A DNA stretch of 64,000 bases. Source: an uncultured delta proteobacterium. GTDB lineage: Bacteria > Myxococcota_A > Polyangia > Polyangiales > B10-G4. The stretch is from positions 96,001 to 160,000 of the forward strand of contig CAVSGI010000009.1 of NCBI GenBank assembly GCA_963727445.1, read 5' to 3'. The notes under the pieces were generated by a model. The model made no database searches, was not told the DNA's origin, and saw only the letters and a list, made by a program, of their open reading frames with translations. Shown here piece by piece: positions 1 to 64,000 of this stretch (its first letter is position 1; each line of letters starts with the position of its first letter). A program made the translations under genes and the position numbers.

Positions 1-102
1 CGGTCGCGATGGCAGGGGCTCACCGGCGGCGACTCTGCGCAGCGAGCCCTCGACGACTTCTTCGGTGGCCTCCGGACCAGTGCGAGCGCGGCCAGGCGAT
101 GA
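1..102 (+). CDS. 3' end of DUF5947-like hydrogenase accessory protein (partial)
   Basis: Frame 1 reads RSRWQGLTGGDSAQRALDDFFGGLR...TGA; W.G..GG...D.FF..L resembles the DUF5947 C-terminus; ATGA overlap with the next gene. Confidence 0.55.
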   Translation, partial: RSRWQGLTGGDSAQRALDDFFGGLRTSASAARR

Positions 103-1398
103 CCGTGGAGGCCGTCGAGCGAATCGCGAGCGCGCTCTTGTACGAAGGCTACCTGCTGTTTCCATATGGTCCCTCTGCGAAGAACGAGCGTCGGTTCACG
201 ATGGGCGGTCTGGTACCCCGCGCGGCCAGCGTCGTCCGCGGGGGCCACGAACGATGGCGACTTTCGTGTGACTGTCTCATCGAAGGCGATCACGACACGT
301 CTTTGGGCGTCTCGCTGCGCTTCCTCGTGCCGCTCGCGCACCGATTGGAAGCGCTCGAGGGCGACGTGGCTTCACCGACCGACCGTCTCGAAGTGGGGGG
401 GGCGTTGTGGCTCGCGCGCACAGCGGCGGAAGAGCACGCCATCCCGCTCGAGACCGTGACCGTGGGCAGGCTGTGCGACGAAGATGGATGGAGCGCCGAG
501 ATCCGGATCCCGGCCCTGTTCCATCGCGAGGACATCGAGGTCGAGGGGAGGGCCATCGGTCGCGCGATCTCCGAGCGCAAGCCTGTGTCGGCGCGCGTGA
601 CGCTGAAGAGCACGCCCGTCGGCGGCGCAGGGTTTCGGATCACCCTCACCGTCGAGAACCTGACTCGGAGATTGGACGGCGTGGACGCGGACGAGCTCGT
701 CGCCGGCAGCACCATGGAGGCAGCACACGCGATCGTCACCGCCAGCGGTGGTGATTGGGTCAGCAACATCGACCCTCCCGACGAGCTCCGCTCAGCCGTC
801 GCGACGAATGCGATGGATGGCGCGTTCCCGGTGCTCGTGGGCCGTCCGCCCGAGCGCTCGCAGATCCTGTGCTCCCCCATCATCCTCTACGACTACCCCG
901 AGGTGGCTCCCGAGAGCCGCGGCGACCTCTTCGACTGCACCGAGAACGATGAGCTGCTCTCCCTGAGCGTTCTCTCTCTGTCCGATTCGGAGCGCCGCGA
1001 TGCACGCGCCTTCGATCCTCGCGGTGCCGAGATCGTCGACCGTATCGAAGCGATGCACGGGCGGGACTTCGACCGACTCCACGGTGCGGTTCGCGGATTC
1101 GGTCCCTCGACGGACTCGGCACAGGAGCGACGGCTTCGCATCGACCAACGGATGGTGGGGGCGGGGGACCGAGTGCGACTGCGGCCGAAAGGCCGCGCGG
1201 ACGCCTTCGATTCTCATCCTGGGTGGACGCATCGCCACGGTGCAGTCGGTAGAGTGGGATGTCGGCGGTCAGGCTTACCTCGCCGTCACCATCGACGACG
1301 ATCCCGGCAAGACGCTGGGCGAGGAGGGGCGCTCGGCCGGGCACCGCTTCTTCTTCCGCCCCGACGAGGTGGAGCTCTTGTCGCGGGAGGACCCATGA
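99..1398 (+). CDS. Conserved hydrogenase-associated protein (HhaC-like, group 1h-type clusters), apparent +1 frameshift at ~1212
   Basis: LLYEGYLLFPY, ILYDYPEVAPES.GDLFD and GDRVRLRP..RADAFD in one frame; LILGGRIATV...DDDPG...GHRFFFRPDEVE in the +1 frame ending TGA 1396-1398. Confidence 0.75.
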
Positions 1399-1883
1399 GC
1401 CGCGTTCTCGTGGCAGGGATTGGGAACATCTTCCTGGGCGACGACGGGTTCGGCGTCGAGGTCGCGCGGCGTCTGGCCGCCGACGGGCTGCCGAACGGCG
1501 CGGTGGTCTTCGACTTCGGGGTCCGCGGTATCGACCTCGCGTACGCGATCGAGAAGCACGACGCGGCAATCCTCGTGGACGCGACCCAACGCGGCGGTGA
1601 GCCGGGGACGGTCTACGTGCTGGAGCCGGAGCTCCCGCACGGACAGCATCACCCCGCGAGCCCCGATGGCCATCGCCTCACCCCGGACCGCATACTGTCG
1701 ATGCTCGAGCCCGCGTCGTGGCCGTCGTTTCTGCGCGTCGTGGGTTGCGAGCCCGAGAGCTTCGGTGCACCGGGGCTCGGCCGTGTGGGCTTGAGCCCGC
1801 CGGTATCGGGGGCGGTGGCCCCTGCGTGTCGCCGGGTTCGCGAGCTGGTCTCCACGCAGTTGGGGGAGGCAGACCATGCATGA
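1395..1883 (+). CDS. Hydrogenase maturation endopeptidase (HupD/HyaD/HycI family)
   Basis: VLVAGIGNIFLGDDGFG, LVDA, GEPGTVY, VGCEP; ATGA overlap at 1395-1398 with GGAGG upstream. Confidence 0.93.
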   Translation: MSRVLVAGIGNIFLGDDGFGVEVARRLAADGLPNGAVVFDFGVRGIDLAYAIEKHDAAILVDATQRGGEPGTVYVLEPELPHGQHHPASPDGHRLTPDRILSMLEPASWPSFLRVVGCEPESFGAPGLGRVGLSPPVSGAVAPACRRVRELVSTQLGEADHA

Positions 1884-2205
1884 GCTCGGACTGACGATGC
1901 AGGTGGTGTCCGTGGTCAGCCAGCGGGCTGGCGAGGCGCGCGTCAGTCGTGTCGTGCTGGAAGTGGGAAAGCTCGCCGCAGTGCTGCCGGATGCCATGGC
2001 GTTCTGCTTCGAGCTCTGCGCGGCCGGGACGCCCCTCGAAGGCGCGAGCCTCGAGATCGTCGAGGTGCCCGGCGTCGCGCGATGCCGCGCGTGTGACGGG
2101 CGCGTCGAGCTGGAGCGTCCGGTCGGGCAATGCAGGTGCGGTTCGCGCGAGCTCGAGTGGATCTCGGGGGACGAGCTCAGGATCCGCGAGATGGAGGTGG
2201 TCTGA
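1876..2205 (+). CDS. hypA: Hydrogenase nickel metallochaperone HypA
   Basis: MHE N-terminus, CRAC and CRCGS zinc motifs, GDELRI..MEV C-terminus. Confidence 0.96.
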   Translation: MHELGLTMQVVSVVSQRAGEARVSRVVLEVGKLAAVLPDAMAFCFELCAAGTPLEGASLEIVEVPGVARCRACDGRVELERPVGQCRCGSRELEWISGDELRIREMEVV

Positions 2206-3026
2206 TGTGTGGGATTTGCGGATGCGGGGTGTCGAAGGATCACGACCACGGGCATGAAGCCGAGCATGGCCACGGGCATGAGCACGGGCATGGTGATGAC
2301 CACGACCACGACCACGGCCACGGCCACGGGGATGCCGCGCAGGCGAGGATCGTCGCCCTCGAGCACGATCTGCTCGCGCACAACGACGAGCTCGCGGGCG
2401 AGAATCGGAAGTGGCTCGACCGTCGTCGGGCCTTCGCCATCAACCTCGTGAGCTCCCCGGGAGCCGGCAAGACCTCGCTCCTCGAGCGAACGCTTCATGA
2501 CCAGGGCGCCCAGCTCCGAGCCTGCGTGGTCGAAGGGGATCAAGAGACCGAGTGTGATGCCGAGCGCATCCGCGCCACCGGCCGGCCCGTGCTCCAGGTG
2601 AACACCGGCGCCGTCTGCCACCTCGACGCCTCCATGGTCTCGCGTGCGCTGTCGACCCTCGATCCTCCGGTGGGGGCGACGGTCTTCATCGAGAACGTCG
2701 GCAACCTCGTCTGCCCGGCTCTCTTCGATCTGGGAGAGCACGAACGCGTGGTCGTCTTTTCCGTCACGGAGGGCGACGACAAGCCGCTCAAGTACCCTCA
2801 CATGTTTCGCTCAGCGACCGCCCTCGTGCTGAGCAAGATCGATCTCCTCCCCTACGTACCCTTCGACCTCGCCCGCTGCCTGGACAACGTGCGCGCCGTC
2901 AACGGCGAGCTCGAGATGATGTGTCTGTCCAACACCACGGGAGAGGGATTCGATGCCTGGCTCGACTGGCTCCGCGCGCGCGTCGCGAGAGCCGATGTCG
3001 CCCCCAGTCCCCGGAGTGCGCCATGA
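2205..3026 (+). CDS. hypB: Hydrogenase nickel-incorporation GTPase HypB
   Basis: MCGICGC, His-rich tract, SSPGAGKT P-loop, CHLDA, ENVGNLVCPA.FDLGE, EGDDKPLKYPHMF. Confidence 0.97.
   Translation: MCGICGCGVSKDHDHGHEAEHGHGHEHGHGDDHDHDHGHGHGDAAQARIVALEHDLLAHNDELAGENRKWLDRRRAFAINLVSSPGAGKTSLLERTLHDQGAQLRACVVEGDQETECDAERIRATGRPVLQVNTGAVCHLDASMVSRALSTLDPPVGATVFIENVGNLVCPALFDLGEHERVVVFSVTEGDDKPLKYPHMFRSATALVLSKIDLLPYVPFDLARCLDNVRAVNGELEMMCLSNTTGEGFDAWLDWLRARVARADVAPSPRSAP
2241..2330 (+). repeat. His-rich coding repeat (CAC-GAC/CAC-GGC units) in hypB
   Basis: Encodes HDHGHEAEHGHGHEHGHGDDHDHDHGHGHG. Confidence 0.8.
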
Positions 3027-4282
3027 GCGTTCAGCAACCCCCCGCGGGCGAGGGCTTCGAGGAGCTGGTCGGTGTTCTACGCGATCTCACGGGAGCGCTG
3101 CACGGAACCGAGGCGGAGCACGGTCACGTCATCATCCCTGCGTCTCAGGTCGACGAGATGCGTGCGCAGGCTCGGTATCAGGCCCTCGTCGAACAGATCC
3201 CGGCGCTGACCTTCACCGTGAGCCTCGAGGAAGGCACACCCGAGATCTACGTCGGGCCGCAGATCGAGGAGATCCTCGGCTTCACCCAGGAAGAGTGGAT
3301 GGAAGATCCCATCCTCTGGTTCGCGCAATGCCATCCCGAGGATCGAGACATCTGGCATCAGGAGTTCGCTCGCGGCATCGCGACCGGGGGCCCCTTCGTC
3401 GCCGAGTGCCGCGTCTTCGCAAAGGACAAGAGCATCGTCTGGCTGCACGGAGAGGCACGCCTCGTGCGCGACGACGCGGGGCAGCCCCTCTTCCTTCAGG
3501 GGATCGCCTTCGACATCACCGAGAGCAAGAAGGCCGAGCAGAAGATGAAGGAGGCGCAGGAGATCCGCGTGCTGAACGAGCGCCTCAGCGCCGTCGGCCA
3601 GATGGCGGCGAGCATCGGTCACGACCTGCGCAACCCGCTCGGTGCCATTCGAAACTCCTGGCATTACATCAGCAAGCGTTTGCCGGACAGCGACGTGGTC
3701 GAAAACGACCCGCGCGTGGAGAAGCTGGGTGCCGTCATCGAACGCGAGCTCGCGCACTGCACGGCGATCATCAGCGAGCTCCTGGAGTTCGCACGGGATC
3801 GCGAGCCTTACAAGGTGGCCTGCCCTCTGGGGGAGCTCGTCGAGGAGGCGTTGAGCGTAGTGAACGTGCCGAACGAATCCATCCTCATCTCCAACTCCGT
3901 CGACGCGGATCTGCCAGTGCCTCACCTGGATCGCGATCAGATGCGTCAGGTGGTGGTGAATCTGCTGCAGAACGCAGTGGAAGCGGTCGGGAAGCACGGC
4001 CGGGTGGAGGCGCGCGGCCGATTCGAGGACCACACCCAGAGGGTGGTCCTCGACGTCATCGACGACGGCGCCGGGATCCTCCCCGAGCTTCACGAGCAGA
4101 TCTGGAAGCCGCTCTTCACCACCAAGGTCAAGGGTACGGGTCTGGGCCTCCCCATCGTCGCGAACATCGTGCAGCGTCACGATGGCGAGGTGTTCGTCGA
4201 GAGCGCTCCGGGAAGCGGCGCCACCTTTTCGCTCTACCTGCAGATCGGCGAGCCGAGCGAGGGCCCCGCGCCACAACGTTGA
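3023..4282 (+). CDS. PAS-domain sensor histidine kinase
   Basis: PAS/PAC (YVGPQIEEILGF..HPEDR..QGIAFDITE), H-box GHDLRNPL, N-box NLLQNA, DDGAGI, FTTK..GTGLGL; ATGA overlap with hypB. Confidence 0.93.
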   Translation: MSVQQPPAGEGFEELVGVLRDLTGALHGTEAEHGHVIIPASQVDEMRAQARYQALVEQIPALTFTVSLEEGTPEIYVGPQIEEILGFTQEEWMEDPILWFAQCHPEDRDIWHQEFARGIATGGPFVAECRVFAKDKSIVWLHGEARLVRDDAGQPLFLQGIAFDITESKKAEQKMKEAQEIRVLNERLSAVGQMAASIGHDLRNPLGAIRNSWHYISKRLPDSDVVENDPRVEKLGAVIERELAHCTAIISELLEFARDREPYKVACPLGELVEEALSVVNVPNESILISNSVDADLPVPHLDRDQMRQVVVNLLQNAVEAVGKHGRVEARGRFEDHTQRVVLDVIDDGAGILPELHEQIWKPLFTTKVKGTGLGLPIVANIVQRHDGEVFVESAPGSGATFSLYLQIGEPSEGPAPQR

Positions 4283-4292
4283 CGGCCGGGGC

Positions 4293-4814
4293 TCAGGCTT
4301 TCGACTTCCAGGCGGAGGACTTCGGTGCGTTCAGAGCACCGCCCCGCGCCGTCAGCACGACGGGAGCCGAGCCCTCGCCCTGGTCGAACTGGCCGCTCGA
4401 TAGCAGGTGCTCGAGGACCGACCCTGGCCGTCCGACCCTGCCCAGCAGGATGTGCGACGCCTTGAAGTCGACCGCCGTCTGAAAGAGCTCGGCTGCGGTG
4501 CGCTCCTGTACGCGGGTCAGATGGACGGGAGCGAAGCGGATGTGCAGGTGCATCTCGACGAGGGAGAGCTCGGGGAGCTCCACGGAAGCAGCCTCGACGA
4601 TCTCGTTCACGTGCTTCCACACCTCCGGATAGGCTCTTTCGAGGATCGCGCTCCGCTTCTCCTCGGCCGTGAGACGACCGGTCTGGTCCAGCTCGACCTG
4701 TGAGACGACGTAGACGATGTGTACCGCCCGGTCCTCGTCACTCGCCCTCTCGAGCGCCGCTCGAAGGGCAGCTTCTGCTTTCTCGGACCGATCGAATCCA
4801 ACGAGAATCGACAT
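4293..4814 (-). CDS. Universal stress protein-like
   Basis: SILVGFDRSEKAEAALRAA N-terminus, HIVYVV, A.HILLGR; start overlaps the stop of the upstream regulator. Confidence 0.7.
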   Translation of the reverse strand: MSILVGFDRSEKAEAALRAALERASDEDRAVHIVYVVSQVELDQTGRLTAEEKRSAILERAYPEVWKHVNEIVEAASVELPELSLVEMHLHIRFAPVHLTRVQERTAAELFQTAVDFKASHILLGRVGRPGSVLEHLLSSGQFDQGEGSAPVVLTARGGALNAPKSSAWKSKA

Positions 4815-6175
4815 CACCCATATCGCTTTTCGATGCCGTGCTTGTTGAGCTTGCTGTGAAGGGTGGCCCGGCTGACACCGAGGAGCTTCGCCGCCTCGCT
4901 CCGATTGTCGTCCGCTTCCCTCAGCGCGTTCAAGAGGATGCCTCGTTCATAGGCCGCGAGCTTCTCCCTCAGGGTCGCGCGGCGCCGAGGGGCGGCACCG
5001 TCCCAATCGGCGAGGACCGACATGTCGATCCGTCCATCGTTGGAGAGGGCCACCAGCCGATCGACGGCGTTTTCCAGCTCACGAACGTTGCCAGGCCATT
5101 TGCGTGCGACGAAAGAGTCGTAAAGCGCCGCGGGGGCCCTGAGGCGATTGAGCCCATATCGCCTGCCATAGAGATCGATGAAGTGGTCGATGAGGTGCGG
5201 AATCTCCTCGGGGCGATCCCTGAGCGGCGGCACTTCCAGCTCGACGACGCGAAGACGATAGAAGAGATCTTCGCGAAAGGCGCCGACGCTCACAGCTTCG
5301 GCGAGGTCTCGACTGGTGGTGGCGATGAAGCGGACGTCCACCTTCTCCGCCTCTTCGGAGCCGACGGGCCGAACCTCTCCTTCCTGTAAGACGCGGAGAA
5401 GCGACGCCTGGACCGCCACCGGCAGCTCGCTCACCTGATCGAGCAGGAGTGTTCCGCCATCCGCTTCGCGCAACAAGCCGGGCCGTGACTCCTCGGCGCC
5501 GGTGAAGGCGCCTCGCGTGTGACCGAAGAGGGTCGAGGCGGTCAGGTCGTCCCCGAGGGTGGCACAGTTCACCCGCAAGAACGGTCGGTCGGCCCGCGCA
5601 GAAGCGGCGACGATGCACTCGGCGAGCCGCTCCTTTCCCGTGCCCGTCTCCCCGCGGATGAGCACCGTCGTGGGCGAGCCCGCGACCCGCCGCGCCATCA
5701 CCGCGAGTCGCCTCATGGGCTCCGAATCGAAGAGCATGTAGCGCGAAAAGGTCAGCTCCCCAGCGAGTCGTTCGTTCTCGCTTTGGAGGGTTGCCGACTC
5801 GACGGCGCGCCGGACGACCGCCAACAGGTGATCGACATCACAGGGCTTGGTCAGGTAGTCGTAGGCGCCGACCTTCATCGCCTCCACGGCCCGGCTCTCG
5901 GAGCCGTGGCCGGTGACGACGATCACCCGCGGCGGGTTCTGCCAGTCGCGCATCGAGCTCAGCAGCTCGAGGCCGTCCATCCCGGGCATGCGCAGGTCGG
6001 TGATGACGATGTGCACGTCTGCGTGGGCGAGATGCTCGAGCGCCGCTCGGCCGTCCTCCGCCTCCAACACCGCGACGTGCTGATCCTCGAGGACCGCACG
6101 CAGCGTCACGCGGGTGGCGGGGTCGTCGTCGACGAGGAGGGCGCGCGGCCGACCCGACGAAAGCATTGGCCCCAT
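4814..6175 (-). CDS. Sigma54-dependent response regulator (REC-AAA+-HTH, NtrC family)
   Basis: REC (ITDLRMP), GETGTGKE, GAFTGA, FREDLFYRL, WPGNVRELEN, Fis-type HTH; Walker B reads LLDQ. Confidence 0.94.
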   Translation of the reverse strand: MGPMLSSGRPRALLVDDDPATRVTLRAVLEDQHVAVLEAEDGRAALEHLAHADVHIVITDLRMPGMDGLELLSSMRDWQNPPRVIVVTGHGSESRAVEAMKVGAYDYLTKPCDVDHLLAVVRRAVESATLQSENERLAGELTFSRYMLFDSEPMRRLAVMARRVAGSPTTVLIRGETGTGKERLAECIVAASARADRPFLRVNCATLGDDLTASTLFGHTRGAFTGAEESRPGLLREADGGTLLLDQVSELPVAVQASLLRVLQEGEVRPVGSEEAEKVDVRFIATTSRDLAEAVSVGAFREDLFYRLRVVELEVPPLRDRPEEIPHLIDHFIDLYGRRYGLNRLRAPAALYDSFVARKWPGNVRELENAVDRLVALSNDGRIDMSVLADWDGAAPRRRATLREKLAAYERGILLNALREADDNRSEAAKLLGVSRATLHSKLNKHGIEKRYG

Positions 6176-6250
6176 GGGTGACAGGATAGCTCTGAACGCC
6201 CACCCGGATGAAGACGAGTGTAAGAGGTTCTCGACACCCAGTGTCGCTTT

Positions 6251-8170
6251 TTGCGGGTTTCGAGGTGGAACGGTAGTTGCGACGTCAGAGAGGGGGCTTT
6301 GCGCAATGTGGCCGCGTTAGATCACGACGAGGAGGGGGTACACGCATCCCGCACCACGAATGTGTCGGGCAGGGGTTACCTCCGACTCCTGGTGGTCGAG
6401 GACGATCCCACCTTCGCCGAGATCCTCTGCGGTGGCATCGTGGATCACGATGGCTCGGTACGGCTTCGTCGCGTGGGCAACCTTCCTGCCGCCATCCGTC
6501 ACCTGAGTGAAGAGACCTTCGATGCGGTCCTGTTGGATCTGGGTCTGCCCGATTCGGTCGGATTGGACACGCTGAAGCGGGTCCTCGATGCAGAGCCACG
6601 CATTCCGGTGGTGGTCCTGACGGGAGCGGACGAGAAGGTGATGGCGCGCCAGGCGATCGAGATGGGCGCCCAGGACTTTCTCGAGAAGGGTCGGGTGCCG
6701 CCGGGTTCCATCCTCAGGAGCGTTCGCTACGCGGTCACCCGAAGTCGGCTGCGCTGGCAGATCAGTGACCTCGTGCAAGCCAACCTGGACGCCATGATGG
6801 TGGTCGACTCTCGTGGCCAGGTGCGGTTAGCCAACGCGGCTGCCGAGGGCCTCTTCGGGCAGGGCCTCGTGGGCCGGCGTTCGCCCGTCACCCTGGCGGG
6901 ACGCGGGCGCTTCGAAGTGCGGATCGGGGCGGGCAGAGAACCGCGCCGTACCCTCGAGGTCCAGGCGACCACCGTTCGTTGGGAGGACGAGGATTCGGTC
7001 CTCGCATCCATCAGGGACGTCACCGAGATCCGTCGCGCGCAGGAGCTCGAGCGCAGGCTACAGCACGCCGACCGCCTCGCCGCCATCGGTCAGCTCGCAG
7101 CCGGAGTGGCCCACGAGGTCAACAACCCCGCGGCGTTCATCCACGCGAACCTGGAGGCGCTGGCGCGGGACGTGGAGGCGACGGGCGGCACCGACAACAC
7201 CCATGCGCGGGCGCTGATCGCCGACTGCCTTGCCGGCATCGAGCGCATCTCCGAGATCGTGCAGGAGCTCGCTGGCTTTGCTCGCCTCGACGACGACCGC
7301 GCGAGACCCGTCGACCTCTGCGAGGTCGCTCGTTCCGCTTGTACAATGGCGAGCAGTACCCTTCGCCACAGCGCGACATTGGAGCTCGACCTCCATCCTC
7401 TGCCAACCATCGTCGGCGACGCGACCAAGTTGGTCCAGGTCGTTCTCAACCTCGTCGTCAACGCCGCCGATGCCATCAAGGGGGCTGGGGGCACCGACAA
7501 CCGCGTCCTCGTCGAGACACGCCATGACGACGAGTGGGTGATGTTGGCGGTGGAGGATACGGGGCCCGGGATCCCCGATCACCTCCAAAACCGCATCTTC
7601 GAACCCTTCTACACGAGCAAGCCGCCTGGGAAGGGCACCGGTCTCGGTCTGGCGATCTCGGCCGACACGATTCACGCGCATGGCGGTACCCTCGAGGTGC
7701 AGAGCGCCGTCGGTGTCGGCACCCGCTTCGAGATCCGGTTGCCGCGTGACCATGGCCGCGAACCAGCCTCCGAGGACTCGGGCGCCCATCGCATCGTCCT
7801 CCCGCCGCCGCGGCGTTTGCGTGTGCTCGTGGTGGACGACGAGGCCATGCTTCGGCGGGCCTTTCAGCGGCTCATCGGAGCCATGCACGAGACGGTGACG
7901 ACCGATGGGCCGGGCGCGCTCGAGCTGCTGCGTCGAGACCCGCGCTTCGACGTCATCGTCTGCGATCTCATGATGCCAGACGTCGACGGCCCCGAGCTCT
8001 ACGAGCGGGTGACTGAGGAGCACCCCAAACTGGCGAGCCGCTTCGTGTTCCTCACGGGCGGCGTGTTCACCGATCGGGCTCGGACCTTTCTCGAGCGCCA
8101 TGACTTCAAGATGCTCAGGAAGCCCGTGCCCCAGAAGGAGCTGTTATCGGCGATTCACGAGATCGGCTGA
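6251..8170 (+). CDS. Hybrid histidine kinase REC-PAS-HisKA-HATPase-REC (start uncertain)
   Basis: LLDLGLPD receiver, AHEVNNP H-box, GKGTGLGL, C-terminal CDLMMP receiver. Confidence 0.92.
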   Translation: MRVSRWNGSCDVREGALRNVAALDHDEEGVHASRTTNVSGRGYLRLLVVEDDPTFAEILCGGIVDHDGSVRLRRVGNLPAAIRHLSEETFDAVLLDLGLPDSVGLDTLKRVLDAEPRIPVVVLTGADEKVMARQAIEMGAQDFLEKGRVPPGSILRSVRYAVTRSRLRWQISDLVQANLDAMMVVDSRGQVRLANAAAEGLFGQGLVGRRSPVTLAGRGRFEVRIGAGREPRRTLEVQATTVRWEDEDSVLASIRDVTEIRRAQELERRLQHADRLAAIGQLAAGVAHEVNNPAAFIHANLEALARDVEATGGTDNTHARALIADCLAGIERISEIVQELAGFARLDDDRARPVDLCEVARSACTMASSTLRHSATLELDLHPLPTIVGDATKLVQVVLNLVVNAADAIKGAGGTDNRVLVETRHDDEWVMLAVEDTGPGIPDHLQNRIFEPFYTSKPPGKGTGLGLAISADTIHAHGGTLEVQSAVGVGTRFEIRLPRDHGREPASEDSGAHRIVLPPPRRLRVLVVDDEAMLRRAFQRLIGAMHETVTTDGPGALELLRRDPRFDVIVCDLMMPDVDGPELYERVTEEHPKLASRFVFLTGGVFTDRARTFLERHDFKMLRKPVPQKELLSAIHEIG

Positions 8171-8238
8171 CTTGGCCCGTCGCGCACTCCGGTGTTGAGG
8201 AAGCTGGACAGTCTCGACGAAAGAACGCGTGTTTTCCG

Positions 8239-8254
8239 CGGCACGTCCATTGCA
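8239..8254 (+). promoter_or_regulatory. Candidate sigma54 -24/-12 promoter
   Basis: CGGCACGTCCATTGCA = GG-N10-GC, near-consensus TGGCACG-N4-TTGCW, immediately upstream of ATG 8267. Confidence 0.65.
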
Positions 8255-8266
8255 CCTTGATTGGAC

Positions 8267-9010
8267 ATGAGCTTCGAGTTGCTGCTCATCGACGACGAGG
8301 AGAGCGTGCGGACGACCCTGGCGGGCGCTCTGGAGATCAAGGGATTTCAGGTAACCGAAGCCGCCTCCGCATACGAAGCCATCGAACTGGTGAAGACTCA
8401 CGACTTCGATCTCGTGGTGTCGGACCTGTGCATGCCGGGCCTCGACGGGATCGAGGGCGCTCGCGCGATGCGGGCGCTGAAGCCCGAGCTCCCCCTCATC
8501 CTCATCACCGCCCACGAAGCGGAAGGCGTTCTGGAACGGGCGTTGTCGCAGGGTGTGTACACGGTCGTGCCCAAGCCGTTGAACATCGAGCATTTCCTGG
8601 TGCTCGCGCGGCGTGCAGCGGGACGTCCGACCGTTCTCGTCGTCGACGACCAGGAGGATTGCGCAACGACGATGGCCTCGGCACTCGAGAGCGCGGGAAT
8701 TCGGGCGCGCCCCGTTTACGACCCCGACTCGGCGCTCGCGGTGATGAAGAACGAGCCCATCGACCTCGCGATCATCGATCTGGTGTTCGATGACTCGAAC
8801 GGCGTCGAGCTTCTGGACAAGATGCGCGCGTTCGACGGTGAGTTGATCGCGATAGGCATGACCGGCAAGAACATGGATGGACTCATCCGCGGTATGATGG
8901 ACAGGGGCGCATACAAGTGTTTGCAGAAGCCTCTCGACGTACGCGGTTTGGTGCGCAGCGTGGCCCGCGCCAGATGCAGCGTTCGAACCGGGGACAAGCT
9001 TCAGCGCTGA
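8267..9010 (+). CDS. Tandem double-receiver response regulator without output domain
   Basis: Two REC domains (LLIDDE..SDLCMP..PKP; LVVDDQ..IDLVF..QKP). Confidence 0.9.
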   Translation: MSFELLLIDDEESVRTTLAGALEIKGFQVTEAASAYEAIELVKTHDFDLVVSDLCMPGLDGIEGARAMRALKPELPLILITAHEAEGVLERALSQGVYTVVPKPLNIEHFLVLARRAAGRPTVLVVDDQEDCATTMASALESAGIRARPVYDPDSALAVMKNEPIDLAIIDLVFDDSNGVELLDKMRAFDGELIAIGMTGKNMDGLIRGMMDRGAYKCLQKPLDVRGLVRSVARARCSVRTGDKLQR

Positions 9011-9019
9011 AGGGGGAGC

Positions 9020-9454
9020 ATGGCGAAGGAAAAGTACGGGGTGTTGGTTGTTGACGACGACCCGTCGGTGCTCATGACCATGGCAGCGATTCTGGAGAGT
9101 GAATTTCGGGTTCGGGCGACGGGATCCGCACGGCAAGGTCTGGACTGGCTTCGCGCGGGCGACTACCACGTCGTGGTCGCCGATTGGCAGATGCCCGAAA
9201 TGGATGGGGTCGCTTTTCTCTCGTCGGTTGGGGACGCCCAGCAAGTGGTTGCCTGTCTGCTCGTGACTGGGCACGTGGACGAGCTGGCTTTGGAGGTCCC
9301 ATGGGATGACCGCCGAACGCTCGCGCTGCTGAGGAAACCTTTCGATCCCCGCGTGTTGGTTGCTCGCGTTCAGCATCTGGCGAGACTGAGCGCGATGAAG
9401 CGTTCGAGCGTTCGACTTCGCGACGCGGCCTCGAACCTACGCTCGGGAGACTGA
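9020..9454 (+). CDS. Single-domain response regulator
   Basis: LVVDDD, ADWQMPEMDG, RKPFD; GGGGAG RBS. Confidence 0.9.
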   Translation: MAKEKYGVLVVDDDPSVLMTMAAILESEFRVRATGSARQGLDWLRAGDYHVVVADWQMPEMDGVAFLSSVGDAQQVVACLLVTGHVDELALEVPWDDRRTLALLRKPFDPRVLVARVQHLARLSAMKRSSVRLRDAASNLRSGD

Positions 9455-10504
9455 ATGGTACGTGAGGAATCAGTAGAGCGCGCCGAGCGCGCGTGCCTGG
9501 TGGAGCTGGCACTCTCGTCGCTCCGGCACGACCTCCGCAACAAGCTGGCGGCGGTGCGTCAAGCGTCGTTCTACATTCGGGCAAAGGTCCAGGACACGCC
9601 TGCTTGGACGGCCGACGCGCGCGTCCAGCGCTTCTTCGATTTGATCGAGGACGAGGTCGAGTCCGCGAACACGATCCTGGCAGACGAGTCGGCGCTGTCG
9701 CGGATTCACCCGCGGGTGTTCACGGAGGTCTCGGTCGCGGAGATCGTCGAGCGTGCCATTCGCTGCTCTCGCCACGCTCGCGCTCCGAGCGTCGAGCACG
9801 AGATCGCGCCGGGCGTCTGGTATGGCGATCCCGACGAGCTGACCCTCGCCGTTCGCTGTGTTATCGACAACGCGCTCGAGTTCGCGGGAGACGAAGACGT
9901 CCGGGTGGCCGGCGGGCCCAAAGGCGCGCTCTACGAGATTCGGATCTCCGACAACGGGCCCGGGATCCCGGCCGAGCACCGCGCACACATGCGACGCCCA
10001 TTCGAGTCATCGCGCTTCGATGACATGGGAGTCGGTCTGTCGATCGCACAACGCATCGCTCAGCGATACGAGGGGGCGTTGGACTTCGAAGACGGCGAAG
10101 AGAAATTCGCCGTCGTGATGACGCTGGGGCGGCCCATCGAGCGGAGGCAGATTCTGATGGCGCGGATTCTTCTCATCGACGACGACGACGTGAACCGGTT
10201 GACTCTGGGGGCGCTTCTCGAGGACGACGGTCATCAGGTGGTGGAAGCCGAGGGGGTCGCCCAGGCGTGCGCCCGACTCGCGGACGGGTCGTTCGATGCC
10301 GTGCTCGTCGATCAACATCTCCCCGATGGGCCGGGGACGTCCATCATTCCGCGCATCAGAGAGAGCTCGCCGAAAGCACACGTCCTGATCGTGAGCGGCA
10401 ACGCACCTCGGAACACCGACGGAGTGGACGGTTACGTCCTGAAAGGGGACGGGCCAGAGCGTCTGCTGTCGTTGCTGTCAGGGCTCAAGGGGCAGGGGGA
10501 CTGA
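9455..10504 (+). CDS. Sensor-less hybrid histidine kinase (HisKA-HATPase-REC)
   Basis: LRHDLRNKL, DNA, DNGPGI, GVGLS; C-terminal REC (LLIDDD..VDQHLPDG). Confidence 0.85.
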   Translation: MVREESVERAERACLVELALSSLRHDLRNKLAAVRQASFYIRAKVQDTPAWTADARVQRFFDLIEDEVESANTILADESALSRIHPRVFTEVSVAEIVERAIRCSRHARAPSVEHEIAPGVWYGDPDELTLAVRCVIDNALEFAGDEDVRVAGGPKGALYEIRISDNGPGIPAEHRAHMRRPFESSRFDDMGVGLSIAQRIAQRYEGALDFEDGEEKFAVVMTLGRPIERRQILMARILLIDDDDVNRLTLGALLEDDGHQVVEAEGVAQACARLADGSFDAVLVDQHLPDGPGTSIIPRIRESSPKAHVLIVSGNAPRNTDGVDGYVLKGDGPERLLSLLSGLKGQGD

Positions 10505-11246
10505 CGTGCCGGTCCGTGGAGAGCGGCATCGTCAGCGTGACCGTGGTTCCGGCGCCGACGGTGCTCTCGCAGTGTACCCGTCCCGCATGTCGTCGGACGA
10601 TGGCCGACACTGCCGCGAGGCCGAGGCCGGATTGGCGTGCCTTCGTGGTGAACGCTGGAGTAAAGACGTGAGCGAGATGCTCGAGCGGGATGCCGTCGCC
10701 ATCGTCGGCGATGGTGATGGCGATGTCACCGCCCGCCTCTCGTGCTCGAACGCGGATCGTCCCGGCATTGCCGATGGCCTCCGCCGAGTTTCGGAGCACG
10801 TTGGAGAGCGCGCGAACCACAGCCTCCCAATCCCACGCGGGGATCGGCAGGTCTTTCGACACTCCGAGCTCGACGACGACCTCCGCTCCGATGGCGGCGT
10901 CCGCGATTGCTGCCTCCACCAACCGGTCGACCGGGCACGCGCTTCGGACGAGCTCGCTGTTTCGCGCGAAGGCGAGAAGGTTACCGATCACGCGCGTGGC
11001 AGTGTTCACTTGCTCGCCGATGATCTTCAGATACTCGCCATCTCTCGGGTCCGCTCCCGCGGCCTCGTCACGACTCTGCTCCAGGCAGTAGCGCGCGGTC
11101 TGCACGGCCGACAGCGGGTTCAGCAGCTCGTGGCCGATGGTCGCAGCGAGATTGGCGATCACCTCTCGGTGCGCGCGCTCTTGCTCGGCGAGCTTCGCCC
11201 GAAGCGAAGCAACCTCGGCTTCCAATTCGGAGATTCGCTTCTCCAC
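10485..11246 (-). CDS. Sensor-less histidine kinase with N-terminal coiled coil
   Basis: IGHELLNPL, NVLRNS, DDGDGI, FTTK...GLGL. Confidence 0.87.
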   Translation of the reverse strand: MEKRISELEAEVASLRAKLAEQERAHREVIANLAATIGHELLNPLSAVQTARYCLEQSRDEAAGADPRDGEYLKIIGEQVNTATRVIGNLLAFARNSELVRSACPVDRLVEAAIADAAIGAEVVVELGVSKDLPIPAWDWEAVVRALSNVLRNSAEAIGNAGTIRVRAREAGGDIAITIADDGDGIPLEHLAHVFTPAFTTKARQSGLGLAAVSAIVRRHAGRVHCESTVGAGTTVTLTMPLSTDRHVSPPAP

Positions 11247-11275
11247 TCATCGACGACATTACCAGGAGTACGCGG

Positions 11276-13579
11276 GTGGGCCAACGCCAACACACCGACC
11301 TGACACCGTGCCGGGAGGTGGTGGTCGAGGGGATCGTTCAGGGGGTCGGGTTTCGGCCCTTCGTGCACGCGCTGGCCATCAAGTTGGGACTCCGTGGCTG
11401 GGTCCGAAACGTCGGCGGAAAGGTAGACATCTCCGTCGAGGGGACGCCCGACGCGCTGGACGCGTTCATTCACGCGGTCAGACACGACGCGCCGCCACTC
11501 GCGCGAGTCGACACGGTGGAGGATCGGGAGGTTCCGTCGGCCGGCGCCGAGGGCTTTCGCATCGTCGAGAGCTCCACGGAGTCCACGCCGACGATACGCA
11601 TCGCCCCGGATGCGGCGACCTGTGCACGGTGCCTCGAAGAGCTCTTCGACCCGGACGACCGCCGGTTTCGCTACCCCTTCATCTGCTGTACGTCATGCGG
11701 GCCGCGCCTCACCCTCGCGATCGCCGCTCCTTGGGATCGCGCGCGCACCACGATGCGCTCGTTCGAGATGTGTCCCGACTGCCGGGCGGAGTACGAGGAC
11801 CCCGCCGATCGCCGCTTCCACGCGGAGCCCATCGCTTGTGCTGTGTGCGGTCCGTCGCTCCGCCTGCTCGATTCGGAAGGAGGCGTCATCAGCGACGTGG
11901 ACGTCGTCGGGGAAGCAGCACGGAGGCTGCGGCGGGGAGAGCTCCTCGCGATCAAGGGCCTCGGCGGATATCACCTGGCGTGCGACGCGACCTCCGACGA
12001 TGCGGTCGAACGGCTGCGGCGGCGAAAGCGTCGTGACGAGCGACCGCTGGCGGTGATGGTCCATAGTGTCGACGCGGCTCGGCGTATCGTCGACCTCGGC
12101 AGTGTCGAGGCAGGGCTGCTCGAAGGAGTCCCGAGGCCCATCGTGTTGGTGCGGGGCCGCGCGGAGGGGCTCTCACCTCGCGTGAGCGGTGCGGTCGCCG
12201 ATGTCGGCCTGATGCTGCCGTACACACCGCTGCATCATCTGCTGCTCGAAGCGTTGGCGGGGCTTCCAATCGTGCTCACCAGCGGCAACCGCAGCGAGGA
12301 GCCGATCGCATACGAAGACGATGATGCTCTGGCGCGCCTGGGCGACGTCGCCGACGCATTCCTCGTGCACGATCGGCCGATTCGCACGCGATGCGACGAC
12401 TCGGTGGCGCGCGTCGTCCGCGGGCGTCCGGTGCCGGTCCGCCGCTCCCGTGGATTCGCGCCTGCACCTCTGGTGCTCCGGCGTCCAGCGAAGAGGTCAG
12501 TGCTCGCCCTCGGCGGCCATCTCAAGGCGACGTTCGCCCTGGGGCACGGAAAGGGGGCGATCCTCAGCCACCACTTCGGCGACCTCGACGATCGGCGGGC
12601 GCTGCACGCCTACCGCGACGGGATCCGTCATTACGAAGCGCTCTTCGAACAGCGCCCCGACGTGCTCGTTCACGATCTGAACCCGGATTACGCGTCCTCT
12701 CTCTACGCTTTCGATCGAGCGCGTGACGAAGGCATCGAACGCATGGAGGTCCAGCATCATCGCGCCCACGTGGCCAGCTGCATGGCGGAGCACGGGCTCG
12801 AGGAGGAGGTCATCGGGGTGGCCTTCGACGGAGCTGGCTTGGGGGACGACGACACCATCTGGGGCGGGGAGTTCTTCGTAGGTACGCCGGGTGCCTTGGC
12901 GAGGCGCGCCCATCTGCGCCCGGTCTCTCTTCCCGGAGGAGAGGCCGCGATGCGTGAGCCGTGGCGCATGGCGGTGGCCCATGCCCACGCCGCCGGTCTG
13001 CCCGTCGAAGGGCTCGGCGCACCGCGTCCGGCAGAGCTCGATACGATCGTTCGGATGATCGAACGGTCGGTGGCTTCGCCCCAGACATCGAGCGTCGGGC
13101 GTCTCTTCGATGCCGTGGCTGCGCTGGCGGGTGTGAGGCACTTCAATACCTACGAGGGCCAGGCGGCGATCGAGTTGGAAGCCTTGGCAGTAGCGCACGG
13201 AAGAGACGAGGCCTCTTACCCCTTCGAAATTTCTCAGGAAGCGCCGGATACGCCTGTCGTGATCGACCCCAGGGAGCTGATCGCCGGCGTCATGACCGAT
13301 GTGAACGCGGGAATGGCGGCGTCGCGCGTGGCCCGGCGCTTCCACACCACCATCGCATCCATGATCGTCGAAGTTTGCAGAGTCCTCACCTCGCGACGGC
13401 GCCGACGTCTCCCCGTCTTGCTCACCGGTGGCGTCTTCATGAACGCGCTGTTGACCGATCGGACTGTCGGCGGTCTCGAAGCGGCGGGCTTCGACGTCTA
13501 CTGGCACCAGCGCATCCCACCCAATGACGGTGGTCTGTGCTTGGGACAAATCGCCATCGCCCTGACGAGGTGGCCTTGA
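11276..13579 (+). CDS. hypF: Carbamoyltransferase HypF
   Basis: GIVQGVGFRPFV acylphosphatase domain, zinc fingers, KGLGGYHLACDA, TSGN, RCDDSV, TSSVGRLFDAV, PPNDGGL.LGQ; AGGAG RBS. Confidence 0.97.
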   Translation: MGQRQHTDLTPCREVVVEGIVQGVGFRPFVHALAIKLGLRGWVRNVGGKVDISVEGTPDALDAFIHAVRHDAPPLARVDTVEDREVPSAGAEGFRIVESSTESTPTIRIAPDAATCARCLEELFDPDDRRFRYPFICCTSCGPRLTLAIAAPWDRARTTMRSFEMCPDCRAEYEDPADRRFHAEPIACAVCGPSLRLLDSEGGVISDVDVVGEAARRLRRGELLAIKGLGGYHLACDATSDDAVERLRRRKRRDERPLAVMVHSVDAARRIVDLGSVEAGLLEGVPRPIVLVRGRAEGLSPRVSGAVADVGLMLPYTPLHHLLLEALAGLPIVLTSGNRSEEPIAYEDDDALARLGDVADAFLVHDRPIRTRCDDSVARVVRGRPVPVRRSRGFAPAPLVLRRPAKRSVLALGGHLKATFALGHGKGAILSHHFGDLDDRRALHAYRDGIRHYEALFEQRPDVLVHDLNPDYASSLYAFDRARDEGIERMEVQHHRAHVASCMAEHGLEEEVIGVAFDGAGLGDDDTIWGGEFFVGTPGALARRAHLRPVSLPGGEAAMREPWRMAVAHAHAAGLPVEGLGAPRPAELDTIVRMIERSVASPQTSSVGRLFDAVAALAGVRHFNTYEGQAAIELEALAVAHGRDEASYPFEISQEAPDTPVVIDPRELIAGVMTDVNAGMAASRVARRFHTTIASMIVEVCRVLTSRRRRRLPVLLTGGVFMNALLTDRTVGGLEAAGFDVYWHQRIPPNDGGLCLGQIAIALTRWP

Positions 13580-13623
13580 CCTCCACGCAAGGCGCAGCAC
13601 ATGCTCAGAGAGGAGGTGGTCCA

Positions 13624-13881
13624 GTGTGTCTCGGCATTCCGGGTCGCATCATTCGCACCCACGCCGATGGGGATCTTCAGATGGCATCGGTCGAGTTCGG
13701 CGCGATCCGCCGCGATGTATGTATCGAGTACGTACCCGACGTCGAAGTGGGGGACTACGTCCTCGTTCACGTGGGCTTTGCGCTCTCTCGAATCGATGAG
13801 GCGGAGGCGAAACGTGTGTTCGCGCTTCTCGAGGAGCTGGGCGAGCTCGTCGAGCTCTCCGCGGGCGAGCCAACGCGATGA
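13624..13881 (+). CDS. hypC: Hydrogenase assembly chaperone HypC
   Basis: GTG-CLGIPG start, [27 protein letters not shown]. Confidence 0.96.
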
Positions 13882-14516
13882 ATGACCTCCTCGAGAAGCC
13901 GACGCTCATCCTCGTCGATGATCACCCCGTGGTCCGGAGTGGGATCCGCCGCTACCTCAGCCTGGAGTTCGAGGTCGTGGGCGAAACGGAGTCTGCGCAT
14001 GAAGCCTTGCTCCTTTACAAACAGGTGCGGCCGAACCTCGTGGTCCTCGACATCGCGCTGACCGACACGACGGCCTTCGATCTCCTGCCGCAGCTCGTCG
14101 CGCACGATGCACGCGTCATGATCTTCTCCGCGACGGACGGACCGAAAGAGGTCTCGACTTCGATGCGGCTGGGTGCGCTCGGGTTCGTTTCGAAAGTGGC
14201 TGACGCCGAGATCTTGAGCGCGGGCCTGCACGCTCTGATGGATGGTCAGACCTACCTCTGCTCCCGTGCCCTCGACGCGCTCCGGCGCGCGCAGCTCGAG
14301 CCGCCGGACGCGGTCGACCGACTCACCCGGCGTGAACGAGAGGTTCTCACTCTCGTGGCGGAGGGACTCGCCAACAAGGAGATCGCGGCCCGCCTTCACA
14401 TAGGTGTCCGCACGGTTCAGACCCATCGGCACCGGCTCATGAGCAAGCTCGAGGTCCACAACGCTGCGGCACTGACCCGGATCGCCTTCGCCGCTGGGTT
14501 GGTCGAGGCGAGGTGA
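13878..14516 (+). CDS. NarL/LuxR-family response regulator
   Basis: [38 protein letters not shown] overlap with hypC. Confidence 0.93.
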
Positions 14517-15514
14517 CCGGTTTCGGCGCGTGCGTCCTGTTCGCCGTCCTCGTGTGCGTGTTCGCATGTGCGTGCACGGGAACCGTCGGATCACTCGATG
14601 ACGCGGGATCGAGGCGCGAAGGCGGCGTGCGAGACGCGGGCGTGGGGGATGGAAACACCTCTACCGATGCGCGCGGTGAAGATGCCGACGCCGACGCGCG
14701 TGGCCCAGACGCCGACGCGAGTAGCGTAGACGCGGACGCTGGGGGGCCGCCCGATCCCTGCGGCGCTGCGCTCTTCTGCGAAACCTTCGACGACTACACT
14801 TTGACCACGCTCTCGGACGGACAGACCTTCGGTCCATGGCGGGCGGCCGTGCGGTCGCCGGGCGGCGCGATGGACCTCGACGGGACTCACACCGTCTCGG
14901 GCGACAGCGCGCTCCACATGCGGATCGAGACGGACGCGACCGCGGGCGGGCGGCTCTTCTCGAACGGGTCGTTGCCGCTCCTCGAGGGCAACCCGACGCA
15001 CCTCTACGGGCGGATGATGATGTACATCGATCCGAATGGGAGCAGCGTGCACTGGACGTTCTTCGGCGCGAGCGGTGATGCCGAGCCGAGCTCACCGGTC
15101 ACGGGACGCCGCGCCACGTACCTCATCAGCTCGCTACCCCGCTCCGACGTCAACACCTACAGCTTCGTCGACGGACTGGAGGCGAGCGGCGGCGATCCCT
15201 ATCACGACTGCTGGTTCCAGAGCATGGAGGCGATGCCCGCGAGCCGATGGACCTGCGTGGCATTCGACATGGACAGCGTCGCGCGGCGCCTGAGGCTCAC
15301 CATCGACGGCGCGACCGACCCGGCGGTCGCGGTCGACGATCACGGACAGGGCTGCGTCGGAGACGTGGTGCCCGACGATTCGCCTTGGTACGGCCCGGCG
15401 GTCGATCAGATCTACGTCGGCGCCTGGAGCTTCCACCCGATGACCGCGCCGCTCGAGGTGTGGATCGACGACCTCGTCGTCGACACCTCGCCCGTCACGT
15501 GTCCCCCGCCGTGA
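14513..15514 (+). CDS. Secreted lipoprotein, possible Cip1-like beta-sandwich domain
   Basis: Hydrophobic leader with lipobox-like Cys, DAG-rich linker, LFCETFD...HW..WTCV...VWIDD...C pattern. Confidence 0.55.
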
Positions 15515-16397
15515 TCGCCTTCGCGACCCTGACGCTCCCCCAGAGCAACGACTGATCGCGTGCAGCCATCTCGGCATCACCGGGGTTCTCGGGCTCGCCG
15601 AAGCTTCGCAGCACGACGACGCCCTCGTCGGTGGCCGCGTGCTTCGCGGCTTCGAAGAGCCGCGCGCGGTACTCGCGGCTCGCCCCGTCGAGGACGTTCG
15701 AGAGGCTGATGCCGGAGAAGCTGCCGGCGGGCTGATCCTCCAGATAGGAGGCGACGTCCGAGCAGACGAGCTCGATGCGGCCGGGGGCTGGCTCATCGGC
15801 GGGGAGGGGCGCGCCCAGAAAGAGCGCATGCGCGTAGGGGTTGTCGCGATTGGGGTGCGTGGCGAAGCCCCGGGACAGGCGGGACAGCAGCACGCGCCCG
15901 AAGCGTCGCGGCAGCACGTCGAGCAGATCGCGCGAATAGGCAGCGCGTAGACCCACCAGCGAGAAGAGGGCCCCGACGCCGAAACGAAAGCGGCGCGTCG
16001 CCAGCGCTTCCCATCGCGCCGCCTGCGCCTCGACGTCGTCCATGGCGAGGAACGCCTCGAGCTTGCTACGGGTGATGCCGGTGAGCGGGAGGAAGAAGCG
16101 AAGCGCCGCCATGACGCGCTCGGCCGTACCCAGCTGGCCCGCACCGCCGGCGAGACGGTGGCGTGCGTACGCGAGCTGCACGGGATTGATGTCGACGGCG
16201 ACGACCTCGTCGTGATGCGCGGCGAGCTGGCGCGCTGTGCAACCGGACGACGCGATGCACAGCACGCGCCCGGCCGAGCCGAACGCTTCGAGCTCGATGG
16301 TGGGGTCTTCGTAAGTGCGACCGAAGAGGATCCTCTTCGGGCCGGCGCGGCTGTCGAGTCGGCCGCGGTTCCATACCGTCGTTGCGCTGGTCGTCAT
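15495..16397 (-). CDS. DUF3419 / BtaA-like SAM-dependent transferase
   Basis: FGRTYED...VLCIASSGCTA...VVAVDINPVQL, NPY, SLSNVLD. Confidence 0.75.
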   Translation of the reverse strand: MTTSATTVWNRGRLDSRAGPKRILFGRTYEDPTIELEAFGSAGRVLCIASSGCTARQLAAHHDEVVAVDINPVQLAYARHRLAGGAGQLGTAERVMAALRFFLPLTGITRSKLEAFLAMDDVEAQAARWEALATRRFRFGVGALFSLVGLRAAYSRDLLDVLPRRFGRVLLSRLSRGFATHPNRDNPYAHALFLGAPLPADEPAPGRIELVCSDVASYLEDQPAGSFSGISLSNVLDGASREYRARLFEAAKHAATDEGVVVLRSFGEPENPGDAEMAARDQSLLWGSVRVAKAITAGDT

Positions 16398-16759
16398 CAG
16401 TTCAGATACGCCGCCACCCAGGCGAGCACGAGGAAGGCGAAGTTCTTCACGACCATCCCTCCCGGATCCTGGATGTGCTCGCGGGAGAAGAGAAGCCCGT
16501 TGGCGTTCATGCCGACGAGCAGGATGGTCTGTGTGAGCGCGGCCATCCACGGCATGTAACCGGTGAGCACCCAGACACCGATCGCCGTCTCCACGACGCC
16601 GATCCCGAAGAGCGTCCAGCGCGCCCGCCGAGGACCGAAGAGGGGGTGCGCGGCGACCACCTCTTCCTGATGCGGCATCTTGCGCAGGACCTTGCACCAC
16701 ACGCCCTCGTACAGCCACACGAGGGCGACGGCGACACGGATCAGGAGCGGAGGCACCAT
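16397..16759 (-). CDS. DoxX-like membrane protein
   Basis: AVALVWLYEGVWCKVL, several hydrophobic segments, DPGGMVVKN. Confidence 0.75.
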   Translation of the reverse strand: MVPPLLIRVAVALVWLYEGVWCKVLRKMPHQEEVVAAHPLFGPRRARWTLFGIGVVETAIGVWVLTGYMPWMAALTQTILLVGMNANGLLFSREHIQDPGGMVVKNFAFLVLAWVAAYLN

Positions 16760-16875
16760 GGGGCGAAACGTAGCCAACCTTTGGTGCGGGATCGAGCCCC
16801 GGACGGGTTTCCCTCGGGAGGCTGGACAAACCCTTCGATGGTGTTTAGCTACTCGTCCGATCGGAGAGGCGTCGG

Positions 16876-17400
16876 ATGACCATCGAGCAGGCTCACGCAA
16901 CCAAGGTCGCGACCGACGACTCGTCCGCTGGCGTCCGTTCCGTGGTCACGGAGATGCGGCTTGCGGCTGCGCCGGCGCAGACGTGGACCGGGCTCCTGTA
17001 CTACGAGGAGATCGACGAGCCGCCGCCTCTGCTCTTGCGATGGCTCCTCCCCGTTCCGGTGAAGACGGAGGGATCGCTCGCGGCGGTCGGAGACGAAACC
17101 CTCTGCGTCTACGTCGACGGCCATCTGCGCAAGCGCGTCACCGCGGTCGAAGAGGCGAAGTCGCTTCGCTTCGACGTCATCGAGCAGGCGCTCGACGTGG
17201 GAAAGACGCGACTGGTCGGCGGTAGCTACACGCTCACCCCGTCGGGCGACGGGCGGACGACGCTCTCTCTGGAGACCCGCTACGTGAGCGCGCGACGGCC
17301 CCGCTGGGTGTGGGCCTGGGTGGAAGCGTTCGTCTGCCACGCCTTCCATCGCCATCTCCTGTCGGCCATGCGACGCGCCATCGAGCGCGCGCCTCGATGA
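16876..17400 (+). CDS. SRPBCC/START-fold protein
   Basis: LAAAPAQTW..L, LRFDV, TTL..ETRY, C-terminal FHRHLL helix. Confidence 0.65.
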   Translation: MTIEQAHATKVATDDSSAGVRSVVTEMRLAAAPAQTWTGLLYYEEIDEPPPLLLRWLLPVPVKTEGSLAAVGDETLCVYVDGHLRKRVTAVEEAKSLRFDVIEQALDVGKTRLVGGSYTLTPSGDGRTTLSLETRYVSARRPRWVWAWVEAFVCHAFHRHLLSAMRRAIERAPR

Positions 17401-18764
17401 CGGAGCGCGACGACTCGAAAGACGATGAGGTCGACGCCGTCGTCGACGCGCTCCACGAGATGCTGCGGGACTCGGCCCAGGGCGAGCCCTCCACATCCGC
17501 GCTCGGTCGCACCCTGAAGCTGTCGGGCCTCGCTGCGCGCACGGCGTCAACGCTCGCGGGCGCGCGCCTGAGACGAGCGATGGCAAAGGAGCCAGGCGCC
17601 CTGATGCAGCGCGGGCATCTCCGCGCGGCCGAGCGCCTGGTCACCGGGCTGGGCGAGATGAAGGGGCTGGCCATGAAGGCGGGGCAGATGGCGAGCTACA
17701 TCGACCCGTCGCTTCCCCCGGAGATGCGCCGCGCGCTCGCCCTGCTCCAGACGCAGTCGCAGCGCACGCCGTTTTCACGTATCCGGGAGACCGTCGAGTC
17801 CGAGCTCGACGCGCCTCTCGAACGACACTTCGCGGAGCTCGAGCCGGAGCCGGTCGCCGCGGCGTCGATTGGTCAGGTCCACCGCGGGCGCTTGCACGAC
17901 GGGCGGGTGGTCGCGGTCAAGGTGCAGCACCCCGGGATCGAAGAGACGATCGACGCGGATCTGAAGAGCGCCGCCGTCATGGGGCGCTTGAAGGGGCTCG
18001 TTCTGCCGCGCGTTGGCGTCGAGGGCGTGGTCGAGGAGATGCGCGCCCGCTTCATGGAGGAGTGCGACTACGAGCGCGAGGCGGAAATGCAGCAGCGCTT
18101 CGGTGAGCTCTTCGCCGACCATCCCGACGTCACCGTGCCGCGCGTGTTCGAGGAGCTCTCCTCGCGTCGCGTCTTGACGACGGAGTTTCACGAGGGACGT
18201 ACGTTTCACGAGCTCGTCTCCTCGGAGGCGTCCCAACAGGAGCGCGATCGCATCGGTGAAGCGCTCTACGCCTTCTATCTGGGCACCCTCTACCGGCTCG
18301 GGCTCTTCAACGCCGATCCTCATCCGGGGAACTACCTCTTTCCGGAAGAGGGCGGGATCGTCATTCTCGACTACGGCTGCATCCGTGAGTTCGAGCCCGG
18401 CTTCGTGCAGAAGATCAAGCGACTCTTGCGCGCGGTGGTCGCCGACGAGCCGGAGGAGCTGCACGCGTCGGTGGTGGCGCTGGGAATCGTGAAACCCGGC
18501 GTGCGCTATCACCGGGAGGATGCACGCGAGCTCTTCCGCTACCTCTACGCTCCCCTGTTGCGGACCGGGCGCCACCGAATCACCCAGGAGTACGCCGCGG
18601 AGGCGACGACGCGCTTTCTTCGCAGCAAGAACCTCTTCAAGCTGACCATGCCGGGCGAGATGCTCTTCTTGAACCGCGTGAACTTCGGGCTCATGTCGAT
18701 CTTCGCGGAGCTGGGCGCAGAGATCGACTGGCGCTCGCTGGGGCTCGCTTCCGCGGCGGAATGA
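17397..18764 (+). CDS. ABC1/AarF (UbiB-family) atypical kinase
   Basis: MKAGQ, AAASIGQVH, VAVKVQHPG, EECDY, ADPHPGN, LDYG. Confidence 0.93.
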   Translation: MTERDDSKDDEVDAVVDALHEMLRDSAQGEPSTSALGRTLKLSGLAARTASTLAGARLRRAMAKEPGALMQRGHLRAAERLVTGLGEMKGLAMKAGQMASYIDPSLPPEMRRALALLQTQSQRTPFSRIRETVESELDAPLERHFAELEPEPVAAASIGQVHRGRLHDGRVVAVKVQHPGIEETIDADLKSAAVMGRLKGLVLPRVGVEGVVEEMRARFMEECDYEREAEMQQRFGELFADHPDVTVPRVFEELSSRRVLTTEFHEGRTFHELVSSEASQQERDRIGEALYAFYLGTLYRLGLFNADPHPGNYLFPEEGGIVILDYGCIREFEPGFVQKIKRLLRAVVADEPEELHASVVALGIVKPGVRYHREDARELFRYLYAPLLRTGRHRITQEYAAEATTRFLRSKNLFKLTMPGEMLFLNRVNFGLMSIFAELGAEIDWRSLGLASAAE

Positions 18765-18782
18765 TCGCGTCCGTTCCGCAGG

Positions 18783-21056
18783 CTATCCGTCGCGCCGTGC
18801 GGCGTCGACGAGCAATCGGCGCTCGGCGCGACCGATGCTCGCCCGGGCTGCGTCGACGGCGTCGGGATTGACGGAGATCGAAGTGATACCGAAGCGCACG
18901 AGGTGTTCGGCGAACTCCGGACGGTTCGAGGGCGCCTGGCCGCAGAGGCTCGAGGTGAGCCCGTGGGCGCGGGCCTGTCGGATGATCGCTTCGATGGCCC
19001 CGAGCACCGCCGCGTCCGCTTCGTCGAAGAGCTCGGAGCAGATCTCCGAGTCACGGTCGACACCGAGGACGAGCTGAGTCAGGTCGTTGCTGCCGATGCT
19101 GACCCCGTCGACCCCCAGCGCCGCGTAGTCGGCGATGCGGTAGACGATCGACGGCACCTCCGCCATGACCCACTTCAACAGGCCCCGCTGCTTTCCGAGC
19201 GGCGAGCGTTCGATCATCTCGAGGCATGCCTCGAGCTCCCACTTCGTGCGAACGAAGGGGAGCATCACGTGCAGGTTCGGTGTCTGCTCGCGCACCCGAG
19301 CGAGGGTCTCGAGCTCGAGCTCGAAGAGCGCAGGGTCTTTCACGTAGCGGTAGCAGCCCCGATAACCGATCATCGGGTTTTCCTCGATCGGCTCGTGGGC
19401 TTGGCCCCCCTCCAGCTTGCGGAACTCGTTCGTGCGGAAGTCGTACGTCCGATAGATCACTGGTCGCGGTGCGAAGGGGCCGGTGATCTTCAGGAGCGCC
19501 TCGCTCATGCGGTCGACGAAGCTCGCCCCCTCTCCTCGCGCGATGAGCTCCTTCGGGTGAACACCGTCGAGAGCCTCGGTGATCATGAACTCCGCGCGCA
19601 GCAGGCCGACTCCGTCGACGGGCTGGGCCGCGACCTCCTCGGCGTGCTCGGGGAAGGCGAGGTTCACGTAGAGCCGTGTGGCGAGCGGCTCGGTGCCACG
19701 CGCCGACCCCACCTCCGCCGCGACGTGCGTGGTGACTTCCCGCGTCTGTTCCTCCACCGCGCCCCGGAACACGTGACCCTCGTCGCCCACCACGGTGACC
19801 GTCTCTCCGTCGCGAAGCACGCGCGTCGCGTCGCGAGTCCCGACTACGCAGGGGATCCGAAGCTCGCGACTGACGATCGCCGCGTGGCACGTCATGCCGC
19901 CACCATCGGTCACGAGCGCCCCGGCGTGCCTCATCGCAGGGACCCAGTCCGGGCTCGTCATCTTCGCCACGAGGATCTCGCCCGGCGAGAGCATACCGAC
20001 CTGGTCCGGCGATTCGAGGATGCGCACGACGCCGACCGAGCGACCAGGCGACGCGCCGAGACCGGTGAGGAGCAGGTCTCCCGCGTGATGCTCCGCAGGT
20101 GGCTCGAGGGTCGTGATGGGGCGCGATTGGACGACGTAGAGACGTCCATCGGCATAGGCCCACTCGATGTCCTGAGGCTTGCCGTAGTGCGCCTCGATCC
20201 GACGCCCCAGGCGCGCGATCTCGAGGATGCGCGCGTCGTCGAGGACGCGGCGCTTGCCCTCGGCCTCCGAGAGCGTGCGGCGCCTTTCCGTGCCGCTCTC
20301 GTCCCGGTCGATGCACAGCGTCTTCACACCCACGCGCACGTCCCGAATCGTCGGGCCCTCGGCGTCGACCACGTAGGTGTCCGGTTCCACCGCTCCGCTC
20401 ACGACCACTTCGCCGAGCCCGAACGCCGCCTCGATCACGAGCCGGTCACGCGCTCCGGTGGCCGGGTCGGCGGTGAACATCACGCCCGACTCCTCGGAGT
20501 CCACCATCTTCTGGATGACGACGGCGATCGCGGGCTCCTCGTCGATGCCGCGGCCCGCGCGATAGGAGATCACCCGCTCGCCGAAGACGCTCTCCCAGCA
20601 TCCGAGCAGAGCCGTGAGGAGCGCGTCCTCACCCGAGACGTTGGTGAAGGTCACGTTCATGCCTGCGAAAGAGGCGCCCGCGGTGTCCTCGAGAGTTGCG
20701 GAGGAACGAACCGCCACGCGCGACTCATCGCCGAGTGCCCGGTAAGCGGCGAGGACGGGGTCCTTCACGTCGCTGGGGATGCCGCCCTCGTGGACGAGGC
20801 CACGAAGGGTGGAGGACGCCGTGGCGAGGGCCTTGGGATCGTTGGGGGAGGCGGCGGCGAGGAGCTCGCGGATCCGCGCGCGTGTCCCCGCCGCCTCGAG
20901 CGCCCGGAAATAGGCGGCCGCCGTGATGACGAACCCCGGAGGGACGGGAAGGCCGGCCTGGGTCAGCTCGCCGAGGTTGGCGCCCTTCCCCCCGACCTCC
21001 GTCTCGTCGCCGAGTCCGATCTCGTCGAAACTCCGCGTATATCCGGTTCCCTTCAT
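18783..21056 (-). CDS. ppsA: Phosphoenolpyruvate synthase (pyruvate,water dikinase)
   Basis: [32 protein letters not shown] phospho-His motif, [26 protein letters not shown]. Confidence 0.96.
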
Positions 21057-21204
21057 CGAGAGCTCTCCCTTCCCCACCCGGCCGGGTCTGGTTCTCTCGT
21101 CTGATGTGTTCCCGGTCCTCGGATCGGCAACCATCCCCACCACCGCGACGTGGACTGTGGTCGACCGCACGACCCAACGAGTCCGAAATGCCTATCATCT
21201 CGTG

Positions 21205-22575
21205 GTGAGCGAGGCCCGCAGCATCGAGTGTGGAAAGTGTGGCGGTGGCATTCCGCTGATGACCCTGAGCGTCGCCGTGCGCTGTCCCCACTGTGGGCAC
21301 CGTCAGGCCCTGGGCGCGCAGACTCAGCACGAGCTGAAGAGCTACGCCGCGGAGGTGGAGGCCAAGATGGCGGCCGCGAACCGCGAGCTGTCGCAAGCGG
21401 ACGCCTGGCGGCAGTGGTCGGAGTCTGGCCGGACGCCGCGGCGTTCGCTGCAGGTGGGCTACGGGCTGATGCTGGGGGTGCCGATCCTCATCACGCTCGC
21501 CGGTTTCTTCCTTCACCGAATCGGTCTCTTCGATATCCAAGGGCCGGGGCTCAGCTTCGTGATCCTGGGCGCGTCCTACGGCGGCGTCTTCGTCTACCTC
21601 GTCTGGTACTACGCCGGCCGCAAGCGTGGGGACGCGCGCAAAGCCGACGTCAGCGTGTCGAAGGTCGCGTGTCCGAACTGCGGCGCCCCAAACGCGATGC
21701 GTCCGGGGCAGGTGCTCGAGCGATGCACCCACTGCGGCGCCGCGCTCGCACCGACGCACACGATCATGGTGCAGGGGCTCTCGGCCGCCCACCAGGCCCG
21801 CCGCCGTGCGCTCCTCGAACGCTATCGGGCGGAGCGCAAGGGGATGGCGCGGGTGCTCAGCTACAGCGCCAACAACTACGTTCCCTTCCTCGTGATGGGG
21901 TCGCTCGTGCCGCCGGTCGGCTTCGGCGCACTCGCCTTCACCTGGCAGATGTTCGTGACGGGTGAAGCGCCCTTCAACCCGGCGATATTCATCTTGTGGG
22001 GGATGCTCGCGGCGATCATCGGGGTGCCCATCGCGTACTTCGCCTACCGGAAAACGCAGCGCCGAGCGATCCACGAAGCGATGAGTGACCTCGCGCGCCA
22101 GTTCCGAGGAGTCGTGAGCGCCAAGCGGGACGATCTGGTGCGTTGGCTCAACCGATACTGGGCCGCCGAGTACAAGACGATCTGGCTCTACGACGGCGTC
22201 TACTTTCACGCGGCAGCCCTCGAAGTGGTGGGCTTCGACACGCTCGTCGACTTCGAGCCCGACGGATACCGTTACCGCGGAAGCGGCTACCCCGCGCGGC
22301 TGCATCTCGCCCTCGCGGCCTTCGTCCCTGGCGTGACCGATGGAGGCGGTGGTCCCCGAAGCGACGCCCGCACTCAGCAGCTGAAGGAGTGGCTCCGAAC
22401 CTCCGGATTCGAGCTGAAGGTGTGCGAAGGAGGTCTCCTCGCCCAGGCGACCCCGCAGATCGTGAAGCGCGTGCGCAAGAACCCCTCCGCGCTCCACGAG
22501 CTCGCGCCGATCCTGCACGCCATGGCCGAGATCGCCGCGCGCATCGGGGCGACACCGGTCGAAGCGATGGAGTGA
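21205..22575 (+). CDS. Membrane protein with two double-CxxC zinc-ribbon regions
   Basis: CGKC/CPHC and CPNC/CTHC pairs alternating with TM hairpins; start inferred. Confidence 0.7.
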   Translation: MSEARSIECGKCGGGIPLMTLSVAVRCPHCGHRQALGAQTQHELKSYAAEVEAKMAAANRELSQADAWRQWSESGRTPRRSLQVGYGLMLGVPILITLAGFFLHRIGLFDIQGPGLSFVILGASYGGVFVYLVWYYAGRKRGDARKADVSVSKVACPNCGAPNAMRPGQVLERCTHCGAALAPTHTIMVQGLSAAHQARRRALLERYRAERKGMARVLSYSANNYVPFLVMGSLVPPVGFGALAFTWQMFVTGEAPFNPAIFILWGMLAAIIGVPIAYFAYRKTQRRAIHEAMSDLARQFRGVVSAKRDDLVRWLNRYWAAEYKTIWLYDGVYFHAAALEVVGFDTLVDFEPDGYRYRGSGYPARLHLALAAFVPGVTDGGGGPRSDARTQQLKEWLRTSGFELKVCEGGLLAQATPQIVKRVRKNPSALHELAPILHAMAEIAARIGATPVEAME

Positions 22576-22644
22576 GGCTTCCAGGTCGTCGTCGTGAGGA
22601 GCGCTACTTCGCGCGCGTGCCTCTTGGCTTGCTAGACTCCTTTC

Positions 22645-23928
22645 GTGCCCTTCGTGCTCGCTGCGCTCCTACTGTCGGCGTGCTCCATCGACACCCACGC
22701 CATCGCTCCCGGCGTGGGTGCGGACGGGAGCGTCCCGGACGGGAACGTCACCGACGGTTGGATGGACACCATGGGACCCCTCGACGCCGAGGTGCGTGAC
22801 ACCGCGCCCCCGCGCGACGACACGGCGCCGCCCGACACGCGCGTGGTGGATTCCGGTCCACCGATGCCGACGCCCATCGTCACAGCGGCGAGCTCCGGAG
22901 GGTATGAAGGCCATCCCACGGTGATCTGGAGCGGGACGCGCTTCGACGTCGCTGTGATCTCCGTCGCTTCGGGTGGTGGGCACGTCGAGACCTACGGGAT
23001 GCTCCCCGGCGACGTGACCCCGATCGACCGACGCCGCGCGTCCTCGGGAGGTGCCAGAGACCGACGCGGCACGGTCCTCGCGTCGGCGCCCGACGGTCGC
23101 CTCGCGGTGGGCTGGCACGAGTACGACGGCGCCGAGTGGGACGTGGTGGTGGCGATCGACAGCGGCGGCTCGTTCACCGAGCGCCGCTTCGACGGCGCAG
23201 CCGCCGCGTCGGATCACAACAGCCTGGCCCTCTTCTGGGTGGGCAGTGAGCTCCGCGGGGTCGTGCGACAGGCGGGCGCCGGCGGCTCTCACAACGCCCG
23301 CGACGTCCGCTTCGATCCCGGGCCGGTGGCGATCGACATCGCTCCTTTCGCCGCCGCGCCGGACCTCGGCGGCATGGACGGCATCGGCGGACCGGACGGT
23401 CCCGTCGTCGTCTTCGGTGCGACCGGAGCGACCTTCCACCGCACCACGGCCTTCGTCACGATCGATTCCGTCGCTGCGCTCAGCCCGGTCGAGGCCGACG
23501 TGGCGATCCTCGACGACGAATCGATCTTCAGCGTGTGGTCTGCCGACGCATCCGGGGAGCGCGCGGTCTACGCGCGACGCCTCGATCGCTCGGGGAGCGC
23601 GTACGTTCCGGCGTTCGGCCCGCGGCTGCTCTCCTGGCGCGGCCCCGACCCGACGATCGCCGCCGCCTCCGCCGGCCCCGTCGGCGCGTACATCGACGAG
23701 TCCGGCGGTGAGCGCATCGTCACGGTGGTAGCCCTCGACGCCGACGGCGCGGAGATCGGCGGTCCGTGCCCCCTCGCGAACCTGCTGCCTTCGGCGAACG
23801 ACCCGGTCATCGCCTGTGGCGGAGGCTATTGCGCCGTCGTGTGGCTCGAAGGCTCGACTCGAAGCGACACGGATTTCGTCACACGGGTCGTCCAGTTGCC
23901 GATCTCGCCTGCCTTGATGTGTCCCTGA
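22645..23928 (+). CDS. Hypothetical lipoprotein
   Basis: LLLSAC lipobox, D/P/T-rich linker, beta-rich body. Confidence 0.7.
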   Translation: MPFVLAALLLSACSIDTHAIAPGVGADGSVPDGNVTDGWMDTMGPLDAEVRDTAPPRDDTAPPDTRVVDSGPPMPTPIVTAASSGGYEGHPTVIWSGTRFDVAVISVASGGGHVETYGMLPGDVTPIDRRRASSGGARDRRGTVLASAPDGRLAVGWHEYDGAEWDVVVAIDSGGSFTERRFDGAAAASDHNSLALFWVGSELRGVVRQAGAGGSHNARDVRFDPGPVAIDIAPFAAAPDLGGMDGIGGPDGPVVVFGATGATFHRTTAFVTIDSVAALSPVEADVAILDDESIFSVWSADASGERAVYARRLDRSGSAYVPAFGPRLLSWRGPDPTIAAASAGPVGAYIDESGGERIVTVVALDADGAEIGGPCPLANLLPSANDPVIACGGGYCAVVWLEGSTRSDTDFVTRVVQLPISPALMCP

Positions 23929-23929
23929 G

Positions 23930-24595
23930 ATGAGCACCTTCGCCTGGATGAAGTTCCTCGAGTCCTCGCCCGAGCGCTACGACCAGGGCATTCGCATGCT
24001 CTCCGGCGGTCGTATCGACGAGGTCTACGAGCGGATCGCGAAAAGAGTGGCCGCGCCCGAGCGGCGTGTGCTGGACATGGGGTGTGGCACCGGAGCGGTG
24101 GCGCTTTCGTGCGCGGCCCGCGGCGCGTACGTCACCGGCATCGACATCGATGCGGGCATGCTCGAGGTCGCTCGGGCCAAGCCGGTGCCCACCAAGGGGC
24201 GGGTCGAGTGGATGCAGGTGGGGATCGCCGAGATCGAGGACCACTTCGGGCCGGCGACCTTCGACGCCGTCGTCTCGTGTTTGATGTTCTCGGAGCTCTC
24301 GGCCGACGAGCGGGCGTACGCGCTCCGAGCGGCCCTCCGCGTTCTGGTCCCAGGGGGTGATGTGGTCATCGCCGACGAGACGGTGCCGCGCAGCACCCTA
24401 CGGCGCACCCTGCACCGTCTGCGCAGGGCGCCGCGCCACGCGCTCACCTACCTGCTCACGCAAACGAGCACGCGGCCCGTTCGAGAGCTCGGCGGGGCGC
24501 TGAGCGCGGCCGGCTTCGTGGACGTGGACGAGGCGCGCATCTGGTCCGATGCGTTCGTGATCGCGACCGGCCAAAAGCCGGGGGTGGCGGCGTGA
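23930..24595 (+). CDS. Class I SAM methyltransferase, corrinoid-protein-associated (CpaM-like)
   Basis: VLDMGCGTG, GIDID..ML, FDAVVS.L.FSEL; MK.LES.P.RYD.GI N-terminus; GTGA overlap with the corrinoid gene. Confidence 0.85.
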   Translation: MSTFAWMKFLESSPERYDQGIRMLSGGRIDEVYERIAKRVAAPERRVLDMGCGTGAVALSCAARGAYVTGIDIDAGMLEVARAKPVPTKGRVEWMQVGIAEIEDHFGPATFDAVVSCLMFSELSADERAYALRAALRVLVPGGDVVIADETVPRSTLRRTLHRLRRAPRHALTYLLTQTSTRPVRELGGALSAAGFVDVDEARIWSDAFVIATGQKPGVAA

Positions 24596-25704
24596 GGGTT
24601 CGCGACCTCTCGGGATGGTTGCGGGACACGCTGCTGCGGATGCTGCCGCACGCAGCGCCGACCGGGCTGATCCGCATCGGAAACCCGGACCGCGGCTCTC
24701 CCGTGCTACTCACCGGGAACTTCACCCTCACCGTCCGCCGCATGAGAGACGCGCTCGCCGGTCACGATGCGTGGCTCCTCTGCGCGAACAGCGAGGGAAT
24801 CAACGTCTGGTGTGCGGCAGGCGGCGGGCACCTCACGCATCACGACGTGATCTCGGTGATCCGCACCTCCGGCATCGAGGAGCTCGTCGACGACCACGAG
24901 ATCATCCTGCCTCAGCTCTGCGCCACCGGCGTCGAGCACCGGCGGATCACCGAGGTCACTGGATGGAAGACCCGCTGGGGCCCCGCGCGCCTCGAAGACC
25001 TACCCGACTATCTCGACGACGGTCGTCGAGTGAGTCACGACCAACGGTTCATGCGCTTCCCGGTGTGGGAACGTTCGGAGATGGCGATGATGTGGGGCGG
25101 CCCGTTGCTCCTCGTCGCCAGCCCGCTCGTCGGTTGGCTCTGGGGCTGGTCGACCCTGGCGGCGTGCGTGGCCACCGTCATCACCATCGTGGGCGGGATC
25201 TTCTGGCTGCTGCCGTGGCTTCGCGTCACCGGCGGGCTTCGGTGGTTGACCTTCGCCGCGTTCGCCGCGTTGGGCATGGGCGCCGGCGCGGGGGTGCTGA
25301 TGGCGCTCGGGGCCTCAGCCGGTCACCTCGCGGTCGTCGGCGTCATTGCCCTGATCGCCGCGGGCATCCTGGCGATCGATCTCGCCGGCACCACGCCCTG
25401 GTACGGGAGCTACATCAACACGTTCCACAACGAAGCGCACATCGAGCTCGTGGAAGAGCGGTGCAGCGGTGCAGCGGACTGCGTTCTGGTCTGCCCCCGC
25501 GACGTGTTGAAAATGAATGGCGCACGCCGGAAGGTGGAGATCACGAAGCCGGATCAATGCATCCAGTGCGGCGCCTGCATCGTCCAATGCCCCGACGACG
25601 CTCTGCGTTTTCGCTACGACGACGGGCGAGTCGTGGAAGCGGACACGATCCGGAGCACGCGCATGAACATGCTGGGACGGCGCAGCCTCCCGGTACGAGA
25701 CTGA
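24592..25704 (+). CDS. HgcAB-like fusion: corrinoid domain, about 4 TM helices, C-terminal ferredoxin
   Basis: TGL..IGNP...SPVL.TGNF.LT, GINVWCAAGG cap helix, ILPQL.A.GV, WGP; TM block; CSGAADCVLVCP and CIQCGACIVQCP. Confidence 0.9.
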   Translation: MRVRDLSGWLRDTLLRMLPHAAPTGLIRIGNPDRGSPVLLTGNFTLTVRRMRDALAGHDAWLLCANSEGINVWCAAGGGHLTHHDVISVIRTSGIEELVDDHEIILPQLCATGVEHRRITEVTGWKTRWGPARLEDLPDYLDDGRRVSHDQRFMRFPVWERSEMAMMWGGPLLLVASPLVGWLWGWSTLAACVATVITIVGGIFWLLPWLRVTGGLRWLTFAAFAALGMGAGAGVLMALGASAGHLAVVGVIALIAAGILAIDLAGTTPWYGSYINTFHNEAHIELVEERCSGAADCVLVCPRDVLKMNGARRKVEITKPDQCIQCGACIVQCPDDALRFRYDDGRVVEADTIRSTRMNMLGRRSLPVRD

Positions 25705-25767
25705 ACGCCGAGGCGATTGAGCGCGGAGCGCTGGATGAACCTGAGCAACATGGCGCACAATGGGTGG

Positions 25768-26409
25768 ATGCGCTTCGCACTGCTCTTCCTGGTCCCGCTC
25801 GCCTTCGCGGGGTGCTCCGATTCCCACAGCTCGACCGACGGGAGCGTGGGTGACGCGGATCCCTGCGCGGACGGCGCCTGCGTCGATACCGGTGTTCCGC
25901 CCGCGACCTACGATAGCTGCGACGTTCCGTCCGACTGCGTGCTGACGGCCAACACCTGTTGCGGCGTCTGCGGCGCGCCGACCCGCAGCGACGTCGCGGC
26001 CGTCAACGCCGACATGACGATGGACTACTACCTCGACGTGGCCTGCCCCGCCGCGCGCACCGCCCCGCCGCCGTGCCCCGATTGCGCCGGCATGCCGAAC
26101 CCGAACCTCATCGTCACCTGCATCGACTCCCGGTGCCGGGTCGTAGACCTCGCGTCCGACCCGCCCTACGCGGAATGCACCGCCGACTCGGATTGCATCG
26201 TCCGCGCGCGCGACTGCTGTGAGTGCGGCGCCGACCTCTCCCCCTTCAATCTCGTGGCGATCGCCGCGTCCGAGCTCTCGTCCTTCGAGGGCCTCGTCTG
26301 CGATCCGATGTCGGCCTGTCCCGAGTGTGCCCCCGTCTACCCGACCGACATCGGCGCCGCGTGCAACGACGGCTTCTGCGCCCTGGCGATGATGATGTCG
26401 ATGCCGTGA
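25768..26409 (+). CDS. Cys-rich lipoprotein with two internal repeats
   Basis: LAFAGC lipobox; C...SDC.....CC..CG...VA and CP.CA....C....C each occur twice. Confidence 0.75.
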   Translation: MRFALLFLVPLAFAGCSDSHSSTDGSVGDADPCADGACVDTGVPPATYDSCDVPSDCVLTANTCCGVCGAPTRSDVAAVNADMTMDYYLDVACPAARTAPPPCPDCAGMPNPNLIVTCIDSRCRVVDLASDPPYAECTADSDCIVRARDCCECGADLSPFNLVAIAASELSSFEGLVCDPMSACPECAPVYPTDIGAACNDGFCALAMMMSMP

Positions 26410-26487
26410 GGCTGAGACCCTGTCGAGAGCCTGACCCAGAAGTCCTGGTGACCTCGGTCGGCGAAGTGCGATAAGCTGGACCGGGGT

Positions 26488-28002
26488 ATGGACGAGTCGC
26501 TCAGGGGGACCCGTGTGGCCGAGGTGGCGGCGAGTCATGGGCTCGAGCTGATCAATCGCATCGGCGCCGGCGGGATGGGGGAGGTCTACCTCGCGCGGCG
26601 GCGCGGCGCAGCGGGGTTCGAGCGCCAGCTTGTCGTCAAACGGCTCGCGCCCACCCTCACCAACGACCCGCAGTTCGCGCAGGCGCTGGTGAAAGAGGCG
26701 AACATCATGGTTCGCCTGAGTCACCCCAACGTCGTCCAGGCGCAGGATCTGATCTACGACGGCGACGAGTACCTGCTGGTGCTCGAATACGTCGACGGGC
26801 CGTCCCTCCGGCGAATCATCGCCGCGGTGAACCGCGCGGGCGAGAAGCTCCCGATCGACTTCGTCCTGGCGTGCGTGCGGCACATGGCACGCGCGCTCGA
26901 ATACGCCCACGACATCGTCGACGACAGCGGCCAGCGGCGGCCAGTGGTCCACTGCGACGTGACCCCCGAGAACGTCCTGGTCTCCAAGCACGGCGAGGTG
27001 AAGCTCACGGACTTCGGCATCGCCCGGGTGCTGCACACCACCGCGCTCACGGGTGAGGGGCAGATCCGCGGGAAGTTCCGCTACGTCGCGCCGGAGCAGG
27101 TGGAGGGCAAGGGCATCGCGCCCCCCGCCGATGTCTACTCGACGGGGCTCGTGCTCTACGAGCTGCTCACCCTCGAATCGGCGCGCCGCGGACAGAACAC
27201 GGTGGCGCTGATCTCGGAGGCGCTCAGGCGCGAGGCGGTCACGCTGCCGGCCGAGATCGAAGGCGTCGACGCCGAGCTGCGTGACGAGCTCGACAATCTG
27301 GTGCAGCGCAGCACGTCGCCGAGCCACGAGTCGCGGCCGACGGCGACCGAGATGGCCTCGAGCATCGAGCGGATGGCGTCGAAGCGCGAGATGGACCTCA
27401 CCGGCAACCGCGTCGTCGCGCACTACGTCCGCGATCTGGTGTCGCGCCTCGGCGTGGAGAACCGGGATCCGGTACAGCCGACGAATTCCGGGCCGACCCA
27501 GGCCTCGCGTCCCCTCTCTCAATCGCAGGGCGGCGCCTCCTACTCCAACCCGGGCCCGGCTGCGTACGGAAGCGGCTCGCACTCGAACACCTCGAGCCGC
27601 ACCCGGCCGGCCAGCAAGCCCAAGGTGCTGGTGGTCGACGACAGCGACATCGTGCGCGAGGTCGTGCGGCGCGCCATCACCCGCTTCGGTTTCGAGGTCG
27701 AGACCATCGGCTCGGGCGGGGAGGCGCTGGACTGGCTCGCGGTCAATCACTGCGATGCGGTCCTGGTCGACCTCAACATGCCCGACCTGAGCGGGCTCGA
27801 GCTCACCTCCTTCGTGCGCTCCAATCCCGACATCGCGCACCTGCCCATCATCCTGCTCACGAGCGAGACCGAGTCTCAGCGCGCGGTCACCGGCCTGGGG
27901 CTGGGCGCCGACGACTTCGTCCGTAAAGGCGTGAGCGAGGCGGAGATCGCCGCCCGGATCCATGCCGTCCTCCGCCGCTCGCGCATCCCCGGCGGCGGCT
28001 GA
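26488..28002 (+). CDS. Ser/Thr protein kinase with C-terminal receiver domain
   Basis: GAGGMGEVY, VVKR, HCDVTPEN, DFGIA, APE; REC LVVDDS..VDLNMP..GADDFV.K. Confidence 0.92.
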   Translation: MDESLRGTRVAEVAASHGLELINRIGAGGMGEVYLARRRGAAGFERQLVVKRLAPTLTNDPQFAQALVKEANIMVRLSHPNVVQAQDLIYDGDEYLLVLEYVDGPSLRRIIAAVNRAGEKLPIDFVLACVRHMARALEYAHDIVDDSGQRRPVVHCDVTPENVLVSKHGEVKLTDFGIARVLHTTALTGEGQIRGKFRYVAPEQVEGKGIAPPADVYSTGLVLYELLTLESARRGQNTVALISEALRREAVTLPAEIEGVDAELRDELDNLVQRSTSPSHESRPTATEMASSIERMASKREMDLTGNRVVAHYVRDLVSRLGVENRDPVQPTNSGPTQASRPLSQSQGGASYSNPGPAAYGSGSHSNTSSRTRPASKPKVLVVDDSDIVREVVRRAITRFGFEVETIGSGGEALDWLAVNHCDAVLVDLNMPDLSGLELTSFVRSNPDIAHLPIILLTSETESQRAVTGLGLGADDFVRKGVSEAEIAARIHAVLRRSRIPGGG

Positions 28003-28040
28003 CGCTTGGCGCGCGGGCCGCGCTGACCTATGAACGAGGG

Positions 28041-28958
28041 GTGCCACGCTTCACCAACCTCGACGGGAGCGCCAACACCCGCCACTTCGGGCACGTGCTG
28101 AAGTGGAAGCTCGGGCTCGGTGGCGGACCGCGTCCGGCGAAGGGGCCTTTCGACGTGCCGACCATCACCTGTGATGAGGGCGCCCTGGCTTCGCCCGCGG
28201 AGCTCCAGCTCACCTGGGTGGGACACGCCACCTATCTCGTGCAGCTCGGCGGGCGCGCCATCCTCACCGATCCGGTCTTCGCCGAGAAGCTCTCGGGCGT
28301 GGTACCGCGGAACGTGGCGCCCGGGGTCGCCCTGCCGCAGCTCCCGAAGATCGACGTGGTCGTCGTGACCCACAACCACCGCGATCACATGGACGCGTGG
28401 TCGCTCAGGGCGCTCGGTCCCGAGCCGACCTACGTGGTCCCCCTGGGCCTCGCGCGCTGGTTCGAGCGCGCGGGCTTTCCCCGGGTGGTCGAGATGAAGT
28501 GGTGGGAGCAGCGCGAGGTCGAGGGCGTCGACATCACCTTCGTCCCCTCCCAGCACTGGAGCCGTCGTGGCGTCTTCGATCAGAACGAGACGCTCTGGGG
28601 TGGATACGTCCTCGAGCGCGGCGGCGCGCGGGTCTACCACTCGGGCGATACGGCCTGGTTCGACGGCTTCGCGGAGATCGGGCGCCGGGTGGGCTCCATC
28701 GACGCTGCCATGCTCCCCATCGGTGCCTACGCGCCGCGCTGGTTCATGGAGCCGCAGCACATGGACCCCGGGGACGCGGTGCGCGCCTTCACGGCCCTGG
28801 GCGCCGAGCGTTTCGTGGCGATGCACTGGGGCACCTTCCAGCTCACCGACGAGGCGCTCGACGAGCCGCCGAAGGTGCTGCGCGAGGTGTGGGAAGGCGC
28901 GAGCCTCCCCGACGACCGTCGCTTCGTCCCCGCCATCGGCGAGACGCTCCGCTTCTGA
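28041..28958 (+). CDS. MBL-fold hydrolase (NAPE-PLD/RomA-like)
   Basis: TWVGHAT, THNHRDHMD, PSQHWS.R, GDT, LPIGAY.PRWFM..QH, MHWGTF. Confidence 0.92.
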   Translation: MPRFTNLDGSANTRHFGHVLKWKLGLGGGPRPAKGPFDVPTITCDEGALASPAELQLTWVGHATYLVQLGGRAILTDPVFAEKLSGVVPRNVAPGVALPQLPKIDVVVVTHNHRDHMDAWSLRALGPEPTYVVPLGLARWFERAGFPRVVEMKWWEQREVEGVDITFVPSQHWSRRGVFDQNETLWGGYVLERGGARVYHSGDTAWFDGFAEIGRRVGSIDAAMLPIGAYAPRWFMEPQHMDPGDAVRAFTALGAERFVAMHWGTFQLTDEALDEPPKVLREVWEGASLPDDRRFVPAIGETLRF

Positions 28959-30209
28959 TCAGATCAGAGTGGGCTCTTCGACGCAGTTGCCGATCTCCAG
29001 GATGAGATAGGCGAGCGCCTGCTCCTGCGCGGTGAGCATGGAGCCGCTGGCGCCCTCGACGGTGTGATAGCTGGTGAAGAGCGTGCGCCCGCATCCGCGA
29101 TCCGCGGTGACCGTGAGGGGGTGCGGCGATCCAGACATCGGCCCGCGCACCCAGGTCTTGGCCCGCTCGGCGGAGGCGGACTGCACCATCACCCAGCCCT
29201 CCTCGAGACCGCGGATCTCCATCATCCCCGAGGCGTCGAGCGCTCCGTTGTTCGCGAGCCACGCCGCGAGCTCCTCGTCGAGAACCTCGCCCTGCGTCGC
29301 GCCGTAGATGGGCGCTCCGTTCTCGGCCGCGTCGATGGGCTCGGGGGTGTCGCTGAGGCCGCTCGCGCCTCCGAAATCGAAGGCGGACGGCACCGCGGCT
29401 TCCGCCGTGTCGTAGGCGAGGTCGGTCACGTAGAGCCGGCCGCCCTCCTCGACGAAGGAGCGGATGTTGGCGACCACCGCCGGGTCTTCGAGCGCGCTCC
29501 TGTCGTACCAGCTATCGGCGAAGCCGGCGCCGCAGTCGACGAAGACGTAGTCGTAGCCATTCAGGCGCGCGCTGTCCCGAAAGAGGCTCGCGCCGCCATC
29601 GGTGCTCCCCGTCTCGTCGTCTCCGTTCACGATGTCGACCACACCAGAGGACAGGCCGATGTGCTGGAGCACGGTCTCCATGTGGTCCCAGGTGCCCGTC
29701 ACCACGGCGATGCGGGGCACGGTCCCTTCGCTCGAATCCCGAGGGAGCCGCGTCTGCTCACCGTCGAGGGGGTTGGCCGTGCAAGGCGTGAGCGACACAG
29801 GCACGTTGCGGACGAACGGCCCCTTCTGGACGACGATCATCGTCGTGCCGGAGGGAACCCCTGCGAGATTGAAGGTGCCGTCGACGCCGGTTTCGGTGAT
29901 CGCATAGACGCTGCTTCGATCGACGCACTCGCCGCACGTCCCGGAGCGCGTGATGGAGCCCGAGGGATCGACCGGGACGTAGACCTGCGCCTTCGACACG
30001 GGCAGAGCGCCGCTCGGAAAGGTCACCACGCCCGAGATGCTCGTGGACGCGCCGCCGCACTCGTCGGCCGGTGGGGGCGCCGTCGTCTCGGGGGGCGGCG
30101 GTGGTGTCGTCGTGCTGCCGCCGTCCGCGGTGCGACTGGACGAAGCGGGTGTGGGCGGGGCGCAGCCGATGGCGACGATGAGGGGAAGGAGCTCGAGGAC
30201 GTGCTTCAT
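28959..30209 (-). CDS. Myxobacterial-type lipoprotein with carboxypeptidase-regulatory-like domain
   Basis: VAIGC lipobox, SISG.V..P, T..DG.F.L.GVP, QKG.F.R, IAVVTG.WD, GR.LFTSYH. Confidence 0.7.
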   Translation of the reverse strand: MKHVLELLPLIVAIGCAPPTPASSSRTADGGSTTTPPPPPETTAPPPADECGGASTSISGVVTFPSGALPVSKAQVYVPVDPSGSITRSGTCGECVDRSSVYAITETGVDGTFNLAGVPSGTTMIVVQKGPFVRNVPVSLTPCTANPLDGEQTRLPRDSSEGTVPRIAVVTGTWDHMETVLQHIGLSSGVVDIVNGDDETGSTDGGASLFRDSARLNGYDYVFVDCGAGFADSWYDRSALEDPAVVANIRSFVEEGGRLYVTDLAYDTAEAAVPSAFDFGGASGLSDTPEPIDAAENGAPIYGATQGEVLDEELAAWLANNGALDASGMMEIRGLEEGWVMVQSASAERAKTWVRGPMSGSPHPLTVTADRGCGRTLFTSYHTVEGASGSMLTAQEQALAYLILEIGNCVEEPTLI

Positions 30210-30236
30210 GGGGAAACCTCTTGTGCCTCCGAAGAA

Positions 30237-30252
30237 CGCAAGGGCCATTCCA
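30237..30252 (-). promoter_or_regulatory. Candidate sigma54 promoter
   Basis: TGGAATGGCCCTTGCG (GG-N10-GC), followed by an AAGAGG RBS and ATG 30209. Confidence 0.45.
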
Positions 30253-30393
30253 GGCGAAAACCGCCACTTCGCCCGCCGCTTTGGGGCTGAGTCTCCCCAG
30301 TACGCCCCGGAAACATGGAGCGTATTCGGTGCAGAGGTGCACCCCCCGACCGATCTTGGCTTCGCCAGGGCGATTGGGCCATGCTGCCTGGCG

Positions 30394-32094
30394 ATGGCCG
30401 AGCTCGCGCCGGGAGTGACGATCGCCGGGCGCTATCGCATCGAACGAGCGCTGGGTGCGGGGGGCATGGGCTCGGTGCACCTGGCCACGCGGCTGTCGGA
30501 TGGCGAGCGGGTGGTCCTCAAGACGCTCCTCGCATCGTGGGCGGCGAATCCCTCGTCCCGGAAGCGCTTCGCGGTGGAGGCCGAAGCCGCGTCGCGCCTG
30601 AGCCATCCAGGGATCGTGCGGATCCTCGAGTGGGATGCCGACGCGGAGACGCCGTTTCTGGTGATGGAGCACGTCTCTGGGCGCACCCTGACAGAGCACA
30701 TCCGCGAGCCGGACCTCATGGCCGTCGGACGCGCCGTCGATCTGTTGCGCCAGCTCCTGGATGCCCTCGACACCGCACACGCGCAGGGGATCGTCCACCG
30801 TGACCTGAAGCCCGCGAACCTCATGATCACCGAGTCCACGGGCGGCGAGCGACTGAAGGTCCTCGACTTCGGCCTGGCGCGCATCCTCGACGACGAACGC
30901 CAGACGCGCTTGACGCGCACGGGCCAGGTCCTGGGCACGCCGGGCTTTTTGGCGCCCGAGCAGGCCAAGGGTGATCCGGTCGATGCGCGCACCGATCTCT
31001 GGGCCGTCGGGGTGATCGCCTACGTGATGCTCACGAAGCACCTTCCCTTTCAGGGCGAGGACACGAGCGAGCGCATCCTGGCGATGCTCACCCAGGCGCC
31101 GGTCCGGCTCTCTCACCACCGTCCCGACGTGAACGACGCGGTCGCGGCGGTGATCCATCGCAGCCTCGAAAAGGAGCCCGACCATCGCTTCCCGTCGGCC
31201 GCGGCGCTCGCCGATGCCCTCACGCGTGCGCTCGCCGGCGAAACCGTGACCACCGCCACCGTGCCCGGGCGCGCGCTCGCGCCGCCACCCACCATGCCCG
31301 GCACCGTGGCACACACCCACGCGCTTCCTTCTGCTGTGGTTCCGCCGACGATGCAGGCGTCGGCCGCGGCGCCCCCCTCCGCCGCGCGCCCGCGCCGGCG
31401 GGGTGGCGTGATGCCCTGGCTCGTGGCGACGCTGCTCCTCGTCGGCCTCGTCGGGCTGGGGTTGGGCGCCTTCGCCCTGCTTCGTCCGCCCGCGGAGGAG
31501 CCCGTCGCTGTCGCGCAGGTACCGCCATCGTCCCTCCCGCCGCTCGCCACCCCGACCACCGCCCAGGCGGAGGCCATGCTTCCGAGCACCGCGATGACGT
31601 TTGGAGTCGGAAGCGGAGGCGGGAACGGAGACGGGAACGGAAGCGCGAACGCGAACGCCGACATGAACGCCAACGCGAACGCGAACGCGAACGCCGACGC
31701 CAACCGAAGCCAGCCTCGCGACATCCACGCTTCGGGCCGTTTCCGAGCCCGGGGCCGCGTCACCCTGATGTCGGATCGCGACCCGCCGCCGCCTCCCACG
31801 CGCGACCGGCGCCTCCGCGTCGGCTTGATCTCCAACCCTCACGGGATCCCCCGCGGGGATGCCAACCGCTGGGCACGGGCGAAGCAAGAGCTACTCGCCC
31901 CTTGCTTCGAGAGCTACACCGGCTCGACCCGCAACTTCGGCTTCGACGTCCTCTTCGACGACGAACGCGAGGAGGTCCACCGTGTGCGTGCGGGCGCGAT
32001 ACCGCTCCCGACCAGGAGATGCGTCGAAGACGCGCTGGAAGACCTCCCCGGGCCCAAAGGCGCGCGGTTTCGCATGCACATCACCTACGACTGA
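30394..32094 (+). CDS. Membrane Ser/Thr protein kinase
   Basis: GAGGMGSV, VLK, HRDLKPAN, DFGLA, GTPGFLAPEQ; TM segment; extracellular tail. Confidence 0.93.
   Translation: MAELAPGVTIAGRYRIERALGAGGMGSVHLATRLSDGERVVLKTLLASWAANPSSRKRFAVEAEAASRLSHPGIVRILEWDADAETPFLVMEHVSGRTLTEHIREPDLMAVGRAVDLLRQLLDALDTAHAQGIVHRDLKPANLMITESTGGERLKVLDFGLARILDDERQTRLTRTGQVLGTPGFLAPEQAKGDPVDARTDLWAVGVIAYVMLTKHLPFQGEDTSERILAMLTQAPVRLSHHRPDVNDAVAAVIHRSLEKEPDHRFPSAAALADALTRALAGETVTTATVPGRALAPPPTMPGTVAHTHALPSAVVPPTMQASAAAPPSAARPRRRGGVMPWLVATLLLVGLVGLGLGAFALLRPPAEEPVAVAQVPPSSLPPLATPTTAQAEAMLPSTAMTFGVGSGGGNGDGNGSANANADMNANANANANADANRSQPRDIHASGRFRARGRVTLMSDRDPPPPPTRDRRLRVGLISNPHGIPRGDANRWARAKQELLAPCFESYTGSTRNFGFDVLFDDEREEVHRVRAGAIPLPTRRCVEDALEDLPGPKGARFRMHITYD
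31621..31704 (+). repeat. Hexanucleotide coding repeat (GCGAAC-like) encoding (NA)n
   Basis: GNGDGNGSANANADMNANANANANADAN. Confidence 0.8.
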
Positions 32095-32101
32095 CGATGT
32101 C

Positions 32102-32614
32102 TCATCCGTCGCGGCAGAGACGGTCGGCGCGCTTGAGCAAGGTCGGGATGCGGTGTGCTCCGTGCATCGTGCGCACGTGGGCCGCCGCCGTGCCCACCTC
32201 CATTCCGATCGCGGTGACCAAGAGCGCGCGCTCGCTCGTCCCCCGCAGAACCGCCACCGCGCGCGTCGCTCCCGCGAAGGGCTGCTTCGCGACACCCACG
32301 ACTGCAGCGCGCCGGTCGAGAGCCGCGTGGAGGTGTGCCCCCAGCCCACGATCGTCGCCAGCGAGCCACACGTGTCCGTCCACCACCACCACGCTAGGCA
32401 GTGCGCCAAACGCTTCGAGGGCCGCGCGCAGGTGGGGAAGCTCCCGCTCGAAGAAGCGCCCTGGGACGTATGCTGCCGCGGGACCCGTCTGCCTTCGCAC
32501 GAGCGTGTGCTTCGGCTCTCCGTCCGTCCAACGATCGAAGCCGACGCACGCGGTGACGACGTGATCGTCCCGGTAGTCCACGTCGACTGCGACGATCTCG
32601 CATCGGTGGGCCAT
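32102..32614 (-). CDS. nfi: Endonuclease V family protein
   Basis: AVDVDY, YVPG.F..RELP, VVVDG, GLGAHL, VVGVAK, RIPTLL..AD. Confidence 0.85.
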   Translation of the reverse strand: MAHRCEIVAVDVDYRDDHVVTACVGFDRWTDGEPKHTLVRRQTGPAAAYVPGRFFERELPHLRAALEAFGALPSVVVVDGHVWLAGDDRGLGAHLHAALDRRAAVVGVAKQPFAGATRAVAVLRGTSERALLVTAIGMEVGTAAAHVRTMHGAHRIPTLLKRADRLCRDG

Positions 32615-32658
32615 GGTGGACACAAGCTGGGTCGGGTCGCCGCAAAGGCAAGTCGGCG

Positions 32659-33297
32659 TCAGCCCCGGCAGAGCTTCTCTCGAGCCCAGTATTCACGCAC
32701 CAGGTCGACGTCGGCCGGGTGCAGGTCGTCGATGCGGAATCGATGCGAAGGCGTGTCGATCTGGAAGCTGTCCTCGTCCGACCGAAGCTCGAGCTCGTTT
32801 CGCTCCCCCACGTGTCGATGCCCTTCCCGAATGATCTCGTAGTGCAGTGGCGTGACGCGGAGTCGCAGGGTGTCGACGAGGGTGTAGGGCCTGAAACGTC
32901 GGTAGATCGCGCGTATGAAGAGGACCACGAGCACGATCGACGCGACGCCCACGACCTTCATGACGGACGCATCGAAGAGATCGGCCGAGAAGTAGAGGAG
33001 CACCGGAATGCTCATCAAGACCCCTCCGAAGTAGATGGTGTTCGCGAGCTCAGCGAAGCGCTCGAAGCGGGTCTGACGTACGACGAGGTAATCGTGAGGG
33101 GTGGCGGTCTCGACGCGAACACGACGCATTCGGCGCAGGGCTCTGTCGCGCTTCTTCTCTTCCGCCTTGCGCTGTCTGGCCTCGCGTTCGTGCTCTTCCC
33201 GACGCTGCGCTTCGTAGATCTCGTGCGCGAGGGCGATGTCGAGGGCCTCGGGGTCGGAGGGCGGTTCGAGAGGCTCGCGATAGGTGGCAGGATCCAT
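32659..33297 (-). CDS. Hypothetical membrane protein
   Basis: Charged N-terminus, two TM segments, typical codon usage. Confidence 0.65.
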   Translation of the reverse strand: MDPATYREPLEPPSDPEALDIALAHEIYEAQRREEHEREARQRKAEEKKRDRALRRMRRVRVETATPHDYLVVRQTRFERFAELANTIYFGGVLMSIPVLLYFSADLFDASVMKVVGVASIVLVVLFIRAIYRRFRPYTLVDTLRLRVTPLHYEIIREGHRHVGERNELELRSDEDSFQIDTPSHRFRIDDLHPADVDLVREYWAREKLCRG

Positions 33298-33308
33298 GCG
33301 CTGGGTAG

Positions 33309-33324
33309 TGCATCTGGGATGCCA
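33309..33324 (-). promoter_or_regulatory. Candidate sigma54 promoter
   Basis: TGGCATCCCAGATGCA (GG-N10-GC); -12 C lies 13 nt before ATG 33297. Confidence 0.5.
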
Positions 33325-33413
33325 GGCCCCGCATGGCCTTTTTCGGCAGGGACGCGCCTCTTCCGCTACGAGCTGGTGAAAGCCGCCCGGGCAGAATGTC
33401 GGCGGTCACTAAA

Positions 33414-34691
33414 CTAGCGAAAGGGCCGGCCCTCCTCGGCGTAAGCGGCGGCGGACTCGAAGAGGTTGATCGCCATCAGGCTCTCCTCGGTCGCTGCGCG
33501 AGCGCGGTAGAGAGCGGCGACGCGGGCGCGGACCTCGGCGTCGGCGGGGCTGGCTTCGAGGGCGAAGTCGGCGAGCCCGCACGCGACGCGCATCATCCCG
33601 TCGCGCTGTAGCTTCTCCGCCCGCTCCATCAACTTCTTCGCACCGCCGGCGAGGCTGGCCACCTCGAGCGCGAGGGACGAGCGCCGCGGCGGCATCAGCT
33701 CGCTCGGCCGTCCGTTCCACCAGCCTCCGTAGTAGCGGATCACGTTGCGCACGATGAACTCGGCGTCGTCGTAGACGTTCTGGAGCCACGGGCTGTCGCT
33801 CTCGGGCAGACGGACGCGGTGCACGATGTCGGCGTGTGGCGGCGCCCCTTCGTTGAGCGCGTCGAGCGTCCGTTCGACGATGGTGTCGAGGAAGTCGGCG
33901 GTCTCGAGGAGCATGCGTTGGATCAGCGCCGGGTCGTTCACCACTGGGCCGCCGTGGCCGGGGCACATCGAGTGGGGATCGCGGGCCGCCATCTCCCTGA
34001 GACCGCTGGCCCAGTCCCAGGGATAGCGCTGCACCTTCTGCGGGTTGCCGGCGTTCGGCACGCCCCAGATGAAGAGGTCGCCGGGGCAGAGCACGCGACG
34101 GTCGGGGCAGAAGACCCAGGAGTGATCGTCGGTCTCCCCGCGGCAGTGATGCACCTCGAAACGCACGCCGCCGACCTCGAGGTCGAGTCGCTCCTCGTAG
34201 AGCTCGGTGGGCGGGAGCTCGGGCGTCCCGAAGGTGTCGTAGTCCTCCGCCAGGGCGCCGCTCTCGGCGCGCACCGTCGCCCCGAACTGCCGCGCGTTGA
34301 TCGCGCGGTTGTAGCCGGCGGTGCGGCGGTATCGCGCGAAGCGCGCGGGCATCGCGCGATGGCCCACGATCCGCGGCGGCGACTGCCCGTCCTTCAGGAA
34401 GGCCGCGAGACCGAAGGCGTGGTCCACGTGACCCTGGGTGAAGATCGCGGTGTGGATCGGTCGGTCGGTCTTCTGTCGGATCTGCGCCGCGAGGAGCGGG
34501 CCGATGCGCTTCAAGCCCGAGTCGACGAGCACCACGCCTTCGTCGGTGTCGAAGGCGGTGACGCCGCTGAACATGGATGCGAAGAAGGTGCGGTCGTCGA
34601 CGTCGACGGGACCGCCCGACCAGAGGAACTTCGCTTCCTCGGGGGACTTGCCTCTGTTGTTTGCAAAGGCCGAGACAGGATCGATCGCCAT
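33414..34691 (-). CDS. Alkyl-sulfatase-like MBL hydrolase with dimerisation domain
   Basis: VLVDSG, TQGHVDH, GETDDH, PNAGNPQKVQRY, PGHG, R.YGGWW.G.PSEL. Confidence 0.85.
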   Translation of the reverse strand: MAIDPVSAFANNRGKSPEEAKFLWSGGPVDVDDRTFFASMFSGVTAFDTDEGVVLVDSGLKRIGPLLAAQIRQKTDRPIHTAIFTQGHVDHAFGLAAFLKDGQSPPRIVGHRAMPARFARYRRTAGYNRAINARQFGATVRAESGALAEDYDTFGTPELPPTELYEERLDLEVGGVRFEVHHCRGETDDHSWVFCPDRRVLCPGDLFIWGVPNAGNPQKVQRYPWDWASGLREMAARDPHSMCPGHGGPVVNDPALIQRMLLETADFLDTIVERTLDALNEGAPPHADIVHRVRLPESDSPWLQNVYDDAEFIVRNVIRYYGGWWNGRPSELMPPRRSSLALEVASLAGGAKKLMERAEKLQRDGMMRVACGLADFALEASPADAEVRARVAALYRARAATEESLMAINLFESAAAYAEEGRPFR

Positions 34692-34751
34692 GGGACGGCC
34701 ATTTGACGCAGGCGCACCGAGATTCGCAACCACGTGGTATCACCCGCCTCG

Positions 34752-37091
34752 ATGAAGGGACGCGTCCTGCCGCTCCTGGCCCTCGCGGCGCTCGTGGCCG
34801 GCGCCGCGTGGGCGGTGACGCGCCTCGAGGTGGAGACCGACATCACCCGCTTTCTTCCGGAGGGCGACGACCCACGGATCGCGGCGGTGGCCCGCGAGGT
34901 GGTGAGCTCGGAGCTGAACCGGACCATCACCCTCACGCTCGAGGCGCCCACCGAGGACGTGGCCGCCGCTGCGGCCGAGGAGATGGGCGAGCGCCTCGCC
35001 GAGAGCGACGACGTCGAGTGGGTTCGGAGCGGACCCGACGAGGCGCTGCAGCAGGCGTTCTACGAGGCGTACTTCCCCCGACGCTACGGCTTCGCGCGGA
35101 ACCTCGACGTGTCCGACGCGGCCCTCGCCGAGCGCGTCGCGTATCTCAAGTCACAGCTCGCTCTGCCGACCGCACCCTTCATTCGCGAGATCGCCGCCTC
35201 CGATCCACTGCTGCTCTTCCCGGAGCAGCTCGACGCGCTCTCCGACGAGCTGCGCGGCACCCTACGCGTGCACGAGGGCGCCTTCATCACGGAGGACGGG
35301 AGCTACGGCGTGGTGCTCCTCGCGTCACGCGCTTCCGCCTTCGACGCCGCCGCCGCCCGCCGTCTGCTCGCGGAGATCGACCAGGACTTCGCTGCCGTGA
35401 ACGACGCGCATGGCGGCGAGCTCTCTCTCGAGATGTCCGGCGTCCACCGCTTCGCCGTCCGCGGCGAGGAGAACACCAAAGCCGACATCTCCCGCGTCTC
35501 GATCACCGGCACCATCGGCGTGCTCCTCTTCCTACTCGTCATCTTCCAGAAGCCCCGCTACCTCCTCCTCGGCAACGTACCGCTGGTGGCGGGCGTGGCG
35601 AGCGCGCTCTTCGCCACTTCGCTCGTCTTCGACACGATCCACGGCCTGACCCTCGCCTTCGGCGCCACGCTCATCGGCGTCGCCATCGACTACGTCGCCC
35701 ACTACTTGAACCACCATGTCCTCGCCCCCGATCCGAGCGGGCCCGAGGGGACGATGCGGCGCATCTGGCCGGGTCTCTTCCTCGGCGGCGTCACCACCAT
35801 CGCGGGCATCGCGGGTCTCGCCGGCACCGGCTACCCCGCGATCCAGGAGATGGCCTTCTTCACCAGCGTCGGCGTCCTCGGCGCGCTCCTCGCCACGCGC
35901 TTCTTCATGCCGCCCTTCATGATCGCCCAGCCGACGCCGACGCGCCTCCATCGCGCGCTGGCCGAGCGCGTCAGCCGCGCCCTCGAGGGGCTCGCCGCGC
36001 GGCGACGGCTGCTCTACCTGATCCCGGTGGCGGTGGTGCTCCTCGTCGGGGGCGGCCTCACCCGGCTTTCCTTCCTGGATGACGTTCGCGTGCTGAACGC
36101 CCTCGACCCGCAGCTCGTCGCCGAGGACGAGCGCGTGCGCGAGCGGGTGGCCCGCGTCGATGTGGGGCGCTTCATCGTCGCTTTCGGAGACGATCTCCAG
36201 TCCGCCCTCGAGGTGAACGATCGCGTGCGCGACACGCTCGACCAGGCGGTCGACGATCGCGTCATCGGCCGCCGCCGCAGTCTCTCCCCGCTCCTGCCCT
36301 CCGCCAGCACGCAGCGCGCGCGGCGCGACGCCATCGTCGACGCGCCGAACCTCGTCCAGCGCACCTTCGCGGCCCTCGAAGCCGAGGGCTTCGTGACCGC
36401 ACCCTTCGCGCCCTTCGCCGAGTCGATCCGCGCCCCCTACGATCCGCTCACCCTCGCGGACCTCCGAGGCACGCCCATCGCGCCGCTCATCGCGCCCTTC
36501 CTCCTCGACACCGAGGGCGACGCCGCCGTCCTCACGTTCGTCCACGACGTCCGCGACCCGGACGTGCTCGCCACGCGCATCGACGCCATCGACGGCGCGC
36601 TCTACTTCGATCAGCCGGCGTACATGGGCCGGGCCTACCGCCGGTTTCGCACCTCGGTGGAGTGGCTCCTCGCGGCAGGCCTGGTCCTCGTCTTCCTTCT
36701 GATCGTCGGCCGCTACCGCTCGGTCCGGAGCAGCCTCGCCGCCTATCTGCCCGCCGTCGGCGCCGGCGCGGCGACGCTCGGGGCGATCAGCCTCCTCGGC
36801 TTCCCCCTCACCCTCATCCACGTCGTCACCCTGCTCCTCGTGCTCTCGATGGGCGTCGACTACGGCGTGTTCATGGTCGAGTCGGAGCGCCACGAAGAGG
36901 GCCCGACCCCCACTGTGGTCAGCCTCCTCATCGCCTGTGCGTCCACCGTCCTCAGCTTCGGCGCGCTCGCCTTCAGCGCGCAGCCCGCGCTCCGCGCGAT
37001 GGGCCTGACCACCGCCATCGGCGTGCTCCTCAGCATGCTCTTCGCTCCGGCTGCGTGGCTCCTCGCCGGGCGCGGCGATCGCGATCGCTGA
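34752..37091 (+). CDS. MMPL-family exporter (ApeM-like, aryl-polyene-type clusters)
   Basis: TDI..FLP, DPLLL, IHGLTLAFGATLIGVAIDY..H, L.MGVDYGVF, LSFG.LAFS..PAL. Confidence 0.88.
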   Translation: MKGRVLPLLALAALVAGAAWAVTRLEVETDITRFLPEGDDPRIAAVAREVVSSELNRTITLTLEAPTEDVAAAAAEEMGERLAESDDVEWVRSGPDEALQQAFYEAYFPRRYGFARNLDVSDAALAERVAYLKSQLALPTAPFIREIAASDPLLLFPEQLDALSDELRGTLRVHEGAFITEDGSYGVVLLASRASAFDAAAARRLLAEIDQDFAAVNDAHGGELSLEMSGVHRFAVRGEENTKADISRVSITGTIGVLLFLLVIFQKPRYLLLGNVPLVAGVASALFATSLVFDTIHGLTLAFGATLIGVAIDYVAHYLNHHVLAPDPSGPEGTMRRIWPGLFLGGVTTIAGIAGLAGTGYPAIQEMAFFTSVGVLGALLATRFFMPPFMIAQPTPTRLHRALAERVSRALEGLAARRRLLYLIPVAVVLLVGGGLTRLSFLDDVRVLNALDPQLVAEDERVRERVARVDVGRFIVAFGDDLQSALEVNDRVRDTLDQAVDDRVIGRRRSLSPLLPSASTQRARRDAIVDAPNLVQRTFAALEAEGFVTAPFAPFAESIRAPYDPLTLADLRGTPIAPLIAPFLLDTEGDAAVLTFVHDVRDPDVLATRIDAIDGALYFDQPAYMGRAYRRFRTSVEWLLAAGLVLVFLLIVGRYRSVRSSLAAYLPAVGAGAATLGAISLLGFPLTLIHVVTLLLVLSMGVDYGVFMVESERHEEGPTPTVVSLLIACASTVLSFGALAFSAQPALRAMGLTTAIGVLLSMLFAPAAWLLAGRGDRDR

Positions 37092-37097
37092 TCCGCC

Positions 37098-37544
37098 TCA
37101 GGCGCCTGCGTCGGGCGGCGGTCCACCGGCCGACGCGACGTTGATCGATCCGCTCGCCACCTCGTCGCCGTCCCGCGTGAGCACGCACTCGAACTGCGCG
37201 AGCGGGCCGTTGCCCCACAGCTCTTTGACGTCGATGGTCAGCGCGTCGCCCAAGTGAAACGCGTCGACGGTCACGTCCACCTTGCGCGTGCCGAGAAGGA
37301 ACCCGCCCGTCGGCGGCATCCCCGCTTTCGCAGCGCGGTAGACCATGAGCGCGGCAGCCGCCTGCGCGAAGAGCTCGATGGCGACCAGCGGTGTCACGCG
37401 CCCCGCGTCGGCCATGATGTGACCTTCGCCCAGATGGCACCGACACACGATGCGGGCCTCTTCGACCTCGAGCACCTCGTCGATGAAGCGCATCGGCGGC
37501 TGGTGCGGCATCTGCGCCACGACCCAGCTCAGGTCCTCCGCCAT
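37098..37544 (-). CDS. Hotdog-fold 3-hydroxyacyl-ACP dehydratase (ApeP-like)
   Basis: PHQPPMRFIDEV, IELFAQAAA, GFLLGTRK. Confidence 0.85.
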   Translation of the reverse strand: MAEDLSWVVAQMPHQPPMRFIDEVLEVEEARIVCRCHLGEGHIMADAGRVTPLVAIELFAQAAAALMVYRAAKAGMPPTGGFLLGTRKVDVTVDAFHLGDALTIDVKELWGNGPLAQFECVLTRDGDEVASGSINVASAGGPPPDAGA

Positions 37545-37557
37545 GGTGAACGTCGTT

Positions 37558-37932
37558 CTATTCGCCGCCGACGGCGGCCTTCTTCTCGGCGGGGGCGCCT
37601 TCGGTCCCGCCGTCTTCGCCGCCTTCGGCAGCGATCGCGCGCGGATCGGTCGGCCGCTGAACCTCGGGCTCGGGCAAGCCCTTCTCGGCGGCGTCGAGCT
37701 CACTCTCCACGAAGAGGATGAGGTCTTCGACGGTGCGGACCTTGCGCGCCTCGGTGGGGTCGGGGCGTCGCCCCGTGATCTCGCGCAACTGGACGAAGAT
37801 GTCGACCGCGTCGATGCTGTCGAGGCCGAGCTCTTCGTAGAGCTTGGACTCGTGCTTGATCTCTTCGGGCTCGAGCTCGAACGACTCGGCGAGGATCTCG
37901 ACGAGGGTGTCGTAAATTTCGTCTCTAGTCAT
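37558..37932 (-). CDS. Acyl carrier protein with C-terminal extension
   Basis: LYEELGLDSIDAVD phosphopantetheine Ser motif, VRTVED. Confidence 0.92.
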   Translation of the reverse strand: MTRDEIYDTLVEILAESFELEPEEIKHESKLYEELGLDSIDAVDIFVQLREITGRRPDPTEARKVRTVEDLILFVESELDAAEKGLPEPEVQRPTDPRAIAAEGGEDGGTEGAPAEKKAAVGGE

Positions 37933-38028
37933 GAGTGGGAAAGACCTCAGCAGCGCGGGAGTATAGGTAAGCAGGCGACCCTTGCAAGTGAGGGGCCTGA
38001 CCCCTCGCGCAAGCTCTCTTCGAGCAGG

Positions 38029-39840
38029 TCAGACGGCGCCGGGCCTCGGCGTATTCGATGTAATGGATCCCGCAATTTCAGTGCTTTGTGGGGTGATCCC
38101 GGCTCTCGTGAAGAGCTCGTCCATCGGAACCAGCTCCCCGCTCCACCGCCCGAGGGCGCGCTCGAGGTCTCTCGCCAGCGTGGACAGCCGTTCACGCCGT
38201 TCTCGCCTGGGGAGTGAATCCGCTCTCACCCGCTCCCAGTCGATGGCCAGATCCCAGCTCCCCAGGTCGATGCGACGGGCGAGCTCGGGGGCGTTTTCGG
38301 GTCCGACGCCGCGGAGCGCCAGCATCAGCATCTCGAAGAGCAGCTCCTCGGTCTTCGCCACGTCGGCGCGCATGCGTGAAAGCGTGTGCTCGATGGAGCG
38401 ATCCTCGAGCAGCTCGAGGTGCTGATCCGCGAGGGTCGAGGGGAACATGGGCAGCGGCGTGAAGGGCCGGCCGGGGTGCAGGGTGACGGTCTTGAGGTCC
38501 GCCCAGGCGTTGCACAGCACCTGCGCCAGGTGGTTGAGGCGGTTGTAACGAAGACCGACCTCGTGGAAGGCCGCGAGCTCCTCGGCGGGCAGGCGGTAGG
38601 CGCGCCGGAAGAAATAGGGACACATGAAGGTCCAGTAGACGAAGAAGTCCCACCAGAGCTTCGCGCCGAAGACGTCGTGGTGCGGGAAGATGGCCCCGTT
38701 GTCGACGAGCACCTTGCCGATCTCGTCGGCCCAGGTGATGTGGAGCTCGTTGAACATCGAGACGCGCACGGGATCGTTTTGTCCCGTCTCGAGGTCCTCG
38801 CGGATGAGCTCGGCGGTGAAGCAGTTGGCGAGGCCGATGAAGTCCGAGCCCGGGCTGTAGAGGGGATCGACGAAGAGGCCCGCTTCTCCGACGCACGCCC
38901 AGCGGTCCTCGCTGAAGCACTTCTTCGAGGAGTAGCTGTAGCCCTCGAGCATCTTGAAGTCCTCGAACTTCACGCCTTCGAGGGCGGCGGCGAGCTCGGG
39001 CTCGTTCTTCGCGAGCCAGGCGCGCGCCTTGTCCTCGCTGTCGTAAGAGGCGAAGGGTTGGTTCTTCTCGTCGGCGACGATGCCGATGCTCGTCATCCCG
39101 GTCGAGAGCGGGATGAGCCAGACCCAGTAGCCGCGCCCCATCAGGTGGCAGGTCGACAGCCAGCGGTTGTCGTCGACGTCGCGCGCGTGCCAGCGCTTTT
39201 CGCTTTCGGGGACCAGCTCGCCGACCTTGAGGCGCCGGTCGATGCGGAACCACGCGGCGCTCTGGTCGTTGTCGTTTTCGACGCGCAGGCCGAGCTTGCG
39301 TTGAAGGAGCTGACGTCGCCCGGTGGCGTCGACCGCCCAGCGCGCCGTGAGGGTCTGCTCCTCGCGGGTCTTCTTGTCGAAGACCACGACGCGGTGGTCC
39401 TCGCTCTCGTCGGTGAGCTCGATGTCCTTGACGACCCAGCCCTCGTAGAGGGTCACGCCTTCGTCGGCCAGGATCTGCCGGACGTCATTTTCGAGCTTGC
39501 CGCGATCCATCTGGTAGCTCGGTACGATCGGCGGCTCCGAGGGACCGAGCTCGGTGCGCTTCCAAAGCGGGGTCCCCTCTGGAGCGCAGAAGAAGCGCAG
39601 GCCGTTCTTGTGAAGGTGATCCGCGTCCAGGTAGTCCTTCAGTCCGGCGATCTGCGAGATGTAGTGCGTACCCATCTCGACGCTGGACTCGCCGACCTTG
39701 TGGCAGGCGATGGGGAGCGGTCGCTTCGCGGCCTCGACCACGCAGAGCGAAGCCTGAGGAAGCTCACGGCGAAGCTGCCGGGCCAGGGTGAGGCCGGCGA
39801 GCCCTCCACCACAGATGACGACGTCGAAATGCGTGCGCAT
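38029..39840 (-). CDS. Flavin-dependent halogenase-like protein 1
   Basis: GGGLAG, KVGES, HLHKNGLRF, DATGR, WVWLIP (WxWxIP), FVDPLYSPG. Confidence 0.85.
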   Translation of the reverse strand: MRTHFDVVICGGGLAGLTLARQLRRELPQASLCVVEAAKRPLPIACHKVGESSVEMGTHYISQIAGLKDYLDADHLHKNGLRFFCAPEGTPLWKRTELGPSEPPIVPSYQMDRGKLENDVRQILADEGVTLYEGWVVKDIELTDESEDHRVVVFDKKTREEQTLTARWAVDATGRRQLLQRKLGLRVENDNDQSAAWFRIDRRLKVGELVPESEKRWHARDVDDNRWLSTCHLMGRGYWVWLIPLSTGMTSIGIVADEKNQPFASYDSEDKARAWLAKNEPELAAALEGVKFEDFKMLEGYSYSSKKCFSEDRWACVGEAGLFVDPLYSPGSDFIGLANCFTAELIREDLETGQNDPVRVSMFNELHITWADEIGKVLVDNGAIFPHHDVFGAKLWWDFFVYWTFMCPYFFRRAYRLPAEELAAFHEVGLRYNRLNHLAQVLCNAWADLKTVTLHPGRPFTPLPMFPSTLADQHLELLEDRSIEHTLSRMRADVAKTEELLFEMLMLALRGVGPENAPELARRIDLGSWDLAIDWERVRADSLPRRERRERLSTLARDLERALGRWSGELVPMDELFTRAGITPQSTEIAGSITSNTPRPGAV

Positions 39841-39973
39841 GCGCCCCTTCTCGTGGCGGGTATAGGGCATGGTCGCGGTGGGAGCAATCGGGCCCGCGCC
39901 CCGCGCTTGTCCGCATGCTCGACGCTGGCGGTGGTGCTACGGTGGCCCGCCTGGGAGAGGGTAAGAGGAGCGA

Positions 39974-41551
39974 ATGGAGCACAGCGTCGATGTGGCCATC
40001 CTGGGGGGTGGCCTCGCGGGAAACCTGCTTGCACGCCAGCTGCGAAGAGAGCTGCCGGCTCTATCCGTCAGCATCTTCGAGCGCGAGACCGAGCGCACCT
40101 GGAAGGTGGGAGAGTCGACCGTCGAGATCGCGGCCGCGTATCTGACCCGGCGGCTCGGGCTCACGAAGTACCTCTACGAGCGGCACCTGCCCAAGAACGG
40201 CCTGCGCTTCTTCTTCGACGACGAGCAGCGGAGCGCGAACCTCGAGGACATGAGCGAGATCGGGCTCATGAGCCTGCCGCCCTATCCGAGCTTCCAGCTC
40301 GACCGCGCGCGCTTCGAGCGAGACCTCCTCGAGATGAACGCGGCGGACGGTGTCGACGTGCACCTCGGCACGCGCGTCGCCGATCTGACCCTCGATGATG
40401 GCAGCGACGGTCACGTCTTCCGCGCCATCGCCGACAACGTCGAGCGCCGGGTCAAGGCGCGCTGGGTGGTGGACGCCACGGGCCGCGGCGGTCTGATCTC
40501 GACCCAGAAGAAGCTCAAGGTGCCCGAGCGGGGCCATCGCATCGCCGCGACCTGGGGCCGCTTCGAGGAGGTCGCGGACATCGACGACTGGCCCGCGCCC
40601 GAGTGGCGCGCCCGCGTGAACCACACCGCGCGCTACCTCTCGACGAACCACTTCTGCTACCCGGATCAGTGGATCTGGTTCATCCCGCTTCGCGAGGGCG
40701 TGACCTCGGTGGGCGTGGTGGCGGACGCGTCGACCTGGGACAAGCGCTTCCACACCGAGGAAGGCTTCCTCGCGCACCTGCGCGCACACCGCGCGCCCGA
40801 GCAGCTCCTCGAGAAGGCCAAGCTCCTCGACATCGGCTCCTTCACGCAGCTCGCCTTCCGCACCAAGCAGTTCTTCAGCGCCGAGCGCTGGGCGTGCGTG
40901 GGCGACGCAGCGGCCTTCGTCGACCCGTTCTACAGCCCGGGCTCGGACTTCATCGCCATCGAGAACGACATCGTGGCGAACCTGATCGCGAACGAGGTGG
41001 CCGGCGAGGACATCCACGAGCGCGCTCAGGCCTTCGACGAGTTCATGCAGTTCCGCTTCGACACGGCGATGGCCCTCTACCAGGACCAGTACCGCACCTT
41101 CGGCAGCTTCGAGCTCTTCAAGGCCAAGGTCTATTTCGACTGCGCCTGTTACTACAACCTCTGGTTCGACTCCTACGAGCGCGACGAGCACATCGATCTG
41201 AAGGCGGTCAAAGGCGTGCTCCGGCGCAAGGAGCCGGTGATCGTCGCGATGGAGAACTTCAAGCAGCTCTTCCGCGGTGCGGCCGACGAGCTGATGCGGC
41301 GCGGTGATTACTACCGACAGAACACCGGCATCGGATTCCACGACGGTCAGGCGGCCTTCGGTCCCATCATGGACGTCGGCAAGAAGCGCCGCCGTCCGGC
41401 GATCGATCGGCGCACCGAAGAGATCTTCAACGAGACCACCAAGATGGTGCACGCCATGCTCGACGGTGATGCTTCGGTCTACGTGCCGCGTCCCATCTGG
41501 GACTTCGCCGAGAAGGGCGGGATCCTCCCCGCCGCCCGCGTGGGTGCCTGA
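39974..41551 (+). CDS. Flavin-dependent halogenase-like protein 2
   Basis: GGGLAG, KVGES, HLPKNGLRF (K74), DATGR, WIWFIP, GDAAAFVDPFYSPG; AGGAG RBS. Confidence 0.87.
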   Translation: MEHSVDVAILGGGLAGNLLARQLRRELPALSVSIFERETERTWKVGESTVEIAAAYLTRRLGLTKYLYERHLPKNGLRFFFDDEQRSANLEDMSEIGLMSLPPYPSFQLDRARFERDLLEMNAADGVDVHLGTRVADLTLDDGSDGHVFRAIADNVERRVKARWVVDATGRGGLISTQKKLKVPERGHRIAATWGRFEEVADIDDWPAPEWRARVNHTARYLSTNHFCYPDQWIWFIPLREGVTSVGVVADASTWDKRFHTEEGFLAHLRAHRAPEQLLEKAKLLDIGSFTQLAFRTKQFFSAERWACVGDAAAFVDPFYSPGSDFIAIENDIVANLIANEVAGEDIHERAQAFDEFMQFRFDTAMALYQDQYRTFGSFELFKAKVYFDCACYYNLWFDSYERDEHIDLKAVKGVLRRKEPVIVAMENFKQLFRGAADELMRRGDYYRQNTGIGFHDGQAAFGPIMDVGKKRRRPAIDRRTEEIFNETTKMVHAMLDGDASVYVPRPIWDFAEKGGILPAARVGA

Positions 41552-41553
41552 GC

Positions 41554-42792
41554 ATGAGTGACGCCGATCGCCGCGTCGTGATCACCGGGATGGGCGCGGT
41601 CTCGCCGATCGGCAACACGGTCGAGGACTCCGTCGCGAAGCTCGCGGCCATGGAGCACGGCATCCGCTTCATGGACGAGTGGGAGTTCATGGAGGACCTG
41701 CAATGCCGGCTCGCGGCGAACGTGACCGGCATCGACTTCAAGAAGCATTACCACCGGCGCGTTCGCCGGACGATGGGGCGCGTCTCGCTCCTCGCTCTCT
41801 ACGCGACCGAGCAGGCGCTCGAGCAGGCGGGCATCACCGCCGAGATGATGGAAGGCGGCCGCACCGGCCTCGCCTATGGATCGACCAGCGGATCGAGCGG
41901 TGAGCTCGAGCTCTACAGCCGGCCGCTGATGAACTCGAATTCGCTGCGCGGGCTCGAGTCGAACGCCTACCTGAAGATCATGGCGCACACCTGCGCCGCC
42001 AACCTCGCGAGCCACTTCAAGATCCGCGGCCGCGTCCAGCCGACGTGCAGCGCGTGCACCAGCGGCTCGCAGGCGGTGGGCTACGGCTACGAGATGATCA
42101 AGCACGGGATCGAGGACGTGATGATCTGCGGCGGTGCCGAGGAGATGCACTACACCAGCGCGGTCACCTTCGATCTCTTGATGGCGACGTCGGTGCACTT
42201 CAACGCGCGGCCCGACGACACGCCCCGACCCTTCGACGCCGACCGCGACGGACTGGTCACCGGCGAAGCGGGCGCCACCCTGGTGCTCGAGAGCTACGCC
42301 CACGCCAAGGCGCGCGGCGCGGAGATCCTCGGCGAGATCATCGGCTTCGCGAGCTGCTGCGATGGGGCGCACATCACCAACCCCAACCCCGACGGGATGC
42401 GACGCGTGATGGACCTCGCCCTCGCCGACGCGAAGCTCTCGCGCGACAAGGTGGACTACGTGCACGCCCACGCCACCGCGACCACCGTGGGAGACGTCGC
42501 CGAAGCGCAGGCGACGCACGACCTCTTCGAGCGGAAGATCCCCATCGCGAGCACCAAGGCGCACGTCGGCCACACCCTCGGCGCGTGCGGAGCGCTCGAA
42601 GCCATCTGGAGCCTCGAGATGATTCGCAAGGGCTTCATGGCCGCGACGCGCAACCTCGAAAAGCTCGACCCGGAGTGCCCGCCGCTCGACTATCTGACCG
42701 AGACCCGCGACGACAAGCCCACCGTGGTGATGAGCAACAACTTCGCCTTCGGTGGCGTGAACACGTCGCTGATCATCGCGCCGGCTCCCTGA
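41554..42792 (+). CDS. Beta-ketoacyl-ACP synthase (FabF/ApeR-like)
   Basis: RVVITGMG, SACTSGSQAVG (catalytic Cys), PRPFD..RDG, HAHATAT, GHTLGACG, SNNFAFGGVN. Confidence 0.94.
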   Translation: MSDADRRVVITGMGAVSPIGNTVEDSVAKLAAMEHGIRFMDEWEFMEDLQCRLAANVTGIDFKKHYHRRVRRTMGRVSLLALYATEQALEQAGITAEMMEGGRTGLAYGSTSGSSGELELYSRPLMNSNSLRGLESNAYLKIMAHTCAANLASHFKIRGRVQPTCSACTSGSQAVGYGYEMIKHGIEDVMICGGAEEMHYTSAVTFDLLMATSVHFNARPDDTPRPFDADRDGLVTGEAGATLVLESYAHAKARGAEILGEIIGFASCCDGAHITNPNPDGMRRVMDLALADAKLSRDKVDYVHAHATATTVGDVAEAQATHDLFERKIPIASTKAHVGHTLGACGALEAIWSLEMIRKGFMAATRNLEKLDPECPPLDYLTETRDDKPTVVMSNNFAFGGVNTSLIIAPAP

Positions 42793-42793
42793 A

Positions 42794-43414
42794 TCAGAGC
42801 GGCGTGTAGCGCAGCGTGTGGATGGTGCTTCGGTACCCGTGCCACTGGTTGTCGAAGTCGACGACGTCGGGGGGCGCGACTTCCGCCGGGGCGTTGGGCG
42901 CCATGCCGCCTTCGTAATCGACGACGATCTTGCCTGCCGGCACGCCATCGAGGCGTTCGAAGGTACGCTCGAGGAGCTTGCCTCCGTTCCAGCGCTCGTG
43001 GATGCGCTCGCCGTCGCGCTCGAAGGTCATCTCCGAGGAGCCGTCCACCGGCGGCTGGTTCGGCTGGAGCCAGGTCCGATGGACGTCGTAGAGCATGTAC
43101 TCCGGGGGGAAAGGCAGCTCGATGGTGACGAAGGTCTGCCAGTCGAAGTCCATCCCGTTCTGGGTCAGCACGAAGGCGCGCCCGCCGGCGGGTCCGAGGC
43201 CCACCATCGTCAGCGTGTTGTCCTGCTTCTGCAAAACGGCGTGGAACGAGCTCTCGCCTTCGGCGTGGTGGATCGTCACGTCCTGCTCGAGCGCCCACTG
43301 CCCCGGCAGGTCGGCTGGCATCACCAGGTGCGTCGGGTAGGGAGCCGCCTCCTGTGGTGGAGTCGTGGTTCCGCCACAGGCCGAGAGCAACACCAGAAGG
43401 AGCGTCGCGCGCAC
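42794..43414 (-). CDS. DUF3261-like lipoprotein (ApeN-like)
   Basis: LLSAC lipobox, L.MVGL.P.G.R.F.L, P.YML.D, C-terminal Y...I.TL. Confidence 0.75.
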   Translation of the reverse strand: MRATLLLVLLSACGGTTTPPQEAAPYPTHLVMPADLPGQWALEQDVTIHHAEGESSFHAVLQKQDNTLTMVGLGPAGGRAFVLTQNGMDFDWQTFVTIELPFPPEYMLYDVHRTWLQPNQPPVDGSSEMTFERDGERIHERWNGGKLLERTFERLDGVPAGKIVVDYEGGMAPNAPAEVAPPDVVDFDNQWHGYRSTIHTLRYTPL

Positions 43415-43473
43415 TTCGCCCTCATATCACGAGCGGTTGCTCGGTGCTCGCCTCTCTGGAAGAGTCCCGGCCG

Positions 43474-43809
43474 ATGGCACGCCCCGATTTCGAGCTCGGC
43501 GAGGTGAGCGAGGCGGACGGCACCCACCGGATCCCGGTGCACGTCCCCACCGACCTCCGCTACCTCGAAGGCCACTTCCCCGACGACCCGATCGTGCCGG
43601 GCATCGCGCAGCTCGCCCTCGCCGAGCGCGCCGCCCGCATCACGCATGGCGACCTCGGTCCCACCAAGGGCGTGCGTCGCCTCAAGTTCAGCGCGCGCAT
43701 CGATCCCGGCGACGACCTCCGAATCGACATCACGCGCACTGGCGACAAGGTTCGCTTCATCATCGTTCGCGACGAGACCGAATGCTCACGCGGCACCATC
43801 CTCTTCTGA
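43474..43809 (+). CDS. FabZ-like dehydratase subunit (ApeI-like)
   Basis: DL.YLEGHFP..PIVPG.AQL, LKF...I.PG, SRG.I. Confidence 0.85.
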   Translation: MARPDFELGEVSEADGTHRIPVHVPTDLRYLEGHFPDDPIVPGIAQLALAERAARITHGDLGPTKGVRRLKFSARIDPGDDLRIDITRTGDKVRFIIVRDETECSRGTILF

Positions 43810-43811
43810 AC

Positions 43812-44657
43812 ATGCAGCGCCTCCTTCCCCTCGCAATCCTCCTGCTCCTCACCGCTTGCGCCGGCCAGGGCGAAGCGCGGCTCGAGACGACGACCGTGAA
43901 CAGCGCGGCCATGCACACACGGATGCAGTACGCGGTCTGGACGCCGCGGGACTTCTCGCCCGAAGAGCGCCTCCCGCTGATCGTGTTTCTTCACGGGGGC
44001 GGCGACTCACCGCAGTCCTTCGATGAGCACGGCATCGGCCAGCGCCTCGACCAGGCCCTCGCCGAAGGCGACATCCCCCGCGTCGTCATCGTTCTTCCCG
44101 AGGGCGATCTCGGGTTCTGGGCGAACTGGGCCGACGGCACCCGTTACTACGAGGACTGGGTGATCTACGAGGTGATGCCCGAGGTCGCCGAGCGCTATCA
44201 CACCGCCCGCTGCCCCGAGGACTGCCACGTGATGGGCGTCTCCATGGGCGGCGCGGGCACCGTGCGCTTCATGTTCCATCACCCCGAGCTCTTCTCTTCG
44301 GCGGCGGTGATCAGCGCGCCCATCATGAACACCGCGGCGATGTTCGACTTCGTCGACAACCGCCTCTACAAGCTGCTCTTCCCGACGGAGCGCATCTGGG
44401 ACCATCCCCCGCGCGGCGTCGTCGAACGCGAGGATCCCTTCCTGGTGTGGGAGGAGCCGGAGGACCTGCCCATGCGCCTCTACCTGGCGTGGGCGAATGG
44501 CGACCGCGACCAGATCCGTCTCGGCGGCCAGCGCCTGGCCGAGCACCTCGAGGCGCACGACATTCCCCACGAGGGAGGGGAGTTTGAGGGCGGGCACAAC
44601 TGGGTGAGCTGGACGCCGGTGATCGTCGAAGCGATCGCCTTCGCCGCCGGCGAGTGA
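43812..44657 (+). CDS. Alpha/beta-hydrolase (esterase) lipoprotein
   Basis: LLTAC lipobox, FLHGGG, GVSMGG nucleophile elbow, GGHNW. Confidence 0.88.
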   Translation: MQRLLPLAILLLLTACAGQGEARLETTTVNSAAMHTRMQYAVWTPRDFSPEERLPLIVFLHGGGDSPQSFDEHGIGQRLDQALAEGDIPRVVIVLPEGDLGFWANWADGTRYYEDWVIYEVMPEVAERYHTARCPEDCHVMGVSMGGAGTVRFMFHHPELFSSAAVISAPIMNTAAMFDFVDNRLYKLLFPTERIWDHPPRGVVEREDPFLVWEEPEDLPMRLYLAWANGDRDQIRLGGQRLAEHLEAHDIPHEGGEFEGGHNWVSWTPVIVEAIAFAAGE

Positions 44658-44678
44658 GCCCGCCGCCGAGGGCCGGCG

Positions 44679-46013
44679 TCACCTCCTCATTCCAACAGAG
44701 GGGGCTCCGGCGTCGCCGAGCGCGCCCAGCGCGTCGAAGAAGACTCGCGCTTTGAGCTCCGTCTCGGCGACCTCGCGCGCGGGGACGCTCGCTTCCACGA
44801 GACCGCCCCCGGCGTGATAGACGACCTCGCCTCGCCGCACCTGTGCGGTGCGGATGGCCACCGCGAAGCGCGCGCCGCCCGCGCGGTCGATCATGCCGAC
44901 CGCGCCCGTGTAGACCTCCCGTGGAACATCTTCGAGCGCCTCGATGATCTGCATGGCGCGGATCTTCGGCGTCCCGGTGACGCTGCCGGGCGGAAAGGTC
45001 GCGGTGAAGACGTCGCAGAGATCGACTTCGGGCCGGGTACGGCAGTGGACCGTGGAGACCAGGTGCGACAGCCCCGCGTAGGGCTCGACGACCAGCGGCG
45101 ACTCCACCACCACCGTCCCCACGTCGGCGACGCGCCCGAGATCGTTGCGCATCAGATCGACGATCATCGAGTGCTCGGCGCGTTCCTTTTCGTCGCTCGA
45201 CAGGCGCGAGGCCTCGGACGCGTCATCGCCCTCGCGGGCGATGGTGCCCTTGATCGGCCGCGTCGAGAGCGCGCCGCCCGGACCTTCCCACGAGAGGAAG
45301 CGCTCCATCGTGCGTGCGAGGACGGCGTGCTCGCCGGTGTCGACGAAGTATCCGAGGGGCACCGGGCTCGCCTCGCGCATCGCGAGGAAGAGCGCGAGGG
45401 CATCGCCTTCGAAAGGCGCAGTGAAGCGGCGCGCGAGGTTGACCTGGTAGATGTCGCCGTCGGCGATGTGCACGAGCGCGCGCTCGATGGCGCGCACGTG
45501 GTGCGCCGGGTCCGGCGAAGTGACCGGTCCCACGCGCGCGGCCGGCGGCGGGAGCGCGCGCCCCGCGTCGAGACGCGCTTCGAGTCGCTCCACGGCCGCC
45601 GCGTCATCGCCCAGGAGCCACGATTCGCCAGCGCTGTCGTCCCAAGCGAGGACGGCGTCGTAGCGGCCGAGCCACGAGAGCGGAAGCGACGCGTCCCGCG
45701 GCAGGCGTGCTTCGTGGGCCGAACCGGCGTAAGCGGCATCGTAGGCGACGAAGCCCATCCACCTGGGCGCCATCCGGAAGCGAGAGTCGGGCGCCGTCGC
45801 GTCGGGCGCGCCGGTGTCTCGCAGAAGCGCGAGGGGCGCCGCCTGCCCCCAATTCGCGCGACGCACCTCCACCGGATCGGAGCCCACGTAGCTCATCCGC
45901 CCCTCCACCGGGTGGATCGGACCGCCATCCAGCCACGAAAGGCCCGGTCGGCGCCGGAGGGCCCGGGCCGCAGCGGCGGCGTCGAGGGGTGGCTGGAGGC
46001 GCTTCGCGAACAC
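44679..46013 (-). CDS. pabB: Aminodeoxychorismate synthase component I (PabB/TrpE family)
   Basis: GDIYQVNL, RPIKGT, KERAEH.MIVDLMRNDL, FPPGSVTG.PK, YTGA.G, IRT, ETELK. Confidence 0.85.
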   Translation of the reverse strand: MFAKRLQPPLDAAAAARALRRRPGLSWLDGGPIHPVEGRMSYVGSDPVEVRRANWGQAAPLALLRDTGAPDATAPDSRFRMAPRWMGFVAYDAAYAGSAHEARLPRDASLPLSWLGRYDAVLAWDDSAGESWLLGDDAAAVERLEARLDAGRALPPPAARVGPVTSPDPAHHVRAIERALVHIADGDIYQVNLARRFTAPFEGDALALFLAMREASPVPLGYFVDTGEHAVLARTMERFLSWEGPGGALSTRPIKGTIAREGDDASEASRLSSDEKERAEHSMIVDLMRNDLGRVADVGTVVVESPLVVEPYAGLSHLVSTVHCRTRPEVDLCDVFTATFPPGSVTGTPKIRAMQIIEALEDVPREVYTGAVGMIDRAGGARFAVAIRTAQVRRGEVVYHAGGGLVEASVPAREVAETELKARVFFDALGALGDAGAPSVGMRR

Positions 46014-46049
46014 GAGCAGCGGACCTTAGCAGGACGGGGCGCGGAGAGG

Positions 46050-47501
46050 ATGCTAAGGAGCGCCGTGGCCCGCGTCCTGCCCCTCGCGCTCGCGCTCGCG
46101 CTCGCGACCGCCTGCTCCGGCGGCGACGCGCCGATGATCGACATCGCCATCGTCACGCCGGCGGGGGATTCGCCCCTCGAGGGCTTCGACACCATCGCGG
46201 TGACGGTGCGCCAGGGCGACGGTGAGGTGTTGACGAACGAGGGCACGGTGAACGCCGACGGCTTCGACGTCCCCGTGACGATCACCGACTACGCCATGCC
46301 GGTCGATCTCGCGGTGTCGCTCAGCGGCTCGGCGGGGACGGTTGTGGGGGGCGCGCCGACCTTCGTCCCCGGCGAGACCGGGCGGGCCGGTGACACGGCC
46401 GGCCTGGTGGTGGTCGCCGTCGGCCCCCCGCGCACCTGCGCCATCCTGCCCAACCTCACGCTCGAGGATCGACGACGCGACCTCGGCCTCAGCCGCCAGG
46501 GCTCCTTCGCCGCCGCCCTCGGCGGCTACGACGCCGCCGGTGCGAGCGACACCGCGAGCTTCCTCGATCTGTTGCGCCTCGGCTTCGAAGAAGAACCGGA
46601 GCCCACCACCTCGCGGCTGCCCGCGCTCCCCAATCCCCTCGGAGTGACGCGCGCCTACGGCTTCAGCAACTCCCGCGCGTTCGTCCTCTCGGAGCTGAGG
46701 CCGCCTTTCGTCTACGACATCACCGGGCGCTGTGACTCCTCGGACGCGGGTGACTGTTACGTGCGCTCGGTCCCCGCGGGTCTGCACAGCGGCGCCAGCA
46801 GCGCCTCGAGCGCGCTCGCGCTCTCCTCGGGAGGCGTGGTGGTGGTGGGCGGCGATCGCGACGGGACGCGCTCCGCGGAGGCCTCGTGGATCGACGGTGA
46901 GGGCCAGGCCACGCGCACCACCCTCCTCACCGGTCGCAAGAGCCCATTTCTGGTCGAGCTCGACGGCGGCGCCGTGCTCGTCGTCGGGGGCGAGCTCGGC
47001 GGGGACTACGCCGAGGTCATCTACCGCGATCGGCCGAGCGTCGCCGTCAGCGGCGGCCGCCTAGACGGCATCATCCGCGTGGGTGGCGCGCTCCACGCCG
47101 ATCCCTCCGGGCACAGCGCCCTCCTCGTCGGCGGCGAGACGCCGGACGAGCAGCTGATCGCCGAGACCGAGCTCTTCACCGGCTGCCCCGGGGCCTGCCG
47201 CATCGAGGCCGGCCCCTCCTGGGCGGCGCCCCGCATTCTGCCGACCCAGGTCCAGCGCAGGCGCGCCGGGGGCCTGTTGGTCGGCGGCGGCGACCCGCCG
47301 GTGACCACCGTCGACGCGATAATCTGGGCGGATCCGGCGACGGTGGCCTTCGAGAGCCACGGGACGCTCTCGGCGGCTCGGCGTGGCGCCGCGGCCCTCG
47401 CGCTGCCGAATGGTGTGGTTTTCGTGGCCGGCGGGACGGATGAATCCGGGCCCCGGCTCGACGTAGAGGTGTGCTTTCCGGATTCGGTCGAGTTACCCTG
47501 A
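46050..47501 (+). CDS. Kelch-like repeat lipoprotein
   Basis: LATAC lipobox; repeated VVVVGG / VLVVGG / LLVGG / FVAGG units. Confidence 0.75.
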   Translation: MLRSAVARVLPLALALALATACSGGDAPMIDIAIVTPAGDSPLEGFDTIAVTVRQGDGEVLTNEGTVNADGFDVPVTITDYAMPVDLAVSLSGSAGTVVGGAPTFVPGETGRAGDTAGLVVVAVGPPRTCAILPNLTLEDRRRDLGLSRQGSFAAALGGYDAAGASDTASFLDLLRLGFEEEPEPTTSRLPALPNPLGVTRAYGFSNSRAFVLSELRPPFVYDITGRCDSSDAGDCYVRSVPAGLHSGASSASSALALSSGGVVVVGGDRDGTRSAEASWIDGEGQATRTTLLTGRKSPFLVELDGGAVLVVGGELGGDYAEVIYRDRPSVAVSGGRLDGIIRVGGALHADPSGHSALLVGGETPDEQLIAETELFTGCPGACRIEAGPSWAAPRILPTQVQRRRAGGLLVGGGDPPVTTVDAIIWADPATVAFESHGTLSAARRGAAALALPNGVVFVAGGTDESGPRLDVEVCFPDSVELP

Positions 47502-47594
47502 GGGCCTCGGGCGAGGACAGCTTGTGGTGACTTCCGGGCGGCTCTTATGCTGCCGCCGCAGATCGAGGCCCCCCCACACCCTGGTCGCCTGACG

Positions 47595-49367
47595 ATGCTC
47601 CGAAAGCTCGAGAAGTACGAGATCCTCGACGAGATAGGCCATGGCGGCATGGCGACGGTCTATCGCGCTCGGGACTCCCGCCTCGACCGGCCGGTGGCGC
47701 TCAAGATCATGCACCCTCACCTCAGGGGTGCCCACGAGGCGCGCGTGCGCTTCACGCGCGAGGCCCAGAGCGTCGCGCGGCTCAAGCACGACAACATCCT
47801 CGAGATCTACGACAACTCGGATCCGGACTCCGAGGAGGCCTACATCGTCACCGAGCTCCTGACGGGACCGACCCTCAAGGAGTTCGCCGAGAAGAATCGC
47901 GAGATGCCGGCCGAGGTGGCGGCGTGCTTCGGGATCCTCATCGCCCAGGCCCTGGGCTGCGCGCACGAAGCCGGGATCGTCCATCGCGACGTCAAGCCGG
48001 AGAACGTGCTCCTGCACGAGGACCGCACGCTCAAGCTGACCGACTTCGGCATCGCCCAGATGATCGACTCGAATTCCTTCACGGCGACGGGTCAGATCCT
48101 CGGCTCGCCGGGGCACATGGCGCCGGAGCAGATCGAGTCGGGGAGCAGCGATCAGCGCACCGACCTCTTCGCTCTCGGCACCGTCATCTACTACCTGGCG
48201 ACGGGACGCCTGCCCTTCGAAGGGAAGAACCCGCATCAGGTGCTCAAGCGCATCGTCGACGGCGCCTACGCGCATCCGCTCCGCGTGCGACCGACGGTGG
48301 GCGGGACGCTCTCGCGGATCATCGAAAAGGCGCTCGCGACGAATCCGGACGATCGCTACCAGTCGGCCAAGGAGCTCGAGGACGACCTCACCCGCTTCGT
48401 GAGCGACATGGGGATCGACGATCCCGCGGCGCTCCTCGCGAAGTACATGAAGGATCCGGAAGGCGCAGCGGAGAAGATTCGCGAGACGACGATCGCGCGG
48501 CTCATCACCCTCGGCAAGCAAGCCACCGAACGCGGCGAGATCCCCGTCGCCCTCGACGCCTACAACCGGGTCCTCGCCCTCGACGATGGCAACGACAAGG
48601 TCCTCCACCTCATCGAGAACATCGGCAAGCGCGGGCGCAACAAGCAGATCCTGATGGGGACCGGCGTGGTGGTGGCTCTGGCGGCGATCGGGGCGCTGGC
48701 ATACGGGTGGGGCGGCAAGGGCCAGACGGTGGACGAGACCTCGGACGGGTCGGTGATGGTGGCGGGCGTCGAGGACGCGGCGGTGGACGCGGTGGGCGTC
48801 GAAGACGCGGCGGTCGTGGTGGCCGCCGACGCCGACGTCGACACCGGTCGTTCGGTGTCGGCGATGGGCATCGTCTCGAAGGTTCAGCCCCCGGTGCTGC
48901 GCGGGCCGCGCGAGGTGCTTCTTCTCCCCACGCCGGCGGACGTGGAGATCGCCATCGACGATCAGGAGTTCCGAGACTTCGGTCCCGACTTCCAGCATGT
49001 GACCCTCTCCCCGGGCCGGCACCGCGTCCGAATGCGCGGCACCTGCTGCGACGAGGTCGATTTCCCCTTCGTGGTCCCGCCGGGGCCTGCCAACGAGCCC
49101 ATTCGCCTGAGCCGCACCCTTCCCTTCAAGCCTGCCCAGCTGAACGTCATCGCCAGCGTCGAGGGCGAAGTCTCCGTGAATGGGGAGCGAATCGGGAACA
49201 CCCATACCTACAATCCGGTCCCGATGGAGCGGATGCAGGAGCGGGTGCAGATATCCGTGACATCACCGGGATATCGGGCGTATACAACCTTCCGGACCCT
49301 CAGAGCTGGCGAGCCCGAGACGGTCGCGGACGTCACGCTCGTGGAGGCCTCCGGGAGCTCGCCCTGA
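47595..49367 (+). CDS. Membrane Ser/Thr kinase with PEGA-like extracellular domains
   Basis: GHGGMATVY, VALK, HRDVKPEN, DFGIA, GSPGHMAPEQ; TM; PG.H.V and PGY motifs. Confidence 0.93.
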   Translation: MLRKLEKYEILDEIGHGGMATVYRARDSRLDRPVALKIMHPHLRGAHEARVRFTREAQSVARLKHDNILEIYDNSDPDSEEAYIVTELLTGPTLKEFAEKNREMPAEVAACFGILIAQALGCAHEAGIVHRDVKPENVLLHEDRTLKLTDFGIAQMIDSNSFTATGQILGSPGHMAPEQIESGSSDQRTDLFALGTVIYYLATGRLPFEGKNPHQVLKRIVDGAYAHPLRVRPTVGGTLSRIIEKALATNPDDRYQSAKELEDDLTRFVSDMGIDDPAALLAKYMKDPEGAAEKIRETTIARLITLGKQATERGEIPVALDAYNRVLALDDGNDKVLHLIENIGKRGRNKQILMGTGVVVALAAIGALAYGWGGKGQTVDETSDGSVMVAGVEDAAVDAVGVEDAAVVVAADADVDTGRSVSAMGIVSKVQPPVLRGPREVLLLPTPADVEIAIDDQEFRDFGPDFQHVTLSPGRHRVRMRGTCCDEVDFPFVVPPGPANEPIRLSRTLPFKPAQLNVIASVEGEVSVNGERIGNTHTYNPVPMERMQERVQISVTSPGYRAYTTFRTLRAGEPETVADVTLVEASGSSP

Positions 49368-50293
49368 AACGCGGAATCGTCTTTGTGGCCTTCATCGGGA
49401 TCGTCGGCCTCGCCGACGTCGCCCAGGCCAGCGATTTCACCGAGTTTCAGGCCGCGCGCCAGCTCTATGAGGACGGGAACTACCAGGAAGCGGTCGGCGC
49501 CTTCGAGGACCTGGTGGGTGGCGCCGAGCCCCGGATCACGGACGTGGGCATCATCCAGGAGTCGCGAAAGTACCTGGGAGCCGCTCTCATCTTCGTCGAT
49601 CGCGAGGCCGAAGCCGTGGCCCAGTTCGAGCGACTGGTGCGCGACGACGAGCATCAGCGGATGCAGGCCGCCACCTTCACCCAGGATGTGGTCACGGTTT
49701 TCGACCGGGTGCGCGCTCGCGTGCGCCGGGAGCTGGCAGCCGAACGAGACGCCGAGGCAGAGCGCGAGCGGCACGCGCGGGAAGAGGAGATCGCGCGCCT
49801 GCGGGCCGAATCCGAGCGAACGCAGCGCCTGGTGGAGTTCGCGGCGACCAACGAAGTGCGCGAGGAGAACAGCCGCTTCGTCGCCGCCATCCCCTTCGGC
49901 GCGGGGCAGTTTCAGAACGGAAAGACGGGCCTCGGCTACTTCTTTCTCGCGTCCGAAGGGCTCTCTCTCGCTGGGAGCCTGTTGTCCCTCGGCATCCACA
50001 CCAGCCTCGACCCCGCCGCTTACGACGTGGGCTCGACCCCGGACGACCGCCGCCGCGCCCAGGCGGCCTTCGAAGGAGACGAGCGGGCGTGGCGCATCAC
50101 CAACTGGGTGACCACTGGCACTTTCGCCCTCATGGCGCTGATCGGCATCATCGAGGCCCAGCTCAACTTCGTGCCCTACGAGTCGAAGACCGAGCGACGG
50201 GAGATCCCCGAGGACCTGCTCCCCGAAGCCCTGTCCCCCGAGCTCGACGTCTCCATCGGCCCCACCGGCGCTTCGCTCCGCGTCACCTTCTGA
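49364..50293 (+). CDS. Secreted TPR-like protein with C-terminal hydrophobic/beta segment (start uncertain, CTG 49364 or GTG 49385)
   Basis: Signal-like KRGIVFVAFIG...AQA, helical TPR-like N-region, IPFGAGQFQNG, ends GASLRVTF. Confidence 0.72.
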   Translation: MKRGIVFVAFIGIVGLADVAQASDFTEFQAARQLYEDGNYQEAVGAFEDLVGGAEPRITDVGIIQESRKYLGAALIFVDREAEAVAQFERLVRDDEHQRMQAATFTQDVVTVFDRVRARVRRELAAERDAEAERERHAREEEIARLRAESERTQRLVEFAATNEVREENSRFVAAIPFGAGQFQNGKTGLGYFFLASEGLSLAGSLLSLGIHTSLDPAAYDVGSTPDDRRRAQAAFEGDERAWRITNWVTTGTFALMALIGIIEAQLNFVPYESKTERREIPEDLLPEALSPELDVSIGPTGASLRVTF

Positions 50294-50335
50294 AACGAAT
50301 TCGGGGGTCGGGCGCAGAATCCACCCTGATCCGCC

Positions 50336-50364
50336 TTGACACCCCCCGGACCTTGGGCAATCTT
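50336..50364 (+). promoter_or_regulatory. Candidate sigma70 promoter of rpsL-rpsG
   Basis: Perfect TTGACA at 50336-50341; weak -10 (CAATCT/AATCTT) 16-17 nt later. Confidence 0.5.
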
Positions 50365-50425
50365 CCCGCTCCCCAAACGCCGGGGTGGGCCGGAGTGCCC
50401 CTGTTCATCGCGAGATTATTAGAGA

Positions 50426-51312
<887 letters not shown>

Positions 51313-51336
51313 GATTCGAGCCGTCGCGCTGACGAA

Positions 51337-51366
51337 CCCCGTCCGAGACATCGGGCGGGGTTTTTT
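51337..51366 (+). terminator. Rho-independent terminator after rpsG
   Basis: CCCCGTCCGA-GACA-TCGGGCGGGG stem-loop followed by TTTTTT. Confidence 0.9.
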
Positions 51367-51377
51367 CGTCCGACGCG

Positions 51378-51983
51378 TCACCAGCAGCTGTTCCAGCAGT
51401 CCTGGACGAGCTCCGTGGTGTCCGAGCCGCAGACCTCACCGCTCCACTCGGTGTAGTCGCCGATGCAGCTGCACCAGGTGCAGCTCGGCGGGGCATCCGG
51501 CTGCTGGTCGTAGTCACCGCCCCCGCCGCCGCTCGTGGTCGGACCGTCCGAGACGTCGTCGTCCCCGCAGGTCTCGGGGAACTCGTCGCAGCAGCAGGCA
51601 CCACCGGGCTGCCAACACGCCGAGATCGTCGACGGATCGACCGCTCCCGTACACCAGAGATAGCGCTCGTCCGCCACGTAGCCGCAGTCGTTCTCGGCCG
51701 AGCGGCGGTAGCTGTCGCCGCACTCCTGGGCGGTGATCGGATCGGCGCCCATCTCGATGCATCCGTCGTACCCACACTCGTACATCGCGTCCTCGTACTC
51801 CGCGGTGCACACGTACAGACCGGTGAGGTCGCATGGGTCTTCGCCCACCAACGCCGCGTGGCTCTCGCCCGACGCGCGCCGGTCGATCGTCATGGCGCCG
51901 TTCGTCGGGCTCGAGACCTCGCCCATGCAGCCGGCGAGGACGGATGCGATCATCAGCGCTCCCCAAAAAGTAGAGTTCGTCAT
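51378..51983 (-). CDS. Cys-rich acidic lipoprotein
   Basis: AAAGGAG RBS, VLAGC lipobox, many Cys (CCC, CTWCSC, CWNSCW). Confidence 0.75.
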   Translation of the reverse strand: MTNSTFWGALMIASVLAGCMGEVSSPTNGAMTIDRRASGESHAALVGEDPCDLTGLYVCTAEYEDAMYECGYDGCIEMGADPITAQECGDSYRRSAENDCGYVADERYLWCTGAVDPSTISACWQPGGACCCDEFPETCGDDDVSDGPTTSGGGGGDYDQQPDAPPSCTWCSCIGDYTEWSGEVCGSDTTELVQDCWNSCW

Positions 51984-52226
51984 CTGGTGACTCCTTTCGT
52001 GGTGAACGCAGAGCAGCTCTCGTACCAACGCGCACACCGCGTCACTTCGGAGTCCCTGGGGCCGGCCCGAGCAAGCATTGCGTGAACGCGCAGCCCGCGG
52101 GGCGCCCTGCTTCGGTCTATTCCCGCAGATCGATCGGCGCAGCCTCCGCTACTCGAGACGCGGTTCGACGCACGGATCCGCGAGCGCGTCGCCGCACGTG
52201 CGAGGCGGCGCGGTAGCATCGAGCTC

Positions 52227-52919
52227 ATGCCCTGGACCGAAGTCATCATCGAAACGAAGACCTCTCCGGACGAGCTCTTGCTGCTCGAGACGGTGGCGCC
52301 GCTGGTGGACGAGCTCCGGCCGGCGCTCGCGGCGTGGCACTTCTTCTGGGAGCCCGATCTCTGGGTGCGGCTCCGGTGGACGGATTCCGCGCACCGAAGC
52401 GAGCACGAGGCGTGGCTCGAGCGGCGCCTCGAGGGCGCGCAGAAGGAAGGGCTCGTCGACGCGTGGCGCTTCGGCGCTTATGCGGGCGACGCGGAGATGA
52501 TGGGCGAAGAGATGTGGGCGCGCTGCGAAGGCGACTTCATGAACAGCGCCGAGATGGCCCTCGCGGTGCTCCGGCACGAAAAGCAGAGCGACCTCTCGAG
52601 GCACCGCGGCTTCCACTGGGCGCGCCACGTACACACCTTCTCGAATCCACTCGTCGGCACCTGGACCGAGGAGGTGCGGCTCTGCCTGCTCCAAGCCCGC
52701 TACCGGATCCGTCTGCTCGCGCGCGCCAAGGAGATCGAGTCGCAGGCGGCCCGCCTCACCGAGATGGTGGCGAAGATCGAGGAGACGCTCGCGGGCATGG
52801 ACACTGTCGAAGCCGTGGAACGCCATGTCACTTCCGGCTGGCGCGCCAAAGGACGCCCCGACATCGCGACGCTCCTGGATCTACCCGACGACTTCCATCG
52901 CGACCCGGGCGAGGAGTGA
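52227..52919 (+). CDS. Stand-alone lantibiotic-dehydratase C-terminal (elimination)-like domain protein
   Basis: LL.E.VAPLV.EL, WHFFWEP.L.VRLR, Y..D.E..G, E..F..S...AL, H.F.N.L..T..EE resemble Lant_dehydr_C. Confidence 0.5.
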   Translation: MPWTEVIIETKTSPDELLLLETVAPLVDELRPALAAWHFFWEPDLWVRLRWTDSAHRSEHEAWLERRLEGAQKEGLVDAWRFGAYAGDAEMMGEEMWARCEGDFMNSAEMALAVLRHEKQSDLSRHRGFHWARHVHTFSNPLVGTWTEEVRLCLLQARYRIRLLARAKEIESQAARLTEMVAKIEETLAGMDTVEAVERHVTSGWRAKGRPDIATLLDLPDDFHRDPGEE

Positions 52920-53435
52920 GCCGCCCAAGGCCACCCCGAGGTTCAGGGCGTGACGTCGAAACGAAACTGCAGCGGGGGGTCGAAGGTCTGAGGGACCGGC
53001 ACCGGCGCGTGGGGCCGGAGCGCCTCGCGGACGAAGACCGACCCGACGATCCCGTCGTTGCTGCTGGGGCAACACCTACGAGGTCCCCTTCTCCGACCGC
53101 AGCGTGCGAACACCCATGGAGATACGGCTGGAGCCGATGCCTTGATCCCGGATCAGCGAGCCGGCCATGCTCGAGGCCCACATCGGGTGGCCAGGGCCTC
53201 GTCGTCTCGGCGCCGGTCGGGCGCGGGCTTTCGGACATCGGCGTAGCGCAGCATCGAGTCTGTCACCCCGTTGGGGGGACACCTGTCGGCGGATGAAACG
53301 CATGGCGACGCGTGAGCGGTTTCGAAGCCGCGCCACGGAGATCGTTCGAGTGGCGATGCCGCTGATCCGGCGGGAGCGGCGGCCCGACTCCGCCGCGCGG
53401 GCCCGAAGAGGCGACCCTTGACGCTAGACTTGGCC

Positions 53436-53813
53436 ATGGCGCGCGGCCTGACCTGGTTGTGCATCCTTGCGTGCGCAATCGGATGCGGGGAGCACGCGGA
53501 CAAGATCCCTTCTTCGGATCGAGAAATCACTTCGCCCTCCGACGCTGCGTGCCCCACCGACACCGGCTATCTCTCGGGCTACTTCGAATGCCACACCGAC
53601 GAAGATTGCCTCGCGCACTACGCGCCCATCTCCACCGCGGGGACGCTTCACTACATTTGTTTCGAGTGGCAGTGCCACAGCGCCGATTACTGCGTTCACA
53701 CCAATGCGGGCGCGCCCGACTACTGTGCGTGTGGCACCGACGATTGCCGATACCCCGATGTCTGCGTGGAGTTCAACGGAGTGATTTCGTGCGAGTCGCG
53801 GTGCGGGCCATAG
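53436..53813 (+). CDS. Small Cys-rich lipoprotein
   Basis: CAIGC lipobox; dense Cys pattern. Confidence 0.65.
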   Translation: MARGLTWLCILACAIGCGEHADKIPSSDREITSPSDAACPTDTGYLSGYFECHTDEDCLAHYAPISTAGTLHYICFEWQCHSADYCVHTNAGAPDYCACGTDDCRYPDVCVEFNGVISCESRCGP

Positions 53814-53986
53814 GGCCGCGCGTCGAAGGAATCCGACGAGTGGCGACACGTGCTTGCGACGGAGTCACGACCCTCGACATCGGCGGGGCGGCCGCGCCCA
53901 CCTGCGCACTACCATCACCGCGACGGAGACCCACAGGCTCTTCAGTCGGAAGCGCAGTATCGGCCTTACTGACGCGGCGCCCGAGA

Positions 53987-54898
53987 TCAGAACGCGAGGC
54001 GGGCGTTCACGCGCGCGTCGGTGGGTGTGACGTCGAAGGCCACGCTCACGTCGTCGTCGTCATCGTCGTCGCTGTCCGAAACGGCGATCAGGGTCACGGC
54101 GCCGGCGACCCCCGCGGCGAGGCCGAGGCCCAGGGTGACGAGCTGCGCCACGCCCAGGGCGCGGGCCTGCCCGCACACCGACTGGGCGTGGGAGAGAAGC
54201 GCATCGCCACCGCCGAAAGACTCGCCGGCGCTGGCGTACTGACAGACGTCGGCGTTGACGACCTCCGCGGAGGAAGCCCCCATCGCCGTGAGGCCCGCCC
54301 CGACCTGCTCGCGATAGGAGAAGAACTCGTCGTCGTTCAGGTTGCCCCTCCAGACGGAGAGCCCGAGCGTGGTGGTGAGGAGCCCGCTCGCGGCGGCGAG
54401 GAGGCTGACCCCGAGCGGGTTCTTCCACGCGTGGCGGGAGTCCGCTGCCACTTCGGGAGGGGAGGAGAGCTCGAAGGCGAGCCAGTCGGCGACGGCCTCG
54501 GGATCGAGGGGGAGCTCCATGATCTCCGAACGACCGGGCTCCGAGTCGACGATCGAACGAAGGACGATCGCGGGCGCCCCGTCGGAGATGACCACGTTCC
54601 CCGTGACGAGCGCGTGCGCGTCGAAGGATTCCGCGACTGCGCGCAGGCAAGCCATGGATGCCCGCGAGCAGTTCACGAGCTCGAGGGCGGCCTCCTGGCT
54701 CACCCCGACGTCGACGAAGCGGAAGTCCTCGACCGCGCGGGCCCCTGCGTGCAGCGCTTCGCCGGCGCCCACAGCGTCGTCCACGAGCTCGTCGCTATCC
54801 GCAGCCGGCTCGAGCACGACGAGCATCGGCTGCGCCAGCGCCGCGCCTGGAGCCCATGCGACAGCGAGCACTACGAGGGTGAAGGGGAGTGTCCGCAT
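53987..54898 (-). CDS. Secreted/membrane hypothetical protein with C-terminal beta-hairpin ending in Phe
   Basis: Signal peptide ...ALA|Q, hydrophobic helices, ends VAFDVTPTDARVNARLAF. Confidence 0.7.
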   Translation of the reverse strand: MRTLPFTLVVLAVAWAPGAALAQPMLVVLEPAADSDELVDDAVGAGEALHAGARAVEDFRFVDVGVSQEAALELVNCSRASMACLRAVAESFDAHALVTGNVVISDGAPAIVLRSIVDSEPGRSEIMELPLDPEAVADWLAFELSSPPEVAADSRHAWKNPLGVSLLAAASGLLTTTLGLSVWRGNLNDDEFFSYREQVGAGLTAMGASSAEVVNADVCQYASAGESFGGGDALLSHAQSVCGQARALGVAQLVTLGLGLAAGVAGAVTLIAVSDSDDDDDDDVSVAFDVTPTDARVNARLAF

Positions 54899-54909
54899 GG
54901 GATGTTGGT

Positions 54910-54925
54910 AGCAGAGTCTGGGCCA
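54910..54925 (-). promoter_or_regulatory. Candidate sigma54 promoter
   Basis: TGGCCCAGACTCTGCT (GG-N10-GC); -12 C lies 13 nt before ATG 54898. Confidence 0.45.
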
Positions 54926-55075
54926 CGAAGTCGACGCGTCCCCGCATGAAGACGGTGATGGGCGTCTGCAGGCCGCGTCTCGCGCCTCTTCTGCGGCCGC
55001 GTTCGAGGGCCACTCGTCAGCGAGGGCGATGCCACGGCCATCGACCGGGGAGATTCGATACCATCACGAAGGGCG

Positions 55076-55649
55076 ATGGCGGTTTCTGAGGTCAAAGGCA
55101 GCTCCGTGAGCATGACGATTCGAGCGCGTACGCAAGCGCTACGGCGAGGCGGGCGTCGCTCGCGTGGTCGAAGCGCTCCCACCGCGCGTTCGCGAGCAGC
55201 TCCCGGCGAACCTGCACTTCCTTCCGTCGTCGACCTGGCCGTTCGAGGTGTGGGCCGAGCTCCTCCTGGCGGCGGAGACGCTCTTCGGCGATTTCGCGCG
55301 CGCGTCCTCCCGCGAGGGTTACAAGGAGCTCCTGCGCACGGTCTACAAGAACTGGGTGCGTCCGGGGGATGCCGCGGAGTCGGTGCGCCAGCTTCCGCAT
55401 CTGTGGGAGCAGGTCACCAAGGGGCTCGGCGAGTACGCGGTCGAGGACCGCGGCTCGGACATCGTGATCCAGGTGAGGCTTCTCGGCGTGGACGAACGGT
55501 ATCGAGAGATCACCGAGGAGCGCGTCGCCGGCACCATCGAGGCGATGATCGCGGCGTCGGGGAGGCGCGGGACGGTGCGCCGGGCGCCGGCGGGGGACGG
55601 AGTCACGGAATTCGTGGTGCGAACGACGCGGTCCATGATGGGCCTCTAA
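55076..55649 (+). CDS. Myxobacterial DUF2378/H-NOX-like small protein, apparent +1 frameshift at ~55127
   Basis: MAVSEVKGSSVSMTIRA continues as VRKRYGEAGVARVVEALP...LPSSTWPFE...VYK..VR in the +1 frame. Confidence 0.65.
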
Positions 55650-55734
55650 TGCAGGTGGCGAAGCCACAGATCCCCTCGATCCACCCGAGCATGGCGCCGG
55701 CGCGGGCATCGTCTCCGTGCGCGAAGCGACGAGG

Positions 55735-57945
55735 TCAGAGCGCGACGATGCGACCCAGCGAAGGTGGGTCGATGTCCGTCGCAGGGGTGAGGCTCTCGTC
55801 TTGGAAATACTCGATGAACGCGTCGTCGATGGTGTCACCGGCAGTGGGTGCCTCTGCGCCCCCCGCCACGAATGCTTCATAGCCGTTGCCGCCGTACCAG
55901 ACGTAGTCCGGGATCGCGATGCTGTAGCTGGCGCTCGCGTCGTTCGGGATCGTCTCGCCCCCTTCGAGGGCGAGGGTCTGGACGCGCGCCCCCGCCGCGG
56001 CCGACGGATCGAAGGTGATCGAGATGCCGGACACCTGGAAGAACTCGCCCTGGCCGGTGGATCCGTCGTAGGTGGACAGGCCGTGCTCGAGAAGATCCCA
56101 GAGCTCTTCGCCGGTGATCATGAAGCTCACGATGCGATTGCCGAAGGGGAACATCGCCCGTGCGTCCTCGACGACGACGTCGTAGGGCGGCCCCGCGGCA
56201 TAGCCGGCATCTGGACGCCTCAGCGCCGTGTCCGCGGGAAGAACCGAAGAGGCGGGGATCCCGTTGCGGATTCCCCCGCCGTTCACGATGCCGATCTGTG
56301 TCGTCGCCGACGCCCGCACCACGTCGGCGACGAGATCGCCGAGCACCGACTCGCCGTTGCGATTGTCGTCGCGCGACCAGCTGAAGGCCGCGCTCACCGT
56401 GCCGATCACGGTCTCGTCGGACACGATCGCGGGGCACGAATCCATCGCGGGTCCCGCCGCCACGGCGGCGGGGTCGAGGAGGTACGCCTGGGTCCGGCTC
56501 AGCGCGCACGGCAACTGTAGGGAGAGATGGCCGGCGATGTGGGTCTCGAGGAGAATGGTGTCGTTGTCGAGGGTCGACCGAAGCGTCAGCGAGCCCTCCT
56601 CCGGGGTGGCAGGGTCGAGATCGTTGGCCACCATGTAGAAAGGCGGGGCGTCTGGGATTGCTTCGGCTGCGAAGCGCTCGGCCGGCTCGACGTCGAAGGC
56701 GAGGGCGAAGAGCACCTGCTGATCGCGCTCACCGAAGAGCGGGCCGTAGGAGGGCAGGTCGGCGACGGCCGCCGCTCGCGCCGTGCGCCAATCGGCGAAG
56801 GTGGCGCCAGGGGCATGGGTGGTGTCGAGGCTGGTGATCACCAGGAGGGACTCGGCGTAACTGAAGACGCGCGCTTCGATGCTGGCGAGCTGGGTGAGCA
56901 GTGGATTGGGATTGCCGCTCGCCGCCGCGGCGAGGGCCGTGGCCATGTCGAGGTAGTTGGGCGTCTTGAAGAACTGCGAGACCCAGAGCTCCAACGCGGG
57001 ACGATCGAGGGTGCCGGTCCCCGAAGGGGATTCGAGCGGCGCCACTCGGATGTTCGAGACGAGTGCATCGAAGGCCTCGCGCGTCGTGCCCATCGTGGGG
57101 CGGAACGCGCAAGCGGCGTTCGCGTCGCACCAATCGAAGAAGCCACTCAGAGCGGCCTCGGCGCCACGGGCTTGATCGATCCGCCGCTCGAAGAGGTCGT
57201 GGGTGGCCGGCATCGCCGACGCCAGCACTGCGGCGCGCACCCGGCTCGGGAACAGGGTCGCATAGGCGGTGGTGGTCCAGGTGCCGTAGGACTCGCCGAC
57301 GATCGAGAGCTGCTCTTCGCCGAGCGCCTCGCGCAGTACATCGATGTCCCGCGCCGAATCCGCGGTGCCAAAGTGCGAGAGATCGCCCGTCATCGAGGCA
57401 CAGCCCGCGATGGCGGAGCTCAGGAGAGCCGAGACCGCCATGTCGTCGGCAGCCGACTCGAGGTCCGCGCTGAAGCGCGCGAGGGTGAGGGGATCGACAC
57501 AGTGGATCGCTGGATCGCTGCCCGCGGTTCCACGCATGTCCATCCCGACGACGTCGAAACGACGGAACACCTCGCCCATCCCCGGGAACAGGCGGGTGGG
57601 AAGCTCGCTCACATCGGTGACGCCCGAGGACCCAGGTCCGCCCGGGGCATAGAAGAGGACGCCGATTCGCTGAGAGGGCGAGAGCGCCGGGAGGCGGACC
57701 AACGGCAGGGTGAGCGTGTCCCCATCCGGCGCCTCGTGGTCGATCGGCACCACGAGGCTCGCGCACTCGGCGCGCCCGTCTCCGCAAGGGGTCCACTCGA
57801 GGGCACCGGTTCCTCCATCGCCCGCCGCGTCACCCATGGTGTCGAGCGGAGCGTCCATGGCGGCATCGAGCGCGCCGCCGCTGTCATCGCCGCAACCGGT
57901 GACAGAAAGCACGGCGAGGGCACCACCCACCAGGAGACGTTTCAC
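55735..57945 (-). CDS. Lipoprotein: TAP-like S33 alpha/beta hydrolase fused to a 5'-nucleotidase C-terminal domain
   Basis: VTGC lipobox; PGGPGSSG, GESYG, DPATP, GH; then ES.LGDLVAD, NGGGIR, FPFGN, QVSG, DY..GG.GY. Confidence 0.85.
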   Translation of the reverse strand: MKRLLVGGALAVLSVTGCGDDSGGALDAAMDAPLDTMGDAAGDGGTGALEWTPCGDGRAECASLVVPIDHEAPDGDTLTLPLVRLPALSPSQRIGVLFYAPGGPGSSGVTDVSELPTRLFPGMGEVFRRFDVVGMDMRGTAGSDPAIHCVDPLTLARFSADLESAADDMAVSALLSSAIAGCASMTGDLSHFGTADSARDIDVLREALGEEQLSIVGESYGTWTTTAYATLFPSRVRAAVLASAMPATHDLFERRIDQARGAEAALSGFFDWCDANAACAFRPTMGTTREAFDALVSNIRVAPLESPSGTGTLDRPALELWVSQFFKTPNYLDMATALAAAASGNPNPLLTQLASIEARVFSYAESLLVITSLDTTHAPGATFADWRTARAAAVADLPSYGPLFGERDQQVLFALAFDVEPAERFAAEAIPDAPPFYMVANDLDPATPEEGSLTLRSTLDNDTILLETHIAGHLSLQLPCALSRTQAYLLDPAAVAAGPAMDSCPAIVSDETVIGTVSAAFSWSRDDNRNGESVLGDLVADVVRASATTQIGIVNGGGIRNGIPASSVLPADTALRRPDAGYAAGPPYDVVVEDARAMFPFGNRIVSFMITGEELWDLLEHGLSTYDGSTGQGEFFQVSGISITFDPSAAAGARVQTLALEGGETIPNDASASYSIAIPDYVWYGGNGYEAFVAGGAEAPTAGDTIDDAFIEYFQDESLTPATDIDPPSLGRIVAL

Positions 57946-58017
57946 AGGTAGAGTCTATCTTTCCTTTGGCGGGAGCGCCGCAAAGGTCGCCGCCCGACCG
58001 CTAGCGAACCGGCACGA

Positions 58018-58725
58018 TCACGATCTCCCCCGCCGGACGGCGGCGACGTTGAGCATCACGAGGGCCAACGCGAAGGCGATCAAGGTCGCCCACGCGTCGA
58101 GCGTGGCTTCGGCGTGCGTCTGGAGCACCAGCAACTCTCCTGGGGCGTCGATGTGGTGCTGGGCGATGGCGTGGGCGACCGCGAGCTCGTGGTCGCGTGG
58201 CGTGGACCACACTGTGCCGACGAGCGGACGATGCCGAAACAGTTCGCGGCACGCGCCCGGTTCGCCCTCGCACCGAACCCAGGTGGGGGCAGCTTCGGTG
58301 CGCGTCCAGCCATCGTCTACCAGGGGCGCGGCGACATAGTCCCGCGAAAGGCCGTTGTCCGAGACGGGGCGATCTTCCGCCAGGTCGACCCCCTCGAGCT
58401 CGGTCCGGACCACTCCGTCATCGACGGCGACGACCTCGCTCGACGGAACGAGCCCGCCCAACGTGACCGTCGGATACCAGCTCGAGGCCACATGGATCGC
58501 GTCCACGGCGAAGCCGAGTAGCAGCAACGGCGAAAGAACACTCGCGAGCAGCGCGATGATCCACCGCATCGTCTGTCGATCGCGACGCCACCAGGCCCAA
58601 CCGAGCGCGCCGCCGACGAGCGCGGCGCCCAACCAAGCGAGGGGGAAGCTCAAGCCGAGCAGGCCGAGGAGCACCGCGACCGCGGCAGGTGCCGTGACGG
58701 CGGCGAGTCCGAGAAGAACCTCCAA
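58018..58725 (-). CDS. Hypothetical membrane protein
   Basis: Three N-terminal and one C-terminal hydrophobic segments. Confidence 0.6.
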   Translation of the reverse strand: MEVLLGLAAVTAPAAVAVLLGLLGLSFPLAWLGAALVGGALGWAWWRRDRQTMRWIIALLASVLSPLLLLGFAVDAIHVASSWYPTVTLGGLVPSSEVVAVDDGVVRTELEGVDLAEDRPVSDNGLSRDYVAAPLVDDGWTRTEAAPTWVRCEGEPGACRELFRHRPLVGTVWSTPRDHELAVAHAIAQHHIDAPGELLVLQTHAEATLDAWATLIAFALALVMLNVAAVRRGRS

Positions 58726-58729
58726 GGTC

Positions 58730-59113
58730 CTAACCCTCTTGCGTTTCCGCCCTCAGTGCGTCCTTCCGGGAGAGGCTTTCGGCGGGCCAGTGCTCGGATG
58801 CGCGGTAGTACTCCTCCATCACCGGGACGTCGTCGGGGAGGATCACCCATGGCTGCTTCGACATCGTCCAGATGTGGATGTTCGGAGGAAGGACGCCCGG
58901 ATCGGCGGAAGGCGTCTGCACGTAGTCGACCTCGCCGGCCAGCACGTCGACGCGGTCGGTCTCGATGAGGGCGTTGAGGGCGAATGCGCTCCCCGTCTCG
59001 CGCTGGCACCAGCGGCAGTGACAGCAGTGCACGAAGAGCGGCGGTGAGCTCAGGCGGTAGCGGATGCGGCGGCACGTGCAGCCGCCTTCGAGAAGCGGGG
59101 GGTCGGCGGTCAT
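58730..59113 (-). CDS. GFA/CENP-V family protein with apparent internal deletion
   Basis: EGGCTC..IRY, HCCHC.WCQRETGSAF, PP.IHI.T.SKQPW; central CxxC segment absent. Confidence 0.8.
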   Translation of the reverse strand: MTADPPLLEGGCTCRRIRYRLSSPPLFVHCCHCRWCQRETGSAFALNALIETDRVDVLAGEVDYVQTPSADPGVLPPNIHIWTMSKQPWVILPDDVPVMEEYYRASEHWPAESLSRKDALRAETQEG

Positions 59114-59156
59114 GTCGGCCGCGAGAGTATCGCACTCGCGGTCCATCGCCCCCGGG

Positions 59157-59894
59157 TCAGTCGAGGCGCGCCAGCAAGCGTTTGGCGAGCAGGTATGCGT
59201 CGCCGGGCCAGCGCGCGGTGAGGAGCTGATCGTCCTCGACGACGAAGGCGGCGTGGTCGTCGTCGCGGGTGCCGCGGCTGAAGAGGTGGGTGGGCCCGCG
59301 CTCGAAGGCGCCCTCGTCTCCGAGCGCGCCGCGCACCTCGTCCTCGACGTACGCTGGATAGGTCCGAAAGTAGCGGCCGACCTTCCACGCGGTCGCGTAG
59401 TAGGCGATGCGCTCCATGTATTTCGGCAGGCAGGTGGTGCGATGGCCCGAGAGCACCGGACGTCCGTCCGAGCCGAGGGTGCGGGCGAGGACGAGCACGC
59501 CGTGGCAGATGGCGGCGACGGGCTTTTCGGCGTCGAAGAAGGCACGCACCTTTTCCCGGAGCACCTCGGCTTCGAGGTACTGCTTCATCCCAGGCGCGTG
59601 GCCGCCGGTGAGCCAGAGCGCGTCGGCGACGTCGACGTCGATGTCCGCCCAGCGAATCGGCGTCTTGCACGCGTCGCTCTCGATCATCTCGCGATAGAAG
59701 GCGAGGGGCTCGGGGTCCGCGCCGAGCTGGCCGAAGACCACGCCGCTGATGAGGAGCGGGTCCGCTTCGGGCGCCGCGCCGTTCTCGGTGGCGAAGACGA
59801 CGTCGTGACCGGCGTCGGTGAGGAGCTTCCACGGCACCGCGCACTCCGTGACGTCGAAGTCGTGGTCGGGGAGCGGGAAGACGATGGAGGCCAT
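59157..59894 (-). CDS. DJ-1/PfpI (class I glutamine amidotransferase-like) protein
   Basis: DFD.TE.AVPW, GGHAPGM..YL, AAICHG, TARWPGD. Confidence 0.9.
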   Translation of the reverse strand: MASIVFPLPDHDFDVTECAVPWKLLTDAGHDVVFATENGAAPEADPLLISGVVFGQLGADPEPLAFYREMIESDACKTPIRWADIDVDVADALWLTGGHAPGMKQYLEAEVLREKVRAFFDAEKPVAAICHGVLVLARTLGSDGRPVLSGHRTTCLPKYMERIAYYATAWKVGRYFRTYPAYVEDEVRGALGDEGAFERGPTHLFSRGTRDDDHAAFVVEDDQLLTARWPGDAYLLAKRLLARLD

Positions 59895-60057
59895 AGGAGC
59901 CCAATGTACAGAAACGCGACGACGTGCCCAAGGCGTCGCGCGCTCCGGGGTCACTGAGGGGAGCCCGGGAGAGCTCGCCACCCGCCTCGACGATGCGGAG
60001 GCGCGCGGGTGCGCTCGGCCCGACCTTCGTCCACCCACCATCCGTGTGGAGGTGCCG

Positions 60058-63000
60058 ATGCCCGTCCGTCTTCCCGCCCTCGTACTCACGAGCGTCGCGT
60101 CGCTCGTCTTCCTCTCTGCCCCCGTCAGCGCCCAGGGCGACGTCTGCCTCGCGGGCACCACCTTCGACGTCTGTCCGGCGGGAGGTGTCGCGCGCGAGCG
60201 CGGAGACGCGGTCCCCACCGCACGCGTGCGCGCGAGCGACAGCCGCCATCGCCGCCCCGACGCGCCGCCCGAGACGGAACATCTGGACGATCGCGGACTC
60301 TCCGCGTTCGAACGAGGTGGATCGCGCGCTCGCGCGCGAACTGGCCGTCCTATCGCGCCTGGTCGAAAACGTGGACCGAGCGGACGTTCGCCGCCCGCTG
60401 ATGCTCTCGCGCCTCGCGGAGACAGCGATGGAAGCGGCGCGGCGGGCGGACGCGCGGATCAACGCGCGCCTCGAAGCGCTGCACCGCGCGCGCCAGAGCG
60501 GACGGCGACAGGCGCTCGCGCGCCTACGGCGACAGCAGCGTCAGGACGAGGCGCGGCGTGCCGAGCACCGGACGACGGCGATGCAGGCGTGGGCACGGCT
60601 CATCTCGGAGCACCGCGGACATGCGAACGAGGATCACTCGCTCCACTCCTTCGCGCTTCTGCTCTCGGAGTCGGGCGACGCCGCGCGCGCGGCCACGGTG
60701 TGGCGGGAGCTCGTCCGCCGTCATCCGGGGAGCCCGCTCGTTCCCTACGCGTGGGTCGGGCTGGGCGAGGGCGCGCTCGAGGCCGGCGATGGGCGCACGG
60801 CCCTGGAGCTCTTCGATCGCGCGCTCGCCTTCGGGCCGGAGCGAAACCCGCTCTACGTCTTCGCCCTGCATCGGCGCGGATGGGCGGCGCGCGTCGCGGA
60901 CGCCCATCGCGAGGCGCTCGACTCCTTCATCCGCGCCATCGAGGCGGCGCGGGCACATCCCGATCAGACGCTCGCCGAGCCGCTCGCGAACGAAGCCGCG
61001 CGCGATCTGATCGTGCCCTACGCGGCGGTCGGATCGCCCCAGCGCGCGCTCGCCTTCTTTCGGAGATTCGCCGATAGCGAAGCGCGTGCGCTCGCCATGC
61101 TCGAGGACCTCGCGCTCCTCTATCACGACGAAGGAAGGTGGGCCGAGTCGCTGGTGCTTCATCACCAGCTGATCCGCGAACGTCCGACGTCCGACGATGT
61201 CTGCGCCTATCAGGAACGTGTGCTCCGTGCCGTGATCGCCACGCGCCCCAAAGCGGACCAGGTGCGCGAGGTGCAGCGCCTCGCCGACCTCGCCGAGCAG
61301 CGTCACGATCGAGAGTGTCGTGCGCTCGCGGCGGCGAGTGCGGCGGAGCTGGCGGTGGCGTGGCATCGGGAAGCCGTCGGCGTCGGCGAGATACCCGGCA
61401 CGCGATCGCGCGACACGATGCGCGCTGCCGCGCAGCTCTACGGCGTGCTCGAATCGATCGATGATCTCGACGCGCTTCCGATGCCGCGCTTCGATCCGCG
61501 AGACCGGCCGACGCGTGCCTCGATGCGCTACTACCAGGCGGAGCTGCTCTTCGAGATGGAGCAGTGGCAGGCCTGTGGCGAGGCGTTCAGCGAGGTGGTC
61601 GAGAGCGAAAGCGCTGGCGCGGAGCTCGAGGGGCAGGCGGCGCGGGGCGCGGTGCACTGCTTCGACCGTTTACTGGCGGCGCGTCCGGTCCCCGAGGGGC
61701 TGACGGAAGCGCGCGAGCTCACGCCGACCGAGCGCGACATGGTCGCGGCGTTTCGGCGCTACCGATGCGCCATCCCCGACGCCGACGATCTGGCGACGGT
61801 GATCTACCGCGAGGCCCGCGTCTTTCTCGACGCGGGCCAGCTCGAGGAGGCCGCCGTGCGCTTCGGCGAGGTCGCGCGGCGCTTTCCCGAGTCGGATGTG
61901 GGTCAGTTTGCAGCGAACCTGCACCTCGATGCGTTGAACGAGATCGGCGCGCGCGACGAGGGGAGAAAGGGGGCGTGCGTGAGCGTCATCGCCTCCGCGC
62001 TTCGGCCGTACCACCGCGCGTACTGCGGAAATCAGGAAGACGCCGCCGCGAACGCCAGCCTCTGCGCGCTGATCCCGCCCCTGGGCTGCGACGTCGTGCG
62101 GTACCGGGCCGAGGAGATGGGCCGCGCCGGCGATCACGCCCGCGCCGCCGAGCTCTATCACGGCCTCGCGGGACGCATGCCGGCGTGCGCGCATCGCGAC
62201 GAGATCCTGTTGAACCTGGCGATCCACGCGCAGGCGGCGGACCTGGTGGGCCGCGCCATCGCCGCCCTCGAAGCGCTGGTCGAAGAGCACCCCGAGAGCG
62301 AGCACGTCGCCGACGCACACCGCCGCCTCGGCGAGGCCTACCACGCCATCGCCATCTACGAACGCGCCGCCGACCACTACGAAGCCTTCGTCCGCCGAAC
62401 GCCGAACGCCGAGGGCGCAGCGGACGCGCTCGCCAACGCCGTCTTCTTCCGGCTCGGCCTCGGCGACGACGAAAAGGCGATCGCCGCGGCCCGCTTCTTC
62501 GAGCAGCGCCTCGCTGAGGACGACCCAGAGCGCGCCGCGCAGGTGGCCTTCGCCATCGGCACCATCTACGAGGTGCGCGACGAGCACCGCGCCGTGGTCG
62601 AGCACTATCGGCGCTGGCTCTCGCGTCACGCCGCCGCGGCTTCGCCGGCGCGGATCATCGAGGCCCACGTCGCCATCGGGCGCGCCGAGCGGCGGATGGG
62701 AGACGCGCAGCGCGCGGGGCTCGCGTTCTCTTCAGCGATCGAAGCATGGGAGCGGCTCGCCCCCGCGATCGAGGCGCTCCCCGAGGCCGAGCGTCCTCGC
62801 GAGGTGCGCGAAGCGCGGCAGGCCGTCGCCGAGGCGGCCTTCGGCGAGGCCGACGCGCTCTACGAGCGCTTTCGCGACACGCCCCTTCCGCGCTATCGCC
62901 GCGGCCGCGTCGAGACGTGGGTGGAGCGCTCTTTCCGCCCCTGGCTCGAGGCGCAGCTCGTGAACCTCGCGCAGGCCGAGGCGGCCTTCGAGCGCGTCGC

Positions 63001-63367
63001 CCACTACGACGACCCGCGCTGGACCATCGCCTCCGCTGCGCGCGTGGGCGAGATGTACGCCCGCTTCGCCGACGCCTTCGGCGACGCCCCGGTCCCGCCC
63101 GCCATCGCGCGCGACCCGGACCTCTACGCCGAGTACGTCGACGAGCTCGAGCGCCAGCGCCGCCGATTCAGCGAGCCCGCCGTCGAGCGCTTCGCCCTCT
63201 GCCTCGGCATCGCCACCCGCCTGCGCTTCTTCGACGAGCGCAGCCAGCGCTGCGAGCACGAGCTGAACCGCCTCGACCCGAGCGAGTACCCGCTCTCCGC
63301 CGAGCTCCGCCGCGGCGTGCGCGCGCCGAGCGCCCCGGCGCGGCCAGTGCCGGTGACGCTGGAGTGA
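60058..63367 (+). CDS. Large secreted TPR protein (AgmU/GltD-like architecture), apparent frameshift at ~60313
   Basis: GGAGG RBS, ATG 60058 and signal peptide in one frame; TPR body in the +1 frame ending W.IA..AR.GEMY...C...L..L.P..YP...EL. Confidence 0.75.
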
Positions 63368-63370
63368 GGG

Positions 63371-64000
63371 TCAGGTTCCCATGCCGCTCAGCGAGGCCGT
63401 CACGGGGCAGTCGGCGGTCGCGCGAAGCGTGGCGGAGCGCGCGCCGGTGGCGCTGGGACTGAAGACGACGGTGATCGTGCACGAATCACCGGGCGCGACG
63501 CTCGTCCCGGTGCATGCGTCGGAGGTGATGAGGAAGTCTCCGGCATTCGCGCCCGCCATGGCGACGGTGAAAGGGCTCGTCGCGGAGCCGCCGACATTGA
63601 GGATGGTGAATGTCGTCTCCGCGCTCGCCATGCCGACGGGGATCGAGCCGAAGTCGTAGGTCGAGGGCGTGATGATGCCGCAATCCACGTACGCGGCGGT
63701 TCCGGACAAGGAGGACGACGCCGAAAACGTTCCATCGGTGACGTCGAGCGTCGCGGACTTGGCGCCGACCGTGCTGGGCGAAAAGACGACGACGATGGTG
63801 CAGCTCGAGCCCGGGAGGACCGGCATCCGGCACGAGTTGGCGAGGATCATGAACTCGGTGGCGTCGGGTCCTCCGAACGAAGTTTCGAACGGCCCAGTCG
63901 TGAAACATCCGATGTTCGTCAACGTGAAAGTCACGGGCGCGCTCGTTGCACCGTCTCCAACTACGCCGAAGTCCTGTGAGCCTGGTACGAGAGAAGGGGC
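63371..64000 (-). CDS. Protein with tandem Ig-like (ASH / choice-of-anchor D) repeats, 5' part outside the window
   Basis: Two repeats of DFG...FT..N.G...F.I....C...PG.SCTI.V.FSP...GA.SATL...LSG; frame open to the window end. Confidence 0.8.
   Translation of the reverse strand, partial: APSLVPGSQDFGVVGDGATSAPVTFTLTNIGCFTTGPFETSFGGPDATEFMILANSCRMPVLPGSSCTIVVVFSPSTVGAKSATLDVTDGTFSASSSLSGTAAYVDCGIITPSTYDFGSIPVGMASAETTFTILNVGGSATSPFTVAMAGANAGDFLITSDACTGTSVAPGDSCTITVVFSPSATGARSATLRATADCPVTASLSGMGT

Follow-up and report, generated by a model that had tools for sequence, protein, structure and literature searches.

A putative SAM-to-cobalamin methyl relay encoded by a coupled CpaM and HgcAB-like gene pair

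Introduction

The reason why microbes carry hgcAB is an open question, and a sister family of these genes offers an obvious starting point in the search for their native function. Such a sister gene is found in a 64,000-nucleotide stretch of DNA from an uncultured delta proteobacterium (the window), where it is preceded by a methyltransferase gene and a lipoprotein gene. The locus raises the question of which of these proteins act together, and on which acceptor.

Layout of the locus

The three open reading frames are organized in tandem on the forward strand (Table 1). As previously claimed, a single base separates the lipoprotein stop codon from the ATG of the methyltransferase CpaM, and the end of the CpaM gene forms a GTGA overlap with the start of the fusion gene. 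The same -4 overlap is present in 50 of 60 related loci, with one duplicate pair counted twice.

Table 1. Features of the CpaM and HgcAB-like locus, in window coordinates.
Feature	Position	Strand	Details
Lipoprotein gene, without assigned family	22645–23928	+	427 aa; lipobox LSAC; ends 1 nt before the CpaM ATG
CpaM, class I SAM-dependent methyltransferase	23930–24595	+	221 aa
SAM motif DMGCGTG of CpaM	24074–24094	+
GTGA stop/start overlap	24592–24595	+	CpaM stop with fusion-gene start; translational coupling
HgcAB-like fusion protein	24592–25704	+	370 aa; corrinoid domain, about four TM helices, ferredoxin domain, C-terminal tail
Cap helix NVWCAAGG	24802–24825	+	Residues 71–78; Cys74, predicted cobalt ligand; Gly78 at the HgcA Lys position
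Helix with Arg91	24835–24870	+	Residues 82–93; predicted CpaM docking site
Membrane domain	25063–25380	+	Residues 158–263; about four helices (AlphaFold model, hydropathy)
First cluster motif CSGAADCVLVCP	25462–25497	+	C291-S-G-A294-A-D-C297; Ala294 (25471–25473) replaces the second Cys
Second cluster motif CIQCGACIVQCP	25558–25593	+	Intact; would supply the cluster nearest cobalt, by analogy with the HgcAB model
Conserved Cys-free C-terminal tail	25603–25683	+	About residues 338–364; helix 350–356; 354–356 predicted to touch CpaM

The lipoprotein matches no Pfam or NCBIfam profile. It is probably co-transcribed with the two downstream genes, from which it is separated by no terminator-like site on the forward strand; a promoter scan of the locus, which is uninformative, found none. 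The one-base spacing and the shared strand would suit a three-gene unit in which the lipoprotein delivers or receives a substrate at the envelope. Such a unit is very improbable and is largely refuted by the absence of conserved linkage: lipoprotein relatives do not occur next to the pair in either set of clustered loci (24 and 61), and the protein is absent from two carriers of the pair from the same order (G036 and G053). Furthermore, a paralogue (35%) on contig C10 of the host genome lies far from any such pair, because this genome has a single HgcAB-like gene. The lipoprotein is incidental and lies outside the conserved cassette, in a slot that is often held by a TetR gene elsewhere.

The fusion protein is HgcAB-like and distinct from HgcA

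CpaM and the fusion protein belong to already catalogued NCBIfam families of putative function. The profile search proposed in the preliminary description matched the fusion protein to NF043039 (HgcAB-like) with 400.1 bits (cut-off 285, E 1e-119, profile positions 3–350 of 350) and the adjoining CpaM reading frame to NF043040 with 277 bits (cut-off 180, E 9e-83). The scores of the fusion protein for the HgcA model NF040863 (155.7 bits) and the HgcB model NF040864 (52.3 bits) are below the respective cut-offs of 275 and 99. In a corrinoid-domain tree of 80 rows sampled from 159, likewise proposed earlier, the protein groups with the fused clade and outside the HgcA clade (SH-aLRT 100), whereas the true HgcA–HgcB fusions P0245 and P0267 fall inside the latter. 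Both the cut-offs and the tree bear out the assignment as HgcAB-like and not HgcA.

The corrinoid, transmembrane and ferredoxin domains are all contained in one chain. The AlphaFold model (pLDDT 90, pTM 0.86) is composed of a Rossmann-type domain, long helices and a ferredoxin, and in fold it comes closest to the HgcAB model 9a0b (E 1e-11) and CFeSP. The long helices of the membrane domain fit the four or so spans claimed previously. Cys74 of the cap helix aligns with the cobalt-ligating Cys of HgcA, and a cap Cys is present in 159 of 159 aligned rows. The fold together with the cap Cys suggests that cobalamin is likely Cys-bound. The retained Cys and the replacement of Lys by Gly were both recognized in the preliminary description and both are seen, but the replacement is not peculiar to this copy. 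Since all 53 aligned members carry Gly78 and both genes pass named NCBIfam cut-offs, the novelty of the locus was overstated. The cap sequence deviates from the HgcA motif N(V/I)WC(A/S)(A/G/S)GK and matches none of six high-stringency HgcA cap motifs (PMC10087281).

A working mercury methylase, that is, an ordinary fused hgcAB in an aerobe, would share the cap Cys, membrane domain and ferredoxin, true HgcA–HgcB fusions are known, and a negative culture is no proof of enzyme incapacity (Podar 2015). Nevertheless, this identity is highly unlikely. The missed cut-offs and cap motifs and the position in the tree argue against it, as does the absence of Cys73, the loss of which abolished methylation, and of both tail Cys (PMC7305189). 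Both tested organisms with fused genes, which encode archaeal proteins, made no methylmercury.

HgcA and HgcB of Pseudodesulfovibrio mercurii ND132 share with the present system the cap Cys, the membrane domain, a dicluster ferredoxin and a likely SAM donor. The fusion protein differs from them in being one chain with a cap Gly instead of Lys, about four instead of five TM helices and seven instead of eight cluster Cys, in lacking equivalents of Cys73, 94 and 95, in having a dedicated methyltransferase and, in its family, a TetR instead of an ArsR-like regulator, and in belonging to a separate clade. The corrinoid fold also resembles that of CFeSP (AcsC/CdhE; rmsd about 2 Å over about 128 columns), which likewise has a separate methyltransferase, MeTr. 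The methyl donor of CFeSP is methyl-THF via a TIM-barrel enzyme, not SAM via a class I enzyme. Unlike the fusion protein, CFeSP has no cap Cys (PMC7305189) and is soluble.

Ferredoxin clusters and the C-terminal tail define a subtype

Seven cluster Cys are retained in the ferredoxin domain (291, 297, 301, 323, 326, 329 and 333). The distal, first cluster has three of its four Cys ligands, and because Ala294 stands for the second Cys, it is likely a [3Fe-4S] cluster or one with an open site; the assignment of distal and cobalt-near clusters follows work on HgcAB (PMC7305189). An Ala at the second Cys position matches the described [3Fe-4S] motif CXX(A/G)XXC, and two ferredoxins of this type were stable to 120 µM O2 for 40 min (PMC6237146). 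These ferredoxins are single-cluster P450 partners, whereas here the motif is part of the dicluster domain of a corrinoid membrane fusion protein. In sequence, the domain follows the pattern of [3Fe-4S]/[4Fe-4S] (7Fe) ferredoxins, in which the second Cys of one motif is exchanged and the remaining seven are retained; a site-differentiated [4Fe-4S] cluster may be the alternative. The domain departs from HgcB in that its first motif is CxxAxxC and not CxxCxxCxxxCP, and in having no Cys at the position of HgcB Cys73 and none at the C-terminus. The last Cys is Cys333, and all 120 close homologues likewise have none after the clusters, which agrees with the reported absence of the HgcB Cys tail. 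The fused ferredoxin had also been recognized correctly, but its missing second distal Cys and the conserved tail had been overlooked.

The three-Cys distal motif and the tail agree in 154 of 159 sequences, and 74 of the 159 belong to the subtype that has both. A FastTree phylogeny places 65 of 66 tail rows in one clade (support 0.92), whereas IQ-TREE recovers two tail clades in an open fork, with three changes of the tail label on the tree. Because the two differ, we claim neither a single origin of the tail nor co-evolution from the 154 of 159 agreement. In the predicted complex, the tail likely adds a contact with CpaM. The families NF043039 and NF043040 correspond to the 'fused HgcAB' of Podar 2015, Gilmour 2018 and Lin 2023, and have the same domain order and a coupled methyltransferase. 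The present subtype is distinguished from fused HgcAB overall by the three-Cys distal cluster, the conserved tail and oxidase-bearing hosts; the survey set of Lin 2023 contained a single aerobe with a fused gene. Our literature search, with most subscription papers and bioRxiv supplements outside its coverage, returned nothing relevant on CpaM or the tail subtype.

Predicted complex of CpaM and the fusion protein

CpaM (model pLDDT 93.6) and the fusion protein are predicted to form one complex, in which CpaM docks beside the cap helix with a complex score of 0.67, compared with 0.00 for the best of three controls. The complex was predicted with SAM and without cobalamin, and the geometry from the SAM methyl to cobalt is outside the reach of this prediction. 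Among reference pairs, 116 of 157 solved and 2 of 215 mismatched ones attained this score mark, counts that apply only roughly because own alignments and a SAM ligand were used here; moreover, the two proteins also occur naturally as one fused chain, and pairs of this kind are prone to pass the test. The runs share at least 38% of contacts, with a partner pLDDT of at least 78. Structure searches found no solved complex resembling the pair.

The conserved acidic patch E101/D104/E127 of CpaM is predicted to face the fusion protein. Position 91 of the latter is Arg or Lys in 47 of 47 tail-type linked proteins, 7 of 8 tail-less linked proteins and 16 of 16 single-chain proteins; in 22 true HgcA proteins, Glu is the commonest residue (11). 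In CpaM, E127 is invariant (53/53) and D104 occurs in 96% of sequences, while the mean conservation of the interface, 0.65, is barely over the whole-protein value of 0.60. The interface residues 73–79, 96–104 and 124–130 form what we take, from class I anatomy, to be the adenosine side of the SAM pocket.

Genomic linkage, neighbours and hosts

Conserved linkage of the two genes, set as a test in the preliminary description, is borne out: CpaM is located directly upstream of the HgcAB-like gene in 22 of 22 loci (L001–L022) and in none of the 57 split-hgcA loci, and eight natural single-chain CpaM–HgcAB-like proteins have lengths of 584–638 aa. One HgcAB-like subtype without CpaM nearby (L080) is an exception. 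In a metagenome scan with CpaM, 4 of 80 loci were close, three of them with a readable pair.

Of 41 tail-type loci with sufficient flanking sequence, 17 have a TetR gene immediately before CpaM, in most cases with an overlap into the start of CpaM; the present copy of the cassette is without one. The TetR partners fall into at least two unrelated groups, and one of them weakly resembles KstR2/FadR-type regulators (E about 1e-12). A likely role of these recurrent TetR partners is sensing of the acceptor. A conserved pathway neighbour besides TetR was sought and not found among the 72 first and 65 second neighbours scanned (from 85 and 87 picked, minus near-duplicates and very short calls), which are heterogeneous and point to no substrate.

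The acceptor of the same relay could be a metal or metalloid besides mercury (As, Sb, Se, Te or Bi), whose methylation would serve detoxification or export. Soft metal ions are favoured methyl acceptors of Cys-on methylcobalamin (PMC7305189), true hgcAB is often found near ArsR and ars genes (PMC7438021), and the cassette is distributed patchily across phyla at 58–69% identity, like resistance genes. We consider such an acceptor unlikely, since metal-binding Cys after the clusters are missing in all 120 close homologues and the recurring regulator is TetR and not ArsR or MerR. The 137 scanned neighbours include no ars, mer or ter family, at strict E-values that may miss small ArsR/MerR genes, and 72,556 plasmids gave no match at E 1e-15.

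All CpaM subtypes together occur in 33 of 301 genomes of the host's phylum, and the present subtype is found in a cultured aerobe (L015). A full-length PF00115 match of at least 380 bits, a line set after data inspection, is present in 44 of 45 tail-type hosts compared with 3 of 9 tail-less hosts; the sample is mostly from one phylum, and the association between oxidase and subtype is phylogenetically confounded. The claimed aerobic host is in agreement with its oxidase-bearing genome, and the claimed myxobacterial identity fits in genome size and GC content only (9.5 Mb, 69%). A check of B12 genes, also proposed earlier, indicates that the host uses and likely imports B12. B12 synthesis was considered and rejected; in the 85.6% complete genome, neither CobS nor a match to the BtuB model at E 1e-20 was found. 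Methylmalonyl-CoA mutase is present in 53 of 55 carriers of the pair, which shows B12 use only, because there is no non-carrier control. Recent transfer into the host was considered and rejected, as the GC3 of 0.86–0.89 is ordinary and the codon index of the fusion gene, 0.65, is at the low end without being an outlier. Synteny matches to one genome of the same genus are kinase-like stretches only.

Proposed methyl relay

We propose, with a probability of roughly 0.45, that the complex of CpaM and the fusion protein relays a methyl group from SAM via cobalamin to a small acceptor that is probably lipophilic and likely not mercury. The ferredoxin would take cobalamin to Co(I), and CpaM positioned beside the cap helix would bring SAM, so that methylation traps Co(I) as methyl-Co(III). 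By analogy with HgcAB chemistry, an electrophilic acceptor at the membrane, one beyond the reach of any ordinary SAM enzyme, could then receive the methyl group as a radical or carbanion, and two electrons would reset the cobalt. In HgcAB, SAM methylates Cys-on Co(I), and departure of the methyl in radical or carbanion form has been proposed (PMC11588087). Purified HgcAB is methylated by SAM unaided by a separate methyltransferase (PMC11588087); therefore, CpaM is dispensable for the second step in the closest system. The electron-entry cluster of the subtype, with its missing Cys ligand, is likely a more oxygen-stable [3Fe-4S] centre.

The main rival is a reduce-then-methylate partnership, in which CpaM, docked to the Co(I) protein, works as an ordinary class I enzyme and methylates the product that this protein forms by reducing or dehalogenating a small lipophilic compound, or repairs oxidised cobalamin. 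It is possible, if less than likely. The dispensability of a methyltransferase for HgcAB (PMC11588087) is consistent with such a role, and heterologously expressed HgcAB dechlorinates CCl4 according to a 2026 preprint (10.64898/2026.04.26.720869), which is, however, not peer reviewed and silent on fused proteins (0 occurrences). CpaM resembles CmoA, Coq5 and phospholipid N-methyltransferases in fold and scores next best against MenG/UbiE (59 bits), and its conserved residues R16, Y17, D18, S121, E122, E150, R159 and R166 are located off the interface and may form an acceptor pocket. Conversely, the potential of [3Fe-4S] centres is higher (-203 to -85 mV in earlier examples, PMC6237146), and electron entry through such a centre is poorly suited to a Co(I) reductase that must turn over continuously, unless the Co(I) is trapped by SAM. 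Dehalogenation genes do not recur among the neighbours scanned.

A broader and rather doubtful extension of the methyl relay is that the subtype represents an inducible cobalamin methylase that tolerates oxygen and has spread across several phyla of aerobic soil and sediment bacteria. The docked SAM enzyme and the [3Fe-4S]-capped wire would make the SAM methyl nucleophilic for an organic membrane acceptor; such chemistry may be the native function of the lineage that gave rise to mercury methylation as a side reaction. The subtype now has a predicted interface, a cluster change and, in its frequent TetR partner, a possible reporter of the ligand. True HgcA is encoded in 0 of 55 CpaM-linked genomes checked, and HgcAB-like and CpaM genes should therefore be left out of hgcA surveys.

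Gene anatomy and family identity

The preliminary description had placed all three open reading frames correctly, and likewise the single-base gap, the GTGA overlap and the cap motif. The second gene product matches the NCBIfam model of CpaM with 277 bits (cut-off 180), and the third that of the HgcAB-like fusion protein with 400 bits (cut-off 285); the latter misses the cut-offs of the HgcA (156 of 275) and HgcB (52 of 99) profiles. The gene pair is thus real and already catalogued as named families. In a tree of the corrinoid domain, calculated from 80 rows sampled from 159, the HgcAB-like proteins lie outside HgcA with an SH-aLRT of 100, in agreement with the proposal that the fusion is HgcAB-like rather than HgcA. 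The replacement of the cap lysine by glycine had also been seen from the sequence; however, it is a trait of the whole family, because Gly78 occurs without exception in 53/53 aligned members. In five actinobacterial copies (L003, L006, L008, L011 and L015, at about 8210), the cap helix opens with Asp instead of Asn (DVWCAAGGG).

The high-confidence model of the 370-residue fusion protein (pLDDT 90, pTM 0.86, 53-row alignment) can be divided into four parts, of which the helical one fits four putative membrane spans. Structure comparison identified the computed HgcAB model 9a0b and CFeSP as the closest folds, and a sequence comparison with solved structures gave no HgcA, HgcAB-like or CpaM match. 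A literature search, which did not reach subscription articles or the supplements of preprints and may have missed relevant work there, gave no paper on CpaM, on either of the two accessions or on a fused subtype in aerobes.

Location of the features
Feature	Sequence	Position
Hydrogenase-maturation-like genes	window	1395-4279, 11318-13878
Lipoprotein gene	window	22645-23928
CpaM gene	window, +	23930-24595
HgcAB-like fusion gene	window, +	24592-25704
Cap helix NVWCAAGG	window, +	24802-24825
Cys-rich repeat lipoprotein gene	window	25735-26409
Fatty-acid or polyketide-like locus	window	33417-45896
Rossmann-type domain (model)	fusion protein	
Helices (model)	fusion protein	residues 158-263
Ferredoxin (model)	fusion protein	
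Short tail helix (model)	fusion protein	
Predicted interface (complex model)	fusion protein	residues 23-25, 66, 82-93, 122, 354-356
Predicted interface (complex model)	CpaM	residues 73-79, 96-104, 124-130
Likely B12 uptake operon	L241 (G000:C20)	7204-11445
CobW-family gene region	L015	1630-7013
Archaeal-type SAM synthetase gene	L005	5551-6720
450-500-residue HgcAB-like subtype	L080	7746-8984

Linkage of the pair and other fused architectures

CpaM is encoded directly upstream of the fused gene in 22/22 loci (L001-L022), whereas this is the case in 0/57 split-hgcA loci (L023-L079). The linkage of the two genes is therefore conserved, with the exception of L080, where the fused gene occurs without CpaM. 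The CpaM cut-off was passed in 33 of 301 sampled genomes of the host's phylum (34 copies), and the partner adjoins CpaM in all 33 readable copies, the remaining one running off its contig. Of 60 loci, among which one (L016 and L130) is counted twice, 50 have a gene overlap of -4 and four have one of -1. Eight single-chain CpaM-HgcAB-like proteins were found. The distribution is patchy, with the pair present in 7/61 relatives. Near copies with 58-69% identity were found in Actinomycetota, Alpha- and Gammaproteobacteria and Acidobacteriota, and the actinobacterial and alphaproteobacterial ones nest among the host's relatives in the corrinoid-domain tree (80 of 159 rows).

Being fused does not by itself identify a non-methylator, because the single-chain proteins P0245 and P0267 are true HgcA-HgcB fusions. 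They lie inside the HgcA clade of the tree (80 of 159 rows), match the HgcA profile with 300 and 334 bits, have a cap with GK, and retain the Cys73-like and tail cysteines. Another subtype of HgcAB-like proteins (L080; P0190, P0205, P0207, P0209, P0212-P0214, P0225, P0234, P0247, P0268 and P0279) is about 450-500 residues long. It is extended at the N-terminus by a hydrophobic region of about 140 residues, without a Pfam match in P0190 or P0207, and has a cap motif like N(I/V)WCSSLAGHF. No CpaM is located near it in the sole locus seen, and its host, G365, additionally has a true HgcA.

A tailed three-cysteine subtype

The preliminary description overlooked that the fusion protein belongs to a subtype with a Cys-free C-terminal tail and the first cluster motif CSGAADC, in which Ala294 takes the place of the second cysteine. 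Of 1789 homologues, the 120 closest ones listed, among which is the protein of the window, have no cysteine at this position or after the last motif. Both motifs can be read in 159 proteins, of which 74 have the tail without the cysteine, 80 the cysteine without the tail, four both and one neither; the numbers for 50%-identity representatives (n=94) are 26, 63, 4 and 1, but as the sequences are kin, the tally is no test of co-evolution. The tree (80 of 159 rows) requires three changes of the tail and seven of the cysteine. FastTree unites 65 of 66 tail rows, a grouping that IQ-TREE leaves open. According to passages of PMC7305189, HgcB residues 20, 23, 26 and 60 ligate cluster A, and cluster B is 14.9 Å from the cobalt; on this assignment, the missing ligand is that of the distal cluster. 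CXX(A/G)XXC is described as a [3Fe-4S] motif in part of PMC6237146, and by analogy we infer a cluster of this type.

A full-length PF00115 match of at least 380 bits, a threshold set post hoc, is present in 44/45 tail-type hosts compared with 3/9 tail-less ones, the hosts being related. The single tail-type host below the threshold has two contig-end fragments of PF00115. Genome G316 is counted in both groups, and G360 and G365 were excluded for their other architectures. G316 encodes one tail-less eight-Cys and one tail-type cassette (L134, L142), each led by a different TetR gene, and has a third HgcA-like match on C102.

Predicted complex of CpaM and the fusion protein

The predicted complex of CpaM and the fusion protein scored 0.67, and the highest of three controls 0.00. 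The score mark is attained by 116/157 solved complexes and 2/215 mismatched pairs, counts that apply only roughly because the runs were made with alignments of our own and with SAM as a ligand. The runs have at least 38% of contacts in common, with a partner pLDDT of at least 78. The prediction supports a putative binding of CpaM to the fusion protein, with the caveat that halves of a naturally fused gene are prone to pass such a test. No solved complex resembling it was found.

Position 91 of the fusion protein is Arg or Lys in 47/47 tail-type linked, 7/8 tail-less linked and 16/16 single-chain proteins, and Glu in 11/22 HgcA; E127 of CpaM never varies, and D104 is present in 96%. The sequences thus agree with the predicted interface. 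Against it, the mean conservation of the CpaM interface (0.65) is hardly above that of the whole protein (0.60). The complex model cannot hold cobalamin, and therefore does not give a SAM methyl group facing the cobalt. With the tailed three-cysteine subtype and the predicted interface, the function of the family becomes easier to test, although neither reveals it.

Regulation and possible methyl acceptors

A TetR gene is located directly upstream in 17/41 tail-type loci with enough flank, usually with an overlap onto the CpaM start, and beside 2/8 tail-less loci. The regulators form at least two groups with a mutual identity of only about 20-25%, and were thus recruited more than once. In contrast, true hgcAB is often headed by an ArsR-like gene, according to passages of PMC7438021. 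The window's copy has no TetR gene beside it, and tblastn of the host genome gave only generic TetR matches. Beyond TetR, no gene recurs in the first (n=72) or second (n=65) neighbours.

The gene anatomy, family, coupling, and absence of the Hg-handling and cluster cysteines are established; we infer cobalamin binding, the direction of methyl flow and the acceptor class. In HgcAB, Co(I) is methylated by SAM, the methyl is proposed to depart as a radical or carbanion, and the cobalt is then reset by two electrons (passages of PMC11588087). The pair may run such a cycle with a different acceptor, which is the best explanation because the cap cysteine, ferredoxin and SAM enzyme are kept together. 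TetR control, the membrane domain and the lack of metal-binding cysteines point to a small lipophilic organic acceptor, a tentative reading with a probability of about 0.45. The strongest objection to a relay is that HgcAB works without a methyltransferase. CpaM could instead have its own acceptor and the corrinoid protein reduce or dehalogenate a substrate, as part of a preprint reports for HgcAB acting on CCl4 (10.64898/2026.04.26.720869); we consider this rather unlikely. Metalloid methylation fits less well than either and is improbable; no ars, mer or ter families were found among the 72 first and 65 second neighbours (E 1e-12 and 1e-15). True Hg methylation, also a poorer fit than these two, is very improbable: neither of the two assayed fused-gene organisms produced methylmercury, according to passages of PMC4646819 and PMC5893877.

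Host physiology and neighbouring genes

A single HgcAB-like gene is present in the host, which lacks a true HgcA. Its heme-copper oxidase genes, two of them full-length and a third broken, agree with the earlier view of a probably aerobic host. The B12-binding domain has eight matches, seven above the cut-off. A cobalamin riboswitch (112.6 bits) directly precedes the genes of two lipoproteins without a Pfam family and of a TonB-dependent receptor, which likely form a B12 uptake operon; of B12 synthesis, CobS was not found in the host genome (85.6% completeness). On these grounds, the host is capable of oxygen respiration and likely takes up B12 from its surroundings.

The lipoprotein gene upstream of CpaM has the spacing described earlier, but is not a conserved part of the unit, as no relative was found beside the pair in other loci. 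The Cys-rich repeat lipoprotein directly downstream of the pair has no Pfam or NCBIfam match and no genome paralogue at E 1e-5. In a cultured Mycolicibacterium carrier (L015), the pair is immediately preceded on its strand by a CobW-family (COG0523) GTPase gene, a similar second gene being located further up, and in L005 an archaeal-type SAM synthetase (PF01941) is encoded two genes upstream. Judged by eye, the window contains hydrogenase-maturation-like genes (protease, HypA, HypB, HypF and HypC), split by two-component genes whose codon index is the lowest of the whole window, and a type II fatty-acid or polyketide-like locus with an MMPL-like transporter, acyl carrier, halogenase-like oxidoreductases and ketosynthase.
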